From assembly GCA_040879645.1 (NCBI GenBank), contig JBBDJY010000001.1, forward strand, positions 1 to 54,568: 54,568 nt of DNA, given 5' to 3'. Below, piece by piece: positions 1 through 54,568 of the stretch (position 1 is the first letter of the stretch; every line of letters starts with the position of its first letter). Source of the DNA: Minisyncoccota bacterium. Lineage in GTDB: Bacteria; Patescibacteriota; Minisyncoccia; Phycocordibacterales; XYD1-FULL-46-19. Both the position numbers and the translations under genes were made by a program. The notes under the pieces were generated by a model. The model searched no databases. It was given only the letters and a program-made list of their open reading frames with translations, and was not told the origin of the DNA.

Positions 1-2
1 GT

Positions 3-248
3 GGGTTATGTAAGGATGGAGATAAAAACGCTAAAAATTTAATTAAACTTAGTCCAGGAAATGAATATGATACTTATCATAATAAAGACATGAACCTAAT
101 TGAAAGAGTTTTTTCCCATGACGATTTTGCCAATTTGTACTCCAAATATTTTGAAATACAGAAGCTGATTAAAAAGACAAACTACGCGCAATTCAAGGGC
201 CAGTCTTATAAAAGAAATTATTGGCTCGCTTATATGAAGAAAATCTAA
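3..248 (+). CDS. Partial CDS (3' end), unknown; possibly C-terminus of a SAM-dependent methyltransferase
   Basis: Open frame from the window edge (GLCKDGDKNAKNLIK...KRNYWLAYMKKI) to TAA at 246-248; AT-rich. Confidence 0.55.
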   Translation, partial: GLCKDGDKNAKNLIKLSPGNEYDTYHNKDMNLIERVFSHDDFANLYSKYFEIQKLIKKTNYAQFKGQSYKRNYWLAYMKKI

Positions 249-256
249 GGTCGGTT

Positions 257-895
257 CTAGTTATTAATAATTTTTCTTAACTCATTATAAGTGTATTTGT
301 CAGTAAGTATATGGAGATGATTTATACCAAGTTTACTCAAATTCTGTATATCACAAATCATAGAAAATCTATCGACATACCATATCCTTTTGTCATTCCG
401 TGTAAGTATGTTTTGCTTACTTAATATCGATTGTATGTCAGCATCAAATTTTTTTCTGGAAGCTGAGTGGTTAATAACAAGGTTAGGATATGTTACTTCC
501 TCTGGTATTTTTTGTGGCCGAATCTTCCTTATTTCTTCTACCTCTTCTTTGAACCCCCAATCTTTTGCCACATCATCAGAATACAAATCAATTTTTAACC
601 ATTCCTCTCCATTAAGAATTCCACTCTTGTGATATTTGATGTGAACTAGCGCAAATAGATGGGCAATGAGTCCCCTTAACGCACTATTTGACAAATCGTC
701 AACATCATTTATAACAATCAATATATTGAGCGCGTCTGGTTTATCAAGACTATATTCCGTATGTGATGTCGAATTGAGAAAAAGGAAATCAATATTTTCC
801 TCGACCTCTTTTCTTAATTCTATTGGCAATTTGTCAAAACATCTATGTATCGCCGCTTCCCGCCGCCCATATAATTTTAAGTCTTTTATACGCAT
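257..895 (-). CDS. Hypothetical protein (212 aa)
   Basis: Long ORF, last gene of a tightly packed minus-strand operon; IAHLFALVH resembles a degenerate zincin helix. Confidence 0.7.
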   Translation of the reverse strand: MRIKDLKLYGRREAAIHRCFDKLPIELRKEVEENIDFLFLNSTSHTEYSLDKPDALNILIVINDVDDLSNSALRGLIAHLFALVHIKYHKSGILNGEEWLKIDLYSDDVAKDWGFKEEVEEIRKIRPQKIPEEVTYPNLVINHSASRKKFDADIQSILSKQNILTRNDKRIWYVDRFSMICDIQNLSKLGINHLHILTDKYTYNELRKIINN

Positions 896-899
896 GATA

Positions 900-1796
900 T
901 TAAATTAAAAATTTTTCAGCAGGGATTCGGTTCAACTCAAAAATAGAAGTGTCAGATGTATTCATTTCCGGTATGGTTGTACATCCGCACATGCCACCAT
1001 TTTCCCGCACCATCCTAACAACTTCTGCAGTATAGGAGTTTCTTCCACCAAATGGGTATGCAAATGCGATATTATTCTGTCGCGTTATTTTTCTAATTTT
1101 CTGAAGCGATTCTCGCACTTCATATAAAGCAGTATCCGAATCCAGGTTAGCCATGACCTGGTGTGTCATACTGTGCGCCCCAAAAAACATTCCAGATTTT
1201 GACATCTCTTTAATCTGATTCAGAGATAGATATAACGATTTATTTAATAACTGAATATCAACTTGTAATTCGAGCTCGTTCTCAATCTTTAATAGCAATT
1301 GATATTTTTCCTCCAGAGGCAATTTTCTTAGTATCTGTTTTAGGGCTATGTTTACATCGTTCGATTCTTGTAAATCTGGGTGTATATTTCTTATAATTGA
1401 ATTACTCGTATTTCTTTCAGAGATTTCGTTTACTAAATAATAATACAAATCGAGCCATCTTACTTGATTAGTACCGGCAATATGATCTCCTGAAACAAAA
1501 AAGGTTGCAGTTATATTAAATTTTTTTAAAATTGGGAAAACAATGCTATGCATTTCATGAAAGCCGTCGTCAAATGTTAGTACACATGGATTTTTTGGTA
1601 ATACGCTGAGGTTGGTCAGATTTTCAACAAGTTTTTCAAGCGGTATTACTGAGTAGTAACTCGTAATTTTCTCTATTTGGAAATAAAAATCTTTCTCAGG
1701 GATGACAATCTGTGCATCAATATAGCCCTGGTACAGGTTGCGAGTCTGAACCCCGTCGATTCTGTGGTACATAATAATTGGTATTTCGTTACTCAT
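900..1796 (-). CDS. Polysaccharide deacetylase (NodB/CE4 family)
   Basis: IMYHR, LTFDDG, GAHSMTH and FAYPFG motifs. Confidence 0.92.
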   Translation of the reverse strand: MSNEIPIIMYHRIDGVQTRNLYQGYIDAQIVIPEKDFYFQIEKITSYYSVIPLEKLVENLTNLSVLPKNPCVLTFDDGFHEMHSIVFPILKKFNITATFFVSGDHIAGTNQVRWLDLYYYLVNEISERNTSNSIIRNIHPDLQESNDVNIALKQILRKLPLEEKYQLLLKIENELELQVDIQLLNKSLYLSLNQIKEMSKSGMFFGAHSMTHQVMANLDSDTALYEVRESLQKIRKITRQNNIAFAYPFGGRNSYTAEVVRMVRENGGMCGCTTIPEMNTSDTSIFELNRIPAEKFLI

Positions 1797-1804
1797 ATGA
1801 ATAT

Positions 1805-2719
1805 TTATTTAAAAAAGCGTTGCAAAAAATTATCCTTAAATTTTATTCCTAAACTGTTCGAGTAATAGCGATCAAAGTAAATATTTTGATCATCTATAAT
1901 ATCACCTACTTGCATCGTAATATTATTAGTATCTGGATTAATCCATCTTGTTTTCTTTTCAATAAAATATTTTCTATCTGGGACGCCCATGTGAAAACAG
2001 AAATAATTTTTATGAAGAATGTCCTTAATGGTGTCAATACTACGAGTCTTTTTTAACTTTTCACATAAATAACCTCCATCTTGGTGCTCCCATGGATATA
2101 ACATTTTATCTCTATCAAATCTAATTAATTTACACCACTGGTGAGTAACTCCTATTTTCTGGTTTCCATCACTTTCTAATATATCTACTTTAAATTTTTT
2201 TAGCTCATCTGGTGACATAAATAAAACTCGCTCAGTTTCATTTGATTTGCTAAAGTAATTTACTCTATAAAACCACCCTTGCAATGACCACACAAAATCT
2301 TTTTTAGGATTGAATTTTTCATGAGGAATTAATTCTAAAAAGTGAAAATGTAGCTCATGCACCCGTTCCACTATTGATATATGTGATATGTAATAAAATT
2401 CATCATTATCAATACATAAGGATCTACGGCATTGTGGTGGAACCACATTCTGCAAATAACCCAAAAAACTCCTTTTGATTTGACCCCATCTATTAACGGT
2501 AATAAATGGTTCAGTTTGGATAGTAAAATATTCGATATTTATATTTAACTCAGAATTAAGCTCTTGAATTTTATTCAAGCACAAATTGATATCCTGATCT
2601 GTAATTGTAATTAAGAAATAAAATCTTTTGATACCCCAGATCTCTAAATAAAACCTGACAAAAGGTTCCATCAGTTCAAAGTTATTTTTATAGAATGTTA
2701 CAACGAACCAGTTGTTCAT
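1805..2719 (-). CDS. Glycosyltransferase-like protein (GT-A fold, GT2/GT92-like)
   Basis: N-terminal EPFVRFY..G and DxD-like IDNDEF; overlaps the upstream GT gene by 4 nt. Confidence 0.6.
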   Translation of the reverse strand: MNNWFVVTFYKNNFELMEPFVRFYLEIWGIKRFYFLITITDQDINLCLNKIQELNSELNINIEYFTIQTEPFITVNRWGQIKRSFLGYLQNVVPPQCRRSLCIDNDEFYYISHISIVERVHELHFHFLELIPHEKFNPKKDFVWSLQGWFYRVNYFSKSNETERVLFMSPDELKKFKVDILESDGNQKIGVTHQWCKLIRFDRDKMLYPWEHQDGGYLCEKLKKTRSIDTIKDILHKNYFCFHMGVPDRKYFIEKKTRWINPDTNNITMQVGDIIDDQNIYFDRYYSNSLGIKFKDNFLQRFFK

Positions 2720-4290
2720 TTAATTTTTTGTGCGATAAATAATTCGTCTACGAGTTGATGATTACCCCAAACTGGATTTTTTACAATCTCCAGCTCTACA
2801 ACCTCTTTTGGTCCAGTAGTGTGACTAGCTCCTACATCGTGGAACACTATATATCCTCCCTTTCTAATTAGTTTAGACCAATCCTGGTAATCACGAAGGA
2901 CTGAGTTGTAATCATGGTTGCCATCGATAAACAAAAGATCTATTGGTTCATTAAATTTTTTTACCACTTCGTGACTGTAACCTGTAATTATTTTAATCCG
3001 ATCTACTACACCTAGTTTGCGCATATTTTCTGTAAATTCCGTCACGAGTGGTACATCTAATCTGTTTTTGATATTTTTATATATTTTTTCAGATGATTCA
3101 TCACCAGAAGCGTCAAATGGGTCTATGCAAATTAATTTTCCTTCTCTTCGTCCATCTAGCGCTCGAGCCAATACATAACTAGATTTTCCAAGCCACGAGC
3201 CTATTTCGCATATTGTTATATTACCATTTTCTATAGATCTAACTAACTTATATAAGGCTATCGCTTCGCGAGTACTAAGCCAGCCATCAATTAGTAAGTA
3301 ATCTTTTATAATTTGCTGTATTATTTGGTCATCATATGAATCGTTAGAATATATCTTTACACTTTTAATTAGATTTGAATATTTTTTCGCTAGTGTTTCG
3401 GTGTAATTCAAAACATTCTTTAAATACGGAATATCATCTTGGGGTGTATATTTTAATTCAAAATTCTGGGAGTCTGTTAAGTAAATAGGATCTTTTATCA
3501 GTGATATATTCGTGCGCTTGTTGGGAACATCATATTTTAGAGCCATTTCTTTTAAGTCATTGTCCATAAGTTTTTTCCCTTCTTTCAGGATATTGTAGTA
3601 GTAATACCAGTCAAAAAGTACTTGCTTATCTCGAGCTAGATTAGCAAGCCATCCAACTAAATATTTTGATTTTGCCTGACCCTCGGACCGGATTGGAATG
3701 TGGGCTAAGTTAATATGTTTAAGTCTCGTTCTATTAGTTTCTTTAGACCCAGCACTATCAATATCGTGATTACCCTGGCGGATAATAATAGACTCCTTTG
3801 ACGCAATATTTGCAGGCACGAACACTTTCTCATCATAATTATGTTGTATATTTCGACGATGAGTAATTCGTTTCAGAGGATTTAATTCGTGCATATCATC
3901 TATCTCGGTTGGCACATAAGTTACCCAGCTCACAAAAAATAAAGAGTCTGGACGTAGCTGACTTTCTAGTTCCGATCGAATCGGCTTATTTGAGTTTGTT
4001 ATCAAAAACTCATCCACGTCGATAGGTAGAACATAATCCAGCTGAAATCTGCCTAAGGACGCATATAACATTTTTGTCGTCATGGCGGATTGGTCAAATG
4101 AGGGATTGTCGTCAAATAACATATATATAGGCAGCCCTTCCTTAATTAGATTATTTATAATTTCTAATGTTCCATCAGTACTGCCATTATCTAAAATTAC
4201 CATTCCATCTAATATGGAGACATGATATCGAATAAATGTCTCGATAATATCAACCTCATTTTTCACCATGCTGATAGAAAATATTTTCAT
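2716..4290 (-). CDS. Fusion of GT2-like glycosyltransferase and class I SAM methyltransferase (Methyltransf_24-like)
   Basis: N-term MVKNEVD..LDNGSTDGT..IDVDEF; C-term EIGSWLGKS, IDPF, LFIDGNH, VFHD. Confidence 0.88.
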   Translation of the reverse strand: MKIFSISMVKNEVDIIETFIRYHVSILDGMVILDNGSTDGTLEIINNLIKEGLPIYMLFDDNPSFDQSAMTTKMLYASLGRFQLDYVLPIDVDEFLITNSNKPIRSELESQLRPDSLFFVSWVTYVPTEIDDMHELNPLKRITHRRNIQHNYDEKVFVPANIASKESIIIRQGNHDIDSAGSKETNRTRLKHINLAHIPIRSEGQAKSKYLVGWLANLARDKQVLFDWYYYYNILKEGKKLMDNDLKEMALKYDVPNKRTNISLIKDPIYLTDSQNFELKYTPQDDIPYLKNVLNYTETLAKKYSNLIKSVKIYSNDSYDDQIIQQIIKDYLLIDGWLSTREAIALYKLVRSIENGNITICEIGSWLGKSSYVLARALDGRREGKLICIDPFDASGDESSEKIYKNIKNRLDVPLVTEFTENMRKLGVVDRIKIITGYSHEVVKKFNEPIDLLFIDGNHDYNSVLRDYQDWSKLIRKGGYIVFHDVGASHTTGPKEVVELEIVKNPVWGNHQLVDELFIAQKIK

Positions 4291-4293
4291 AAT

Positions 4294-4551
4294 CTAAATA
4301 GACAATCCCATTTTGAAAGGAAACTTTTGGGGTTTTAATGTCGGCATCTCGGCAAGGTTGTTGGCTTTGCGCCATGCTTTTTTCATATCATATATCATCT
4401 GCTCTTTGTTTTTATTTTTAATTGAAAATCCGAATTTTCCTGTCCTGTCTGTATCCAAAGGGGTCCCATAATCTACTTGTTTCAATAGATATTTTCTTAG
4501 TGGCCATTTTAATATCTTGGACTGTTTTAATTTAATTGTGGCATCCATCAC
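4294..4551 (-). pseudogene. Short ORF, possible C-terminal fragment of an asparagine-synthetase-like gene at the island edge
   Basis: KWPLRKYL...R.GKFGF resembles the KxxLR...RxKxGF AsnB C-terminal pattern; only 85 aa, in-frame stop just upstream. Confidence 0.3.
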
Positions 4552-4695
4552 TTTGGTAGTTTGAAAATTATCTACTTAAAGACATTACAGACGTATAGTC
4601 TAGTGGCAGGAGTATGTTTATCATCTATCCTACTATGAGATCAGCGAGATTGCCACTCCTTGCCAGAATGGCTTGGGGGGTTCTATTATTTGACC

Positions 4696-5379
4696 ATGAT
4701 TACGATAAAACTAAACAAGGAATTGGATTATGAAGTTTACAACGATTTCAAGATTTTTGAGACAGCCGGAGTTAATTTTGGCGAAGCCATAAGAAAAGAC
4801 CACCCGGAGATTAATGAAAACAATTACCGGCAATATATCGATGATTTCTACGAGACAAATGAGGGCTTATTGAAAAATAACTGTCAAGAAATTAATGACT
4901 ATCTTTTACGAACCCAAGAGATATTTTTTTCAGAAATAAAAGAACTTTTTGGTTTAGATTTTTTCGCCAGTGAATATATTGGATATATTTCGATTTTTAA
5001 TTGTAATCCGCGTTACGTTGAAAATAAGACTTTCCAGATTTTTTACAAAAAAGACCTACTAGATAAAAGTGAGGTGGCCTTCCATGAATCTCTTCATTTC
5101 GCTTTTTTTGATTTCTGCGACCTTTTCGTGGCCGAGACAAGGAGTTTAGACAAAAATAACGGCCCTCTTTGGGAATTATCTGAGATTTTCAATGTTATCA
5201 TTTTGAATCTACCGCAATTCCAGATCCTCCTAAAAAGACCGGAACAATTGTTCTACCCTCGCTTAGAAGAGAGATTCAAACAAGTTCAGTTGATATGGTC
5301 CAAAAATGATACCAAGCTGAAAGATTTTATTAAAGAAAGTCTGAGTTTGTGGCCAAAAACAACTACGATAAAATGCTAA
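4696..5379 (+). CDS. Zincin-like (HExxH) hypothetical metallopeptidase
   Basis: FHESLHF plus downstream LSE; ATG 4696 lies 6 nt after TTGCCA-N18-TATTAT. Confidence 0.65.
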   Translation: MITIKLNKELDYEVYNDFKIFETAGVNFGEAIRKDHPEINENNYRQYIDDFYETNEGLLKNNCQEINDYLLRTQEIFFSEIKELFGLDFFASEYIGYISIFNCNPRYVENKTFQIFYKKDLLDKSEVAFHESLHFAFFDFCDLFVAETRSLDKNNGPLWELSEIFNVIILNLPQFQILLKRPEQLFYPRLEERFKQVQLIWSKNDTKLKDFIKESLSLWPKTTTIKC

Positions 5380-5486
5380 AACTTTCTTTTGTTGACGAAG
5401 GATTCCACCAGTGCTTTTGCCAGAAAGAGCTAATCGCGAAAATCAACGAAGGATTGGTTCGCCTGAGGTACCAATGAATTGCTCCC

Positions 5487-5511
5487 GGGTCGCTGCCTAA
5501 AGCAGCGACCC
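5487..5511. terminator. Hairpin / probable terminator
   Basis: GGGTCGCTGC-ctaaa-GCAGCGACCC, perfect 10-bp stem followed by TTT. Confidence 0.5.
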
Positions 5512-5529
5512 TTTGTTATAATTAAAATT

Positions 5530-6288
5530 ATGAATGAAGATCAAAACAATAATATTGTCAAACAATATCTCCCGACTTATCGGAGGAATTTTGAACATGA
5601 CTCGCGCTGGCTAACAAGAGAAACGACTCATTATATTTTTCATTATTTTCCCGATAGTGTTGCCGAGCGAGAAATTGAAATGATCGAGAAAAGACAGGAA
5701 GAGGCCTTTGCTAAAATTATTACTTTTTTAAAAATTCTCGAACCAGAGAAGAAAATCACTTATTATCTTTATCCTGATGCTAAAATAAAAAAAGAGCTCA
5801 TGGGCGACGATTGGTATGCTCAAGCAATTTATCAAGATTTTGTTGTCCATCTTCTTTATACCGAGACCGATAAGCCACTTGGCGAGCATGAAGATACTCA
5901 TTTACTGTCTTTACCTTGGGGTTTATCGATTGACTTGTTCCAAGAAGGTTTAGCTGAATATTTGGTTGGACATGGCTGGCATGGCGAGAATCACGATGAT
6001 TTAGTTCGTGATGGCTTAAGTCGAGACATTTTTCCTAATATTGAAGAATTACTGGAACATAAAAAGTGGTTGGAGTTAGATGATGCCAATGCTCTCTATA
6101 ATTATGCTTTAGTTGCCTCGTTTACTAAATTTCTGATTGAGAATTATGGCCGAGACAAATTTGAACAGATATATCGACAAACGAATCGAAAGAAAACAAA
6201 AGAGGAGAACAAAATAATTTTTTTTGATACCTATCGTGCCCCAATTGAAGAAATTGAGAAAGATTGGCAAAAATGTCTTGAGAACTGA
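5530..6288 (+). CDS. Peptidase MA-like gluzincin protein
   Basis: HEDTH followed by FQEGLAEY; extended -10 TGTTATAAT 7 nt before ATG. Confidence 0.75.
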   Translation: MNEDQNNNIVKQYLPTYRRNFEHDSRWLTRETTHYIFHYFPDSVAEREIEMIEKRQEEAFAKIITFLKILEPEKKITYYLYPDAKIKKELMGDDWYAQAIYQDFVVHLLYTETDKPLGEHEDTHLLSLPWGLSIDLFQEGLAEYLVGHGWHGENHDDLVRDGLSRDIFPNIEELLEHKKWLELDDANALYNYALVASFTKFLIENYGRDKFEQIYRQTNRKKTKEENKIIFFDTYRAPIEEIEKDWQKCLEN

Positions 6289-6307
6289 GAGATTTCACCT
6301 CTCAGTT
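6283..6307. repeat. Palindrome of the GAGGTTTAACCTC family (variant)
   Basis: AACTGAGAG-atttcac-CTCTCAGTT; core GAGATTTCACCTC matches 11/13. Confidence 0.45.
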
Positions 6308-6501
6308 TGTCAACTCTCACCAACAAATTTGACGATTTTTACCTGTCCCGCCAAAATCAGCTCAATTAGAGCCGGATCTTGGCGGGGGATTTTGAAATCA
6401 CTGTTTGCTCTTGCCAACAAAATTGAGGGGTTCATACTTTGGTTAGATTCTCCGGAGTAAGTTCCGGAGAAAAACTTGGTCTTTGAAAGGAGGTGAACGG
6501 T

Positions 6502-6682
6502 ATGAGCGACATTGCTACTCTCAAACGTCGTCAAGCGAGAAAGGGTGATAAAAAGCCGGTATTGCCTTTGGGTGTGCTTCTGTCGGAGAGACGACCCAAG
6601 ACCGACCTGGTCTTTATCAATTCCAACCAGCGCCTGGTGGACGGGAAGCGAGGACTCCAAGACGGAAGATCCCGACGCTTGA
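6502..6682 (+). pseudogene. Frameshifted ATP-grasp RiPP (graspetide-like) precursor peptide
   Basis: SD AAAGGAGGTGA; leader-like ..KPVLPLGVLLSE..LVFINSNQRLV; +1 frame gives the Thr/Ser/Asp/Glu-rich tail TGSEDSKTEDPDA*; ATP-grasp fragment nearby. Confidence 0.45.
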
Positions 6683-6696
6683 AATCAGATACTCTA

Positions 6697-7281
6697 TTAA
6701 TGGGGGATTCCCAAGGAATCTCCCATTATTTTTTTATAAGCGACAAACGACCCCAATCCAACAGATTTTCTCAATTGATCCAGTTTTTGCGGAGATTTAA
6801 TCGGAAAAGGTTTCAGAGTTAAACCGGTCTTGGTCTTTAGACTTTTAAATTGCGTACCGTAAATTTGTTTTTTCTTTTGATGAACCAAAACTCGATCGGT
6901 CAAGAAAGCTAAATTCTTTTTATCAATTTCTTCTGATTTTGCGGCTTTTTTCAACAGCTCCAAACATTTCAATTGAAAATTCAGGTCATGATCGGCATGT
7001 TGCACCAAAAGCCAAGCTTGAGAGGCACCTTTTGACCCAACCAAACTTTTACCCGGCCAACCATATTTTTTAATAATTTTCTTCATTGCGACCGTGTTTT
7101 CCCTGTCTACTGCTTTTAACTCCCGACTCAGAGCCGAAATAGTTTTTTTATAATGAGGACTATCTCTGTCTTGACCTTCTTTATTGAGATTAATCCAGAT
7201 CTTATGTTGTCGCTTTCTAAGAGTTTGATCTTTTTTCACCATCATCGAGATTTCTCCTTGTAATTTTTTATTTATTGACAT
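6697..7281 (-). CDS. DUF6624-like protein
   Basis: DQTLR..D.EN..YGWPG..AWLLVQHAD..LTDRVLV..QIYGTQF pattern. Confidence 0.8.
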   Translation of the reverse strand: MSINKKLQGEISMMVKKDQTLRKRQHKIWINLNKEGQDRDSPHYKKTISALSRELKAVDRENTVAMKKIIKKYGWPGKSLVGSKGASQAWLLVQHADHDLNFQLKCLELLKKAAKSEEIDKKNLAFLTDRVLVHQKKKQIYGTQFKSLKTKTGLTLKPFPIKSPQKLDQLRKSVGLGSFVAYKKIMGDSLGIPH

Positions 7282-7365
7282 GTTTTATCGTTTTGTATTA
7301 GAGATTAAATAGAAAAATGAGCAGTTTCTTGAAAGAATATCACAACCAAGAAGGGAGTAAAAGTA

Positions 7366-7659
7366 ATGCCTGTGCTAATTGTCTCTTCAAGCGCCGATCA
7401 ACATATCAATTTTATGTTGAAAAAGATGAAGAAGCGGGGAGTTAAAAACTTCCGTTTCGATATCGACAAATTGGGAGAAGGACTCTCTGTCACCTACACC
7501 CCAAGTGTCGGTCACAAAGTAAAAAATCATCGCGGACGGGAATTGCCTTTGCCGGCCGATATCAACTCGGTCTGGTTCAGGAAACCGTTCATGACCCGAT
7601 CCAGCTGGTTGAACAAGAAGTCAGTAGCGGCCTTGTTTTTATTGACTACTTTTTTATAA
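7366..7659 (+). pseudogene. Truncated ATP-grasp RiPP maturase (MvdD-like N-terminal domain)
   Basis: VLIVSSSADQH..FRFDID..SVWFRKP matches the N-terminus of MvdC/MvdD-type ligases; ends at 97 aa with no ATP-grasp core. Confidence 0.65.
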
Positions 7660-7858
7660 ACTAGACGCTCCTTATTTTTGACACCTCTCCCAATCTACGG
7701 GAGCTCAAGATTTAGCTGAATTTATGCCTTACCGAATGTTGTTGACTTTTTATTTTTTTACTGTATAACAAAAATAGAAGAACCTGGCTTGGCCGGGTTT
7801 TGACAAGAGCCGTTGTTTCAAACCGATCCGCTGATGGCGGATCAAAAGGAGGTGCAAT

Positions 7859-8893
7859 ATGAAGTATTGCTACCTACTTCTCGTGTTGGTCCTTTCGGCG
7901 GCGGTCCTTGGGGGTTGTCCGTTTGGAGGCGGTAAGCTTGTTTTCGATGTCAGCGTCGACCGGGATGCCTACCAAGCGGGTGATCCGGTCATTGTGACGG
8001 CCATTTTTTCCGGCAGTCGGGCGCCTTATGATTTCGCCGTTGATTTTGACGATGGAGTGTCGGTCATCGGTTGGATCGATGATGACGGTGCCGTTCAGTC
8101 CTCGGTTGTCTCCGAGTACGCGGTGCCGGTATCGGTAGCGACTGATTTTTTCGGTCATCTGGAGATTAGTCGGCCGGCTTGGACGACCAATCAGACTGAC
8201 GGAGTGTCGGTCATCGATTGGGAATTGTTTGGAATTGATGGTCAAGGTGAGACGGAAACATTGGCGATTCGGGTGCCAATCGCCACGGAATTGAAACTTG
8301 ACCTGAAGGCCAACAATGGTGGACCTCCTTCTGCTGTTGGGGATGCCCTCATCATCAATACCAAAGTCAGTGGTGGTCGGGCGCCTTACGAGCTGGAGAT
8401 CACTTTCCCGCCTTCTCTCCACCTCCAAACGGAAGTGTCGGTGAAGGTGAGGACGACGGTTGACAACGATGGTACTCTCCGGGCACCCGGCTGGAGCAAT
8501 CACACTGTCGTTCCGGTGGTCGTTGGTCCCTCCCGAGGGATCAGGGTCAGTTCGCCTGAACCGAATCAAGTGGTGGTTCACTATCGGTGGACCGAGCTGA
8601 TGCCCGGTTTGGCGCCGGTTCAAGTCGCTTTGTCCGACCGTGACGGTCGGATGGTGACTGGCGAGGTTTGGGCCGGATCAACGACGGAAACGCCAACTTT
8701 GGTGCCGGTACCCGAGCTGGTCGGTTTGACCAAAGGCAAAGCCGTGACGGCTACCTTGGCGGCGGGTTTGTACCCGACAATCTTGGTATCCGCCAATGAT
8801 GACTTTGCGCCCGAACTGGTTTTTAATCAGCGGACCGAGGCCGGCGAACTTGTTCGGCTTGGTCATCGGCTGGTGATTGATTTGTCTCGGTAA
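7859..8893 (+). CDS. Putative lipoprotein with two Ig/PKD-like repeats and C-terminal PASTA domain
   Basis: SD AAGGAGG; lipobox LGG-C; repeats SGSRAPY/SGGRAPY; VPELVGL..VFNQ..AGE PASTA-like tail. Confidence 0.7.
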   Translation: MKYCYLLLVLVLSAAVLGGCPFGGGKLVFDVSVDRDAYQAGDPVIVTAIFSGSRAPYDFAVDFDDGVSVIGWIDDDGAVQSSVVSEYAVPVSVATDFFGHLEISRPAWTTNQTDGVSVIDWELFGIDGQGETETLAIRVPIATELKLDLKANNGGPPSAVGDALIINTKVSGGRAPYELEITFPPSLHLQTEVSVKVRTTVDNDGTLRAPGWSNHTVVPVVVGPSRGIRVSSPEPNQVVVHYRWTELMPGLAPVQVALSDRDGRMVTGEVWAGSTTETPTLVPVPELVGLTKGKAVTATLAAGLYPTILVSANDDFAPELVFNQRTEAGELVRLGHRLVIDLSR

Positions 8894-8899
8894 CCACTT

Positions 8900-8930
8900 C
8901 CCCCGAATCGCTTTGGCGATTCGGGGGTTT
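8900..8930 (+). terminator. Rho-independent terminator
   Basis: CCCCCGAATCGC-tttg-GCGATTCGGGGG then TTT. Confidence 0.8.
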
Positions 8931-9015
8931 ATTGTTTGGAGCGTTAAAACCTTCGGTGGTTTTTTGTGCATAAATATTAATTGTTTTGGTGGCCGGTCTG
9001 GTATAATAAAAAGAC

Positions 9016-10764
9016 ATGGTTACCGATTCCATTGAATTGAAAAATTTTTTGCTTGATTCCGGCTTGATTGCCAAAAAGATGATTGAGCAAATTGAAAAGA
9101 AGGCCGGTGATAATCTGGTTAAATTTGAAGACTTGATTGTTTCCGAGGGCGGTATTTCCGAGGATGATTTTCGGCGGGCCAAGGCCTATGTGCTCGGTGT
9201 GCCGTTTGTCGATTTAAAACATCAGCGGATTGATAAAGATATTTTGTCGATTATTCCCGAACCGGTCGCTCGCAAGCATAATATTGTCGCTTATAACAAG
9301 CGGGATGGCGGCTTGGAGGTGGCAATGCTTGATCCTCAGGATTTGGAAGCGATAAATTTTATTAAAAAAGGTGTTGGTGGCAAGATTTTACCCCGCTTGA
9401 CCGATACCGATTCGATTAAAAGTGCTTTGGTTCAATACCAAAAGAGTCTGAAGGCCGAATTCGGCGATATTATTCTTGGCGAAGCCAAAAAACTAAAAAC
9501 GATTGAAAACAAGGACGAAAAAGTCGATCCGGCCCAATTGAAAAAATTGGCTGAAGATTTGCCGGTGGTCCGAATTGTTGATTCTTTTTTGTCCCATGCC
9601 ATTACCCAAAAAGCTTCGGATATTCATGTTGAGCCGTTTGAATCGGAAGTGGTTATCCGCTACCGCATTGACGGCATTTTGCACGATGCCATGGTTTTGC
9701 CGAAAAACGCCGCTTCCGGTATTACGGCGCGGATTAAAGTTTTAGCCAATTTGCGTTTGGACGAAAAGCGCTTACCTCAAGACGGTCGGTTTAAGATTGA
9801 AGCGACCGGTACCAGAGTTTCTTTCCGAGTGTCTATCTTGCCGACTTATTTCGGCGAAAAAATCGTTATGCGGTTGTTAATGGATTCGGTTAAAGGTCTG
9901 ACGCTGGAAGAATCCGGTTTTCACGGCGAAAATCTGGAGCGCATCCACCGGGCCGTCCGTCAAAAAACCGGGATGATTTTGGTCACCGGTCCGACCGGTT
10001 CCGGTAAGTCAACCACCCTGTATACTTTGATGGAAATTTTAAATACGCCGGATGTCAATATTTCAACCGTCGAGGATCCGATTGAATACCAAATTTCGCG
10101 AATCAATCAAACGCAAATAAAGCCGGATATCGGCCTGACTTTTTCCTCCGGCCTGCGGGCCTTGGTCCGGCAAGACCCGGATATTATTATGGTCGGGGAG
10201 ATTCGCGATACCGAGACTATCGGTTTGGCGATTAACGCTTCTTTAACTGGCCACTTGGTGTTGTCCACTTTGCATACCAATTCGGCGGCGGCGACCATTC
10301 CGCGGATGCTCGACATGGGGGCCGAACCGTTTCTATTGGTGTCCACTATCAATATTATTATTGCCCAGCGTTTGGTCCGTAAATTGTCGGCCGACAAAGA
10401 AGAATACCTCTTATCCAAAGCCGAGCGCAAAGAATTGGAAAAGCATGTTGATTTTGGTTCTTTGCTGGAAAAATTGAAGCAAGAAAATGCCGTCAGCGAC
10501 AAAGATAATTGGGAGACGATAAAATTTTACAAGGCCAAAGCCAGTCCGGAAGTGCCGGATGGTTATTCCGGTCGGATTGGTATCCATGAAGTGATGACCA
10601 TGTCATCGGCGGTTAAAGAATTGATTATGCAAGGAGCGACCGCCAGTAAAATTGAAGACGAAGCCAAAAAAGAAGGGATGTTAACAATGATCGAAGACGG
10701 AGTTTTTAAAGCGGTCCAAGGGGTAACGACGATTGAAGAAGTCCTGCGGGTGGTGTCGGAATAA
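9016..10764 (+). CDS. pilB: Type IV pilus assembly ATPase (PilB/GspE)
   Basis: ASDIH, RLPQDG, GPTGSGKST, RQDPDIIMVGEIRD, GHLVLSTLHTN. Confidence 0.95.
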   Translation: MVTDSIELKNFLLDSGLIAKKMIEQIEKKAGDNLVKFEDLIVSEGGISEDDFRRAKAYVLGVPFVDLKHQRIDKDILSIIPEPVARKHNIVAYNKRDGGLEVAMLDPQDLEAINFIKKGVGGKILPRLTDTDSIKSALVQYQKSLKAEFGDIILGEAKKLKTIENKDEKVDPAQLKKLAEDLPVVRIVDSFLSHAITQKASDIHVEPFESEVVIRYRIDGILHDAMVLPKNAASGITARIKVLANLRLDEKRLPQDGRFKIEATGTRVSFRVSILPTYFGEKIVMRLLMDSVKGLTLEESGFHGENLERIHRAVRQKTGMILVTGPTGSGKSTTLYTLMEILNTPDVNISTVEDPIEYQISRINQTQIKPDIGLTFSSGLRALVRQDPDIIMVGEIRDTETIGLAINASLTGHLVLSTLHTNSAAATIPRMLDMGAEPFLLVSTINIIIAQRLVRKLSADKEEYLLSKAERKELEKHVDFGSLLEKLKQENAVSDKDNWETIKFYKAKASPEVPDGYSGRIGIHEVMTMSSAVKELIMQGATASKIEDEAKKEGMLTMIEDGVFKAVQGVTTIEEVLRVVSE

Positions 10765-10768
10765 ATAT

Positions 10769-11986
10769 ATGAAGTTTCACTACAAAGCTAAAAATAAAGA
10801 CGGCGAAGCGGTGGAAGGCGTTAAAGAAGCTAAAAACCGGAGTATCTTGGCTCGCGAGATGAAGGCGGATGGTTTCTTCCTTATCTCGGCTGAAGAGGTC
10901 GACCAGACGAGAGGCCGGCGCTTATTGCAAAAAATCAATACTTCTCTCGGTCGGGTATCTTTGAAGGAAAAAATTGTTTTTGCTTCCAATTTAAGCGCGA
11001 TGATTGTTGCCGGCTTGTCGCTGACTCGGGCCTTGAGCGTCATTGAACGCCAGACAACCAATGTGTATTTCAGGGGTATTTTAACCGATATTATCGATCA
11101 AATCAGTCGAGGTGGCAGTTTGAGTGGTTCACTGAAAAATTATCCGGCGATTTTCCCGGAAGTCTTCACCGCCATGGTGGCGGCCGGCGAAGAGTCGGGT
11201 AATTTACCCGGATCTTTGGAAGTGGTAGCGGACCAAATGAAAAAAAGCTATGACCTTCGGCGCAAAGTGCGCGGGGCAATGATTTATCCGGCGATTATTA
11301 TTGTTGTCATTATTCTGATTGCCGCTTTGATGATGATTTTTTTGGTACCGACTTTGACCGCCACTTTTACCGAATTGGAAGTGGAATTGCCTTTGTCCAC
11401 CCGGTTGGTGATTATGACCAGTGATTTTATGGCCAACAATATTATGGTGACTTTGGGTGGATTTTTGATTTTTGCCTTGGGTAGTGTTTGGTACGGCCGA
11501 ACCGATCGGGGTCGGTTGACTTACCACTACTTATTACTTCATTTACCGGTGATTAAGGGTTTGGTGATTAAAGTCAATTCAGCCATTATTATGCGCAATA
11601 TTTCGTCGTTGATTTCGTCGGGGGTGAGCATGCTTGAAACTTTGCGTATTACCCGGCGAATTGTCGCCAATGTTTATTACAAAGAAGCGATTGATGAAGC
11701 GCTGGAAAAGGTGCAAAAGGGTATTGGTTTGTCTTCGGTTTTTTCCAATCGATCGCATTTATTTCCGGTCTTGGTGGCGGAAATGGCCTTGGTTGGTGAA
11801 GAGACCGGTAATTTGCCGGTGATGCTCTTAAACGGTGCCAAGTTTTTTGAGGAAGAGGTTGATCAGGCGACCAAAAATCTTTCCACGATTATTGAACCGG
11901 TGTTGATGGTCTTTATCGGTTTGGCCGTCGGCTTTTTTGCCATCTCGATGATCGGACCGATGTATTCCCTTTCCAGCGCCATTTAA
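10769..11986 (+). CDS. pilC: Type IV pilus platform protein (PilC/GspF)
   Basis: Two T2SSF repeats (GEESGNL, GEETGNL, IEP). Confidence 0.93.
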   Translation: MKFHYKAKNKDGEAVEGVKEAKNRSILAREMKADGFFLISAEEVDQTRGRRLLQKINTSLGRVSLKEKIVFASNLSAMIVAGLSLTRALSVIERQTTNVYFRGILTDIIDQISRGGSLSGSLKNYPAIFPEVFTAMVAAGEESGNLPGSLEVVADQMKKSYDLRRKVRGAMIYPAIIIVVIILIAALMMIFLVPTLTATFTELEVELPLSTRLVIMTSDFMANNIMVTLGGFLIFALGSVWYGRTDRGRLTYHYLLLHLPVIKGLVIKVNSAIIMRNISSLISSGVSMLETLRITRRIVANVYYKEAIDEALEKVQKGIGLSSVFSNRSHLFPVLVAEMALVGEETGNLPVMLLNGAKFFEEEVDQATKNLSTIIEPVLMVFIGLAVGFFAISMIGPMYSLSSAI

Positions 11987-11990
11987 TTTT

Positions 11991-12491
11991 ATGTCGGCAT
12001 TAAACCAACTATTTAATTTTTCTCTTTCGCCGGTCAGGCGGCGGGGTTTTACTCTGATTGAAATCATTATCGTGATTGTTTTGATGTTTATTATCGCCGC
12101 CTTAATCGTTCCGCCGTTTATTGACTTCCGTCGTTCCCAGCTTTTGACCGGCGAGACGGACAATGTCACTTCTTTGATTAATTTGGCCCGGTCGCATACT
12201 TTGGCCGCCTGGCAAGATAGTAATTACGGTATTCATTTTGCGACTGATGCCGTGACCATTTTCCCCGGTGATAATTATGATCCGGATAGTCCGGATAATA
12301 TCACGACGACTTTGGCCGACGGGGTAATCATCGACAGTCTTGACTTGACCGGCGGAGCGACGGAAATTGTTTTTGCCCGGCAGACCGGCTTGCCGAGTGT
12401 TTATGGTTCAACCACGGTGGCTTTAAGTTCCGATTTAACCAAGAATAATGTTATCATTATCAGTGAGGCCGGTATTGCTTATGTTGAATAA
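11991..12491 (+). CDS. Type IV prepilin (FimT/GspH-like minor pilin)
   Basis: GFTLIE prepilin motif plus hydrophobic helix. Confidence 0.9.
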   Translation: MSALNQLFNFSLSPVRRRGFTLIEIIIVIVLMFIIAALIVPPFIDFRRSQLLTGETDNVTSLINLARSHTLAAWQDSNYGIHFATDAVTIFPGDNYDPDSPDNITTTLADGVIIDSLDLTGGATEIVFARQTGLPSVYGSTTVALSSDLTKNNVIIISEAGIAYVE

Positions 12492-13011
12492 TTTTAAAAA
12501 TATATTTTTTCGGCGAAGGCGATTGCCGTCTGGCGGATTGTCAGCGACCAATCGGGGTTTCAGTTTGATTGAAGTGGTGGTCGGTGCCAGTATTATTGCC
12601 GGCACCTTGATTAGTATTATGATTGCTCTTCAGGCCTCGATTAACTTATCCCGCTATTCGGTGGATAGCACTCAAGCTTTGTATATTTTGGAAGAAGGTC
12701 TGGAGGTAATGAGACATTTGCGCGATCAAGACTGGAATAATCTGGCCGCTTTGACGACGGAGACCGATTATTGGCTGGCTTTTTCCGGCGGGGCTTGGCA
12801 GATCAGTCAGACCGAAAATTTATTGGCCGGTAAGTTTAATCGGCGCGTCAATTTAGAAGCGGTCTATCGGGACAATGACGGCCGGATTGCCGCCAGTGGC
12901 GATTTGGACGAAGGAACCAAACGCTTGATTATTAGCGTCAGTTGGCCGGATCGGAATGAAACGCGGACCAAGTCCATTACCACTTATTTAGCGGATATTA
13001 AATCGGAATAG
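12481..13011 (+). CDS. Type IV prepilin (PilV-like minor pilin)
   Basis: GFSLIE motif. Confidence 0.88.
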   Translation: MLNNFKNIFFRRRRLPSGGLSATNRGFSLIEVVVGASIIAGTLISIMIALQASINLSRYSVDSTQALYILEEGLEVMRHLRDQDWNNLAALTTETDYWLAFSGGAWQISQTENLLAGKFNRRVNLEAVYRDNDGRIAASGDLDEGTKRLIISVSWPDRNETRTKSITTYLADIKSE

Positions 13012-13017
13012 AATTTT

Positions 13018-13524
13018 ATGTTTCGTTTTTCTCTTCACAAACAAAAACCGGCCACCGGCTACACCCTGATTGAAGCGATTGTGTATATCGCCATTTTGAC
13101 GGTAATTTTGGTGGCGGTGATGCTTTTAGTCGTGGTGATGCTTCGTTCCTTAAGCGGGATTAGAGCCAATCACACGTTAATGCAAGGGGCTGAAGCCGGT
13201 TTGGAGCGGTTGTTACGGGAGGTGCGTAAAACAGGCAGTATTAATCTCACCGCCAGTGTTTTTGATACTTCGCCCGGCCGGCTGGTTCTGATTTCGACGG
13301 ATAGTGGTAATAATCAGATTACCCAAGATTTTTATGTTGATAATGGCCGGTTATTATTATCCACCAATGGCGCTACCGGCCTTGATCTGTTGCCTCAATC
13401 AGCCGATTTGGACAGTTTGATTTTTCGCCAATTTGATAATGTCGGGGTTAAGATTGAAATGACAATTTCGGATAGTCGAACCGATGCCGGCCGAGCTTTT
13501 TATTCTTCGGCAGTTTTACGTTAA
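13018..13524 (+). CDS. Type IV prepilin (PilW-like minor pilin)
   Basis: GYTLIE motif. Confidence 0.88.
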   Translation: MFRFSLHKQKPATGYTLIEAIVYIAILTVILVAVMLLVVVMLRSLSGIRANHTLMQGAEAGLERLLREVRKTGSINLTASVFDTSPGRLVLISTDSGNNQITQDFYVDNGRLLLSTNGATGLDLLPQSADLDSLIFRQFDNVGVKIEMTISDSRTDAGRAFYSSAVLR

Positions 13525-13525
13525 T

Positions 13526-14758
13526 ATGATTAAGTTTAAACCGGTAAATAAACAAAGTGGCCAAGCAATGATTTTAGTCGTGATTTTCGGTCTTTTGGTC
13601 GGTTTGGCGATAATCGCCGGTATTGTCGCGCCAACCGTCCGAGCGGCCAGAATCGCTTCCGAATTGACTCGCTCGGCCGCCAGTTATTATCTGGCCGAAG
13701 CGGCGGTCGAAGATGCCGTCTATCGCTTGCGAGCCGGAGATGAGGTTTTACCCGCTGATACGCTCGAAATAGACGGCCGAGTGGCGACGATTGAAGTTGT
13801 TGACACCCCGTTTGGTGGCGGTAAAAAAATTACCATTGCCGGCGATTGGGATGAAGCTATTCGCCGGATTGGGGCCAAATTAGTTCTTGGTACCGGCGCT
13901 TCTTTTCATTACGGTATTCAGTCCGGTAATGGCGGTTTTCAAATAGACAATGGGGCGGTGGTGCACGGGAACATTTTTTCCAATGGAGCAATTCAGGGGG
14001 CTAATAACGCCGAAATTACCGGTTCGGCCATTTCGGTTGTTAGTATTAATAATATTAAAGCCGGTGACGATGTTCATGCGCCGGAGGTAACCAATTCGTC
14101 CGCTTTGGGCGGTACTTTATATTGCCAGACCGGCTCAGGCAACAATCAGCCATGTAATACTTCTTTGGATAACCCAGAGTCACAGGATTATCCCCTTACT
14201 GAAGAAATGATTAATGGTTGGAAAGAGGATGCCGAAGCCGGTGGAGTAATTACCGGTGATTATACGCCGTCGGGAAGCAGTTCATCTTTGGGTCCGGTTA
14301 AAATTGAGGGTAATTTACATATTCCCGGTGGTCATAATTTAACGATTGATGATACGGTCTGGGTCACCGGCAATATCACCACCGGTACTAATCCGGTGGT
14401 CCGATTAAATGCCGATTATGGCCCGAGTGGCGGTATTTTTATGGCTGATGGCTCGATTGATATAAGTAATAATGCGGTTTTTGAGGGTTCGGGCGAAGCT
14501 AGCAGTTATATTTTATTATTGACGACCAGTTCGGCTGATCCGGCTATTCGGGTGGCTAATAATACCGATACGGTTATCTTGAATGCCCAGTGGGGGGTAA
14601 TCCAATTTGCTCAAAATGCCGGCGCCAATGAGGCGGTGGCTTATAAAATCCATATGTTACAAAATGCCGAGGTTTTTTATATTTCCGGTTTGGCTAATCT
14701 GAGCTTTATTAGTGGACCGGGTGGAACTTTCAATATCTTCGGTTGGGGCGAGGAATAA
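13526..14758 (+). CDS. PilX-like minor pilin with large beta-rich C-terminal domain
   Basis: SGQAMIL.. (no E5), AYYLAEA-like SYYLAEAAVE, Gly/Asn-rich beta-solenoid-like tail. Confidence 0.8.
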   Translation: MIKFKPVNKQSGQAMILVVIFGLLVGLAIIAGIVAPTVRAARIASELTRSAASYYLAEAAVEDAVYRLRAGDEVLPADTLEIDGRVATIEVVDTPFGGGKKITIAGDWDEAIRRIGAKLVLGTGASFHYGIQSGNGGFQIDNGAVVHGNIFSNGAIQGANNAEITGSAISVVSINNIKAGDDVHAPEVTNSSALGGTLYCQTGSGNNQPCNTSLDNPESQDYPLTEEMINGWKEDAEAGGVITGDYTPSGSSSSLGPVKIEGNLHIPGGHNLTIDDTVWVTGNITTGTNPVVRLNADYGPSGGIFMADGSIDISNNAVFEGSGEASSYILLLTTSSADPAIRVANNTDTVILNAQWGVIQFAQNAGANEAVAYKIHMLQNAEVFYISGLANLSFISGPGGTFNIFGWGEE

Positions 14759-14827
14759 ATCGGACTGTCAATATTTTCTAAAATAATGATTATGCTACAA
14801 TGAGCGCATTGTCAGTAATTTTTTACT

Positions 14828-15592
14828 ATGGCTAAAAAAATTCTGGTGGCCAATTGGAAATTAAATCCGACGACGCCGCGCGAAGCCAAACAGCTTTTTA
14901 CCAAAATCAAGAAACAAACCTCAGGCTTAAAACGAAGCGAGGTGGTTATCGCTCCACCGGCTATCTGGCTGTCTTTATTGGACGCCGGCCAAAACCGGCA
15001 ACTGTCTTTGGCCGGTCAAGATGCCTTTTATGAGTCGGCCGGGGCTTTTACCGGCCGGCTCAGTTCGCCAATGTTTCGTTATGCCGGCGCGACTCATATT
15101 ATTATCGGTCATTCCGAGCGGCGTTTGGCCGGCGATACCGATGACATTATCAATAAAAAAATCAAAGCGGCGCTTAAGGCCCGGCTTAAGGTTATTTTTT
15201 GTTTCGGCGAAACCGAACGAGACAGTCGGGGAGAGTATTTAACCGTGTTGAAGAATCAGATTAAAACCGGTCTACAGCGTATCGGTAAGGATAACTTTAA
15301 ACACTTGATTATGGCTTATGAACCGGTGTGGGCGATTGGTGAGCGGGCGCGGGAAGCGGATACGCCGTCGGATTTTTTACACAATGCTATTTTTATCAAA
15401 AAAGTTTTAGCCGGCATCGTTGATCGCAAGACCGCTTTGGCGATTCCGATTCTTTACGGCGGGTCGGTTAATAAAAAGAATATTGGTGATTTTCTTGGCG
15501 ACGGTGAAGCCGATGGCGTTTTGGTTGGTCGAGCGTCTTTGGATGCCACTGAATTTGGGGCGATGATTAAAATCGCCGAAGAGTTGAAATGA
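14828..15592 (+). CDS. tpiA: Triosephosphate isomerase
   Basis: ANWK, GHSERR, AYEPVWAIG, LYGGSV. Confidence 0.97.
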   Translation: MAKKILVANWKLNPTTPREAKQLFTKIKKQTSGLKRSEVVIAPPAIWLSLLDAGQNRQLSLAGQDAFYESAGAFTGRLSSPMFRYAGATHIIIGHSERRLAGDTDDIINKKIKAALKARLKVIFCFGETERDSRGEYLTVLKNQIKTGLQRIGKDNFKHLIMAYEPVWAIGERAREADTPSDFLHNAIFIKKVLAGIVDRKTALAIPILYGGSVNKKNIGDFLGDGEADGVLVGRASLDATEFGAMIKIAEELK

Positions 15593-15598
15593 TTAATT

Positions 15599-16720
15599 AT
15601 GGATTTGCCAACGATTAAAGATTTAAAACCGGCCGACTTGAAAGGCAAGCGAGTGATTGTCCGAGTGGATTTTAATGTGCCGATTAAAAACGGCCGAGTG
15701 GTGGGCGAGCATCGGATTATTCGCAGTTTGCCGACTATTTCTTTTTTAGCCAAAGCCGGCGCGCGGATTATTTTGATCAGTCATTTGGGCGATTCGGCGG
15801 GGAGTCTTAAACCGGTGGCTTTGGCTTTAAGTCGGCACCTTAAGGCCGGCTTTATCCCGTCACTTCCGACGGCCGAGCGAATTGATAATTTAGCCGATGG
15901 CGGAGTGGTCTTGTTGGAAAACTTGCGCCAAGAAGCCGGCGAAGAAAAAAATTCACTGACTTTTGCTCGTCGCCTGGCTCGCTTGGGCGACATTTATGTT
16001 AACGATGCTTTTTCTGTTTCCCATCGGGCTCACGCTTCGATTGTTCGCTTGCCGAAATTATTGCCCGCTTATGCCGGTTTGTTATTTCTTGATGAATATA
16101 CTCATTTAGCTAAAATATTTTCGGCCGAGAAACCTTTTGTGCTTATCTTGGGCGGAGCCAAATTTTCCACCAAATTACCTTTGGTTAAAAAGTATTTATC
16201 TCGGGCCGATCAAATTTTTATTACCGGTGCTTTGGCTCATTCCTTTTTCCACCAAAAGGGTTTTTCGATCGGTCAATCATTGGTCGAAAAAAAAGTTAGC
16301 GGTTTGGCTGATTTATTAAAGAACAAAAAACTAAAGTTACCGATCGACCTTATCGTTCGGTCGGGTGGTACGGATAAGGTTAAATTACCGACCGAAGTCG
16401 AATCATCTGATATTATCTTTGATGCCGGGCCGGCGACCGTTGCGACGATTGGTCAAGCGGTGGCCGGTGCCAAAACGGTTCTTTGGAACGGTCCCTTGGG
16501 TAATTTTGAAAATGGCTATGATGCCGGCACCAAACAGTTGGCGCAGATTATCGGTCAAAGTCAGGCATTTTCGGTTGTTGGCGGGGGTGATACGGTGGCG
16601 GCGATTGAACAATTGTCTTTGGTTAGTAATTTTGATTTTATCTCGACGGCCGGCGGAGCGATGCTTGAATTTTTAGCCGAGGGTCATTTGCCCGGTTTGG
16701 AAGCTTTAACCGCCAAATAA
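15599..16720 (+). CDS. pgk: Phosphoglycerate kinase
   Basis: RVDFNVP, LLENLR, VNDAF..HR, WNGP.G, GGGDT, STAGGA. Confidence 0.97.
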   Translation: MDLPTIKDLKPADLKGKRVIVRVDFNVPIKNGRVVGEHRIIRSLPTISFLAKAGARIILISHLGDSAGSLKPVALALSRHLKAGFIPSLPTAERIDNLADGGVVLLENLRQEAGEEKNSLTFARRLARLGDIYVNDAFSVSHRAHASIVRLPKLLPAYAGLLFLDEYTHLAKIFSAEKPFVLILGGAKFSTKLPLVKKYLSRADQIFITGALAHSFFHQKGFSIGQSLVEKKVSGLADLLKNKKLKLPIDLIVRSGGTDKVKLPTEVESSDIIFDAGPATVATIGQAVAGAKTVLWNGPLGNFENGYDAGTKQLAQIIGQSQAFSVVGGGDTVAAIEQLSLVSNFDFISTAGGAMLEFLAEGHLPGLEALTAK

Positions 16721-16758
16721 TAGTTTTTAACTGATTGAACTATCAGCCGGTTAGAGGT

Positions 16759-17166
16759 ATGTCTAAAAAAAGTAAAAAAGAAATTTGGCCGAAAGTGGCG
16801 GTCAAACGCTCAGCTGCCGGTTTGGGTTTATTTGCCGTTCTTCCGATTGCCAAGGGGACGCGGATTATTGAATATTTCGGTGAAATTTTAAGCGCCGCCG
16901 AGGCCGACCGGCGGGGCGGGAAATATTTATTTGATTTAAGTTCACGCCGAACGGTTGACGGTTATACGCGCAAAAATATCGCCCGTTATATCAATCACTC
17001 TTGCCGGCCAAATTGCGAAACGGAAATTGTCGGTGGCCGAATTTATGTTTATGCCCGGCGCCGGATCAAAGCCGGCGAAGAATTGGCCTATGATTACGGC
17101 CAAGAGTATTACGATGAATTTATTAAACCTGACGGTTGCCAGTGCGGGGCGGATAAGCATTTATAA
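16759..17166 (+). CDS. SET-domain protein-lysine methyltransferase
   Basis: GLGLFA, ARYINHSCRPN, GEELAYDY, post-SET CQCG. Confidence 0.92.
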   Translation: MSKKSKKEIWPKVAVKRSAAGLGLFAVLPIAKGTRIIEYFGEILSAAEADRRGGKYLFDLSSRRTVDGYTRKNIARYINHSCRPNCETEIVGGRIYVYARRRIKAGEELAYDYGQEYYDEFIKPDGCQCGADKHL

Positions 17167-17267
17167 AAAGCTTTGCCGATTTTCGGTCAAGATTTGAATT
17201 TTGTCCGAATGATGGTAGTCTATGTTTAGAATTCGGATTAACAATCAAAAAAGAAAGGAGGCTTTTA

Positions 17268-17399
17268 ATGACGACAGAAGAGATGCTTACGACCAAGTTC
17301 TGTCCCTATTGTGGGCGGGATATTGAAAACCCGTCTTTCTCTGACCATTGCGAGAAGTGTGGTCGGTGGTGTTTGTCCCACTTATCTCCCTTCGTCTGA
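17268..17399 (+). CDS. Small zinc-ribbon protein (43 aa, below the ORF track cutoff)
   Basis: SD AAGGAGG; MTTEEMLTTKFCPYCGRDIENPSFSDHCEKCGRWCLSHLSPFV with two CxxCG motifs. Confidence 0.7.
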   Translation: MTTEEMLTTKFCPYCGRDIENPSFSDHCEKCGRWCLSHLSPFV

Positions 17400-17427
17400 G
17401 CTAATGTGACGCCAATTAAGGCGGGCT

Positions 17428-17838
17428 TTAAACGGCCCGCCTGATCTTGTCTTGAATGACGGTCATTTCTTTTTCGCTGATTTTTTTCGGTTGCCAGTGA
17501 ATTAAGCCATCATCTTTAAACCGGGGAATAATATGGATATGGGCATGGAAAATCACTTGGCCGGCGGCCGGACCGTTATTCATCCCCAAATTAATGCCTT
17601 CGGCGGCCAAAGCTTTTTTAATGACGCCGGCGACTGTCTGAACGCCGGCAAAGAGGTCCGCCAGTTCATTTTTGGACAGCGTAAAAAAATCTTGATGATG
17701 ACGGCGGGGAATGACCAGGGTATGACCCGGATTATTGGGATTGATATCCAAAAAAGCAATAACTTTTTCGTCTTGATAGACAATCTTGGCCGGTACCATC
17801 CCGTCAATAATTTGGCAAAATAAACAATCTGTTTTCAT
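17428..17838 (-). CDS. HIT family nucleotide hydrolase
   Basis: CLFC, FLDINP..GHTLVIP, HAHIHII histidine triad. Confidence 0.95.
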   Translation of the reverse strand: MKTDCLFCQIIDGMVPAKIVYQDEKVIAFLDINPNNPGHTLVIPRRHHQDFFTLSKNELADLFAGVQTVAGVIKKALAAEGINLGMNNGPAAGQVIFHAHIHIIPRFKDDGLIHWQPKKISEKEMTVIQDKIRRAV

Positions 17839-17901
17839 TAAGCTAAATTATAACCTAAAATAATAAGTTCCAAAATATAAGTTTTTGGATTATAAATAAT
17901 T

Positions 17902-19818
17902 ATGACTAAACGCTGGATTTACTCCGCCTTGCCGGATGAGGTTAAAAATAATCAACTGACCGCTTATCCGGAAATTGTCCAAAGAATTTTATTGTCGCGA
18001 GGGATTGTTAAGGCCGAAGAAGCCGAGTCTTTTCTTAATCCCGACTATGATCAATTGGCTGACCCTTTTTTGTTTAAGGATATGGACAAAGCGGTTAAAC
18101 GCTTGACGACGGCGATTAACCATAAAGAAAAAGTAGTTATTTTTGGCGATTACGATGCCGATGGTGTGCCGGCTAGCGCTTTATTGGCCGAATTTTTTCG
18201 TCTGATTGGTTTTGATAATTTTGAAGTGTATATCCCTCATCGGCATAATGAAGCTTACGGCTTAAGTTTGTCGGCGGTCGAGCGTTTTGGTCGACAAGCG
18301 GTGAAGCTGATTGTGACGGTTGATTGTGGGATTACCGCTATTGATGAAGTGCGTCTGGCTAACCAGCTTGGGATTGATGTTATTATTACCGACCATCATT
18401 TGGTGCCGGAGGTTTTGCCACCGGCGGTTGCTATTATTGACCCCAAACAGCCGGATTGCCGTTATCCCGATAAAATGCTTGCCGGTACCGGTGTCGCTTT
18501 TCGTTTGGCCGTCGCCTTGGCCGACCGCGGGCATTTTTCTTTTAAACCGGGACAGGAGAAATGGCTTTTAGATTTGGTAGCCATTGCGACGGTCAGTGAT
18601 ATGGTCCCGCTTTTGAATGAAAATCGAATTTTGGTTTATTACGGATTGAAGGTTTTGCGCCAAACTCGCCGGCCGGGCCTGAAAAAACTATTAAAGTTAA
18701 TGCGTTTAAAGCCGGAATACCTGACCGAAGACGATATTGGTTTTATGATTGGCCCGCGGATTAATTCGGCCGGCCGGATGACTCACGCTTCCGAAGCTTA
18801 TTTTCTCTTAACGACAACCGAAGAGGATCTGGCTGATCGAATTGCCAAGCGCTTGGAAAAACGGAATCAGGAACGCAAGCAATCGGTGGAAAGTATTTTA
18901 GCCGAAGCCGAAGCTCAATTGGCCGAAGGTGAGTCAGCCGGGCGGGCCCGTCCAACTGCGTCAGCCGGACAGGCCTGCCCGAACAGCTTGCCTGGGCGGG
19001 CCCGTCCGACGGTGTCATCCGGGCAAGCCCGTCCGACGGTGTCATCCGGGCAAGCCCGTCCAACTCGGTTATCCGGGCGGGACCTACCGGCGGTTGTTGT
19101 CTGTGGCGGTAAGCATTGGCCGATTGGTGTTTTGGGTTTGGCCGCCGGTCGGCTAACGGAAAAATACCAAAAAAGCTTTTTTGTCTGGGGTCATAACGGT
19201 GGCGGTGATTTGAAGGGTTCTTGCCGCTCGGACGGCACGGTTAATGTTGTTGACTTAATGGCCGTCGCCAATTCGGCCGATCAATCAACCGGCGGTTTGT
19301 TTGCCGATTTCGGGGGGCATAAAATGGCCGGTGGTTTTTCGATGTCGCCGGAAAAATTGGCAACATTGGAAGAAAGTTTGAATATTGCCTATGAGACATT
19401 GGATAAAAGCGAGGCCGAAAACGAACAATTAATTGATGGCGAATTATCACTGGCTGATATCAATGATAATTTTTACCGCGAACTGGCTCGCTTGGGGCCT
19501 TTCGGTGTTGGTCACCCCAAGCCGATTTTTCTCTTTCGTGGTCTTTGTCTTGAAGCGGTTAAACGTTTTGGTGCCGGTGGCCGCCACTTGGAATTGGTTT
19601 TTAAGGATGGACGGCGTCTGGTCAAGGGGATTGCTTTTTTTGCTTGTCAGCCGGAGGCTGATGCCGGTTTACCTCAAGCTCATATTTTTGGTGAGGTTGA
19701 TTTGGCTCCGGGGCGAGTGATTGATGTCTTGGCTCAGATTGAAGAATCGTTTTTTGGCCGGTGGCCGGTTTTGCGTTTACGGTTAGTTGATTTGGCCAGC
19801 TCGGCGCCGAAGAATTAG
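17902..19818 (+). CDS. recJ: ssDNA exonuclease RecJ with in-frame repeat insertion
   Basis: GDYDADG, TVDCG, TDHH, PRINSAGR, GGHKMAGG. Confidence 0.95.
   Translation: MTKRWIYSALPDEVKNNQLTAYPEIVQRILLSRGIVKAEEAESFLNPDYDQLADPFLFKDMDKAVKRLTTAINHKEKVVIFGDYDADGVPASALLAEFFRLIGFDNFEVYIPHRHNEAYGLSLSAVERFGRQAVKLIVTVDCGITAIDEVRLANQLGIDVIITDHHLVPEVLPPAVAIIDPKQPDCRYPDKMLAGTGVAFRLAVALADRGHFSFKPGQEKWLLDLVAIATVSDMVPLLNENRILVYYGLKVLRQTRRPGLKKLLKLMRLKPEYLTEDDIGFMIGPRINSAGRMTHASEAYFLLTTTEEDLADRIAKRLEKRNQERKQSVESILAEAEAQLAEGESAGRARPTASAGQACPNSLPGRARPTVSSGQARPTVSSGQARPTRLSGRDLPAVVVCGGKHWPIGVLGLAAGRLTEKYQKSFFVWGHNGGGDLKGSCRSDGTVNVVDLMAVANSADQSTGGLFADFGGHKMAGGFSMSPEKLATLEESLNIAYETLDKSEAENEQLIDGELSLADINDNFYRELARLGPFGVGHPKPIFLFRGLCLEAVKRFGAGGRHLELVFKDGRRLVKGIAFFACQPEADAGLPQAHIFGEVDLAPGRVIDVLAQIEESFFGRWPVLRLRLVDLASSAPKN
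18947..19081 (+). repeat. Five tandem 27-bp imperfect palindromes in frame within recJ
   Basis: Units CCYGYCC-N13-GGRCRRG; 19001-19027 and 19028-19054 are identical (cccgtccgacggtgtcatccgggcaag). Confidence 0.9.
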
Positions 19819-19864
19819 GTTTAAACCGGATGCGCCGGTTGGTATTATCGGTTATAATTTCATG

Positions 19865-20317
19865 ATGATGAAAGAAAAAATAATTTTATACACCGATGGC
19901 GGAGCCAGAGGTAATCCCGGTCCGGCCGGCGCCGGTGTCTTGATTACCGACAGTTGGGGAAAAGTTTTATCCGAAGATTCCCGTCCGCTTGGGACTATGA
20001 CCAACAACGAAGCCGAATATTCCGCGGTGATTATCGGCTTGCAATTACTGAAAAAAAATTTGGGAGGCGCTCGACTTAAATCGGCCGAGGTGGAATTGCG
20101 TTTGGATAGTCAATTGGTCGCCCGACAATTAAGCGGCGAGTATCAAATTAAAGAAGAAAGACTACAACCTTTTTTTATTAAAGTCTGGAATTGGCAAATT
20201 GCTCATCAGCGGTTACGGATTAGCTATATTCCTCGGGCGGAGAATAAACCGGCTGATGCTTTGGCCAATCAAGCGATGGACAAACAAACCGGCTCGACCG
20301 GTTTGTTTGCCGGTTGA
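19865..20317 (+). CDS. rnhA: Ribonuclease HI family protein
   Basis: YTDGGARGNPG, TNNEAEY, LDSQLV, ADALAN; start among ATGs 19862/19865/19868. Confidence 0.9.
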   Translation: MMKEKIILYTDGGARGNPGPAGAGVLITDSWGKVLSEDSRPLGTMTNNEAEYSAVIIGLQLLKKNLGGARLKSAEVELRLDSQLVARQLSGEYQIKEERLQPFFIKVWNWQIAHQRLRISYIPRAENKPADALANQAMDKQTGSTGLFAG

Positions 20318-20468
20318 TAACTGACTGAAACCTCTTACTTACGGGCTGAAATACCTTACACTCGCAAGCGGAGGGGTTGGGAGTTAAGATTTGCCCCATT
20401 TTAAAACTTGATTGATCAGGTGGTTTTCGGTTATAATCAACCAACTTATCAGTTTAATTATATTATTT

Positions 20469-20666
20469 GTGAATTACTTTAATAAAAAAACCATTACCGC
20501 TTTTGTTTTGGGGATGATTTTTATTCTATTTGCTCTGCATGCTCTTAATATTTACCAGTTACGGGCGGTGGTTTTTGCCAATCAAGTGGATATTGCGGAG
20601 ATTGCCCAATTCCTAAATAGTCAAATTGAAGCAACTCAAGGTTTGCCTCAAGCCGGACAACAATAG
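20469..20666 (+). CDS. Small single-TM hypothetical protein
   Basis: Hydrophobic segment ITAFVLGMIFILFALHAL; start uncertain. Confidence 0.55.
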   Translation: MNYFNKKTITAFVLGMIFILFALHALNIYQLRAVVFANQVDIAEIAQFLNSQIEATQGLPQAGQQ

Positions 20667-20721
20667 AAAAGTACACCCCAGTTGGCTGATGGGAATATTT
20701 GGCCCGGATGGATGCCAAAGA

Positions 20722-20750
20722 AAATTACCGAGGTTTAACCTCGGTAATTT
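20722..20750. repeat. Perfect palindrome, GAGGTTTAACCTC core
   Basis: AAATTACCGAGGTT-T-AACCTCGGTAATTT, 14-bp arms. Confidence 0.8.
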
Positions 20751-20941
20751 CTGGCGATAATGGTTCAGCCTAAGAGGTTAGTCTATGCCTATCGCTCAAA
20801 TTGGGTAAAGGTTTATAAATACCTTGCCAAGGTTATTTTTCGGTGGTATTGTCTGATATAGATAAAAGAAAGGAGGTGAAACATAGAAGTTATTGGTTGT
20901 GGTCACCAGAGACTAAACAAAACCAAAGGAGAAGTCTCATT

Positions 20942-21133
20942 ATGACAAATCTATGCGGCCAGTTACGACAGCCACCCGCCGAGCATCGCTCAGCCCCGAA
21001 GTCCCAGATTCGTTCCTCTCGGCCCAATTTGGGTCGGTGTGATTGCGGTCGTCGGAAAGGTTCCGATGGCTACTGTCTGAATGGACCGGACTGTCCCTAC
21101 GAAGATTTGGCCGCCCTGGCCGGCAACCAGTAA
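20942..21133 (+). CDS. Small Cys-rich hypothetical protein (63 aa)
   Basis: SD AAGGAGA; C-terminal CDCG-x7-C-x5-C; terminator follows. Confidence 0.55.
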   Translation: MTNLCGQLRQPPAEHRSAPKSQIRSSRPNLGRCDCGRRKGSDGYCLNGPDCPYEDLAALAGNQ

Positions 21134-21149
21134 CCGTTACCAGCAGTAC

Positions 21150-21180
21150 CCCCTCGATGTTCTCGAGGGGTTCATTTTGT
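21150..21180 (+). terminator. Rho-independent terminator
   Basis: CCCCTCGA-tgttc-TCGAGGGG then T-rich. Confidence 0.65.
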
Positions 21181-21264
21181 TTAAGAGAAGGTGTCTTGAT
21201 CCTTCTTTTTAATTAACGGATAGCTTTGGTTGGCGAATCAGGTTGATATTATCAGCCAAACAAA

Positions 21265-21285
21265 AAAACCGCCGGTGGCGGTTTT
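21265..21285 (-). terminator. Terminator downstream of rpmB
   Basis: AAAACCGCC-ggt-GGCGGTTTT with A-tract on the left. Confidence 0.7.
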
Positions 21286-21292
21286 GATCAAT

Positions 21293-21490
21293 TTATTTGG
21301 TTGTCAGATGACGATTCTTTTTTAGACAATTAGTGCAAACCAAAGCCCGGCCACCGGTGGATAAGGCGGTTTTTTGCAAATTGGGCTTTTTGCGGGTTTT
21401 ACCGGTCGGATTATACTTGGTGGCTCGAATGCGATTGGAATAGCCCCCGACGACGATAGACCCTTTTTGGCAGATAGCGCAAACTTTCAT
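21293..21490 (-). CDS. rpmB: 50S ribosomal protein L28
   Basis: CAICQKG...KPNLQ...VCTNCLK. Confidence 0.9.
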   Translation of the reverse strand: MKVCAICQKGSIVVGGYSNRIRATKYNPTGKTRKKPNLQKTALSTGGRALVCTNCLKKNRHLTTK

Positions 21491-21618
21491 ATGATTTTTT
21501 CTTTTACGAATAGTACTCGGTTATGTTATCATAAATAAGTCATTTCGCAAGCCGGTTTGTCTTTTTACGGCAAAAAGCCGACAGTTTGTTTGGTTTTGAC
21601 CGGTTGGCTATTTAATCT

Positions 21619-22251
21619 ATGGAAATTATCTTTTTTATCGTTATTTTAATTATGTCGGTGGTCGTTCACGAAGTCTCTCATGGCTGGGTGGCTTATTTTT
21701 TGGGTGACGGTACCGCCAAACAGGCCGGCCGACTGACTTTAAATCCGATACCGCATATTGATCCGATTGGCTCGATTCTAGTGCCGTTTATTATGGCCTT
21801 GTTGCCCCTTGGTATTATTTTTGGTTGGGCCCGGCCGGTACCATATAATCCTTATAATTTACGAGCCGGTAAATGGGGACCGGCCTTGGTGGCCGCCGCC
21901 GGACCGTTGTCTAATATCACCGTTGCTTCTCTTTGTGGCCTTATCTTCCGCTTGTCACCGGCTTTGACTTTAACCTCGTCGGCCGGGGTTTTAATCGCCT
22001 GGATTATTGTTCTAAACCTCGCTTTGGCGATCTTTAATCTGATCCCCGTTGCCCCGCTTGACGGTTCCAAGATTCTCTTTGCTCTCTTGCCTTATCACTT
22101 GCGTTATATTGAGGATTTTTTGACCCGTTATCAATTATTTGTCATCTTGTTAATCATCTTTATGGCCGGTTCGTTTATTATCGGACCGATTGTCGGTTTG
22201 TTTGAACTTTTAACCGGCCAGAGCTTTTTGGCCTTGCCCCGCTTGTTTTGA
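21619..22251 (+). CDS. Site-2 protease (M50 family)
   Basis: HEVSHG, LTLNP, AGP, FNLIPVAPLDG. Confidence 0.95.
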   Translation: MEIIFFIVILIMSVVVHEVSHGWVAYFLGDGTAKQAGRLTLNPIPHIDPIGSILVPFIMALLPLGIIFGWARPVPYNPYNLRAGKWGPALVAAAGPLSNITVASLCGLIFRLSPALTLTSSAGVLIAWIIVLNLALAIFNLIPVAPLDGSKILFALLPYHLRYIEDFLTRYQLFVILLIIFMAGSFIIGPIVGLFELLTGQSFLALPRLF

Positions 22252-22252
22252 T

Positions 22253-22281
22253 TTGCATTTTTATCAAACTTGTATTAAAGT
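22253..22281 (+). promoter_or_regulatory. sigma70 promoter of the str operon
   Basis: TTGCAT-N17-TAAAGT, 9 nt before the rpsL ATG. Confidence 0.55.
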
Positions 22282-22290
22282 GTCCCTGTT

Positions 22291-22701
22291 ATGCCAACCA
22301 TTAACCAATTGGTCAGAAAAAATCGTAAAAAGGTAGTTAAGAAATCCAAAGCCGTTGCTTTGGCCCGCGGTTTTAATGTCCAGAAAAATCGTACCGTTTA
22401 TTATGCCTCACCGTTTAAGCGGGGAGTTTGTTTGCAGGTTAAAACAACGACCCCAAAGAAGCCTAACTCGGCCTTGCGGAAAATCGCCCGAGTCAAGCTG
22501 ACTAACGGTATGGAAGTAACCGCTTACATCCCCGGCATCGGCCACAATTTGCAAGAACACTCGGTTGTTTTATTGCGCGGTGGGCGGGTTAAGGACTTGC
22601 CGGGTGTTCGTTACACCATTGTCCGTGGCGTTTTGGATACGGCCGGCGTGGACAAGCGCAAGCAAAGTCGGAGCTTATACGGTGCCAAAAAAACCAAATA
22701 G
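22291..22701 (+). CDS. rpsL: 30S ribosomal protein S12
   Basis: [29 protein letters not shown]. Confidence 0.99.
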
Positions 22702-22713
22702 AATTAAATTATT

Positions 22714-23196
22714 ATGCGTCGCAAGATAAAAACCAGAAAAGCTTTGTTGCCCGACTTGAATCATGACTCGGTTAAGGTCGCCAAGTTGATAAACTATGTC
22801 ATGGAACGAGGCAAAAAAAATATCGCTCGGCGGATTGTCTATCGTTCATTATCGGCCGTCGAGACCAAAGCTAAACAACCGGCCTTAGGTGTTTTTGAAC
22901 AAGCGCTAAAAAATGTCGCTCCGCAAATGGAGGTTCGTTCTCGTCGTGTTGGTGGAGCTAATTACCAAGTACCGCACGAAGTTCGTCCGGAGCGTCAATT
23001 GTCTTTGTCTTTGCGTTGGATTATCGGCGCCGCCAAAGCCAAGAAAGGTTCAGCGATGGACCGGCGTTTGGCCGAAGAAATATTAGCGGCCGCCGACAAT
23101 ACCGGCGAAGCGGTTAAGAAGCGGGAAAATATCCACAAAATGGCCGAAGCCAACCGGGCTTTTGCTCATTTTGCTTGGACTCGTCGAAAGAAATAA
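22714..23196 (+). CDS. rpsG: 30S ribosomal protein S7
   Basis: RRVGGANYQVP, HKMAEANRAFAH. Confidence 0.99.
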   Translation: MRRKIKTRKALLPDLNHDSVKVAKLINYVMERGKKNIARRIVYRSLSAVETKAKQPALGVFEQALKNVAPQMEVRSRRVGGANYQVPHEVRPERQLSLSLRWIIGAAKAKKGSAMDRRLAEEILAAADNTGEAVKKRENIHKMAEANRAFAHFAWTRRKK

Positions 23197-23208
23197 TTTT
23201 TGAATGAA

Positions 23209-25356
23209 ATGGCAAGAGATTACCCTTTGGAAAAAGTAAGAAATATTGGCATCATTGCCCATATTGACGCCGGTAAAACCACAACAACCGAGCGGGTTTT
23301 GTATTATACCGGCGTGTCGCATAAAATCGGTGAAGTCCATGAAGGCGAAGCGACGATGGACTGGATGGAACAAGAGCGGGAACGGGGTATTACCATTACT
23401 TCGGCCGCGACCACCGCTTTTTGGTTGCCGAGTGATGCCAATGGTGACGAGACATTAAAACATCGTATCAATATTATTGACACGCCGGGACACGTTGACT
23501 TTACCGCCGAAGTTGAACGCTCGCTTAAGGTTTTGGATGGCGGGGTGGTGGTCTTTGACGGGGTGGCCGGAGTTGAGCCGCAATCAGAAACCGTTTGGCG
23601 TCAAGCGGATAAATACAAAGTCCCGCGGATTTGTTTTGTTAATAAACTGGACCGAATGGGGGCGAGTTTTGATCATTCGTTTAAAACCATTATTGACCGC
23701 CTGACAAAAAAGGCCGTTCGGGTACAGATCCCGATTGGTGAAGACGATGCCCATGAGGGAGTGATTGATCTGCTTAAACTGAAAGGTTACTTTTTTGAAG
23801 GCAAGATGGGCAATGAAATCAAAGAAGTGGAAATTCCCGCCGAGCTTAAAGACACCGCCGAGGCCTTGCGTCATGAATTGGTGGAAAAAATCGTTGAGCA
23901 TGATGAAGATTTAACCAATGATTATTTGGAAGGTAAAGATATCGCCCTTGATGACCTAAAGCGGGTTTTGCGCCAAGCAACTATCAATAATCAGTTGGTG
24001 CCGGTATTTTGCGGTTCGGCTTTAAAAAATAAAGGGGTGCAATTGGTCTTGGACGGCGTGGTTGATTATCTGCCGTCTCCGCTTGATGTGCCGCCGGTGG
24101 CCGGTTTGGATCCGAAAACCGAAGAAGAAATTACTCGCCAGCCGGATGACAGCGAACCGTTGGCCGCTTTGGTTTTTAAATTGCAATCTGATCCGTTTGT
24201 CGGCCAATTGGCTTATGTCCGGGTCTATGCCGGCGTATTGGAATCCGGTTCTTATGTTTATAATTCCACCACTAAAAATAAAGAGCGAATTGGTCGGATT
24301 GTTCGGATGCATGCCAATCACCGTGAAGAGGTGAAGACCATTTATGCCGGCGAGATTGCCGCTTTGGTTGGCCTGAAAAATACTCGGACTTCGGACACTC
24401 TTTGTGCCGAGGGCCAGCCGATTATTCTTGGCCAGATTGATTTTCCCGAGCCGGTGGTTTCCTTGCGGATTGAGCCGAAAACTAAAGCCGATCAAGAAAA
24501 AATGGGCCTGGCGTTACGCAAATTATCCGCCGAAGATCCGACTTTCCGAGTAGAATCTGATCAAGAAACCTTTGAAACGATTATTTCCGGGATGGGCGAA
24601 TTGCACTTGGAGGTATTGGTTGACCGACTGAAACGCGAATTTAATGTCGAGGCCAATGTCGGCAATCCCCAAGTTGCTTACAAAGAAACAATTACCGCTT
24701 CGGCCGAGGCCGAGCATAAATACATCAAACAGTCCGGCGGTCGGGGTCAATACGGCCATGTCAAACTTGAGGTTAAGCCCTTGGATAAAAATATTGATCC
24801 GGAAGCCAAAATTCCCAAGAATATTCATCGTGAAGACCACTTTGAATTTATTAATTCCATTAAGGGCGGTATTATTCCCCAAGAATTTATTCCGGCGGTG
24901 GAAAAAGGCGTGCGCGAAGGTATGGCTCGGGGCGTTGTGGCCGGTTTCTCGTTGGTGGATATTTCCTGCGATCTTATTTTTGGTTCTTATCACGATGTGG
25001 ACTCTTCGGAAATCGCTTTCAAATTGGCCGCCTCGATGGCTTTTCAAGAAGCCGCTCGTCGGGCCAAGCCGGTTATTTTGGAACCGATTATGAAGGTGGA
25101 GGTTGTCGTGCCGGAAAAATTTATGGGTGATATTACCGGTTACCTTTCTTCCAAGCGCGGTCAGATTGAAAGTCTGAGCGATCGCGGTACCGACTTGAAG
25201 TCGATTAATTCCAAAGTGCCATTGTCGGAAATGTTCGGTTTTGTAACGGTTTTGCGGTCAATGACCGAAGGCCGGGGTACTTTTGTGATGGAGTTTGATA
25301 AATACGACATTGTGCCGAGTAATGTTGCCCAAACCATTATCGCCGGCCGGGGGTAA
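23209..25356 (+). CDS. fusA: Elongation factor G
   Basis: [39 protein letters not shown]. Confidence 0.99.
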
Positions 25357-25374
25357 TTTACCATTTATCGTTTG

Positions 25375-25402
25375 CCCGCCCGCTTGTCAGGGGCGGTTTT
25401 TT
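25375..25402 (+). terminator. Terminator after fusA
   Basis: CCGCCC..GGGCGG stem followed by TTTTTT. Confidence 0.6.
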
Positions 25403-25469
25403 GTTTGAAAATTGTTTTTTTGGCCGACGGGCGTTATAATCAGGTTTAGATTAAAATTTTCGAGTTTTT

Positions 25470-27104
25470 ATGGCTATCATCAATCAAATTACTCCGCTTG
25501 GTATTATTTTCATTTTTCTTCTTCTGTTGGCTGTTTCTTATGCCGTCATCCGTTATCGACAGATGGATATTCGGGTTGTCGGTCGTCATATTTATCTCTA
25601 TACCCTGATTGCCATCTTTATTTATTTTACCTTTTATCTGGTCGCCGGCCTTTATCTGCGTTTTTTGGGCGGTATTTTTACCCCGGCATCGTATTTGGTC
25701 GGTGTTTTTATTGCCCCGATTTTTGTTTTTCTGCTCAATCGTTTTTATCGTTTGGTTCAGTATCTGGCCAATCGTTACTTTTTCGCTTCGCTTTACTCCA
25801 TTCAGGAGTCTATCAATCGCTTGGCTCGCGAACTTAATTACTTTAGCGATATTGGTCGGATTACCGACTTAACCATGGGAACAATTCGCCAGACTTTCCA
25901 ATTGGACAGGATTGGTTTGATTATTTTTGCCGAATTTGAAGATAAGGTTAATTATCGGGTTAAAAGTTACGGTTTTAAAAATGATTTGGCGGCGGGGACT
26001 TTGGTCCAAAATCCCGCCTTACTGGACTTATTGCGCCGTTACCGCCGAATGATTGTGACTGCCGAATTTGCCACTAAGCAGTTGCCGGTTAATTTTGAAT
26101 CAGATGAAGTCGCCGCCCGTGATTTAGTTCTTTACCTTAAGGGACAAGCGGCCAGTGCGGCTATTCCGCTTAATTCCGGCCAAAAATTAGTCGGCTTGAT
26201 TCTCTTGGGGGTTAAATCGTCAACGGATCCGTTTACCAAGGAAGAATTGAATCAGTTGGAGACTTTGGCCGGCCCGGTCGGTATTGCCATTGATAACGCT
26301 TTACTTTATGACCGATTAAATGATTTTAACCGCTTACTGTCGGCTCGAGTGGACGAACAGACGGTGGAATTGCGGGCCAAGACCGTTCACTTGCAAAAAT
26401 TGCTGGAAATGCGCTCGGAATTTTTAGATGTTGCTTCTCATCAATTACGGACACCAGTCTCGGTTATTCTCGGGACCATTTCTATGTTTCGGGAAGGCAG
26501 TATGTCAAAATTAACCACTGAACAGCAGTCACACTTTATTGAGAGTATTTATCATAAGGCCAAAAAACTGGAATTGATTATCCGTGATATTTTAAGCGCG
26601 TCGGAAATGGATACCGATAAATTCACTTTGACGCCGGATAAATTAAAATCGGTGCCGGTAGCCGAAGTTATTACCGAAGTGTTAGCCGGCTTGCGGGATA
26701 AAGCGGCCAGTAAAGATATAGAACTGGTCTTTAAGCCACCAACCGGCCAAGGGCCGAAAGTGGCCACCTCGGCCAATTATCTGGAACAGGCCTTATTTAA
26801 CTTAGTGGATAATGCTTTAAATTATACTTCCGCCGGTCAAGTCGATGTTTGTTTGGCGGAAGACGACGGACGCGTTATAATTAAAGTCAAGGATACCGGT
26901 ATCGGTATTCCGGCCACTGATCAGTCTAAAGTTTTTGATAAGTTTGCTCGCGGTAAAAATGCGGTCAATCTTTATACCGACGGTTCCGGTCTCGGTCTGT
27001 TTATTACCAAAAAGATTATTGAAGCTCATCCTGATGGCCGGATCAGTTTTACGTCCGAGGATGGTCGAGGTTCAACTTTTATTATCAATTTGCCGGCGGC
27101 TTAA
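25470..27104 (+). CDS. Membrane sensor histidine kinase (TM + GAF + HisKA + HATPase)
   Basis: GAF ending AIDNALLY; SHQLRTP H-box; N box NLVDNA; DTGIGI, GSGLGL. Confidence 0.93.
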   Translation: MAIINQITPLGIIFIFLLLLAVSYAVIRYRQMDIRVVGRHIYLYTLIAIFIYFTFYLVAGLYLRFLGGIFTPASYLVGVFIAPIFVFLLNRFYRLVQYLANRYFFASLYSIQESINRLARELNYFSDIGRITDLTMGTIRQTFQLDRIGLIIFAEFEDKVNYRVKSYGFKNDLAAGTLVQNPALLDLLRRYRRMIVTAEFATKQLPVNFESDEVAARDLVLYLKGQAASAAIPLNSGQKLVGLILLGVKSSTDPFTKEELNQLETLAGPVGIAIDNALLYDRLNDFNRLLSARVDEQTVELRAKTVHLQKLLEMRSEFLDVASHQLRTPVSVILGTISMFREGSMSKLTTEQQSHFIESIYHKAKKLELIIRDILSASEMDTDKFTLTPDKLKSVPVAEVITEVLAGLRDKAASKDIELVFKPPTGQGPKVATSANYLEQALFNLVDNALNYTSAGQVDVCLAEDDGRVIIKVKDTGIGIPATDQSKVFDKFARGKNAVNLYTDGSGLGLFITKKIIEAHPDGRISFTSEDGRGSTFIINLPAA

Positions 27105-27120
27105 TCCCCGGAGATGAAAT

Positions 27121-27558
27121 ATGAAGCATGTGGCTAAAAAAGTTTTATTAATTGAAGACGATCAAGATCAGATTCAACTGTATCAGACCCAATTTATGCT
27201 GAATGGGACGATGGATTTATTATCGGCGGATAATGGTCGGACGGGTCTCACCATGGCCCAAAATAACCAAGTGGACTTAATCTTACTTGATTTATTAATG
27301 GACGATATGGGCGGCCAAGAGGTCTTGCGACGACTTAAGGACGATTCGGCGACTAAAGATATTCCGGTTATCATTTTGACCAACTTATATAAAGACGAGG
27401 TCAAAAAAGAGTGTTTGGCCTTGGGGGCGGCCACTTATTGGTTGAAGACCGAAGTTATGCCCGGTCTGGTTTTGGAGCGGACTAGAAAATTCCTCTATCC
27501 GGAAGAAGAAGCGGGGGACGAAGCCGATAATCAAAAAGCCGGTTTCCGGTTGATTTAG
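27121..27558 (+). CDS. Single-domain response regulator (CheY-like)
   Basis: LIEDD, LILLDLLM, IILTN, conserved Lys. Confidence 0.92.
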   Translation: MKHVAKKVLLIEDDQDQIQLYQTQFMLNGTMDLLSADNGRTGLTMAQNNQVDLILLDLLMDDMGGQEVLRRLKDDSATKDIPVIILTNLYKDEVKKECLALGAATYWLKTEVMPGLVLERTRKFLYPEEEAGDEADNQKAGFRLI

Positions 27559-27651
27559 GGGTTAATTTTTTGGGGCGACCCTCTCACCTTGGGGTGACGG
27601 GAGTTAACGGGGTCTTGATGGCTCTTTAAACTTTAGTCTGGAGCTTTCTTT

Positions 27652-27674
27652 TGATTGAGGTTTAACCTCAATCA
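27652..27674. repeat. Perfect palindrome, GAGGTTTAACCTC core
   Basis: TGATTGAGGTT-T-AACCTCAATCA, 11-bp arms. Confidence 0.8.
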
Positions 27675-27688
27675 GGGAGTCTCTTGAT

Positions 27689-27716
27689 TTGACTATTTCG
27701 GTATATTTGTTACTAT
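27689..27716 (+). promoter_or_regulatory. sigma70 promoter for tuf-S10 operon
   Basis: TTGACT-N16-TACTAT with TGn extension. Confidence 0.6.
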
Positions 27717-27793
27717 GTCTTTTACGCCCATTGCGTGTTTTTTTAATGGTGATAGAACCATTTATTAATAATAATTATTAAACAATAAATAAT

Positions 27794-28987
27794 ATGGCAG
27801 ACAAATTTGATCGCAGTAAGCCGCATGTTAATGTCGGCACCATCGGCCACGTTGATCACGGTAAAACAACCTTGACGGCGGCTATTCTCAATTCTCTTCA
27901 TGTATCGGGTAAAACCGTCAAAATGAGGGGGATTGATGAAATTGACAACGCTCCTGAGGAAAAGCAACGGGGGATTACCATTGCTTTGTCTCATCAGGAA
28001 TACGAAACCGATAAGCGGCACTATGCCCACATTGATGCTCCGGGACATGCCGACTATATTAAAAATATGATTACCGGCGCCGCCCAAATGGACGGAGCGA
28101 TTTTGGTGGTGGCCGCCACTGACGGCTTAATGCCGCAAACGCGCGAGCACGTTCTCTTGGCTCGCCAAGTCGGTGTCCCGAAAATCGTTGTCTTTATTAA
28201 TAAGGTTGATATGGTTGATGATCCGGAATTGATTGACTTGGTGGAAGAGGAAATTAAGGATTTGCTTGATAAATACGAATACGATGGCAAAAATGTCCCG
28301 ATTATCCGTGGTTCGGCCCTTAAGGCCTTGGAAGCCAAGACTGCCGATGATGAGAATGTCAAACAAGTTTTGGCCTTACTGCAGTCACTGGATGATTATA
28401 TTCCGGATCCGGCCCGCGAAATTGATAAGCCGTTTTTGATGCCGGTGGAAGATGTTTTCTCAATTGAAGGTCGCGGAACGGTAGTGACCGGTCGGATTGA
28501 ACGAGGTAAGGTTAAAGTCGGTGAGGAAGTCGAAATTGTCGGTATTTCCCCGACGGCTAAAACCACGGTGACCGGGATTGAAATGTTCAATAAGTCCTTG
28601 GATGAAGGGATGGCCGGTGATAATGCCGGTATTCTCTTGCGGGGCTTGAAAAAAGACGATGTTACCCGCGGTCAAGTTTTGGCCAAGCCCGGCTCAGTGA
28701 CCCCGCATACCGACTTTGAAGCCGAGGTTTATATTTTGAGTAAAGAGGAAGGTGGTCGTCACACTCCGTTCTTTACCGGCTATAAACCACAATTCTACAT
28801 TCGGACCACCGATGTGACCGGCGAAGTTACTTTGGCTGAAGATGTCAAAATGGTTATGCCCGGTGATACCGTTACTTTTAAGGCGAAATTGGTTAACCCG
28901 GTGGCCTTGGAAGAAAAACAACGTTTTGCCATTCGTGAAGGCGGCAAGACGGTCGGGGCCGGAGTTGTTGTTAAAATCACCGCTTAA
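27794..28987 (+). CDS. tuf: Elongation factor Tu
   Basis: [28 protein letters not shown]. Confidence 0.99.
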
Positions 28988-28998
28988 ACCTCAAATAA

Positions 28999-29361
28999 AT
29001 GCCCGCTAAAAGTAAAATCAAAAAAGACGCCAAGAAAGAAGAAGTGGCCGGTGATATGCAAAAATTGCGTATTCGCGTATCCGCTTATGAGAACAAAGTT
29101 CTGGATGCCAGTGTCAAACAAATCGTTGATACGGCCATTCGTTACGATGCGGAAGTCAAAGGCCCGATTCCTTTACCGACCGGCATAAAAAAATATACGG
29201 TTAATCGCAGTTCTTTTATTGACAAAAATTCTCGCGAGCAATTTGAGATGCGGATTCACAAGCGCTTGGTGGATATCATCAATCCGGCGCCGAAAATCAT
29301 TGATAGTCTGACCAATCTTAATTTGCCGGCCGGCGTCAATATTGATGTCAAAATGATGTAG
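28999..29361 (+). CDS. rpsJ: 30S ribosomal protein S10
   Basis: GPIPLPT, SREQFEMRIHKRL. Confidence 0.98.
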   Translation: MPAKSKIKKDAKKEEVAGDMQKLRIRVSAYENKVLDASVKQIVDTAIRYDAEVKGPIPLPTGIKKYTVNRSSFIDKNSREQFEMRIHKRLVDIINPAPKIIDSLTNLNLPAGVNIDVKMM

Positions 29362-29384
29362 TGGCCGGCTGACTGATAATCACC

Positions 29385-30023
29385 ATGAAATTTACCCTGG
29401 GAATAAAAAAGAGCATGACTCAAGTCTTTAACGAAGCCGGCCAAGCGATACCGGGCACGGTTATTGTTTGCGGTCCGGTTGTTGTGACTCAAGTCAAAAC
29501 CAAAGCGACTGACGGCTATGAAGCCATTCAGGTTGGTTTTGTCTCGAAGAAAGCCAAGCAGGCCGGTAAGCCCGAATTGGGTCACATTAAAAAAGCCAAA
29601 CTGGCTAAAGACGAGCCGGTAGCCTTTCGTTACTTGCGAGAATTTCGGTTGGCCCCAGGTAAAGCTAAAGACTTTTCCGTCGGTCAAGTGATTGATTTGT
29701 CGTCATTTGCCGAAGGCGATAAGGTAATGGTCAGTGGTTTGTCTAAGGGTAAGGGTTTTCAGGGGGTGGTTAAACGCCATGGTTTTGCCGGTGGTCCGCG
29801 GACTCACGGCCAGAAGCACTCTGAACGCGAGCCCGGATCGATTGGCTCAACCGGTCCTCAGCGGGTAATGAAAGGCAAAAGAATGGCCGGTCGGATGGGT
29901 TTTGACCGAATTACGGTTAAAAATTTAAAAATTGCCCAAATCAATCAGGCCGCCGGTGAATTATTTGTTAAAGGAGCGGTTCCCGGCCGACCGGGAACTT
30001 TACTGGAAATAGTCAGCCGATAA
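29385..30023 (+). CDS. rplC: 50S ribosomal protein L3
   Basis: SKGKGFQGVVKRH, PGSIG, MAGRMG. Confidence 0.98.
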   Translation: MKFTLGIKKSMTQVFNEAGQAIPGTVIVCGPVVVTQVKTKATDGYEAIQVGFVSKKAKQAGKPELGHIKKAKLAKDEPVAFRYLREFRLAPGKAKDFSVGQVIDLSSFAEGDKVMVSGLSKGKGFQGVVKRHGFAGGPRTHGQKHSEREPGSIGSTGPQRVMKGKRMAGRMGFDRITVKNLKIAQINQAAGELFVKGAVPGRPGTLLEIVSR

Positions 30024-30065
30024 GGTTATTTGCTCTCAAGCGGCAAAAATGCTAGTAATCAGCTT

Positions 30066-30782
30066 ATGGACGCAATTATCTACAATCAACAAGGTAAAGA
30101 ATCAGAACGGTTTCCCTTGCCGGAAGAATTTTTTGCTTTACCGTGGAATGCTGACCTCGTTCATCAAGTTGTGACCGTGATGGCCGCCAACGGGCGGCAA
30201 AATTCGGCTTATGCCAAAGATCGGAGCGCGGTTTCCGGCGGCGGGGCCAAACCGTGGCGACAAAAGGGCACCGGTCGAGCTCGCCATGGTTCGTCCCGAT
30301 CACCGATTTGGTCCGGTGGCGGTGTCACTCATGGTCCGACTCGCTTGCGGGATTACCGTCGGAATTTAACCAAAAAAATGCGGGCCAAGGCTTTATTTAC
30401 CTTATTGTCTCAAAAGTGGCGGGACAATGAAATTTTGCTGGCCCAGCGTCCGGAATTGTCGGAACCGAAAACCAAAACCGCGCAAACTTTTATTGATAAA
30501 TTGGCGGCCATTCCCGGTTTTGCCCCGCTAAATTACCGGACCGGCAAGCGGGCTTTATTTATTTATGCCGAAGATGGTGATGCTATCAGGCGGAGTTTTG
30601 CTAATATCCCCCAAGTGGCGGTGGCTTTGGCCCGCGATGTTAGTCTGCTCGACGTTATCAATTACCGTTTTATTGTTTTGTTGGAACCGGCTAAGATTGT
30701 CGACGCTTTGTCTGTCCGCGCTCGTCATCAAGGGTCGGCGACCAAACCGCCAGCCAAAAAAACTTTAACTGCCGTTAAATAA
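30066..30782 (+). CDS. rplD: 50S ribosomal protein L4
   Basis: KPWRQKGTGRARHGS. Confidence 0.97.
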   Translation: MDAIIYNQQGKESERFPLPEEFFALPWNADLVHQVVTVMAANGRQNSAYAKDRSAVSGGGAKPWRQKGTGRARHGSSRSPIWSGGGVTHGPTRLRDYRRNLTKKMRAKALFTLLSQKWRDNEILLAQRPELSEPKTKTAQTFIDKLAAIPGFAPLNYRTGKRALFIYAEDGDAIRRSFANIPQVAVALARDVSLLDVINYRFIVLLEPAKIVDALSVRARHQGSATKPPAKKTLTAVK

Positions 30783-30783
30783 T

Positions 30784-31089
30784 ATGTCACGCCTGGGAAA
30801 TAAATTAAATATCGGCAAGATTATCTTGCGCCAACCGCGGATTACGGAAAAAGCCACCTTGTTGTCGAGTCGGGAAAAACCGGTTTATACTTTTACCGTT
30901 CCACCGGAAGCTAATAAAACCATGATTAAGCAAGCGGTGATTGAGCGTTTTAAAGTAACGCCGGTTAAAATATCAATTGTTAATTTACCGCCTAAGCGTA
31001 AAACTGTCCGGCGGGTACCCGGTGTTCGATCGGGAATTAAAAAAGCGCTGGTCTATTTAACCCCCGGTCAGACTATTGATGCCCTCTAA
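30784..31089 (+). CDS. rplW: 50S ribosomal protein L23
   Basis: PRITEKA, ANK..IK.AV, KKALV. Confidence 0.95.
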   Translation: MSRLGNKLNIGKIILRQPRITEKATLLSSREKPVYTFTVPPEANKTMIKQAVIERFKVTPVKISIVNLPPKRKTVRRVPGVRSGIKKALVYLTPGQTIDAL

Positions 31090-31094
31090 ATAAT

Positions 31095-31937
31095 ATGAAA
31101 ATCCACAAACCGACAACTCCCGGCCGTCGCGGCCTACGGACCGTAAATTACCGCCAACTTTTGACGGTTGATACACCCCTTAAGTCTTTAACCAAAGGCG
31201 GCAAACGAGCGGTCGGCCGGAATAGCCAAGGCCGGATTACTACTCGTCACAAAGGCGGGGGGCACAAGCGACGCTTCCGGGCGATTGATTTTAAATATGA
31301 TAAAAAGGATATTCCGGCCAAGGTTGAGAGTGTTGAATATGACCCCAATCGTTCCGGTTTTATCGGTCTTGTTTGTTACGCTGATGGCGAACGTCGTTAT
31401 GTTCTTTTACCGCAAAAGCTGAAAGTCGGCGACCGACTGACAGTGAGTGATCAGGCCGAGGTTAAAGTCGGTAATCGTCTACCCTTGGCTAAAATCAGTT
31501 CCGGTACTTTTGTTTATAATATCGAGACTCGACCCGAGGCTGGTGCCAAATTAGTTCGTTCGGCCGGTGTCGGCGCCGAAGTTTTGTCTAATGACTCCGG
31601 TTATACGATACTTAAATTGCCGTCCGGCGAGATTCGCAAAATTAACGATAAAGCCTGGGCTTCCGTTGGGGCCGTGTCCAATGAAGAATATCGCTTAATT
31701 AATCGCGGTAAGGCCGGTCGTTCTCGCTGGCTCGGTATTCGGCCAACAGTCCGAGGTAGTGCGATGAATCCGGTTGATCACCCACATGGTGGTGGCGAGG
31801 GCCGGCAGGGTATCGGTTTGCGCCGAGGGCCGAAAACGCGTCAGGGTAAACAGGCCTATGGTGTCAAAACCCGCCGGTCTAAGAAATACTCCAATAAATT
31901 AATCGTTGCCGATCGGCGCAAAACGCGGCGCAAATAA
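31095..31937 (+). CDS. rplB: 50S ribosomal protein L2
   Basis: EYDPNRS, RGSAMNPVDHPHGGGEG. Confidence 0.99.
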   Translation: MKIHKPTTPGRRGLRTVNYRQLLTVDTPLKSLTKGGKRAVGRNSQGRITTRHKGGGHKRRFRAIDFKYDKKDIPAKVESVEYDPNRSGFIGLVCYADGERRYVLLPQKLKVGDRLTVSDQAEVKVGNRLPLAKISSGTFVYNIETRPEAGAKLVRSAGVGAEVLSNDSGYTILKLPSGEIRKINDKAWASVGAVSNEEYRLINRGKAGRSRWLGIRPTVRGSAMNPVDHPHGGGEGRQGIGLRRGPKTRQGKQAYGVKTRRSKKYSNKLIVADRRKTRRK

Positions 31938-31946
31938 GCGGCTTAA

Positions 31947-31974
31947 TTGACAATTAGCCTATATTTGGTAGTAT
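31947..31974 (+). promoter_or_regulatory. Internal sigma70 promoter before rpsS
   Basis: TTGACA-N16-TAGTAT with TGn, in a 110-bp gap. Confidence 0.55.
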
Positions 31975-32047
31975 GTTCTAGGCTCTGCTTGAGCTTTTGT
32001 TTTTTGATTATCAATTATTTTATCGGTCGTTTTGTCCGACCACTAGT

Positions 32048-32398
32048 ATGTCTCGTTCGCTTAAAAAAGGTCCCTTTGTGGATGAAAAATTGCTGAAAAA
32101 AGTTCTGGATCAGAAACCGGGCAGTGCCGGCGTGATTAAAACTTGGGCTCGGCGAAGTCAAATCAGTCCGGAAATGGTCGGCTTTACTTTCGGTGTCCAT
32201 AATGGCCGTCAGCACATTGAAGTATTTGTGACCGAAGAAATGGTTGGACATCGCCTGGGTGAATTTTCGCCCACTCGTAAATTTATCCGTCATGGCGGTA
32301 AAATGCAGAAAGAATTGGAGCAAAAGAAACGGGATGCCGAAATTGCCGCCGCCAAGGCCGCCAAAACTAAAGATGCCACCGCCGGCAAAAAGAAATAA
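32048..32398 (+). CDS. rpsS: 30S ribosomal protein S19 (C-terminal extension)
   Basis: [23 protein letters not shown]. Confidence 0.98.
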
Positions 32399-32401
32399 AA
32401 T

Positions 32402-32743
32402 ATGAAAGCTTCTCTTATTAATTTTCGTCAACCACCCCGCAAAGTCAGATTAGTCGCTGACTATCTTCGAGGTAAAACAATTAAGCAGGCTTTGGCCGAG
32501 CTTGATTTTATTGGTAAAAAATCCAGTTTAGCGATTAAAAAACTTATCTCGGCGGCGGTGGCCAATGCCGAGAATAATTTTCAAATTAGTCGGGACAAGT
32601 TATTTATTAAAGATTTGCGGGTTGATAAGGGTTTGGTCATTCAGCGTTTTATGCCGCGAGCTCGCGGCCGGGCCACCCCTCTCCGTCACCGCACCAGCCA
32701 CATCAAGGTTGAATTGGCGGAATTAACCACTACCGGTAAATAA
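32402..32743 (+). CDS. rplV: 50S ribosomal protein L22
   Basis: PRKVRLVAD, PRARGRA, TSHI. Confidence 0.97.
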   Translation: MKASLINFRQPPRKVRLVADYLRGKTIKQALAELDFIGKKSSLAIKKLISAAVANAENNFQISRDKLFIKDLRVDKGLVIQRFMPRARGRATPLRHRTSHIKVELAELTTTGK

Positions 32744-32752
32744 TAAGACAAT

Positions 32753-33418
32753 ATGACTCATACCGTTCATCCATATTCGCATCGCTTGGGCATTATTCGA
32801 GATTGGAAATCTCGCTGGTTTGGTGCCAAGGGTAAATATCAAGACTATTTAAAGGTTGATATTTTACTGCGAGAATATCTGGAAAAGCGGTTACGCGGTT
32901 TTTATGTCAATTCGATTGAAATGGAGCGAGGTGAAAATGCTTACCGGATTATCATCAAGACTTCGCGGCCGGGTATGATTATCGGCCGAAGTGGCGAAGG
33001 GGTATCTCGCCTGAAGAGTGATTTGATAAAAAAGATTAACAAAATTGGTGGTGACAAACCCAAAGAAATTAAAGTTGATATTGAAGAAGTTAAAGATCCG
33101 GAATCACAAGCGGCGATTGTTGCTTATATGATTGCCGAGGGTTTGGAAAAGCGCATGCCTTTTCGGCGGGTGGTCAAGCAAACCATTGAGAAGGTGATGG
33201 CCAATAAAAATGTTTTGGGCGTAAAAGTCACTTTGGGCGGTCGCCTAGGCGGCGCCGAAATGGGCCGAACCGAGACGATGAAGCAAGGCCGAGTTCCGCT
33301 TCAAACCTTGCGGGCCGATATTGATTTTGCTCGGGAAAAAGGCTTTTTGCCTTACGGCGTTGTTGGCATTAAGGTTTGGATTTATCGCGGAGACATTTTT
33401 GATACTGATAAACAATAA
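32753..33418 (+). CDS. rpsC: 30S ribosomal protein S3
   Basis: RPGMIIG, GRLGGAEM, PLQTLRADID, GIKVWI. Confidence 0.98.
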   Translation: MTHTVHPYSHRLGIIRDWKSRWFGAKGKYQDYLKVDILLREYLEKRLRGFYVNSIEMERGENAYRIIIKTSRPGMIIGRSGEGVSRLKSDLIKKINKIGGDKPKEIKVDIEEVKDPESQAAIVAYMIAEGLEKRMPFRRVVKQTIEKVMANKNVLGVKVTLGGRLGGAEMGRTETMKQGRVPLQTLRADIDFAREKGFLPYGVVGIKVWIYRGDIFDTDKQ

Positions 33419-33424
33419 AATAAT

Positions 33425-33844
33425 ATGGCTCTTTTTCCTAAAAAAGTTAAATTCCGCAAATGGCAGACCGCTCGAGTTAACCCGAATAAAAAGACGGTGG
33501 CCACTCGGGGGGTTAATCTCGACTTCGGTTCTTTCGGCCTGAAGGCCCAAACCGCCGGCCGGATTCGCGCCAATCAGATTGAAGCCGCCCGGAAGACCAT
33601 TTCCCGGCAAATGCAGAAAAAGGGCAAGATTTGGATTAGAATTTTCCCCGATCGGCCGTTTACTGCTAAAGCGGCGGAAGTCGGTATGGGTAAAGGCAAG
33701 GGTGATCCTCAAGGCTATGAAGCGATTGTTAAGCCGGGGCGGATTATTTTTGAACTTGATGGCTTGACTGAAGAAGTTTCTCGGGAGGCTCTGCGCAAAG
33801 CCGGCGCCAAGTTGCCGATTAAGACTAAAATTATCTTTCGCTAA
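33425..33844 (+). CDS. rplP: 50S ribosomal protein L16
   Basis: QIEAAR, WIRIFPD, MGKGKG. Confidence 0.98.
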   Translation: MALFPKKVKFRKWQTARVNPNKKTVATRGVNLDFGSFGLKAQTAGRIRANQIEAARKTISRQMQKKGKIWIRIFPDRPFTAKAAEVGMGKGKGDPQGYEAIVKPGRIIFELDGLTEEVSREALRKAGAKLPIKTKIIFR

Positions 33845-33849
33845 TTATT

Positions 33850-34050
33850 ATGAAAAAAGTTACTTATGCCGACAAAGGAATAAAGGACTTACGCAAGCTT
33901 TTGACAGACAAGCGGAAAGCTTTGCGTGATTTCTATTTCGGTTTGGCCGGTGGTAAGGTGACTAATGTCAAGTCTGGGCGCAATTTGCGTAAAGAGATTG
34001 CCCGAATTATGACCCGGTTGCGCGAATTGGTCGAAGAGGGTAAAGTATAA
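33850..34050 (+). CDS. rpmC: 50S ribosomal protein L29
   Basis: RKEIARIMT; position in operon. Confidence 0.93.
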
Positions 34051-34054
34051 AACT

Positions 34055-34303
34055 ATGACTGAAAATACCAACAAAAAAGCCCGAACTTTGGAGGGAACGG
34101 TCGTTTCCGACAAAATGGATAAAACGGTGGTGGTTAGCGTCATCAGGATGTTTAAACATCCTAAATACGGCAAATATATTCGCTCGGCCAAAAAGTACAA
34201 GGCTCATGACGCTCTAAATCAGTATCGAGTCGGTGATACCGTTTTAATTGCCGAGACCAAACCGATTTCCAAAGACAAGACTTTTAAGGTGATTAAGAAA
34301 TAA
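34055..34303 (+). CDS. rpsQ: 30S ribosomal protein S17
   Basis: [25 protein letters not shown]. Confidence 0.98.
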
Positions 34304-34304
34304 T

Positions 34305-34676
34305 ATGGTTCAACCGCAAACAATAGTTAAAATTGCCGACAATACCGGAGCTAAAATCGGGCGGGTGTTTAAGGTGTTGGGCGGTTCTAAACGTCGTTAT
34401 GCCGAAATCGGCGACACGGTTATTTTGTCGGTTCAGTCGGCTGAACCGCGGAAAGCGACCAAGAAAAAAGATATTGTTTGCGGAGTGGTGGTCAGACAGA
34501 AAAAGCCTTTTCGCCGAATTGATGGTTCCTATATCCGGTTTGATGAAAATGCCGTTGTCATTATCGAAAAAGGCAAATTAGAACCGAGGGGCGGACGCAT
34601 CTTCGGCCCGATTCCGCGGGAAATCGCCGAAAAAGGTTATCAGAAAATTGCCTCTTTAGCGCCGGAAGTTGTTTAG
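34305..34676 (+). CDS. rplN: 50S ribosomal protein L14
   Basis: ADNTGAK, RFDENA, RIFGP, SLAPEV. Confidence 0.98.
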   Translation: MVQPQTIVKIADNTGAKIGRVFKVLGGSKRRYAEIGDTVILSVQSAEPRKATKKKDIVCGVVVRQKKPFRRIDGSYIRFDENAVVIIEKGKLEPRGGRIFGPIPREIAEKGYQKIASLAPEVV

Positions 34677-34680
34677 TTAT

Positions 34681-34986
34681 ATGAAAATAAAAAAAGGAGA
34701 CAATGTAATAATTATCGCCGGCAAGGACAAAGGCAAAAAGGGCAAAGTTTCCTTGGTTTTACGGGAGACTGATCGTTTGGCGGTATCGGATGCCAACTTG
34801 GCCACCCGTCGGCTTCGGCCGAAAAAAAGCGGCGCCAAGGGTCAGATTGCCAAAGTCGCGATACCGCTTCATCGGTCAAATGTGATGCTTTTTTGCACCA
34901 AGTGCAATCAAGGAACGCGGATGAAGAGCGTGGTTAAAAAAGACCAAAAAAAGCGTGCCTGCGTTAAGTGTGAACAAGAATTATGA
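34681..34986 (+). CDS. rplX: 50S ribosomal protein L24
   Basis: KKGDNV..IAGKDKGK, HRSNV. Confidence 0.96.
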   Translation: MKIKKGDNVIIIAGKDKGKKGKVSLVLRETDRLAVSDANLATRRLRPKKSGAKGQIAKVAIPLHRSNVMLFCTKCNQGTRMKSVVKKDQKKRACVKCEQEL

Positions 34987-35525
34987 TTCAAGCCATTAAA
35001 GAAAAAATTCAAACCAAGTTACCCGACATTAAAAAGAGTTTGGGCTTTAAAAATGACCTGGAGGCGCCGAGAATCGTTAAGGTCATTATCAGTTCCGGTA
35101 CCGGTAAGGCGGCCGACAAAGCGCGTAATGAATTGATTATTGATCGCTTGGGCAAAATCGCCGGCCAAAAACCGGTGGCTCGTGGCGCTAAAAAATCAAT
35201 TGCCAGTTTCAAGGTTAGGCAAGGTGACATTGTCGGTGTTTCGGTCACTTTGCGCGGTGATCGGATGTATGGTTTTTTGAATAAATTGATCAATACCGCC
35301 ATTCCCCGGACGCGTGATTTCAAGGGCTTTGCCACTTCCTCGATTGATGATATGGGTAATTTGACCATCGGTATCAATGAACATACTATTTTTCCGGAAA
35401 CCGCCGATGAAGATATTCGTGATATTTTCGGCTTGTCGGTAACGATTGTTACCACCGCGCGGACTAAAGAAGCCGCCAGAGCTTTGTTTGAGGCGATGGA
35501 GTTTCCTTTTTCCAAAGAGGGGTAG
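34983..35525 (+). CDS. rplE: 50S ribosomal protein L5
   Basis: GQKP, SIASFKVR, VTLRG, PRTRDFKG. Confidence 0.98.
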   Translation: MIQAIKEKIQTKLPDIKKSLGFKNDLEAPRIVKVIISSGTGKAADKARNELIIDRLGKIAGQKPVARGAKKSIASFKVRQGDIVGVSVTLRGDRMYGFLNKLINTAIPRTRDFKGFATSSIDDMGNLTIGINEHTIFPETADEDIRDIFGLSVTIVTTARTKEAARALFEAMEFPFSKEG

Positions 35526-35662
35526 CCAAAACACATTAATTATCAGGCCCAGACCCCCACCCAACCGCCTGCTAATTAATGTGTTTTGGCTTGGAAAGCA
35601 GAATGGAGGACCCAGACCTAAACCCAACCATCCGCTAATTAGCATTACTTGGCTTGAAAAGC
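35524..35662. repeat. Long hairpin plus 52-bp direct repeat in the rplE-rpsN spacer
   Basis: Arms 35524-35548 / 35567-35591; copies 35548-35599 and 35611-35662 (39/52 identical by hand count). Confidence 0.8.
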
Positions 35663-35713
35663 GTTTTTTGGACGTTGAGTGTCTAAAATGTCCAAACGGA
35701 ACTATCGGGATGG

Positions 35714-35742
35714 TTGACATTAGGGTCTTCACTTGTTAGGAT
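35714..35742 (+). promoter_or_regulatory. Internal sigma70 promoter before rpsN
   Basis: TTGACA-N17-TAGGAT with TGn extension. Confidence 0.65.
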
Positions 35743-35803
35743 ATATCTGGCTCATTTGAGCTGTTTTTTGAATGTTAGTGTGTAATCAGAACGAGAATTA
35801 ATA

Positions 35804-35989
35804 ATGGCGAAGAAATCAATTATTGCCCGGTCGCAAAAAAAGCCGAAATTTAAATCGCGAGTTGTTCGCCGATGTTTTCGTTGCGGACGAAAGCATGGCT
35901 ATATGCGGGACTTTGATCTTTGCCGTATCTGTTTTCGGGAATTCGCCAATGACGGCAAAATTCCCGGTATTAAGAAATCATCATGGTAA
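35804..35989 (+). CDS. rpsN: 30S ribosomal protein S14 (zinc-binding type Z)
   Basis: 61 aa, [14 protein letters not shown]. Confidence 0.97.
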
Positions 35990-36378
35990 CCGATCCAATC
36001 GCCGACATGCTTATTCAGTTGAAGAATGCCGCCATGGCCGGAAAGCCGACGGTGGCTATTCCTCATTCTCAATTAAAAATGTCTATTGCCAAATTACTTC
36101 GGCGCGAAGGCTACTTGCTTGATGTTGCCAAGCGTGGCAAAAAAGTTGGTAAAGTTATCGTCATGACCTTGGCGACTTCTCCTACCGGTAATCGGAAATT
36201 GATTCAAGTCAAGCGTGTTTCCAAGCCGTCCAAGCGGATTTACCAAGGTTTTGAGGCGATTAAACAGGTTAAGCAGGGTCAAGGTTTGTCGATTATTTCT
36301 ACTCCCCGAGGTTTATTAACCGACCGCGAAGCCAAAAGAGAAAAAGTCGGCGGTGAAGTTTTATTTTCTATCTGGTAA
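35983..36378 (+). CDS. rpsH: 30S ribosomal protein S8
   Basis: [25 protein letters not shown]. Confidence 0.98.
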
Positions 36379-36384
36379 GTTATT

Positions 36385-36924
36385 ATGTCACGAGTCGGTA
36401 AACAAATTTTAACCATTCCCAAACAAACCGAAGTCAATCTGGCTGACGGTGTCTTAACGGTTAAGGGCCCGAAGGGTGTTTTAACCAGGCCGTTTAAAAC
36501 CGATATTGTTGCTATTATGATTGACGGCGACAAAGTTTCTTTCCAGCCGGTAGCCGAGAATCCGGCGGCCAAGGCGCTGTGGGGAACTTATGCCTCTCAT
36601 GTTGACAATATGTTGACTGGCGTCACCGAGGGTTACGTCAAAAAGTTAATTATTGAAGGGGTCGGTTTCAAGGCCGCCTTAAAGGGTCAGGAATTGGAAT
36701 TGGATCTTGGTTTTTCGCATAAAGTAGTGATGCCGGTACCGGCTGATCTTGAGGTTTCGGTCGAAAAAAATGTTATTACCGTTTCCGGTTACAACAAAGA
36801 ATCGGTTGGCGAATTTGCCGCTCGGATTCGGGCGCATAAGAAAACCGAGCCGTATAAAGGCAAGGGGATTCGCTATGAGGACGAAGTTGTTCGGCGGAAA
36901 CAAGGTAAGAAAACCGTCGGTTAA
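36385..36924 (+). CDS. rplF: 50S ribosomal protein L6
   Basis: MSRVGK, EPYKGKGIRY. Confidence 0.98.
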   Translation: MSRVGKQILTIPKQTEVNLADGVLTVKGPKGVLTRPFKTDIVAIMIDGDKVSFQPVAENPAAKALWGTYASHVDNMLTGVTEGYVKKLIIEGVGFKAALKGQELELDLGFSHKVVMPVPADLEVSVEKNVITVSGYNKESVGEFAARIRAHKKTEPYKGKGIRYEDEVVRRKQGKKTVG

Positions 36925-36927
36925 AAT

Positions 36928-37296
36928 ATGAAAAATTCCCGCCTAAAACTAAATTCTCGGCAAAAGCGTCATCGTCGCGTTCGCGCCAAGGTTAAAGGGA
37001 CGGCCGAGCGTCCTCGGTTGTCGGTTTTTCGGTCCAATAAATATATCTATGCCGCTTTAATTGATGATTTATCTGCTCGAACGTTAGTTTCCGCCAATAG
37101 TCGCCAATTGCCGGCCGGTCACCAAACCGATGACCTAGCCAAAGTCGCCGATGCTTCGGCAGTTGGTCGGTTGCTCGCCGACAAAGCTAAAAAGCAGAAA
37201 ATTAGCCAAGCCGTTTTTGATCGGAGTGGTTATTTATACACCGGTCGAATTATGGCCGTGGCCGAAGGGGCCCGAACCGGCGGTTTGAAGTTTTAA
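36928..37296 (+). CDS. rplR: 50S ribosomal protein L18
   Basis: RPRLSVFRSN, FDRSGYLYTGR. Confidence 0.97.
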   Translation: MKNSRLKLNSRQKRHRRVRAKVKGTAERPRLSVFRSNKYIYAALIDDLSARTLVSANSRQLPAGHQTDDLAKVADASAVGRLLADKAKKQKISQAVFDRSGYLYTGRIMAVAEGARTGGLKF

Positions 37297-37311
37297 TCCC
37301 AGTTTTAATCT

Positions 37312-37890
37312 ATGGAAAATACCAAAAACAAAAAAGAATTTCGTCGGCCGGGTGGCCGTCGGCCGGAACGAGTTAAGCCCGACTTTGAACACAAGGTGAT
37401 TGATGTGCGTCGAGTTACCCGGGTTGTTTCCGGTGGCCGTCGTTTCTCTTTTTCGGTGGTGGTGGTGGCCGGCGACCGCAAAGGTAAAATTGGCGTCGGT
37501 ATCGGTAAGGCGAGCGATACGGCTTTGGCGATTGATAAGGCTTTAAATGACGCTCGGAAGAATATGATCAAATTAACTTTGACGGATAATTCATCTATTC
37601 CCCACGAAGCGGAAGTAAAGTACAATGCTTCCCGTTTGCGTTTGTCGCCGTCTCCGGGACGGGGGTTGGTGGCCGGCAGTTCGGCTCGAGTGGTTTTTGA
37701 TTTAGCCGGCTTAAACGACTTAAATGCCAAATTTTCTTCACGGACTAAAAATAAGCTTAATAATGCTCGGGCGGCGATTAAGGCTTTGCGTATTTTCGCT
37801 ATACCGGTTACGCCGATGGTTGACGGCGCTACCAATAAACCGTCGGCCGTTAAAACCGATCGGGTCAAGCCGTCGGTAGCTGTTAAATAA
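37312..37890 (+). CDS. rpsE: 30S ribosomal protein S5
   Basis: RVTRVVSGGRRFSF, G.GKA. Confidence 0.97.
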   Translation: MENTKNKKEFRRPGGRRPERVKPDFEHKVIDVRRVTRVVSGGRRFSFSVVVVAGDRKGKIGVGIGKASDTALAIDKALNDARKNMIKLTLTDNSSIPHEAEVKYNASRLRLSPSPGRGLVAGSSARVVFDLAGLNDLNAKFSSRTKNKLNNARAAIKALRIFAIPVTPMVDGATNKPSAVKTDRVKPSVAVK

Positions 37891-37891
37891 T

Positions 37892-38374
37892 ATGCAAATC
37901 CAACACTTAAAAAGAAAAAATCCCTTAACCAAGAAGCGCCAGATTGGACGCGGTGGGATTCGTGGTACGACTTCCGGCCGGGGAACTAAGGGCCAAAGTG
38001 CCCGGGCCGGTCACAAGATTCGTCCGGAGATTCGCGATGTGATTAAAAAATTGCCGAAAAAACGCGGTTATCGTTTTAATAGTTTTAAGACCAAACCGGT
38101 TAATGTCAATCTGGCAACGATTGATGAAGTTTTTGCCGTCGGCGATATTGTTTCGCCGGCCACCTTGGTCAAGAAGGGAATCATTAGCCGAACGAAGAGG
38201 AAATTACCGGTCGTTAAAATTTTAGGACAAGGGGCTTTGACCAAAAAAGTGTCGGTCATTGGTTGCCAAGCCTCAACCGCCGCTGCCGACAATATTTTGG
38301 CCGCTGGTGGTAAAATAACTTTACCGGCCAAGCGAGAACCGATCAAAAAGAAAACCACCGTGACCGCCGCTTAA
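37892..38374 (+). CDS. rplO: 50S ribosomal protein L15
   Basis: GRGG..GRGTKGQ, LPKKRG; follows rpsE directly (no L30). Confidence 0.96.
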   Translation: MQIQHLKRKNPLTKKRQIGRGGIRGTTSGRGTKGQSARAGHKIRPEIRDVIKKLPKKRGYRFNSFKTKPVNVNLATIDEVFAVGDIVSPATLVKKGIISRTKRKLPVVKILGQGALTKKVSVIGCQASTAAADNILAAGGKITLPAKREPIKKKTTVTAA

Positions 38375-38380
38375 TCTTTT

Positions 38381-39652
38381 ATGAATAAATTTTGGGACAA
38401 ATTAAGGTTGATTATCACCGATGCCAACTTAAAAAAGCGGATTCTTTTTATTTTGGGTATCCTCGTTCTTTTTCGTTTTGGCGCTTCGGTACCGATTCCC
38501 GGTGTTGATGTTTTAGCTTTGGAACAATTTTTCCAAGATAATCAATTCTTTGGTCTGCTTAACATTTTCTCCGGTGGTGGTTTGGCCAATCTGTCTATTG
38601 TGATGCTTGGGGTCGGTCCGTTCATTACCGCCTCTATTATTATGCAACTTCTGACATTGGTTTTTCCGGCTTTAAAGCAAATGTATCATGAAGAGGGTTT
38701 GGTTGGCCGGCGAAAAGTTGCTCAATATTCCCGCCTGTTGACGGTTCCCTTGGCCTTGATGCAAGGCTTTGGACTCTTAATTCTCTTGGAACGCCAAGGG
38801 GTGCTGGTTAATTTAACCCTGGCTGATCAAATTTTTAATGCCACTATTGTTGCCGCCGGATCTATTCTCTTAATGTGGTTGGGTGAGTTAATTAATGAAT
38901 ACGGTATTGGTAACGGCGTGTCTATTTTGATTTTTGCCGGTATTGTCTCTCAATTGCCGACCACGGTCAGTCAATTATGGATTACTTTCACGCCGGCGAT
39001 GATCCCGACTTATGTTGGTTTTGCTGTTTTGGCGACGATTATTGTCGCCGGGATTGTGGTGGTGACCGAAGCCGAACGGCCGATACCAATCACTTATGCC
39101 AAACGAGTTAGGGGAATGAAAGTTTATGGCGGAGTTTCCACTTATTTGCCGATTCGGGTTAATAATGCCGGTGTAATGCCGATTATTTTTGCCTTGTCGA
39201 TTCTGCTTTTCCCGCAAATGATTATTAACTTCTTGAGTGAGGTTAATAATGATACAGTTCGTCTGGTTTCCGAATTTTTATTGTCAATGTTTAACAATCC
39301 TTGGTTATACGCTTCACTTTACTTTATTTTGGTTTTCGCCTTCACTTATTTTTATTCGGCTATTACTTTTGATCCGCATGCCATTTCGGATAATTTGCAA
39401 AAAAGTGGTGCCTTTATCCCCGGTGTCCGTCCCGGCCGATCAACCGAGAACTATTTGGCTAAAATCTTAACTCGTTTAACTTTCGTTGGCGCGGTTTTCC
39501 TTGGTTTTGTCGCGATGTTACCTATCATTATGCAGGGGATTACCGGTATTGCCGCTTTGGCGATTGGTGGTACCGGTTTATTGATTGTCGTGTCGGTGGT
39601 CCTCGACTTGGTGAAGAAGATTGAAGCCCAGACGACGATGCGAGAATACTAG
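38381..39652 (+). CDS. secY: Preprotein translocase SecY
   Basis: GIGNGVS, GVMPIIFA, FIPGVRPG, GGTGLLIVV. Confidence 0.99.
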   Translation: MNKFWDKLRLIITDANLKKRILFILGILVLFRFGASVPIPGVDVLALEQFFQDNQFFGLLNIFSGGGLANLSIVMLGVGPFITASIIMQLLTLVFPALKQMYHEEGLVGRRKVAQYSRLLTVPLALMQGFGLLILLERQGVLVNLTLADQIFNATIVAAGSILLMWLGELINEYGIGNGVSILIFAGIVSQLPTTVSQLWITFTPAMIPTYVGFAVLATIIVAGIVVVTEAERPIPITYAKRVRGMKVYGGVSTYLPIRVNNAGVMPIIFALSILLFPQMIINFLSEVNNDTVRLVSEFLLSMFNNPWLYASLYFILVFAFTYFYSAITFDPHAISDNLQKSGAFIPGVRPGRSTENYLAKILTRLTFVGAVFLGFVAMLPIIMQGITGIAALAIGGTGLLIVVSVVLDLVKKIEAQTTMREY

Positions 39653-39737
39653 ATTATTGCCGGTCTTTTACCCGGCGGGCAGGGGACGGCTAAGGTCGGG
39701 GCTTGCCCCGAGGTTTAATTCCTTTTATACTTATCGT

Positions 39738-39938
39738 ATGACTAAAGTTGAATTAAGTAATGGGGCAGACCATCATCACCCGATTCGTCCGTCTCGGGAC
39801 AATTCTTTATCCGGTTGGTTGATGAGATTATCTCGAGGACGGATTAAGGATAGAAGAACGGCCGATTTAGTTCTGATTATTATTTCGATCATTTTCTTTA
39901 CTTCGTCTTTTATTATTTTATTCAGAGCGTTTAATTAA
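39738..39938 (+). CDS. Small protein with C-terminal TM helix (66 aa)
   Basis: TTGCCC-N17-TATACT 6 nt before ATG; hydrophobic tail LVLIIISIIFF. Confidence 0.6.
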   Translation: MTKVELSNGADHHHPIRPSRDNSLSGWLMRLSRGRIKDRRTADLVLIIISIIFFTSSFIILFRAFN

Positions 39939-39974
39939 GTCCGAGTCAGGCGAGCTTGGCCGGTGTTTTAATTT

Positions 39975-40577
39975 ATGGATAATCGTACTGCTTATATTTT
40001 TATTGGTCGTTCCGGTTGTGGCAAGGGGACTCAAGCCAAAAAATTGATTGAGTCTTTAACCGCTAACGATGAACGGCTTAAAACCGGTGCCGATCACATT
40101 CTTTATTCCGAGACCGGCCAGTTATTTCGTGATTTTATTGAAACTGACAATTACTCGGCCGGTTTGTCTCGTCAACTGATGGCTAAGGCGGAATTCCAAC
40201 CGACTTTTTTGGCGGTGTGGATTTGGGCGCGAGTCTTGGTGGATAAGATGGATGATCATACCCATATTGTTTTTGATGGTACGCCCAGGTCGCGGATTGA
40301 GGCTGAGGTTTTGGATACCGCTTTGTCTTTTTACGGTTTTAGTCGCAAAATTGTTATTCATTTGGATGTCAGTCGAGATTGGTCAAAAAAGCGTCTCTTG
40401 GCCCGGGGTCGGAAAGACGACAATGATGCCGACATTGAAAGGCGTTTGGATTGGTATGAAACGGAAGTCAAATCAGCTGTTGATTTTTACAATGATCATT
40501 CTGATTATCGTCGTTTGGACATTGACGGGACTCGCTCGATTGAAGAAGTCCACGCCGATTTGATTGGTCAATTATGA
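39975..40577 (+). CDS. adk: Adenylate kinase (short, LID-less)
   Basis: GRSGCGKGTQA, FDGTPR, RGRKDD; canonical position. Confidence 0.88.
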   Translation: MDNRTAYIFIGRSGCGKGTQAKKLIESLTANDERLKTGADHILYSETGQLFRDFIETDNYSAGLSRQLMAKAEFQPTFLAVWIWARVLVDKMDDHTHIVFDGTPRSRIEAEVLDTALSFYGFSRKIVIHLDVSRDWSKKRLLARGRKDDNDADIERRLDWYETEVKSAVDFYNDHSDYRRLDIDGTRSIEEVHADLIGQL

Positions 40578-41341
40578 TTAAGTTAAAGACGACTGATGAC
40601 ATTAAATATTTACAGGAATCGGGTCGGCGCTTGGCGACGGTCTTGACCGAATTGGTTGGCTTGGTTAAGGCCGGTGTTGTTCCTCGCGATTTAGATGATC
40701 GAGCAAGAGAGTTAATCCGTGATTTGGGGGATAAGCCGGCTTTTCTTAATTACCGGCCGGCCGGTTCGGCTTTAGCTTATCCGACGGCTTTATGCGTCTC
40801 TGTTAATAATGAAATCGTCCATGGTATTCCGGGCAAACGAGTGATTAAAGACGGCGATATCGTTACCCTTGATCTTGGTCTTAATCACCAAGGTTATTTT
40901 TCCGATATGGCCATTTCGGTGGCGGTCGGTCGGCCGTCGCCGGAGACGGAAAAATTATTACGGATAACTCACGAGGCTCTCAAGGCCGGTATTGAGGCCG
41001 CTCGTCCCGGCCGACATATCGGCGATATTGGTGCCGCCATTGCCGGCGTCGTTAAATCAGGCGGTGGTAAAATTATTCGTGAATTGGCCGGCCACGGTGT
41101 CGGCTTTGCCGTCCATGAAGATCCGTTGGTGCCAAATGACGGCCAAGCCGGTCAGGGTCTGCTTTTAAAACCGGGGTTGGTGCTGGCACTTGAGCCGATG
41201 GTGACTTTCGGCCGGCCGGCAGTCCGCCTGCTGGACGACGGTTTTACTTTTGTCACCAAAGATGGTAGCATAAGCGCGCACTTTGAACACACGGTGCTCA
41301 TTACCAATGATAAGCCGATTATTTTAACTCAATATGAATAA
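40574..41341 (+). CDS. map: Methionine aminopeptidase type I
   Basis: SVNNEIVHGIP, GHGVG..HEDP, EPM, AHFEHT. Confidence 0.97.
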   Translation: MIKLKTTDDIKYLQESGRRLATVLTELVGLVKAGVVPRDLDDRARELIRDLGDKPAFLNYRPAGSALAYPTALCVSVNNEIVHGIPGKRVIKDGDIVTLDLGLNHQGYFSDMAISVAVGRPSPETEKLLRITHEALKAGIEAARPGRHIGDIGAAIAGVVKSGGGKIIRELAGHGVGFAVHEDPLVPNDGQAGQGLLLKPGLVLALEPMVTFGRPAVRLLDDGFTFVTKDGSISAHFEHTVLITNDKPIILTQYE

Positions 41342-41822
41342 AAAAGTTTCCCACGAACAAACCCTGATTATTATCAAACCCGATGCTATGCACCGCAATC
41401 TCTTGGGCGAAATTATCCACCGGTTTGAACGTAAAGGATTAAAAATTACCGGTCTGAAAATGATTAAATTGGATGACCCGATTTTGGAAAAGCATTATTA
41501 TCATCATAAAGACAAACCGTTTTTTGCCGGTGTTAAAAAATTTATGAAGTCCTCCCCGGTTGTTTTAATGGTCCTTGAGGGTTACAGCGCCATTTCGGCG
41601 ACGCGATTGATTGTCGGCCCTCTCAAGGGTTACGAAGCCGATGCCGGTTCGATCCGCGGGGATTTTTCTTTGAGTACCCAATCCAATATTGTCCACGCTT
41701 CCGATTCGGTTGAAACGGCAGCCGAAGAAATCAAGCGCTTTTTCAAAAAAGAAGAGCTGTTTACCTATACCAAAGCCGAATATCCCTATATTTACGCCGA
41801 AGACGAATTACCGACGGAGTAA
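41334..41822 (+). CDS. ndk: Nucleoside diphosphate kinase
   Basis: IIKPDA, GSIRGDF, NIVHASDS. Confidence 0.96.
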   Translation: MNKKVSHEQTLIIIKPDAMHRNLLGEIIHRFERKGLKITGLKMIKLDDPILEKHYYHHKDKPFFAGVKKFMKSSPVVLMVLEGYSAISATRLIVGPLKGYEADAGSIRGDFSLSTQSNIVHASDSVETAAEEIKRFFKKEELFTYTKAEYPYIYAEDELPTE

Positions 41823-41966
41823 GAAATACTTTTCCGGTTAGGCTCTAAATTTACCCATCCCAATTATTGTATTTTGTATTATGGAATAGTGCGATTAGGC
41901 AATATATAGAGAATATTTAGATTATTGGATATTTTAAGTTTTAAGATTTACTAATTATAAAAACAA

Positions 41967-42602
41967 ATGCTTATCCTTAAGGCAAATACACCCAAAGAAC
42001 TTTACGAAAAAGCATTTTTAGAAGTGTATAAATTACCTAATATAGAAGAGGATCCCAAAAATTATAAAGATGTATCTGCCTTATTAACTTTAGAAAATTA
42101 TAATCAAGATGAAGGGGTTGTGTGGAATAACGAGGGGTTTCACTCTTCATTTGACTATACAAAATACATTATAGAGGGAGATAATCAAATTCAGCTCGAA
42201 GAAGAATATTATAATAAAGAATTTATACAATTTGGTAAATTAGAAAGCTTCTTAAAATACTTTAACAACGACAAGACTACAAAAAAAGGTTTAATAAATC
42301 TTTTAGACGACGATTCTTTAAGTCACATTAAACCTTTTCCTTGTTTAGTTTATGTGTGGTTCAGAAAAATAGGGGATACTCTTCATATGAATTGCCATAT
42401 GAGAGCCAATGACGCATACAAGATTCTTATTATGGATCTTCATGTAGGAAGTAGCCTTCACTTTTATGTGGCTGATAGATTAGGATTAAAAAGAGGAAAT
42501 TATAATCATTTTGTTGATTCATTGCATTTCTATCATAGGAATAAAATAGAAATAGATAAACTGTATAGACAATTGACCTCTGAAAGATTAACTTTAAATT
42601 AA
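41967..42602 (+). CDS. Thymidylate-synthase-fold enzyme, predicted (d)CMP C5 hydroxymethylase/methylase (MilA-like)
   Basis: Catalytic PC; MRANDAYKILIMD (Asp at the ThyA Asn177 position); DSLHFY. Confidence 0.8.
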   Translation: MLILKANTPKELYEKAFLEVYKLPNIEEDPKNYKDVSALLTLENYNQDEGVVWNNEGFHSSFDYTKYIIEGDNQIQLEEEYYNKEFIQFGKLESFLKYFNNDKTTKKGLINLLDDDSLSHIKPFPCLVYVWFRKIGDTLHMNCHMRANDAYKILIMDLHVGSSLHFYVADRLGLKRGNYNHFVDSLHFYHRNKIEIDKLYRQLTSERLTLN

Positions 42603-42655
42603 ATTGAATGTCTATTAGATTATTGTTATACTCATAACCACCAATAATCGTCACT

Positions 42656-43225
42656 ATGGCTGATAAAAAACAAATTGAGATTGAACTGAGAGCCATGTTT
42701 GATGAAGAGAAATTTAACTCTTTGAAGGATTTTTTGGATAAAAATGCTGAATATCTTGGTCCGGATGATAAATATGTCCATTTTTATATTTTATCTGATA
42801 AACTGCTTAAAGTAACTGACAATATCTCTAGAAACAGTGCGAAGTTAACTCTAAAACTCAATCGAATCGGACAGGGTAGTGATTTCGAAGAAATTGAATT
42901 TCCAATTCAAAGAAATAATGTGAAAGAGGCGGTAAAAATGTTTGACTCCCTAAAGATAACTAATCAGGTGATGCGTTCTTTTCAAACTAGATATAACTAT
43001 ATTTTTAAGGAAGTTGAGTTAGCTCTTAAATATAGTTTAGTCTGGAAATATCATCTTGAGTTAGAAATTATTATTGAAGATAAATTACAAAAGAAAGAGG
43101 CGGAAAAAAAGATTCATGATGTGGCAAAAGAGTTGGGTGTAAAAATTATGCCTGAAGAAGAATTGCTAGAATTTGTTAAAAAAGTAGAAGAAGAAAACAC
43201 AAGGAATAATGAGTCTGTCTTTTGA
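42656..43225 (+). CDS. CYTH (triphosphate tunnel) domain protein, copy 1
   Basis: EIELR N-terminal motif, EEIE, HLELE. Confidence 0.85.
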   Translation: MADKKQIEIELRAMFDEEKFNSLKDFLDKNAEYLGPDDKYVHFYILSDKLLKVTDNISRNSAKLTLKLNRIGQGSDFEEIEFPIQRNNVKEAVKMFDSLKITNQVMRSFQTRYNYIFKEVELALKYSLVWKYHLELEIIIEDKLQKKEAEKKIHDVAKELGVKIMPEEELLEFVKKVEEENTRNNESVF

Positions 43226-43234
43226 AGTATTTTT

Positions 43235-43687
43235 ATGAATTATATTAAATACTCTGATTTAAACGAACAAGAAATGTCTTTGGTAGATAAGGCGTTTGAG
43301 GCTGCGGGTCATTCTGAATCTCCATCTGGACACAAGGTAGGTTCAGCAATAATATGCAAAGACGGAAGAGTTTTCCAAGGCGCTACAAATACTAGGACAA
43401 GAACAATAGGATCTACGTGTGCAGAGAGAATGGCTGTGGACCAGATGTTTTATCATGGGAACAAGTATCCTGAACTCGTGGCATTAGTAGGGTTATTACA
43501 AAGAGATAAATGGACGGTAGATAATATTTGTACACCATGTGGGGTCTGTCTTGATATGTATTGGGAGATGATTATGAAGCTAGGTATGGAAGATATAGAT
43601 ATTTTGTGTGTAAGTTGGAATAAAAAAAGGATTTTAAAGACTAGTTTGACTGAATTATATCCAAGAATAGAAGCCGTAAGAAGATAA
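43235..43687 (+). CDS. Cytidine deaminase-like zinc enzyme
   Basis: VGSAI, CAER, PCGVC. Confidence 0.88.
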   Translation: MNYIKYSDLNEQEMSLVDKAFEAAGHSESPSGHKVGSAIICKDGRVFQGATNTRTRTIGSTCAERMAVDQMFYHGNKYPELVALVGLLQRDKWTVDNICTPCGVCLDMYWEMIMKLGMEDIDILCVSWNKKRILKTSLTELYPRIEAVRR

Positions 43688-43688
43688 G

Positions 43689-45101
43689 ATGAAAATTCAA
43701 ACTAATAATTTAGCCCTCTGGGAAGATGCTCATGTTTCCTATGAAATACATGAGCATGATATTGGAAATAAGGACTCGGACTCCAAAATTAAAAAAGAAG
43801 ATAATGAATGGAGGCACAAGCTTTTAACCGAAACGCCGAATGGGAATTTATTGTTAAAAAATTCTTTTTTTAACGATTTAAAATCACAAGATAAAGTATA
43901 TTTAGCTCACGTAACACCGAACTTGCACAATATTCAAGACAATGGTGTTTTATATCCTAGCGCAGGATGTTTGGTGGGAAGTATTTACTGTACGCCTGTG
44001 TTTATGGAAGAAGGTAAGTTGAGAATGCATAATCTGGGGGAATTTATATTTAATAAGGAAATGCCTTTATTTACTAAATTTATTGAAAAAAGAAATCAAA
44101 AACCCTTAGAAATTATAGTATTTGAAATTGATTTACCAACAACCAATGAAAATAATTTAGTTGGTGTGGATTATTTACGCTTGGGCAATGTCCACTTTGA
44201 CACATACAAGGCATTAGAATATCTTTTGTCACCCCATGAGAGAAGTAACTTACAAGAGATATGTACTAACAGAGTCCGTCGAGCATTTAATTATTTGTAT
44301 ACTTGTAACCAAATTCACCAGTCTAATACAAGATTAGATAGTATAAAATTTTTGGAAATGTTTATCAATGCAATTGACCACTTGCCAATCTTGGGGTATT
44401 TTTACTTTGAAGTCTTGACTGAGTATATTATGCTCTTCCAAGATAATAGAGAATCCCAGATTTTTAGTAAACTAGGGGAATTTTATAGTCCATCATATAA
44501 GGAATTAATTTTTTATTTATGTCCCCACCTTTCTAGAAATTTTAGTTTAGGAGAATTTAAACCTACTTTGAAAGGCATTACAAGGTATATCAAGAAGAGA
44601 AAAATAATCAAAAATTTTGATGAAAATACAATGTTTGAATATTTAACGCGTAGGCTAGTATTTTTAACCAACGCAAGATTATTTTCTGAAGATACCGAAT
44701 TTAATAATTGGAAACACTTGAAATGGGAGTTTGATGATATATCTGGAGGTATGGACAAGCTCCTCGGGCATCTTATTCATCGAGAATTAAGAAATTTTGG
44801 TAGATATCCATATTTTTATTTTTATTTTGAACAGCACAAAGCCCTTTCGATTTGGAATTATTGGAATTATCTGAATATTGCAATTCCTTTTAATGGTATT
44901 ATCCCTAAGGGTGAAGTTGGAATAAATCCAGCTTATCCTGATTTAAAATACAAAACATATTCAACTGAAATAGTTAAGGAAAATGGATATTCTTATCTAA
45001 ATCTTAAAGAGGAATTAGATTTAGATATTGCCCCGAAACTTGTAGATTATAAGTTTACATCAATGAGAAATAGATGCAAAAATCATGGAAAAACCAACTA
45101 A
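43689..45101 (+). CDS. Uncharacterised 470-aa protein, possible ADP-ribosyltransferase-like N-terminal fold
   Basis: Tightly coupled ORF; YLAHVT.NL..I...G.LYPS..SIYCT. Confidence 0.6.
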   Translation: MKIQTNNLALWEDAHVSYEIHEHDIGNKDSDSKIKKEDNEWRHKLLTETPNGNLLLKNSFFNDLKSQDKVYLAHVTPNLHNIQDNGVLYPSAGCLVGSIYCTPVFMEEGKLRMHNLGEFIFNKEMPLFTKFIEKRNQKPLEIIVFEIDLPTTNENNLVGVDYLRLGNVHFDTYKALEYLLSPHERSNLQEICTNRVRRAFNYLYTCNQIHQSNTRLDSIKFLEMFINAIDHLPILGYFYFEVLTEYIMLFQDNRESQIFSKLGEFYSPSYKELIFYLCPHLSRNFSLGEFKPTLKGITRYIKKRKIIKNFDENTMFEYLTRRLVFLTNARLFSEDTEFNNWKHLKWEFDDISGGMDKLLGHLIHRELRNFGRYPYFYFYFEQHKALSIWNYWNYLNIAIPFNGIIPKGEVGINPAYPDLKYKTYSTEIVKENGYSYLNLKEELDLDIAPKLVDYKFTSMRNRCKNHGKTN

Positions 45102-45693
45102 TTATCCAAAAGTCTATTTTGTAGGAGGTGTAAATGGAGTCGGTAAGTCCACTCTTTTAACCGAAATATCTATTAGGTATCCTGAATTCCGTATAATTAA
45201 AGGCTCGTCTTTATTTATGGAATGGCTTGGGGTTACTCCGGGTGATTATAATAGTCTTAGATCTTTACCGGATTATTATAAAATAAGTGAATTTAATAAA
45301 ATGATGGATAATCTTTTGTCAAAACAAGTTTTAGACGAAAGAGTGATGTTAGTAGACGCTCATTATTTTCATTATAAACGAGGTGAGATGATTGATACCA
45401 CTGGAGATTGGATGTCGAGTCTAAATGCTTTGTTTGTAATTACCGGAGAGGTAGAAGAAATTTTTAAAAGAGTTTTGGAGGATACTAAAGATAGAGATTT
45501 GTTCCCGAGAGGAACTTCTAGATATGAGCAGAAGGAGTTATTGAGGATATATTTAGAAGGCACTAATCAAAAAGCTCAAGAAATATCTAACAGGTATAGA
45601 ATACCACTTTTCACCATAAATAATATCCAAGGTAATATAAATAAAGTAGTAGATTATTTTTTAGTTGCACATACTAATATAATTAATAAGTGA
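45085..45693 (+). CDS. P-loop nucleoside monophosphate kinase (AdkA/AAA_17-like)
   Basis: GGVNGVGKST, LVDAHY, R...D..R lid. Confidence 0.8.
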   Translation: MEKPTNYPKVYFVGGVNGVGKSTLLTEISIRYPEFRIIKGSSLFMEWLGVTPGDYNSLRSLPDYYKISEFNKMMDNLLSKQVLDERVMLVDAHYFHYKRGEMIDTTGDWMSSLNALFVITGEVEEIFKRVLEDTKDRDLFPRGTSRYEQKELLRIYLEGTNQKAQEISNRYRIPLFTINNIQGNINKVVDYFLVAHTNIINK

Positions 45694-45694
45694 T

Positions 45695-46438
45695 ATGAAA
45701 GAAAAAATAACAGAAAAAAAAATTGACCGGCTACAAAATGAAATTATGGACATACTTCATAATTATGAGATTGCGCATGGTTTGAGTAGATCACTTAATC
45801 TATTAAAGAAAGAAATAGTTATTTACCAAAATCATCTCAAGGGTTTACGAGAGTGGAAAAGAAAAAAAGAAAATTATAATACTTCAAAAATTCAGATAGG
45901 TGGGGGAAAACATATATTAGAAGGTTATTTGAATATTGATATTGTGCCTCCTGCGGACTTAATTTGTGATATTAGAGAAGGTATTCCACTAGAAAGTCAA
46001 TCTAGTGAATTTATATTTAGCGAGCATTTTTTTGAACATGTCGACTATCCAATATCGTCTAAGAAAATAATCAGTGAATTTTTTAGGATTTTAAAATATG
46101 GAGGACAAGTTGTCTTAGGTGTGCCAGATAGTGAATTGGTAGTCAAAAGTTATGTTAATAAAGACAGAGAATTTTACGAAAAAGCGTTAAATACCTGGTA
46201 TATAAATAGAGGATGTTTGGATGATTTTAATACTTATATTGATCTCTTAAATTATCATTTTAGGGATCAGGATGATGATGAAAAATATAACCCTCATTAT
46301 TGGGCTTACGATTTTGATAAATTGCAATCATTGTTTAGGAATGCTAAATTCAACAAAGTAGAGAGGTGGGAGTTTGATCCTTTTATTGCAAATCCCAAGA
46401 GAAAATGGGGTAGTGTTTACATAATAGCCACAAAATAA
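45695..46438 (+). CDS. Class I SAM-dependent methyltransferase
   Basis: IQIGGG, YLNID, SEHFFEH, RILKYGG..VPD. Confidence 0.85.
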   Translation: MKEKITEKKIDRLQNEIMDILHNYEIAHGLSRSLNLLKKEIVIYQNHLKGLREWKRKKENYNTSKIQIGGGKHILEGYLNIDIVPPADLICDIREGIPLESQSSEFIFSEHFFEHVDYPISSKKIISEFFRILKYGGQVVLGVPDSELVVKSYVNKDREFYEKALNTWYINRGCLDDFNTYIDLLNYHFRDQDDDEKYNPHYWAYDFDKLQSLFRNAKFNKVERWEFDPFIANPKRKWGSVYIIATK

Positions 46439-46486
46439 CCCCATAAATTATATGATCACATCTATTATACTTTTGAAAGTTATAAA

Positions 46487-47233
46487 ATGAATCTTCGTCA
46501 GGAATTATTAAATAAAAATAAACCAAGGCATCAATTTCATGATAGTGAATCTTTAGCGTGGTTGGCGTATAATCGTCCTAATTATCTGTTAAATCAATAT
46601 CAGTTTGAAAGATTGTTATTAAAAACAATAGATAGGGAAAAGCCATGGGTTAAATGTGAAGATTGTTGGTTTACAAGTGATTTAATAAAAGACGGCATTC
46701 ATGGATTTCGCCATGTTTGTAGGGTGGCAATATATTCAATACTGATTGCTCTCCGAGAAAAGCCAACAATATCAAGAGAGGAAATAAATGTCCTAGTTTA
46801 CATTGCTCTTTTACATGATTGTCGTCGCAAAAATGACAACACGGACCCACGACATGGTATTAGAGCTGTACGGTGGTTATATAAAAATCGTTACTTAATA
46901 CCGAAGGACTTAACATCTTTCTACCAAGCAATCAAGTTTTCCATAGAAGTACATAATGATAATTATAGTAAAATAGTTGAAAACAAAAATTACAAAAAAT
47001 TCAAATTTTTTGTAGACATATTAAAAACAGCTGATGCTTTAGATCGTTATCGTTTTCCTAGAACTGATTGGTGGATTTGTGATAAATTTATTGTTTTGGC
47101 CCCAGACCAAAGAGAAATGGCTTTCGCATATGATTTTGTTTTGGAAAGTGAAAGCTTATTTGTTTTTAATAAAAATAATAGAGTTTCTATCGAACAATCA
47201 TGGAAAAAATTAAACAAGACACACAAAATTTAA
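46487..47233 (+). CDS. HD-domain metal-dependent phosphohydrolase/oxygenase
   Basis: HGFRHVCRV, LLHDCRR, HG, H, ADALDR. Confidence 0.85.
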   Translation: MNLRQELLNKNKPRHQFHDSESLAWLAYNRPNYLLNQYQFERLLLKTIDREKPWVKCEDCWFTSDLIKDGIHGFRHVCRVAIYSILIALREKPTISREEINVLVYIALLHDCRRKNDNTDPRHGIRAVRWLYKNRYLIPKDLTSFYQAIKFSIEVHNDNYSKIVENKNYKKFKFFVDILKTADALDRYRFPRTDWWICDKFIVLAPDQREMAFAYDFVLESESLFVFNKNNRVSIEQSWKKLNKTHKI

Positions 47234-47994
47234 TACCAAACAAAATTAAAAAAGGGAATTTTAAGAAATTTATTCTACAAATAAGGAATGTATTTAATCT
47301 GGAAATAAGGAGAAATAAAGAGATAATCAAGATATGCTCCCCTTATTCGATGATATCTGATTATTCTTTGTCTAGACTAATCTCATTGGTTGGAGTGGTA
47401 AACAAAGAAAAAATTTCAGGTGCTCTTGTTGAGTGTGGTGTCTGGAAAGGGGGAGCTTGTATGGCCATGGCTTTAGCTCAAATGAAATATTCTGAAGAAT
47501 ATAGAGATATTTGGCTTTACGACACATTTAATGGCATGACAATGCCGGCCTTAGAAAACGATGGATTAAAGGCAGAAAGAAAATATGAAGATATTAAGTC
47601 TGGAAAACATATTGATAGATACGATAAATGGCACAATCAATATAAATGGATCTATTGTCCAATAAATATAGTGAAAAAAAACATAAATTCAACGGATTAT
47701 CCTGTTGAAAAATTAAAATTTATAAAGGGTGATATTAATAAAACTCTTGATAGCACGACTCCATCTAAAATAGCTATTTTGCGTCTTGACACCGATTGGT
47801 ATCAGAGCACGAAAAAAGAATTAGACACTCTATCACCAATGCTTTCAGTAGGTGGTTTTATTATTATTGATGACTATTATGCTTGGCAAGGATCAAAAAA
47901 AGCGACAGATGAGTTTTTAGCTGAAAATCCAACTGCTTTTAAGATTGTTGACAAATGTGCTCCGGAACCCTTAATATTAAGGAAGATTCTCTAA
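47200..47994 (+). CDS. TylF/MycF/NovP-family O-methyltransferase
   Basis: VECGVWKGG, YDTF.GM, LRLDTDWYQST, IDDY. Confidence 0.92.
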   Translation: MEKIKQDTQNLIPNKIKKGNFKKFILQIRNVFNLEIRRNKEIIKICSPYSMISDYSLSRLISLVGVVNKEKISGALVECGVWKGGACMAMALAQMKYSEEYRDIWLYDTFNGMTMPALENDGLKAERKYEDIKSGKHIDRYDKWHNQYKWIYCPINIVKKNINSTDYPVEKLKFIKGDINKTLDSTTPSKIAILRLDTDWYQSTKKELDTLSPMLSVGGFIIIDDYYAWQGSKKATDEFLAENPTAFKIVDKCAPEPLILRKIL

Positions 47995-48007
47995 GAAAGG
48001 AGGTGTC

Positions 48008-48556
48008 ATGAAAAGGCATATTGAAGTTGAGTACAGGGCGCGTTTCTCTAAGGATGAATACAGCCGGCTTTTGTCTATTCTGGAGGAAGAAGGGAAAGAC
48101 CTTGGGCCAGATGACAAACATGTTTACTTCTTCATCCTTCCAGATAAACTCTTGAAAGTGACGGACAATGTCTCTCAAAACACTGCTAAAATCACTGGAA
48201 AGTTGACCAGGATTGGGGAAGGTAGTAGTTTTGAAGAAATTGAATTTTCTATTGCCAGAGAAGATGTTGCTATGGCTGTCCTACTCTTTCAGAAGTTTGG
48301 TTTTACTGATGTTCATCGTTCGTTTCAAAGCCGCCACAACTTCTGGTATCATGGTGTTGAAATTGCCCTGAAATATAGCGATATGTGGGGGTATCATGCC
48401 GAACTGGAGATTGTGATTGGTGATGAGTCGGAAAAGAGTAGCGCCGATTTGCAAATTCACAACGTTGCTCAAGAACTTGGTATTATTCTCATGACCGAGA
48501 AAGAACTTAAAGATTTTGTCCAAGAGAAAGAGTTAGAGATCAAGTCAAGCCATTAA
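48008..48556 (+). CDS. CYTH domain protein, copy 2
   Basis: EVEYR, LGPDDK, DKLLKVTDN, HAELE; SD AAGGAGGT. Confidence 0.85.
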   Translation: MKRHIEVEYRARFSKDEYSRLLSILEEEGKDLGPDDKHVYFFILPDKLLKVTDNVSQNTAKITGKLTRIGEGSSFEEIEFSIAREDVAMAVLLFQKFGFTDVHRSFQSRHNFWYHGVEIALKYSDMWGYHAELEIVIGDESEKSSADLQIHNVAQELGIILMTEKELKDFVQEKELEIKSSH

Positions 48557-48636
48557 GTCGCGTTATCTGCTATAGGCGGATCACGCGGCTTTTTAAAAAT
48601 TAAAAAACCCTGTCTCGTTAGATAACGAAACAGGGT
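48555..48636. terminator. Two hairpins between convergent genes
   Basis: AAGTCGCGT..ACGCGGCTT+TTT and ACCCTGTCTCGTTA-ga-TAACGAAACAGGGT. Confidence 0.65.
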
Positions 48637-48655
48637 CGTGCCACAAACTAATGGG

Positions 48656-48937
48656 TTAGAGCTTGAGGGGCTGCAATCGATCCCTCACCACATCCTGGTG
48701 GATGAGTTCGGGGAGAGCAATCCCCTCGATGACCACATTGCGCGCTGAGCATTCTTCCATTGTCTCCATCTGACACTTGTCAAACAAGGCGACAGCTTCG
48801 CGACCGTACCGGATCGCTTCTTCGCTATTGCCTGCCCGCTTGTGGATTACAGCGAGAACATAGGCGTGTTCAGCCGCGTTGCGAGGGTCCACTTCGCTTA
48901 GTGAGGCGAGGGACTGTTCGAGGGCCGCGTATTGCAT
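48656..48937 (-). CDS. Hypothetical helical (TPR-like) protein, 93 aa
   Basis: SD GAGGA before ATG 48937; AYVLA..G..EEA..Y...A pattern. Confidence 0.65.
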   Translation of the reverse strand: MQYAALEQSLASLSEVDPRNAAEHAYVLAVIHKRAGNSEEAIRYGREAVALFDKCQMETMEECSARNVVIEGIALPELIHQDVVRDRLQPLKL

Positions 48938-48956
48938 GATGTTTCCTCTCTCTGTT

Positions 48957-49583
48957 TTAGTGATTATTGGATTCTCCGAGGACAAAATGAACAAAGTCAT
49001 CCGCCCTCTCCCATGTCACCAGTTCATTTGGGCTAAACCAGTTCGCGATTTCCTGCTCTGCTTCTTCGATTGTACCAGAAGCGTGAACAAGATTCTTGCA
49101 AGCGCTTCCCGCCACATTCGCCAGGTCTGGTGCGTTGATGGAGAAATCTCCGCGGATCGTGCCAGGTGTTGCTTTGTATGGCAGGGTGTGTCCGATAAGC
49201 TTTCTCACTGTGTCAACAGAGTGAATGCCTTCAAGCACTATTGCCATCACTGGACCGAGCATCAAATAATGGTAGTTCCATTCTTTGATCTTGTGTCCAA
49301 TGGTAAGTGCGTCGGCGGTACCAAGAATCTCAATCGGATCCATGTTGTACTCTCGGTACGTCTCGAGAGTTTTCTCACCCATTCCCCGAATCCATTCCTT
49401 GGATTTAGGAAAGTGGCCATCCAACAATCCTTTAGTTGGAAGAACCATCTTGCATGCTACGATCTTGAGGCCTACCTGCTCGAATCGCTGACAAATGACA
49501 CCCATGAGGCCTCGCGTGATCGCATCAGGCTTGATGAGTACAAATGTTCGCTCCCCCATCATCTTTTGTAAGAGTTTCTTCAC
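48957..49583 (-). CDS. ndk: Second nucleoside diphosphate kinase (long form)
   Basis: LIKPDA, PGTIRGDF, NLVHASG; SD AAAGGAGGT before GTG. Confidence 0.93.
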   Translation of the reverse strand: MKKLLQKMMGERTFVLIKPDAITRGLMGVICQRFEQVGLKIVACKMVLPTKGLLDGHFPKSKEWIRGMGEKTLETYREYNMDPIEILGTADALTIGHKIKEWNYHYLMLGPVMAIVLEGIHSVDTVRKLIGHTLPYKATPGTIRGDFSINAPDLANVAGSACKNLVHASGTIEEAEQEIANWFSPNELVTWERADDFVHFVLGESNNH

Positions 49584-49696
49584 CTACTATACCTCCTTTG
49601 TGAATGTACTGTTTAAGAAACCGACAACCGATTTCTTCTAATAGAATCCTACCATATTTTATTAAGGTATGCAAGGGTTGTACTTGAATTCAATAT

Positions 49697-49725
49697 TTGG
49701 CAAAAAAACCGACTTTGTATATAAT
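49697..49725 (+). promoter_or_regulatory. sigma70 promoter of the ncRNA
   Basis: TTGGCA-N17-TATAAT. Confidence 0.75.
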
Positions 49726-49731
49726 AAGGAC

Positions 49732-49855
49732 AGGCTGCTTGGGGTATTATCTAGATCAAATAATGTCTTACGGGAGTTCTATATTGCCGTATGCCGTGGC
49801 ATAGGGTTGCGGACACCCACCTAGTTCAGGCTAGGTAAGACACTCTGAGCAGCCT
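49732..49855 (+). ncRNA. ssrS: Structured ncRNA, probable compact 6S RNA
   Basis: Ends pair over 13 bp; internal GGGAGTTC/GGACACCC stem; CACCCACCT-hairpin; own promoter and terminator; no ORF. Confidence 0.55.
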
Positions 49856-49856
49856 A

Positions 49857-49890
49857 AAATAAACCCCACCGGCCGGTGGGATTTATTTTT
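49857..49890 (+). terminator. Rho-independent terminator
   Basis: AAATAAA-CCCACC-ggcc-GGTGGG-TTTATTTTT. Confidence 0.7.
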
Positions 49891-49901
49891 AACAAATATT
49901 A

Positions 49902-50366
49902 ATGTATCGAAATAAATACATCATCACTGCCGTTGTTAGTTTGGCTACTTTATTAGCCGTTCTTAATTTTTTTGCTTTCCAATATTTTTGGTATTGGCGC
50001 TTTGCTTATTTTGACCTGGGGATGCATTTTTTGGGCGGTCTATTGATTGGTTTTATAAGTGTGATTATCTACACTGCTTGGCGGCCGGACTCTTTGATCT
50101 TTCGTCAATTGGCCGTTATGGCGGTCGCTGTCGTTTTAGTGGCCGGCGGGTTTTGGGAAATTTTCGAATTCAGTATAGATACTTATTGGGCGGCCCATGT
50201 TAATATTAAATCATTCCAAGTTTTGCAATCCGGCTTGACCGATACCCTGTCTGATCTTTTATTTGATGCGATTGGCGGTTTAACGGCTGCCGTTTTAATT
50301 AATCGTTTTTATTACCACCGAAAATTTTTAAGTCATCAGATTAGTTATGAAAAAGGAAATCAATAA
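49902..50366 (+). CDS. Membrane protein (VanZ/DUF2238-like)
   Basis: 4 TM; D..MHFLGG, WEIFE, DTLSDL..D..G. Confidence 0.75.
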   Translation: MYRNKYIITAVVSLATLLAVLNFFAFQYFWYWRFAYFDLGMHFLGGLLIGFISVIIYTAWRPDSLIFRQLAVMAVAVVLVAGGFWEIFEFSIDTYWAAHVNIKSFQVLQSGLTDTLSDLLFDAIGGLTAAVLINRFYYHRKFLSHQISYEKGNQ

Positions 50367-51753
50367 ATCAGAGTCGGGGAATAAGCTCAAACTGTCGTTT
50401 TTTGGCGGCGCCGAATCGGTGACCGGTGCTAATTTTATGCTTCAATCTTTTGACCCTGACGCCAAGACGATTTTAGTGGATTGTGGCTTGCATCAAGGGA
50501 GTAAGGTTTGCGATGATGCCAACCGACTGGATTTTGCCTATGATCCCAAGACAGTCGATGTGTTATTTGTTACTCATGCTCATTTGGATCATATCGGCCG
50601 GATTCCCAAATTGGTGCGCGACGGTTTCCGGGGGGTTATTTATTCCACGCCACCGACTAAAGATATGGCCCAATTGTCTTTAATCGACAGTTTAGGGGTA
50701 ATGGAAAAAGAATCTCGGCATGATAATCAAGAAATTTTTTATGAAGAAGAAGATGTTAAACAGGCGATGTCTTTATGGCAAACCCTTGATTATCACCAAC
50801 CTTTGGCGATTGGTGAATTTACCGCGGTTTTGCGTGATGCCGGTCATATCCTCGGTTCGGCGATGGTGGAATTAACCTATGCGCGTAAAAAAATCGTTTT
50901 TACCGGCGACTTGGGTAATTCGCCGGCGCCGTTACTGCGCGATACCGAGGCCGTCTCTGATGCCGATTATTTGATTATGGAAAGTGTCTATGGCGACCGC
51001 AATCATGAAGAACGAGATGAACGCAAACACAAATTACGGCAAATTATCCATGACACGATGAAGGCCGGTGGGACTTTAATGGTGCCGGCTTTCTCGATTG
51101 AACGGACTCAAGAATTATTATTTGAAATCGAAAATATGATGGAAGCCGGTGAGATTCCCGAAGTGCCGGTCTTTTTGGATTCGCCATTGGCTATTGGTAT
51201 TACCGCTATTTACAAGCGGTACAAGAATTATCTTAATCGGAATGTTAATATGATTGATGTTTCTGGTGATGGGGTTTTCAAATTTCCTCATTTGCGCTTA
51301 ACCAAAAAAACCGCGGAGTCCAGGGCGATTAATAGTGTGCCGCCTCGGAAAATCATTATTGCCGGTTCGGGAATGTCTAATGGCGGACGAATTATCCATC
51401 ACGAAAAACGCTATTTACCCGATGCTAAAAACACCTTGCTGTTAATCGGCTATCAAGCCGCCGGCAGTTTGGGTCGACAATTATCCGATGGCGCGGGGAG
51501 TGTTAATATTTTAGGCGAAACGGTGTCGGTTAATGCTCGGATTGCCCAAGTTCGCGGTTATTCGGCGCATAAGGATTCGGATAATTTGCTGGAATTTGTT
51601 TCTCATTCGGCCGAGACGTTGAAAAAAGTTTTTGTCGTTATGGGCGAACCGAAATCATCACTCTTTCTCACCCAAAGAATCAGAGATTATCTCGGCTTGG
51701 ATGCGGTGGCGCCAAGTCTGGGAGCCGTTTATGATCTTGATTTGGAAGAATAG
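50347..51753 (+). CDS. MBL-fold beta-CASP ribonuclease
   Basis: THAHLDHIG, AGHILGS, FTGDLG, ESVYG, SAHKD. Confidence 0.93.
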   Translation: MKKEINKSESGNKLKLSFFGGAESVTGANFMLQSFDPDAKTILVDCGLHQGSKVCDDANRLDFAYDPKTVDVLFVTHAHLDHIGRIPKLVRDGFRGVIYSTPPTKDMAQLSLIDSLGVMEKESRHDNQEIFYEEEDVKQAMSLWQTLDYHQPLAIGEFTAVLRDAGHILGSAMVELTYARKKIVFTGDLGNSPAPLLRDTEAVSDADYLIMESVYGDRNHEERDERKHKLRQIIHDTMKAGGTLMVPAFSIERTQELLFEIENMMEAGEIPEVPVFLDSPLAIGITAIYKRYKNYLNRNVNMIDVSGDGVFKFPHLRLTKKTAESRAINSVPPRKIIIAGSGMSNGGRIIHHEKRYLPDAKNTLLLIGYQAAGSLGRQLSDGAGSVNILGETVSVNARIAQVRGYSAHKDSDNLLEFVSHSAETLKKVFVVMGEPKSSLFLTQRIRDYLGLDAVAPSLGAVYDLDLEE

Positions 51754-51759
51754 ACAATC

Positions 51760-51794
51760 AAAAAACCGCCACTGGCTAGCGGTGGCGGTTTTTT
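51760..51794. terminator. Bidirectional terminator
   Basis: AAAAAACCGCCAC..GTGGCGGTTTTTT between convergent genes. Confidence 0.85.
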
Positions 51795-51809
51795 ATTTAC
51801 TCAACAAAA

Positions 51810-52160
51810 TTACTTTTGGCCGGTCGTTTCAACAATCCGAGTAAAGGTTTCCGGATTGTTTATTGCCATATCGGACAAAACTTTACGATCCAAAGCGATA
51901 TTTTTGATTTTTAAGAGGTTAATGAATTTACTGTAAGACAAACCCAAGGGTTTGACGGCGGCACCGATGCGGATATTCCACAACCGGCGGAAATCACGTT
52001 TTTTGGTTCGGCGGTGGGCATAGGCATGCTGGCCGGCACGGATAATCGCTTGCTTGGCCTCGCGTTCTTTGGTGCTGCGACCAAAGCGATAACCCTTGGC
52101 CTTTTTTAAGACATTGCGACGATGTTTCAAACTAATTGTCCCTCTTTTTACTCTAGGCAT
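51810..52160 (-). CDS. rplT: 50S ribosomal protein L20
   Basis: MPRVKRG, KRDFRRLW..RI, LDRKVLS. Confidence 0.98.
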   Translation of the reverse strand: MPRVKRGTISLKHRRNVLKKAKGYRFGRSTKEREAKQAIIRAGQHAYAHRRTKKRDFRRLWNIRIGAAVKPLGLSYSKFINLLKIKNIALDRKVLSDMAINNPETFTRIVETTGQK

Positions 52161-52161
52161 A

Positions 52162-52353
52162 TTAGCGGTGTTTTTTTGATATAAAGCGACTTAATTTTTG
52201 GGCCGGTAACGGAAATTCGGCCAATTGCTTTCCGGCCAATTGTTTAACTCGCGTTTTCTTGGCTCGAAAGTGATTCTTATTACCTTGGCGCGACAACGCT
52301 CGGCCGTCGGCCGTCATTTTTAATCTTTTGGTGAATGATTTATTGGTTTTCAT
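52162..52353 (-). CDS. rpmI: 50S ribosomal protein L35
   Basis: MKTNKS..KR.K.T..G, NH; between infC and rplT. Confidence 0.9.
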   Translation of the reverse strand: MKTNKSFTKRLKMTADGRALSRQGNKNHFRAKKTRVKQLAGKQLAEFPLPAQKLSRFISKKHR

Positions 52354-52885
52354 TTTTTTCTTTTGTTTCTTTACCACCCGCTCGATCGATAATCAAATAC
52401 AAGCCCTTGGGATTTTTTCGAGCCGGTTCGGCTATTTTGTAATCACCGGGGATGAGGTTTAACAACCTCTCCAACCGTTCTTGCAAAAAATCTTTTTCAA
52501 AATACTTGGCTCGACCGGGAAGAAACAATTCAATTTTGACCCGATGGCCGTCGGCGATAAATTTGCCGGCTCGTTCGGCCTTAAGCCGCAAATCGTGGTC
52601 GCCGGTACCGATTTTAACCTGAATGGACTTGGTTTCAGTAGCGTGACTGCCGGCCTTGGCTTGCTTTTGTTTCTGTTTTTCCAGATACCGATACTTACCA
52701 TAATCCATGATTTTGGCCACCGGCGGCTTGGCCGTCGGGGCAATCTCGATTAAATCAAGGCCGGTTTCTTTGGCAACAGCCAAGGCCTTTTCTCTGGTTA
52801 AAACACCGAGACTGCCGCCTTGGTCGTCAATGACCCGGAGATCCCTAGCCATAATCTGTTCATTTATACGAACGGTATTTTTCAA
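52340..52885 (-). CDS. infC: Translation initiation factor IF-3 (non-AUG start)
   Basis: RINEQI, LDLIEIAP, PPVAKIMDYGKY; TTG start (in-frame ATT 5 codons upstream). Confidence 0.97.
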   Translation of the reverse strand: MKNTVRINEQIMARDLRVIDDQGGSLGVLTREKALAVAKETGLDLIEIAPTAKPPVAKIMDYGKYRYLEKQKQKQAKAGSHATETKSIQVKIGTGDHDLRLKAERAGKFIADGHRVKIELFLPGRAKYFEKDFLQERLERLLNLIPGDYKIAEPARKNPKGLYLIIDRAGGKETKEKNENQ

Positions 52886-53023
52886 ATTAAACCTGCAAAT
52901 TAATAGCCCTATCGGGCAATGTTATGTTGTCATCATAGTCTAAATCTGTCCGGAAGTCAATCACTTGCCGGCCTACTCTCGTTAGGCCGTGTCTGCCGGC
53001 TTGTCGTATGCTAAAATACGGCT

Positions 53024-53476
53024 ATGAGTGATTTAGTAAGTAATAAAAAGGCCCGATTTGACTATGAATTACTGGATCAATATGAAGCCGGTATTGAATT
53101 GACGGGCCGAGAAGTCAAATCTCTGAAAAACGGCCAGGGGTCGCTTTTGGGTGCTCATATCATCATCCGGGGCGGCGAGGCCTTCTTGGTTGGCACCACT
53201 ATTCCACCCTATCAACCGGCCAATAATGCCGATACCTATGATCCGGCCCGCCCTCGACGCGTCCTCTTAACCAAAAAAGAGCTGGCGACTTTGGCCGGCC
53301 AAGAAAAGACCAAGGGATTGACAATTGTGCCATTGTCAGTGTATAGTAAAGGCAAGAAAGTTAAGCTTCGTTTGGCGGTGGTTAAGGGTAAGAAAAAATA
53401 CGACAAAAGAGAAACGCTGAAAAAGAAAGATGCCAAGCGGGAAATCGAACGGACTTTGAAAAGAGAATATCGTTAA
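53024..53476 (+). CDS. smpB: SsrA-binding protein
   Basis: NKKARFDY, EAGIELTG.EVKS, GKKKYDKRE. Confidence 0.98.
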   Translation: MSDLVSNKKARFDYELLDQYEAGIELTGREVKSLKNGQGSLLGAHIIIRGGEAFLVGTTIPPYQPANNADTYDPARPRRVLLTKKELATLAGQEKTKGLTIVPLSVYSKGKKVKLRLAVVKGKKKYDKRETLKKKDAKREIERTLKREYR

Positions 53477-53478
53477 TT

Positions 53479-53865
53479 GGGGATGATCGGCCTAGACAAG
53501 CGGTCATGTTTTCCAGATGCATACCGAGATTCCGAGGATTCTCGTAAATCACCCTCGGGCACCAATAAGTGCAAAATCTGAACAAGGAGTAGCATCTCCT
53601 TACACTCCGGCTTTCGCTTTAGCCTAAGCCGGCATCTCAACCCCTGATGTCTGATAGGGGAGGCGAGGTGTCATAATCATCAGACTGGAGTCGTTTTTCG
53701 CTTCAAGAACGGCTTGAGACCAAAGAAGCTCGGCCCAGGCGGCTTTTGTTTATTTAATACCGTCTTGGCTTAAACCGCGCTTGCGCGGAAACTAAATAAA
53801 CTAAGTATGTAGAATTATGGAAACCATTCGTTTGCACGCGGGTTCGATTCCCGCCATCTCCACCA
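53479..53865 (+). ncRNA. ssrA: tmRNA
   Basis: GGGGATG/CATCTCCACCA acceptor with G3-U; T-arm GGTTCGATTCC; tag frame AKSEQGVASPYTPAFALA* at 53571-53627; next to smpB. Confidence 0.96.
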
Positions 53866-53869
53866 GCGC

Positions 53870-53902
53870 ACACCCCGGAAGCGAAAGCTTCCGGGGTGTT
53901 TT
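53870..53902 (+). terminator. Terminator after tmRNA
   Basis: ACACCCCGGAAGC-gaaa-GCTTCCGGGGTGT then TTT. Confidence 0.8.
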
Positions 53903-54043
53903 GCGATGGTGAGAGGTGGCGGGAAGCGAAAGCCGGAGGCGCGAAGCCGATTGCGGAGCAATCGTCGCCGAGGCGGGGTCGAGAACACTTAGTAGAATTT
54001 GAGCGAGCTAGCGAGCGATAAATTATACTTAGTGATTCGTGAC

Positions 54044-54062
54044 CGATTCCCGCCATCTCCAC
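54044..54062 (+). repeat. 19-bp direct repeat of the tmRNA 3' end (att-like)
   Basis: CGATTCCCGCCATCTCCAC identical to 53845-53863. Confidence 0.85.
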
Positions 54063-54341
54063 AAAACTGAACTTCTTGCGCTGAAAGCACAAGGAGGCCG
54101 CGCGTCGTGTGCGTGGTGATTCTGCGCCTCGTCCGCGCTCGACAAGTTCGCGTGTAACATTTCCTTACCTTTCAAAAAACGGCGGAGGGTGAAGTGGCCA
54201 CAAAAAAGTTGAAAGGAAATGTTGGTTTTGATTCCACCGCTTCATAACTGATTTACAAATGCTCATAAATTCGTTAGTATTTAGATATAAAGATTACATA
54301 CCATATATTATATTCTTTGTATTAAATTATACAATACCATT

Positions 54342-54536
54342 ATGAGCATCGCGAGTAATTTAAAGAAGATTCGTGCCGAAAAGGGTTATTCTCTCGAAAA
54401 GGTCGCCCGCCTTGCAGATTTGTCATTGAGTACGGTTGTAAAGGTCGAGGACGGCACGAACCAAAATCCAACCATTGATACTCTTTCCAAAATAGCGAAA
54501 GCGTTGGAGGTTTCTGTTGATGATTTGATAAACTAG
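54342..54536 (+). CDS. XRE-family HTH regulator (C-protein-like)
   Basis: NLKKIR..G.S...A......VE.G..NPTI.TL.KIA.AL; TACAAT 6 nt before ATG. Confidence 0.9.
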   Translation: MSIASNLKKIRAEKGYSLEKVARLADLSLSTVVKVEDGTNQNPTIDTLSKIAKALEVSVDDLIN

Positions 54537-54539
54537 CGT

Positions 54540-54568
54540 ATGAAAAAAATCATAAAATCCAATACATC
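54540..54568 (+). CDS. Start of the next island gene (truncated by the window)
   Basis: ATG 3 nt after the HTH stop; MKKIIKSNT open to the edge. Confidence 0.4.

Follow-up and report, generated by a model that had tools for sequence, protein, structure and literature searches.

The synthesis of modified dNTPs by bacteriophage T4 relies on the dCTPase gp56, the dCMP hydroxymethylase gp42, the dNMP kinase gp1, NDK and a dCMP deaminase. CMP hydroxymethylases of the MilA/BcmA type operate in the pathways to mildiomycin and bacimethrin, and ART-plus-hydrolase pairs are represented by DarT-DarG and by the mART and PDE of SidE. The Kongming defence combines a deaminase, a HAM1-like protein and a SIR2 effector. 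The locus described here, found in the window of 54,568 nucleotides that was analysed, shares elements with each of these systems and is the most complete version known so far of a conserved, mobile and probably nucleotide-remodelling cassette (Table 1).

Table 1. Position and family assignment of the inserted stretch and its features in the window.
Feature	Position	Strand	Assignment
Inserted stretch	41823..49901	.	Stop of native ndk1 (41334-41822) to start of DUF2238 (49902-50366)
TS-like, TS-fold enzyme, 211 aa	41967..42602	+	Pfam Thymidylat_synt, 25 bits (cut-off 24.3)
CYTH1, triphosphate tunnel metalloenzyme	42656..43225	+	Pfam CYTH, 36 bits; slot after TS-like
CDA, cytidine deaminase	43235..43687	+	Pfam dCMP_cyt_deam_1, 36.3 bits; tetrameric nucleoside type; optional module
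U470, 470 aa, two regions	43689..45101	+	No matching family; most conserved motifs C-terminal
P-loop NMP kinase	45085..45693	+	AAA_17, 32 bits; archaeal adenylate-kinase type
MT1, class I SAM-dependent methyltransferase	45695..46438	+	Methyltransf_11, 23.4 bits
HD phosphohydrolase	46487..47233	+	Pfam, 18 bits (below cut-off 22)
TylF-family sugar O-methyltransferase	47200..47994	+	Pfam TylF, 137.9 bits
CYTH2	48008..48556	+	Pfam CYTH, 24.9 bits; type elsewhere preceding HD-U470
Terminator-like hairpin	48606..48637	-	14-pair stem with 6 GC pairs, then T-run; end of ndk2-TPR unit
TPR-like small protein	48656..49000	-	TPR_12, 22.7 bits (below cut-off 30.1)
NDK2, long-form nucleoside diphosphate kinase	48957..49583	-	Pfam NDK, 112 bits, two stretches

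The cassette of about 8 kb is bordered by the stop of ndk1 and the start of the DUF2238 gene. The eleven-gene operon that a sequence-only reading had placed between ndk and a 6S-like RNA is real, with 11 of 11 genes present and small gaps or overlaps between neighbours. The 6S-like RNA proposed as its far border has no Rfam support: nothing was found at E<=1 in 41700-50400, only tmRNA reaches the gathering score anywhere in the window, and the border gene is DUF2238. The operon had also been called AT-rich, which holds from the TS-like gene through TylF (29-37% GC versus approximately 45% in the surroundings) but not for CYTH2 (41%), TPR (53%) and ndk2 (48%). In all of the 10 relatives compared at this site, fetched from 36 genomes of the same family, the order is secY-adk-map-(ndk)-DUF2238/bCASP, and homologues of the island genes other than NDK are absent there in every one; in the nearest relative, ndk1 leads directly to DUF2238 with nothing between. 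Given that these ten close relatives are without the island genes at the site, the stretch is an insertion. Both junctions are crossed by one independent contig of 17.7 kb (40500-51000, 0 differences), and att-like repeats flanking the stretch were looked for and not found. These data support a horizontally acquired, dedicated nucleotide-enzyme operon. Such an operon had been considered unexpected in a CPR bacterium; the host is not devoid of pyrimidine tools, having a canonical ThyA and an SHMT, both encoded on another contig. For the same reason, the TS-like protein is not the housekeeping enzyme.

The composition of the cassette was compared across 25 non-redundant U470 loci whose flanks extend for 3 kb or more in both directions. 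HD is present in 24 of them, directly upstream of U470 in 23, and CYTH in 22; MT1 (17 loci) and the NMP kinase (12) are less frequent, followed by TS-like (8), CDA (7), and NDK and TPR (4 each). Three proteins (P0169, P0189 and P0249) are natural HD-U470 fusions, in both domain orders, which defines the conserved core as HD and U470, with CYTH as a usual addition. HD is the obligate partner of U470 and keeps its place directly upstream of it even in a plasmid branch at 30-34% identity. The kinase, MT1, TS-like with a second CYTH, CDA, and NDK with TPR are demonstrably optional modules, and TylF, which was found in none of 77 other loci by blastp and none of the 25 by HMM, is an add-on confined to this window among the loci compared. 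The cytidine-C5 route, outlined from sequence, is thus an optional branch, and the core reaction may not involve cytidine at all, given that TS-like and CDA are missing from many loci. The genes do co-occur elsewhere, across numerous unrelated genomes, and random accretion, the objection that the sequence-only reading had raised against itself, fails. Overall, its observation is confirmed and its interpretation partly supported.

U470 matches no family in Pfam, NCBIfam, PHROG or PADLOC, its profile has no match in the PDB, and Pfam gave no match for 30 of its members. Not one of its 356 homologues (240 representatives at 50% identity) carries a Pfam domain or is named for a function, and the alignment of 30 sequences has 74 invariant columns. 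In their Atlas features, residues 40-215 resemble members of three families, Arr, DarT/PARP and Tox-ART, with scores of 0.90-0.92 that are leads only by the calibration of that tool. A profile search with this N-terminal domain retrieves only its own family, and its alignment to the Tpt1 profile with hhalign was not significant (probability 0.18%). The N-terminal part (residues ~40-215) is thus possibly ADP-ribosyltransferase-like, as a lead only. The HD family has the invariant residues H72, H76, H110-D111, H123, H156, D183 and D186, which follow the H..HD..D pattern; its match in the PDB is 2pq7, an HD hydrolase (2.7e-4).

Among the pyrimidine-side enzymes, the TS-like protein matches a short 'thymidylate synthase' (9iqu, 6.7e-7) and the CMP 5-hydroxymethylase MilA (5b6d, 9.9e-6). 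In its family of 21 sequences, Cys126 is found in at least 90%, while R133, R146 and D157 are invariant; the catalytic Cys is kept, and an Asp stands at the position where MilA has Asp. It is probably a hydroxymethylase-like transferase acting on C5 of cytosine nucleotides, as judged from these residues. For the proposed route from CMP through modified CMP to NTP, this means that the first enzyme fits, but the route is not the conserved heart. In loci that carry TS-like, a CYTH gene comes next. The CYTH family has invariant E6, E8, R10, K37, K65, E77, R109, K122 and E132; the nearest solved structure to CYTH1 is Pyrococcus PH1819 (4.4e-12), and SaTTM matches too. CYTH1 and CYTH2 are 51% identical, and CYTH2 is 45-58% identical to the CYTH genes that stand ahead of HD elsewhere. 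Across 11 sequences of CDA, the motifs CAE and PCGVC are invariant, with yeast CDD1 (1r5t, 2.1e-11) as the nearest solved structure; although this deaminase is of the nucleoside type, there is no nucleoside kinase in the window.

The kinase family profile matches adenylate kinases (6ln3, 7.7e-9; 1nks, 1.5e-8). MT1 has 39 invariant columns in 25 sequences and a sole PDB match, 1vlm, and TylF is nearest to NovP (7.1e-22) and also to MycF. The sequence of NDK2 shows the NLVHAS motif with its catalytic His, and catalytic motifs are likewise intact in TS-like, CYTH, CDA, the kinase and HD. NDK2 belongs to the cassette: TPR-like homologues adjoin the cassette NDK in 7 loci and were not found at the native ndk loci of the 10 relatives, and in actinobacterial and proviral loci NDK and TPR stand upstream of CYTH-HD-U470. 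The hairpin that ends this convergent ndk2-TPR unit is telling by position only, given that terminators were found at chance level (5 versus 4.7 expected).

The cassette is accessory and horizontally mobile. It occurs in one of 400 other sampled genomes of the phylum and in one of 60 relatives, and another relative (G020) has a decayed remnant. CPR bacteria whose genomes measure approximately 0.5-1.2 Mb make up the majority of carriers; the cassette is also present in Actinobacteria and on six large Streptomyces/Nonomuraea plasmids, and the GC content of its hosts spans 27% to 69%. Two IMG/VR proviruses carry it immediately upstream of their neck, major tail and tape-measure genes. A search of 50,697 sequenced phage records gave no U470. 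The 149 neighbour ORFs of the other loci are mostly housekeeping, and those with NUDIX (6), His_Phos_1 (3) and Ham1 (2) domains are nucleotide enzymes too. Proximity to defence islands, which the sequence-only reading had proposed as a check, was not borne out: PADLOC matches among these ORFs are scattered and without systematic context, and no island protein matches a known defence system.

The presence of nucleotide-modifying enzymes around an HD-U470 pair that recurs in proviruses and on plasmids makes an unusual nucleotide the probable product, and the function of the cassette is probably non-canonical nucleotide synthesis. We propose a cycle that would resemble the synthesis of modified dNTPs in T4. 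A CYTH enzyme would cut a (d)CTP-type nucleotide down to the monophosphate, and the TS-like enzyme would put a one-carbon unit on C5 of the cytosine nucleotide, for which methylene-THF should be available since the host has SHMT. CDA and MT1, joined in this window alone by the TylF sugar O-methyltransferase, might then tailor the base or ribose, and the adenylate-kinase-like NMP kinase and NDK2 would return the product to the triphosphate, as the sequence-only reading had outlined and as a kinase with an NDK could do. The HD-U470 pair would perform the conserved signature step; at a best guess, the U470 N-domain would make a ribosyl- or ADP-ribosyl-type transfer, after which HD would cleave a phosphoester. 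The non-canonical pyrimidine nucleotide may serve in the conflict between cell and phage, as defence or counter-defence, rather than in housekeeping. Against this explanation stand the missing matches to known defence families and the negative search of phage records, and no gene for an effector, sensor or transporter is evident. To this explanation as a whole, a mobile cassette with a T4-like cycle and a role in phage-cell conflict, we assign a tentative probability of about 0.45.

The same genes could instead make a small molecule derived from a nucleoside or sugar nucleotide, perhaps a mildiomycin- or bacimethrin-like antimetabolite or antibiotic, and not an intracellular nucleotide. The resemblance of TS-like to MilA agrees with this, as does that of TylF to NovP and MycF, sugar O-methyltransferases of antibiotic pathways. 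The plasmid versions adjoin epimerase/dehydratase, Gfo/Idh/MocA oxidoreductase and GT2/GT4 genes, sugar enzymes and not nucleotide kinases, and in one protein of 4266 aa, U470 is fused with domains of the epimerase, ROK kinase, DHQ-synthase-like, HAD and PRTase types. Such a secondary metabolite is unlikely, given that the island has no transporter, resistance or regulator gene and no MilB-type hydrolase, that its carriers are mostly small-genome CPR bacteria and include proviruses, and that the kinase and NDK indicate a triphosphate, and cells do not secrete nucleotides in that form. Alternatively, an ART-like U470 could modify DNA, RNA or protein, with HD trimming or reversing the adduct, after the logic of DarT-DarG or of the ART and phosphodiesterase of SidE, and the nucleotide enzymes supplying or recycling substrates, for example released AMP by the adenylate-kinase-like enzyme and NDK. 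The best 30 named Atlas matches of residues 40-215 comprise Arr-ms (23), DarT/PARP (1), Tox-ART-HYD1 (2) and unclassified rifampin-ART clusters (4), and every family set shown among them has the ART fold. U470 also has a conserved H-x-T, G-x-x-Y, Glu pattern that we take to be an ART motif, its HD partner is obligate and sometimes fused, and the kinase has its nearest matches among adenylate kinases. Against this, the fold is unsupported by any of the sequence-profile methods (PDB, Pfam, own-profile and hhalign searches), the Atlas scores are leads, and TS-like, CDA and CYTH are hard to fit as suppliers only, which leaves a macromolecule-modifying pair quite unlikely.

Kinases, phosphohydrolases and a deaminase, with NUDIX, Ham1 and histidine phosphatase genes recurring nearby, would also suit a salvage or house-cleaning module by which a host-dependent CPR cell turns scavenged or damaged pyrimidine nucleotides usable, and CPR cells do depend on salvage. 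This is distinctly improbable for a cassette that is rare, decayed in one relative, foreign in GC, present in proviruses and in Streptomyces, which have no need of it, and equipped with methyltransferases, which build structures rather than recycle them. The uneven GC of the island and its unique TylF are what would be left if unrelated genes without a shared function had gathered by chance, but dozens of loci, in hosts of very different GC, have these families in the same order, and HD and U470 are naturally fused. The arrangement is beyond chance, and accretion is hardly credible.

The proposed nucleotide-remodelling cassette shares with prokaryotic viperin (pVip) loci that have NMP kinases the idea of a modified CTP-like antiviral nucleotide made beside a nucleotide kinase, but the window has no radical-SAM gene. 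The neighbours gave three matches to the pVip model (best E-value 2.4e-17); these are most likely the three radical-SAM ORFs clustered in one other locus (L003), over 1 kb downstream from its core, and they look like generic radical-SAM cross-matches. With Kongming it has in common a deaminase, a Ham1 gene near some loci and a nucleotide-kinase logic; the deaminase is of the cytidine and not the adenosine type, and the NAD-consuming effector suggested by analogy has no counterpart, given that the island has no SIR2, TIR or other such domain. Like DarT-DarG and SidE, it has an obligate, sometimes fused pair of a phosphohydrolase and an enzyme that is possibly ART-like, but an HD protein takes the place of the macrodomain, a toxin-antitoxin signature is lacking, and the ART fold of U470 is putative.

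The alignment of the TS-like protein with MilA covers both the catalytic Cys and the segment MRANDA...D, and the bacimethrin cluster also has a methyltransferase and a kinase. The island differs from these pathways in having no MilB/BcmB-type N-glycosidase; matches do not exceed ~28 bits, and its CYTH, HD, U470 and NDK have no counterpart there; with neither a MilB-type nor an NRPS gene, it is, as had been stated, not a standard mildiomycin/blasticidin cluster. Compared with T4, the cassette resides in cellular genomes, proviruses and plasmids and is not a lytic phage replication module. Its invariant HD and U470 are missing in T4, its TS-like enzyme is short and optional, its deaminase is of the nucleoside type, and it has no DNA glucosyltransferases. 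In a paper on jumbo phages, the removal of unmodified NTPs is suggested as a task of CYTH triphosphatases (PMC7824862). The likeness to T4 extends over a triphosphate remover, here CYTH, a TS-fold cytosine-C5 enzyme, an NMP kinase, NDK and a deaminase.

Eleven closely spaced genes lie between the native ndk gene (ndk1) and the DUF2238 gene in the ORF listing of the window. Nine of them are on the plus strand, with spacings of 1-53 bp or overlapping, and two are convergent on the minus strand. The family assignments made in the sequence-only reading agree with the Pfam results, those of the HD and TPR-like proteins only weakly. The GC content is approximately 30% across 42-48 kb versus approximately 45% around it. 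For the individual genes it is 29-37% from TS-like to TylF, 41% for CYTH2, 53% for the TPR gene and 48% for ndk2.

Coordinates of the island genes and of other features of the window
Feature	Positions	Strand	Match or remark
ndk1	41334-41822		native gene
TS-like	41967-42602	+	Pfam, 25 bits (cut-off 24.3)
CYTH1	42656-43225	+	Pfam CYTH
CDA	43235-43687	+	Pfam dCMP_cyt_deam_1
U470	43689-45101	+	470 aa; without a family in Pfam, NCBIfam, PHROGs or PADLOC
P-loop kinase	45085-45693	+	AAA_17
SAM methyltransferase MT1	45695-46438	+	Methyltransf_11
HD	46487-47233	+	Pfam, 18 bits (below the cut-off of 22)
TylF O-methyltransferase	47200-47994	+	137.9 bits
CYTH2	48008-48556	+	Pfam CYTH
TPR-like	48656-49000	-	weak Pfam match
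NDK2	48957-49583	-	112 bits
ORF antisense to ndk2	48879-49571	+	230 aa; no Pfam match
Promoter-like site	49697-49725		11-of-12
Hairpin	49856-49889		GC-rich palindrome or terminator-like
DUF2238	49902-50366
tmRNA	53479-53865		sole Rfam match in the window; tag peptide AKSEQGVASPYTPAFALA
AT-rich stretch	1-6300		GC 0.32-0.38
Four co-directional ORFs	257-4290	-	212, 298, 304 and 524 aa
Two ORFs	4660-6288	+
GC peak	8001-9000		0.55 versus ~0.45 around

The island is clearly inserted and does not stem from misassembly. The host genome (736 kb in 18 contigs) is 99.7% complete, and an independent contig of 17.7 kb covers 40500-51000 with no difference, although it comes from the sole run containing the sequence, which is possibly that of the source sample. 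The neighbouring native gene bCASP is found in 36 of 36 same-family genomes, and the arrangement secY-adk-map-(ndk)-DUF2238/bCASP in all ten relatives whose region was fetched. None of these ten loci contains homologues of TS-like, CYTH, CDA, U470, kinase, MT1, HD, TylF or TPR, and G007, which is the nearest relative at 72-78% protein identity, has DUF2238 directly after ndk1. No att-like repeats were found flanking the island. This CPR bacterium offers a clear example of a foreign 8-kb cassette placed immediately after the secY-adk-map-ndk cluster. The NDK at the native position is of the long ndk2 type in seven of the ten relatives and of the short ndk1 type in two, and one has no NDK match, an alternation that looks like gene replacement within one bacterial family. 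Both types are present in the window, where ndk2 is paired with a TPR gene in the manner of other cassettes. The ORF antisense to ndk2 recurs in five other loci only because ndk2 is conserved, and it is probably not a gene.

The stretch from 49584 to 49901, which had been taken for a 6S-like RNA, has no Rfam 6S match at the gathering score, and none at E<=1 was obtained in 41700-50400. A promoter-like site and a hairpin were noted within it. Several of the ten relatives have a gap of roughly 210-360 bp between ndk and DUF2238, so the stretch may contain a conserved leader or small RNA. Promoter and terminator counts from motif scans are at chance level. No RNA data set was listed among those containing the island stretch; the only run that has it may be the source of the window DNA. 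A second AT-rich stretch at the start of the window could be another foreign island.

Loci around U470 were gathered from one genome, 73 metagenome and two viral-collection loci. The genome-contig scan was queried with a single protein and gave the one genome locus, Streptomyces chromosomal contexts lying outside its scope. When these loci were mapped by blastp with the island proteins, the same families came up repeatedly and in recurring orders. Families were counted with HMMs within 7 kb of U470, after collapsing U470 sequences of at least 90% identity, which reduced 73 loci to 58 groups.

Groups of loci with each family, by length of flank available on both sides of U470
Family	At least 3 kb (n=25)	At least 1 kb (n=35)
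HD	24 (directly upstream of U470 in 23)	33
CYTH	22	31
MT1	17	20
Kinase	12	19
TS-like	8	15
CDA	7	10
NDK2-type	4	4
TPR	4	4
TylF	0	0

Layouts that recur are CYTH-CDA-HD-U470-MT1, CYTH-HD-U470-TS-CYTH-kinase(-MT1), CYTH-HD-U470-kinase-MT1 and, in high-GC hosts, NDK-TPR-CYTH-HD-U470-MT1. The TS and CDA modules are combined in the window and in its closest relatives, L004-L007 (62-73% identity). The pathway from CMP to a modified cytidine nucleotide that had been proposed for the island is retained as an optional branch, at the TS-like and CDA frequencies tabulated for the 25 groups, and the conserved chemistry lies instead in HD-U470. Upstream of its kinase-CYTH-CDA-HD-U470-MT1 genes, one metagenome locus (L016, 524-2773) has an additional HD fragment together with genes for an APH-type phosphotransferase and a Pol-beta-type nucleotidyltransferase.

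The core of the cassette is the pair formed by HD and U470. Natural fusions of the two were found, with HD N-terminal in P0169 and P0189 and C-terminal in P0249 (HMM E-values: HD, 6e-43 to 7e-65; U470, 1e-59 to 1e-96), and in the most divergent U470 branch, on Streptomyces/Nonomuraea plasmids at 30-34% identity, the same HD family is encoded directly upstream (9e-75 and 6e-63). The metal-binding H...HD...D motif of HD (H72/H76, H110-D111 and D183/D186) does not vary among 21 sequences, and the family profile matches the HD hydrolase 2pq7 (2.7e-4); single-sequence PDB searches with HD and the kinase were uninformative, and the profile searches gave matches. U470 has 356 homologues in a 90%-clustered database, all unnamed or "hypothetical", and 240 representatives at 50% clustering. 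They occur in Microgenomates, Woesebacteria, Shapirobacteria, Paceibacterota, a Syntrophomonadaceae MAG, Streptomyces and Carbonactinospora, with 42-45% identity between CPR and Streptomyces sequences, and 74 invariant columns are common to 30 of them. The U470 profile has no match among PDB sequences. One homologue of 4266 aa, P0263, combines epimerase, ROK kinase, DHQ-synthase-like, HAD and PRTase domains with a U470 domain at 3593-3981; it may represent a eukaryotic gene model or genes merged in calling.

The accessory enzymes retain catalytic motifs of their families. The match of TS-like to PF00303 is borderline (24.5 bits in the genome search) and covers only profile positions 108-223, the first ~90 residues, where the folate-binding N-terminal region was sought, aligning to no TS profile positions in Pfam. 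Of 21 sequences, at least 90% have Cys126, and all have D157 as well as R133 and R146, taken as the phosphate-binding Arg residues. The protein aligns with the CMP 5-hydroxymethylase MilA and with short TS entries, its catalytic Cys against that of MilA. Its MRANDA...MD segment shares an Asp with MilA, and D157 lies against the Asp of the MilA "SDV"; we take the D157 position to be that of the uracil-reading Asn in dUMP-specific TS, so that an Asp there would fit the cytosine-specific branch (MilA, dCMP hydroxymethylase). A literature search found no relevant paper for PDB entries 9IQU, 9IQC and 9IR2. The host has a canonical ThyA (7.5e-56), adjoining SHMT on contig 9, and no ThyX in its genome; because of this SHMT, a cofactor for TS-like could be available. 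All of 31 CYTH sequences have the N-terminal ExExK-type motif as E6, E8 and R10 (Arg for Lys), together with K37, K65, E77, R109, K122 and E132 of the tunnel, both island copies score above the Pfam cut-off, and the nearest solved structures are archaeal TTMs (PDB PH1819 at 4.4e-12). In CDA, the zinc/catalytic motifs C62-A-E64 and P101-C102..C105 (PCGVC) are invariant, and the nearest solved structures are tetrameric cytidine deaminases (profile versus 1r5t, 2.1e-11). CDA scores 45.6 against an NCBIfam equivalog cut-off of 113.65 and is therefore not the housekeeping orthologue. The kinase profile is closest to archaeal adenylate kinases, MT1 is strongly conserved with an uncharacterised methyltransferase as its sole PDB match, and NDK2 retains the catalytic His motif.

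U470 was found in one of 60 relatives and in one of 400 other genomes of the phylum. A cassette remnant is present in the same-family genome G020 (L098, contig C8, 2386-3914), where a complete MT1 stands with a U470 that is truncated and internally deleted and with an HD fragment of 63 aa. The host GC of U470 carriers ranges from 27% to 69%. A tree built by a quick method, for which SH-aLRT is the only support measure, separates a clade of high-GC sequences (99) from one of low- and mid-GC sequences (98), and the cassette architectures largely track this tree. Two provirus-classed IMG/VR records (CheckV completeness of 74% and 82%; one of them with a terminal integrase) carry NDK-TPR-CYTH-HD-U470-MT1 immediately ahead of the genes for tail completion/Neck1, the major tail protein (5.5e-32) and the tape measure (1.5e-99). 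Capsid PF05065 and TerL PF03354 have no match in the two records, and two ORFs upstream gave no match or unannotated matches only. U470 is absent from 50,697 sequenced phage records of INPHARED, and the locus L077 has no DNA match among sequenced phages. What stands for phage carriage is only this tail-side context and the IMG/VR "provirus" label. In the proviral locus L078, a 631-aa ABC-transporter-like gene (12430-14325; phrog_2392, 1.7e-86) lies between MT1 and the neck/tail genes. HD-U470 is also found on six large Streptomyces/Nonomuraea plasmids.

A link with defence had been suggested for the island, by analogy with viperin loci among others. No known defence system was matched by any of ten island proteins below E 0.001 in PADLOC-DB 2.0.0, and Pfam found no radical-SAM domain in the island. 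The neighbours of the low-GC loci (the first 149 of 189 ORFs passing filters) are mostly housekeeping genes, such as tRNA synthetase, GreA, Mur ligase and DnaG, and the 25 most frequent families include no integrase or transposase. PADLOC matches are scattered among these 149 ORFs and no system recurs with the cassette, which gives a defence context no support and is not proof of its absence. Three neighbour proteins match pVip models (best E-value 2.4e-17). These weak matches are probably accounted for by three radical-SAM ORFs in a row in L003 (13437-17905), 1.3 kb downstream of a Paceibacterota cassette, which may be a separate peptide-maturation cluster. The viperin association was dropped, these three ORFs belonging to one locus and lying over 1 kb beyond the core on its downstream side.

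With a probability of roughly 0.45, we read the island as a mobile accessory nucleotide-remodelling cassette, conflict-related or otherwise dispensable, a role towards which its presence in proviruses and on plasmids, its scarcity, its decay in one relative and its foreign GC content all point. CYTH and HD would be the triphosphate-removing enzymes, TS-like and the methyltransferases would act in tailoring at the monophosphate level, and the kinase and NDK would re-phosphorylate the product. The synthesis of a secreted nucleoside or sugar-nucleotide metabolite is unlikely, even if some of the context would suit it. On two plasmids that were inspected, HD-U470 lies among epimerase/dehydratase, oxidoreductase, GT2/GT4 and methyltransferase genes; one of them has a trio of radical-SAM, tmk and NUDIX genes nearby, and the other an adjoining 3'-5' exonuclease gene and a Pycsar-effector gene ~5 kb away. 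The nearest relatives of TylF are the sugar O-methyltransferases NovP and MycF. The lack of a MilB-type gene, already remarked from the sequence, was borne out by Pfam, with MilB/BlsM-type CMP N-glycosidase and downstream assembly domains, as would mark a mildiomycin/blasticidin-type cluster, absent from all 11 proteins. A salvage or house-cleaning module is a poor candidate, even if some of the recurrent neighbours would suit it. The extra neighbours that recur among the 149 ORFs are NUDIX (6), radical SAM (4), His_Phos_1 (3) and Ham1 (2). Chance accretion can hardly be entertained beside the recurring gene orders.

A different reading makes U470 an ART-like enzyme that, with its HD partner, modifies a macromolecule. 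Among the best 30 named ESM-Atlas matches of residues 40-215, every family set shown is of ART fold (23 Arr-ms, one DarT/PARP, two Tox-ART-HYD1 and four unclassified "rifampin ART" clusters), at language-model scores of 0.90-0.92 that are leads only by the tool's own calibration. This N-domain conserves H74-x-T76, Y100 and E124, and its motifs AHVT, G.LYPSGGCLVGSIYCTP and a conserved Glu resemble the H-Y-E signature of ADP-ribosyltransferases. The profile tests fell short of significance, and for this reason the ART fold is unproven: Pfam on 30 U470 members at E<=10 gave no recurring family and no ART match, the N-domain profile found fragments of its own family only (21 proteins) among 5.8 billion proteins, and hhalign against the Tpt1/KptA profile reached a probability of 0.18% (E 0.34), its sole alignment setting AHVT against YHGT. 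In CPR genomes, Arr-ms was found in none of 151, and DarT as one sub-threshold match in 301. A macromolecular target is rated as distinctly improbable. More doubtful still is a two-enzyme module in which U470 as ART-like transferase and HD as phosphodiesterase would use NAD+ or a related donor to make pyrimidine nucleotides of a new class, (phospho)ribosylated or hyper-modified in some other way. Preparation of the substrate and its re-phosphorylation would fall to the CYTH, TS-like, CDA, methyltransferase and kinase modules, the product would be an immune or anti-immune nucleotide, and prophages and plasmids would move the cassette among CPR bacteria and Actinobacteria.

U470 is a protein without a Pfam, NCBIfam, PADLOC or PDB counterpart that is locked to an HD hydrolase amid nucleotide-tailoring enzymes. 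It is present in some of the smallest bacterial genomes, where each gene is costly, as well as in actinobacterial proviruses and giant plasmids. If its chemistry were worked out, a new way of modifying nucleotides could come to light, or else a new nucleotide of antiviral or antimetabolite kind, and a widespread "hypothetical protein" would gain a function. No description of the gene set or of the U470 family was found in the full-text literature searched, which covered main texts outside subscription journals.

The T4 route to modified dNTPs follows a comparable logic of removal, tailoring and re-phosphorylation, which the enzyme mix of the island mirrors. For jumbo phages, one article suggests that CYTH and MazG triphosphatases might remove unmodified NTPs (PMC7824862). 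As a putative nucleotide-modification cassette the island would be of a known kind, and it is the core enzyme pair that is new.
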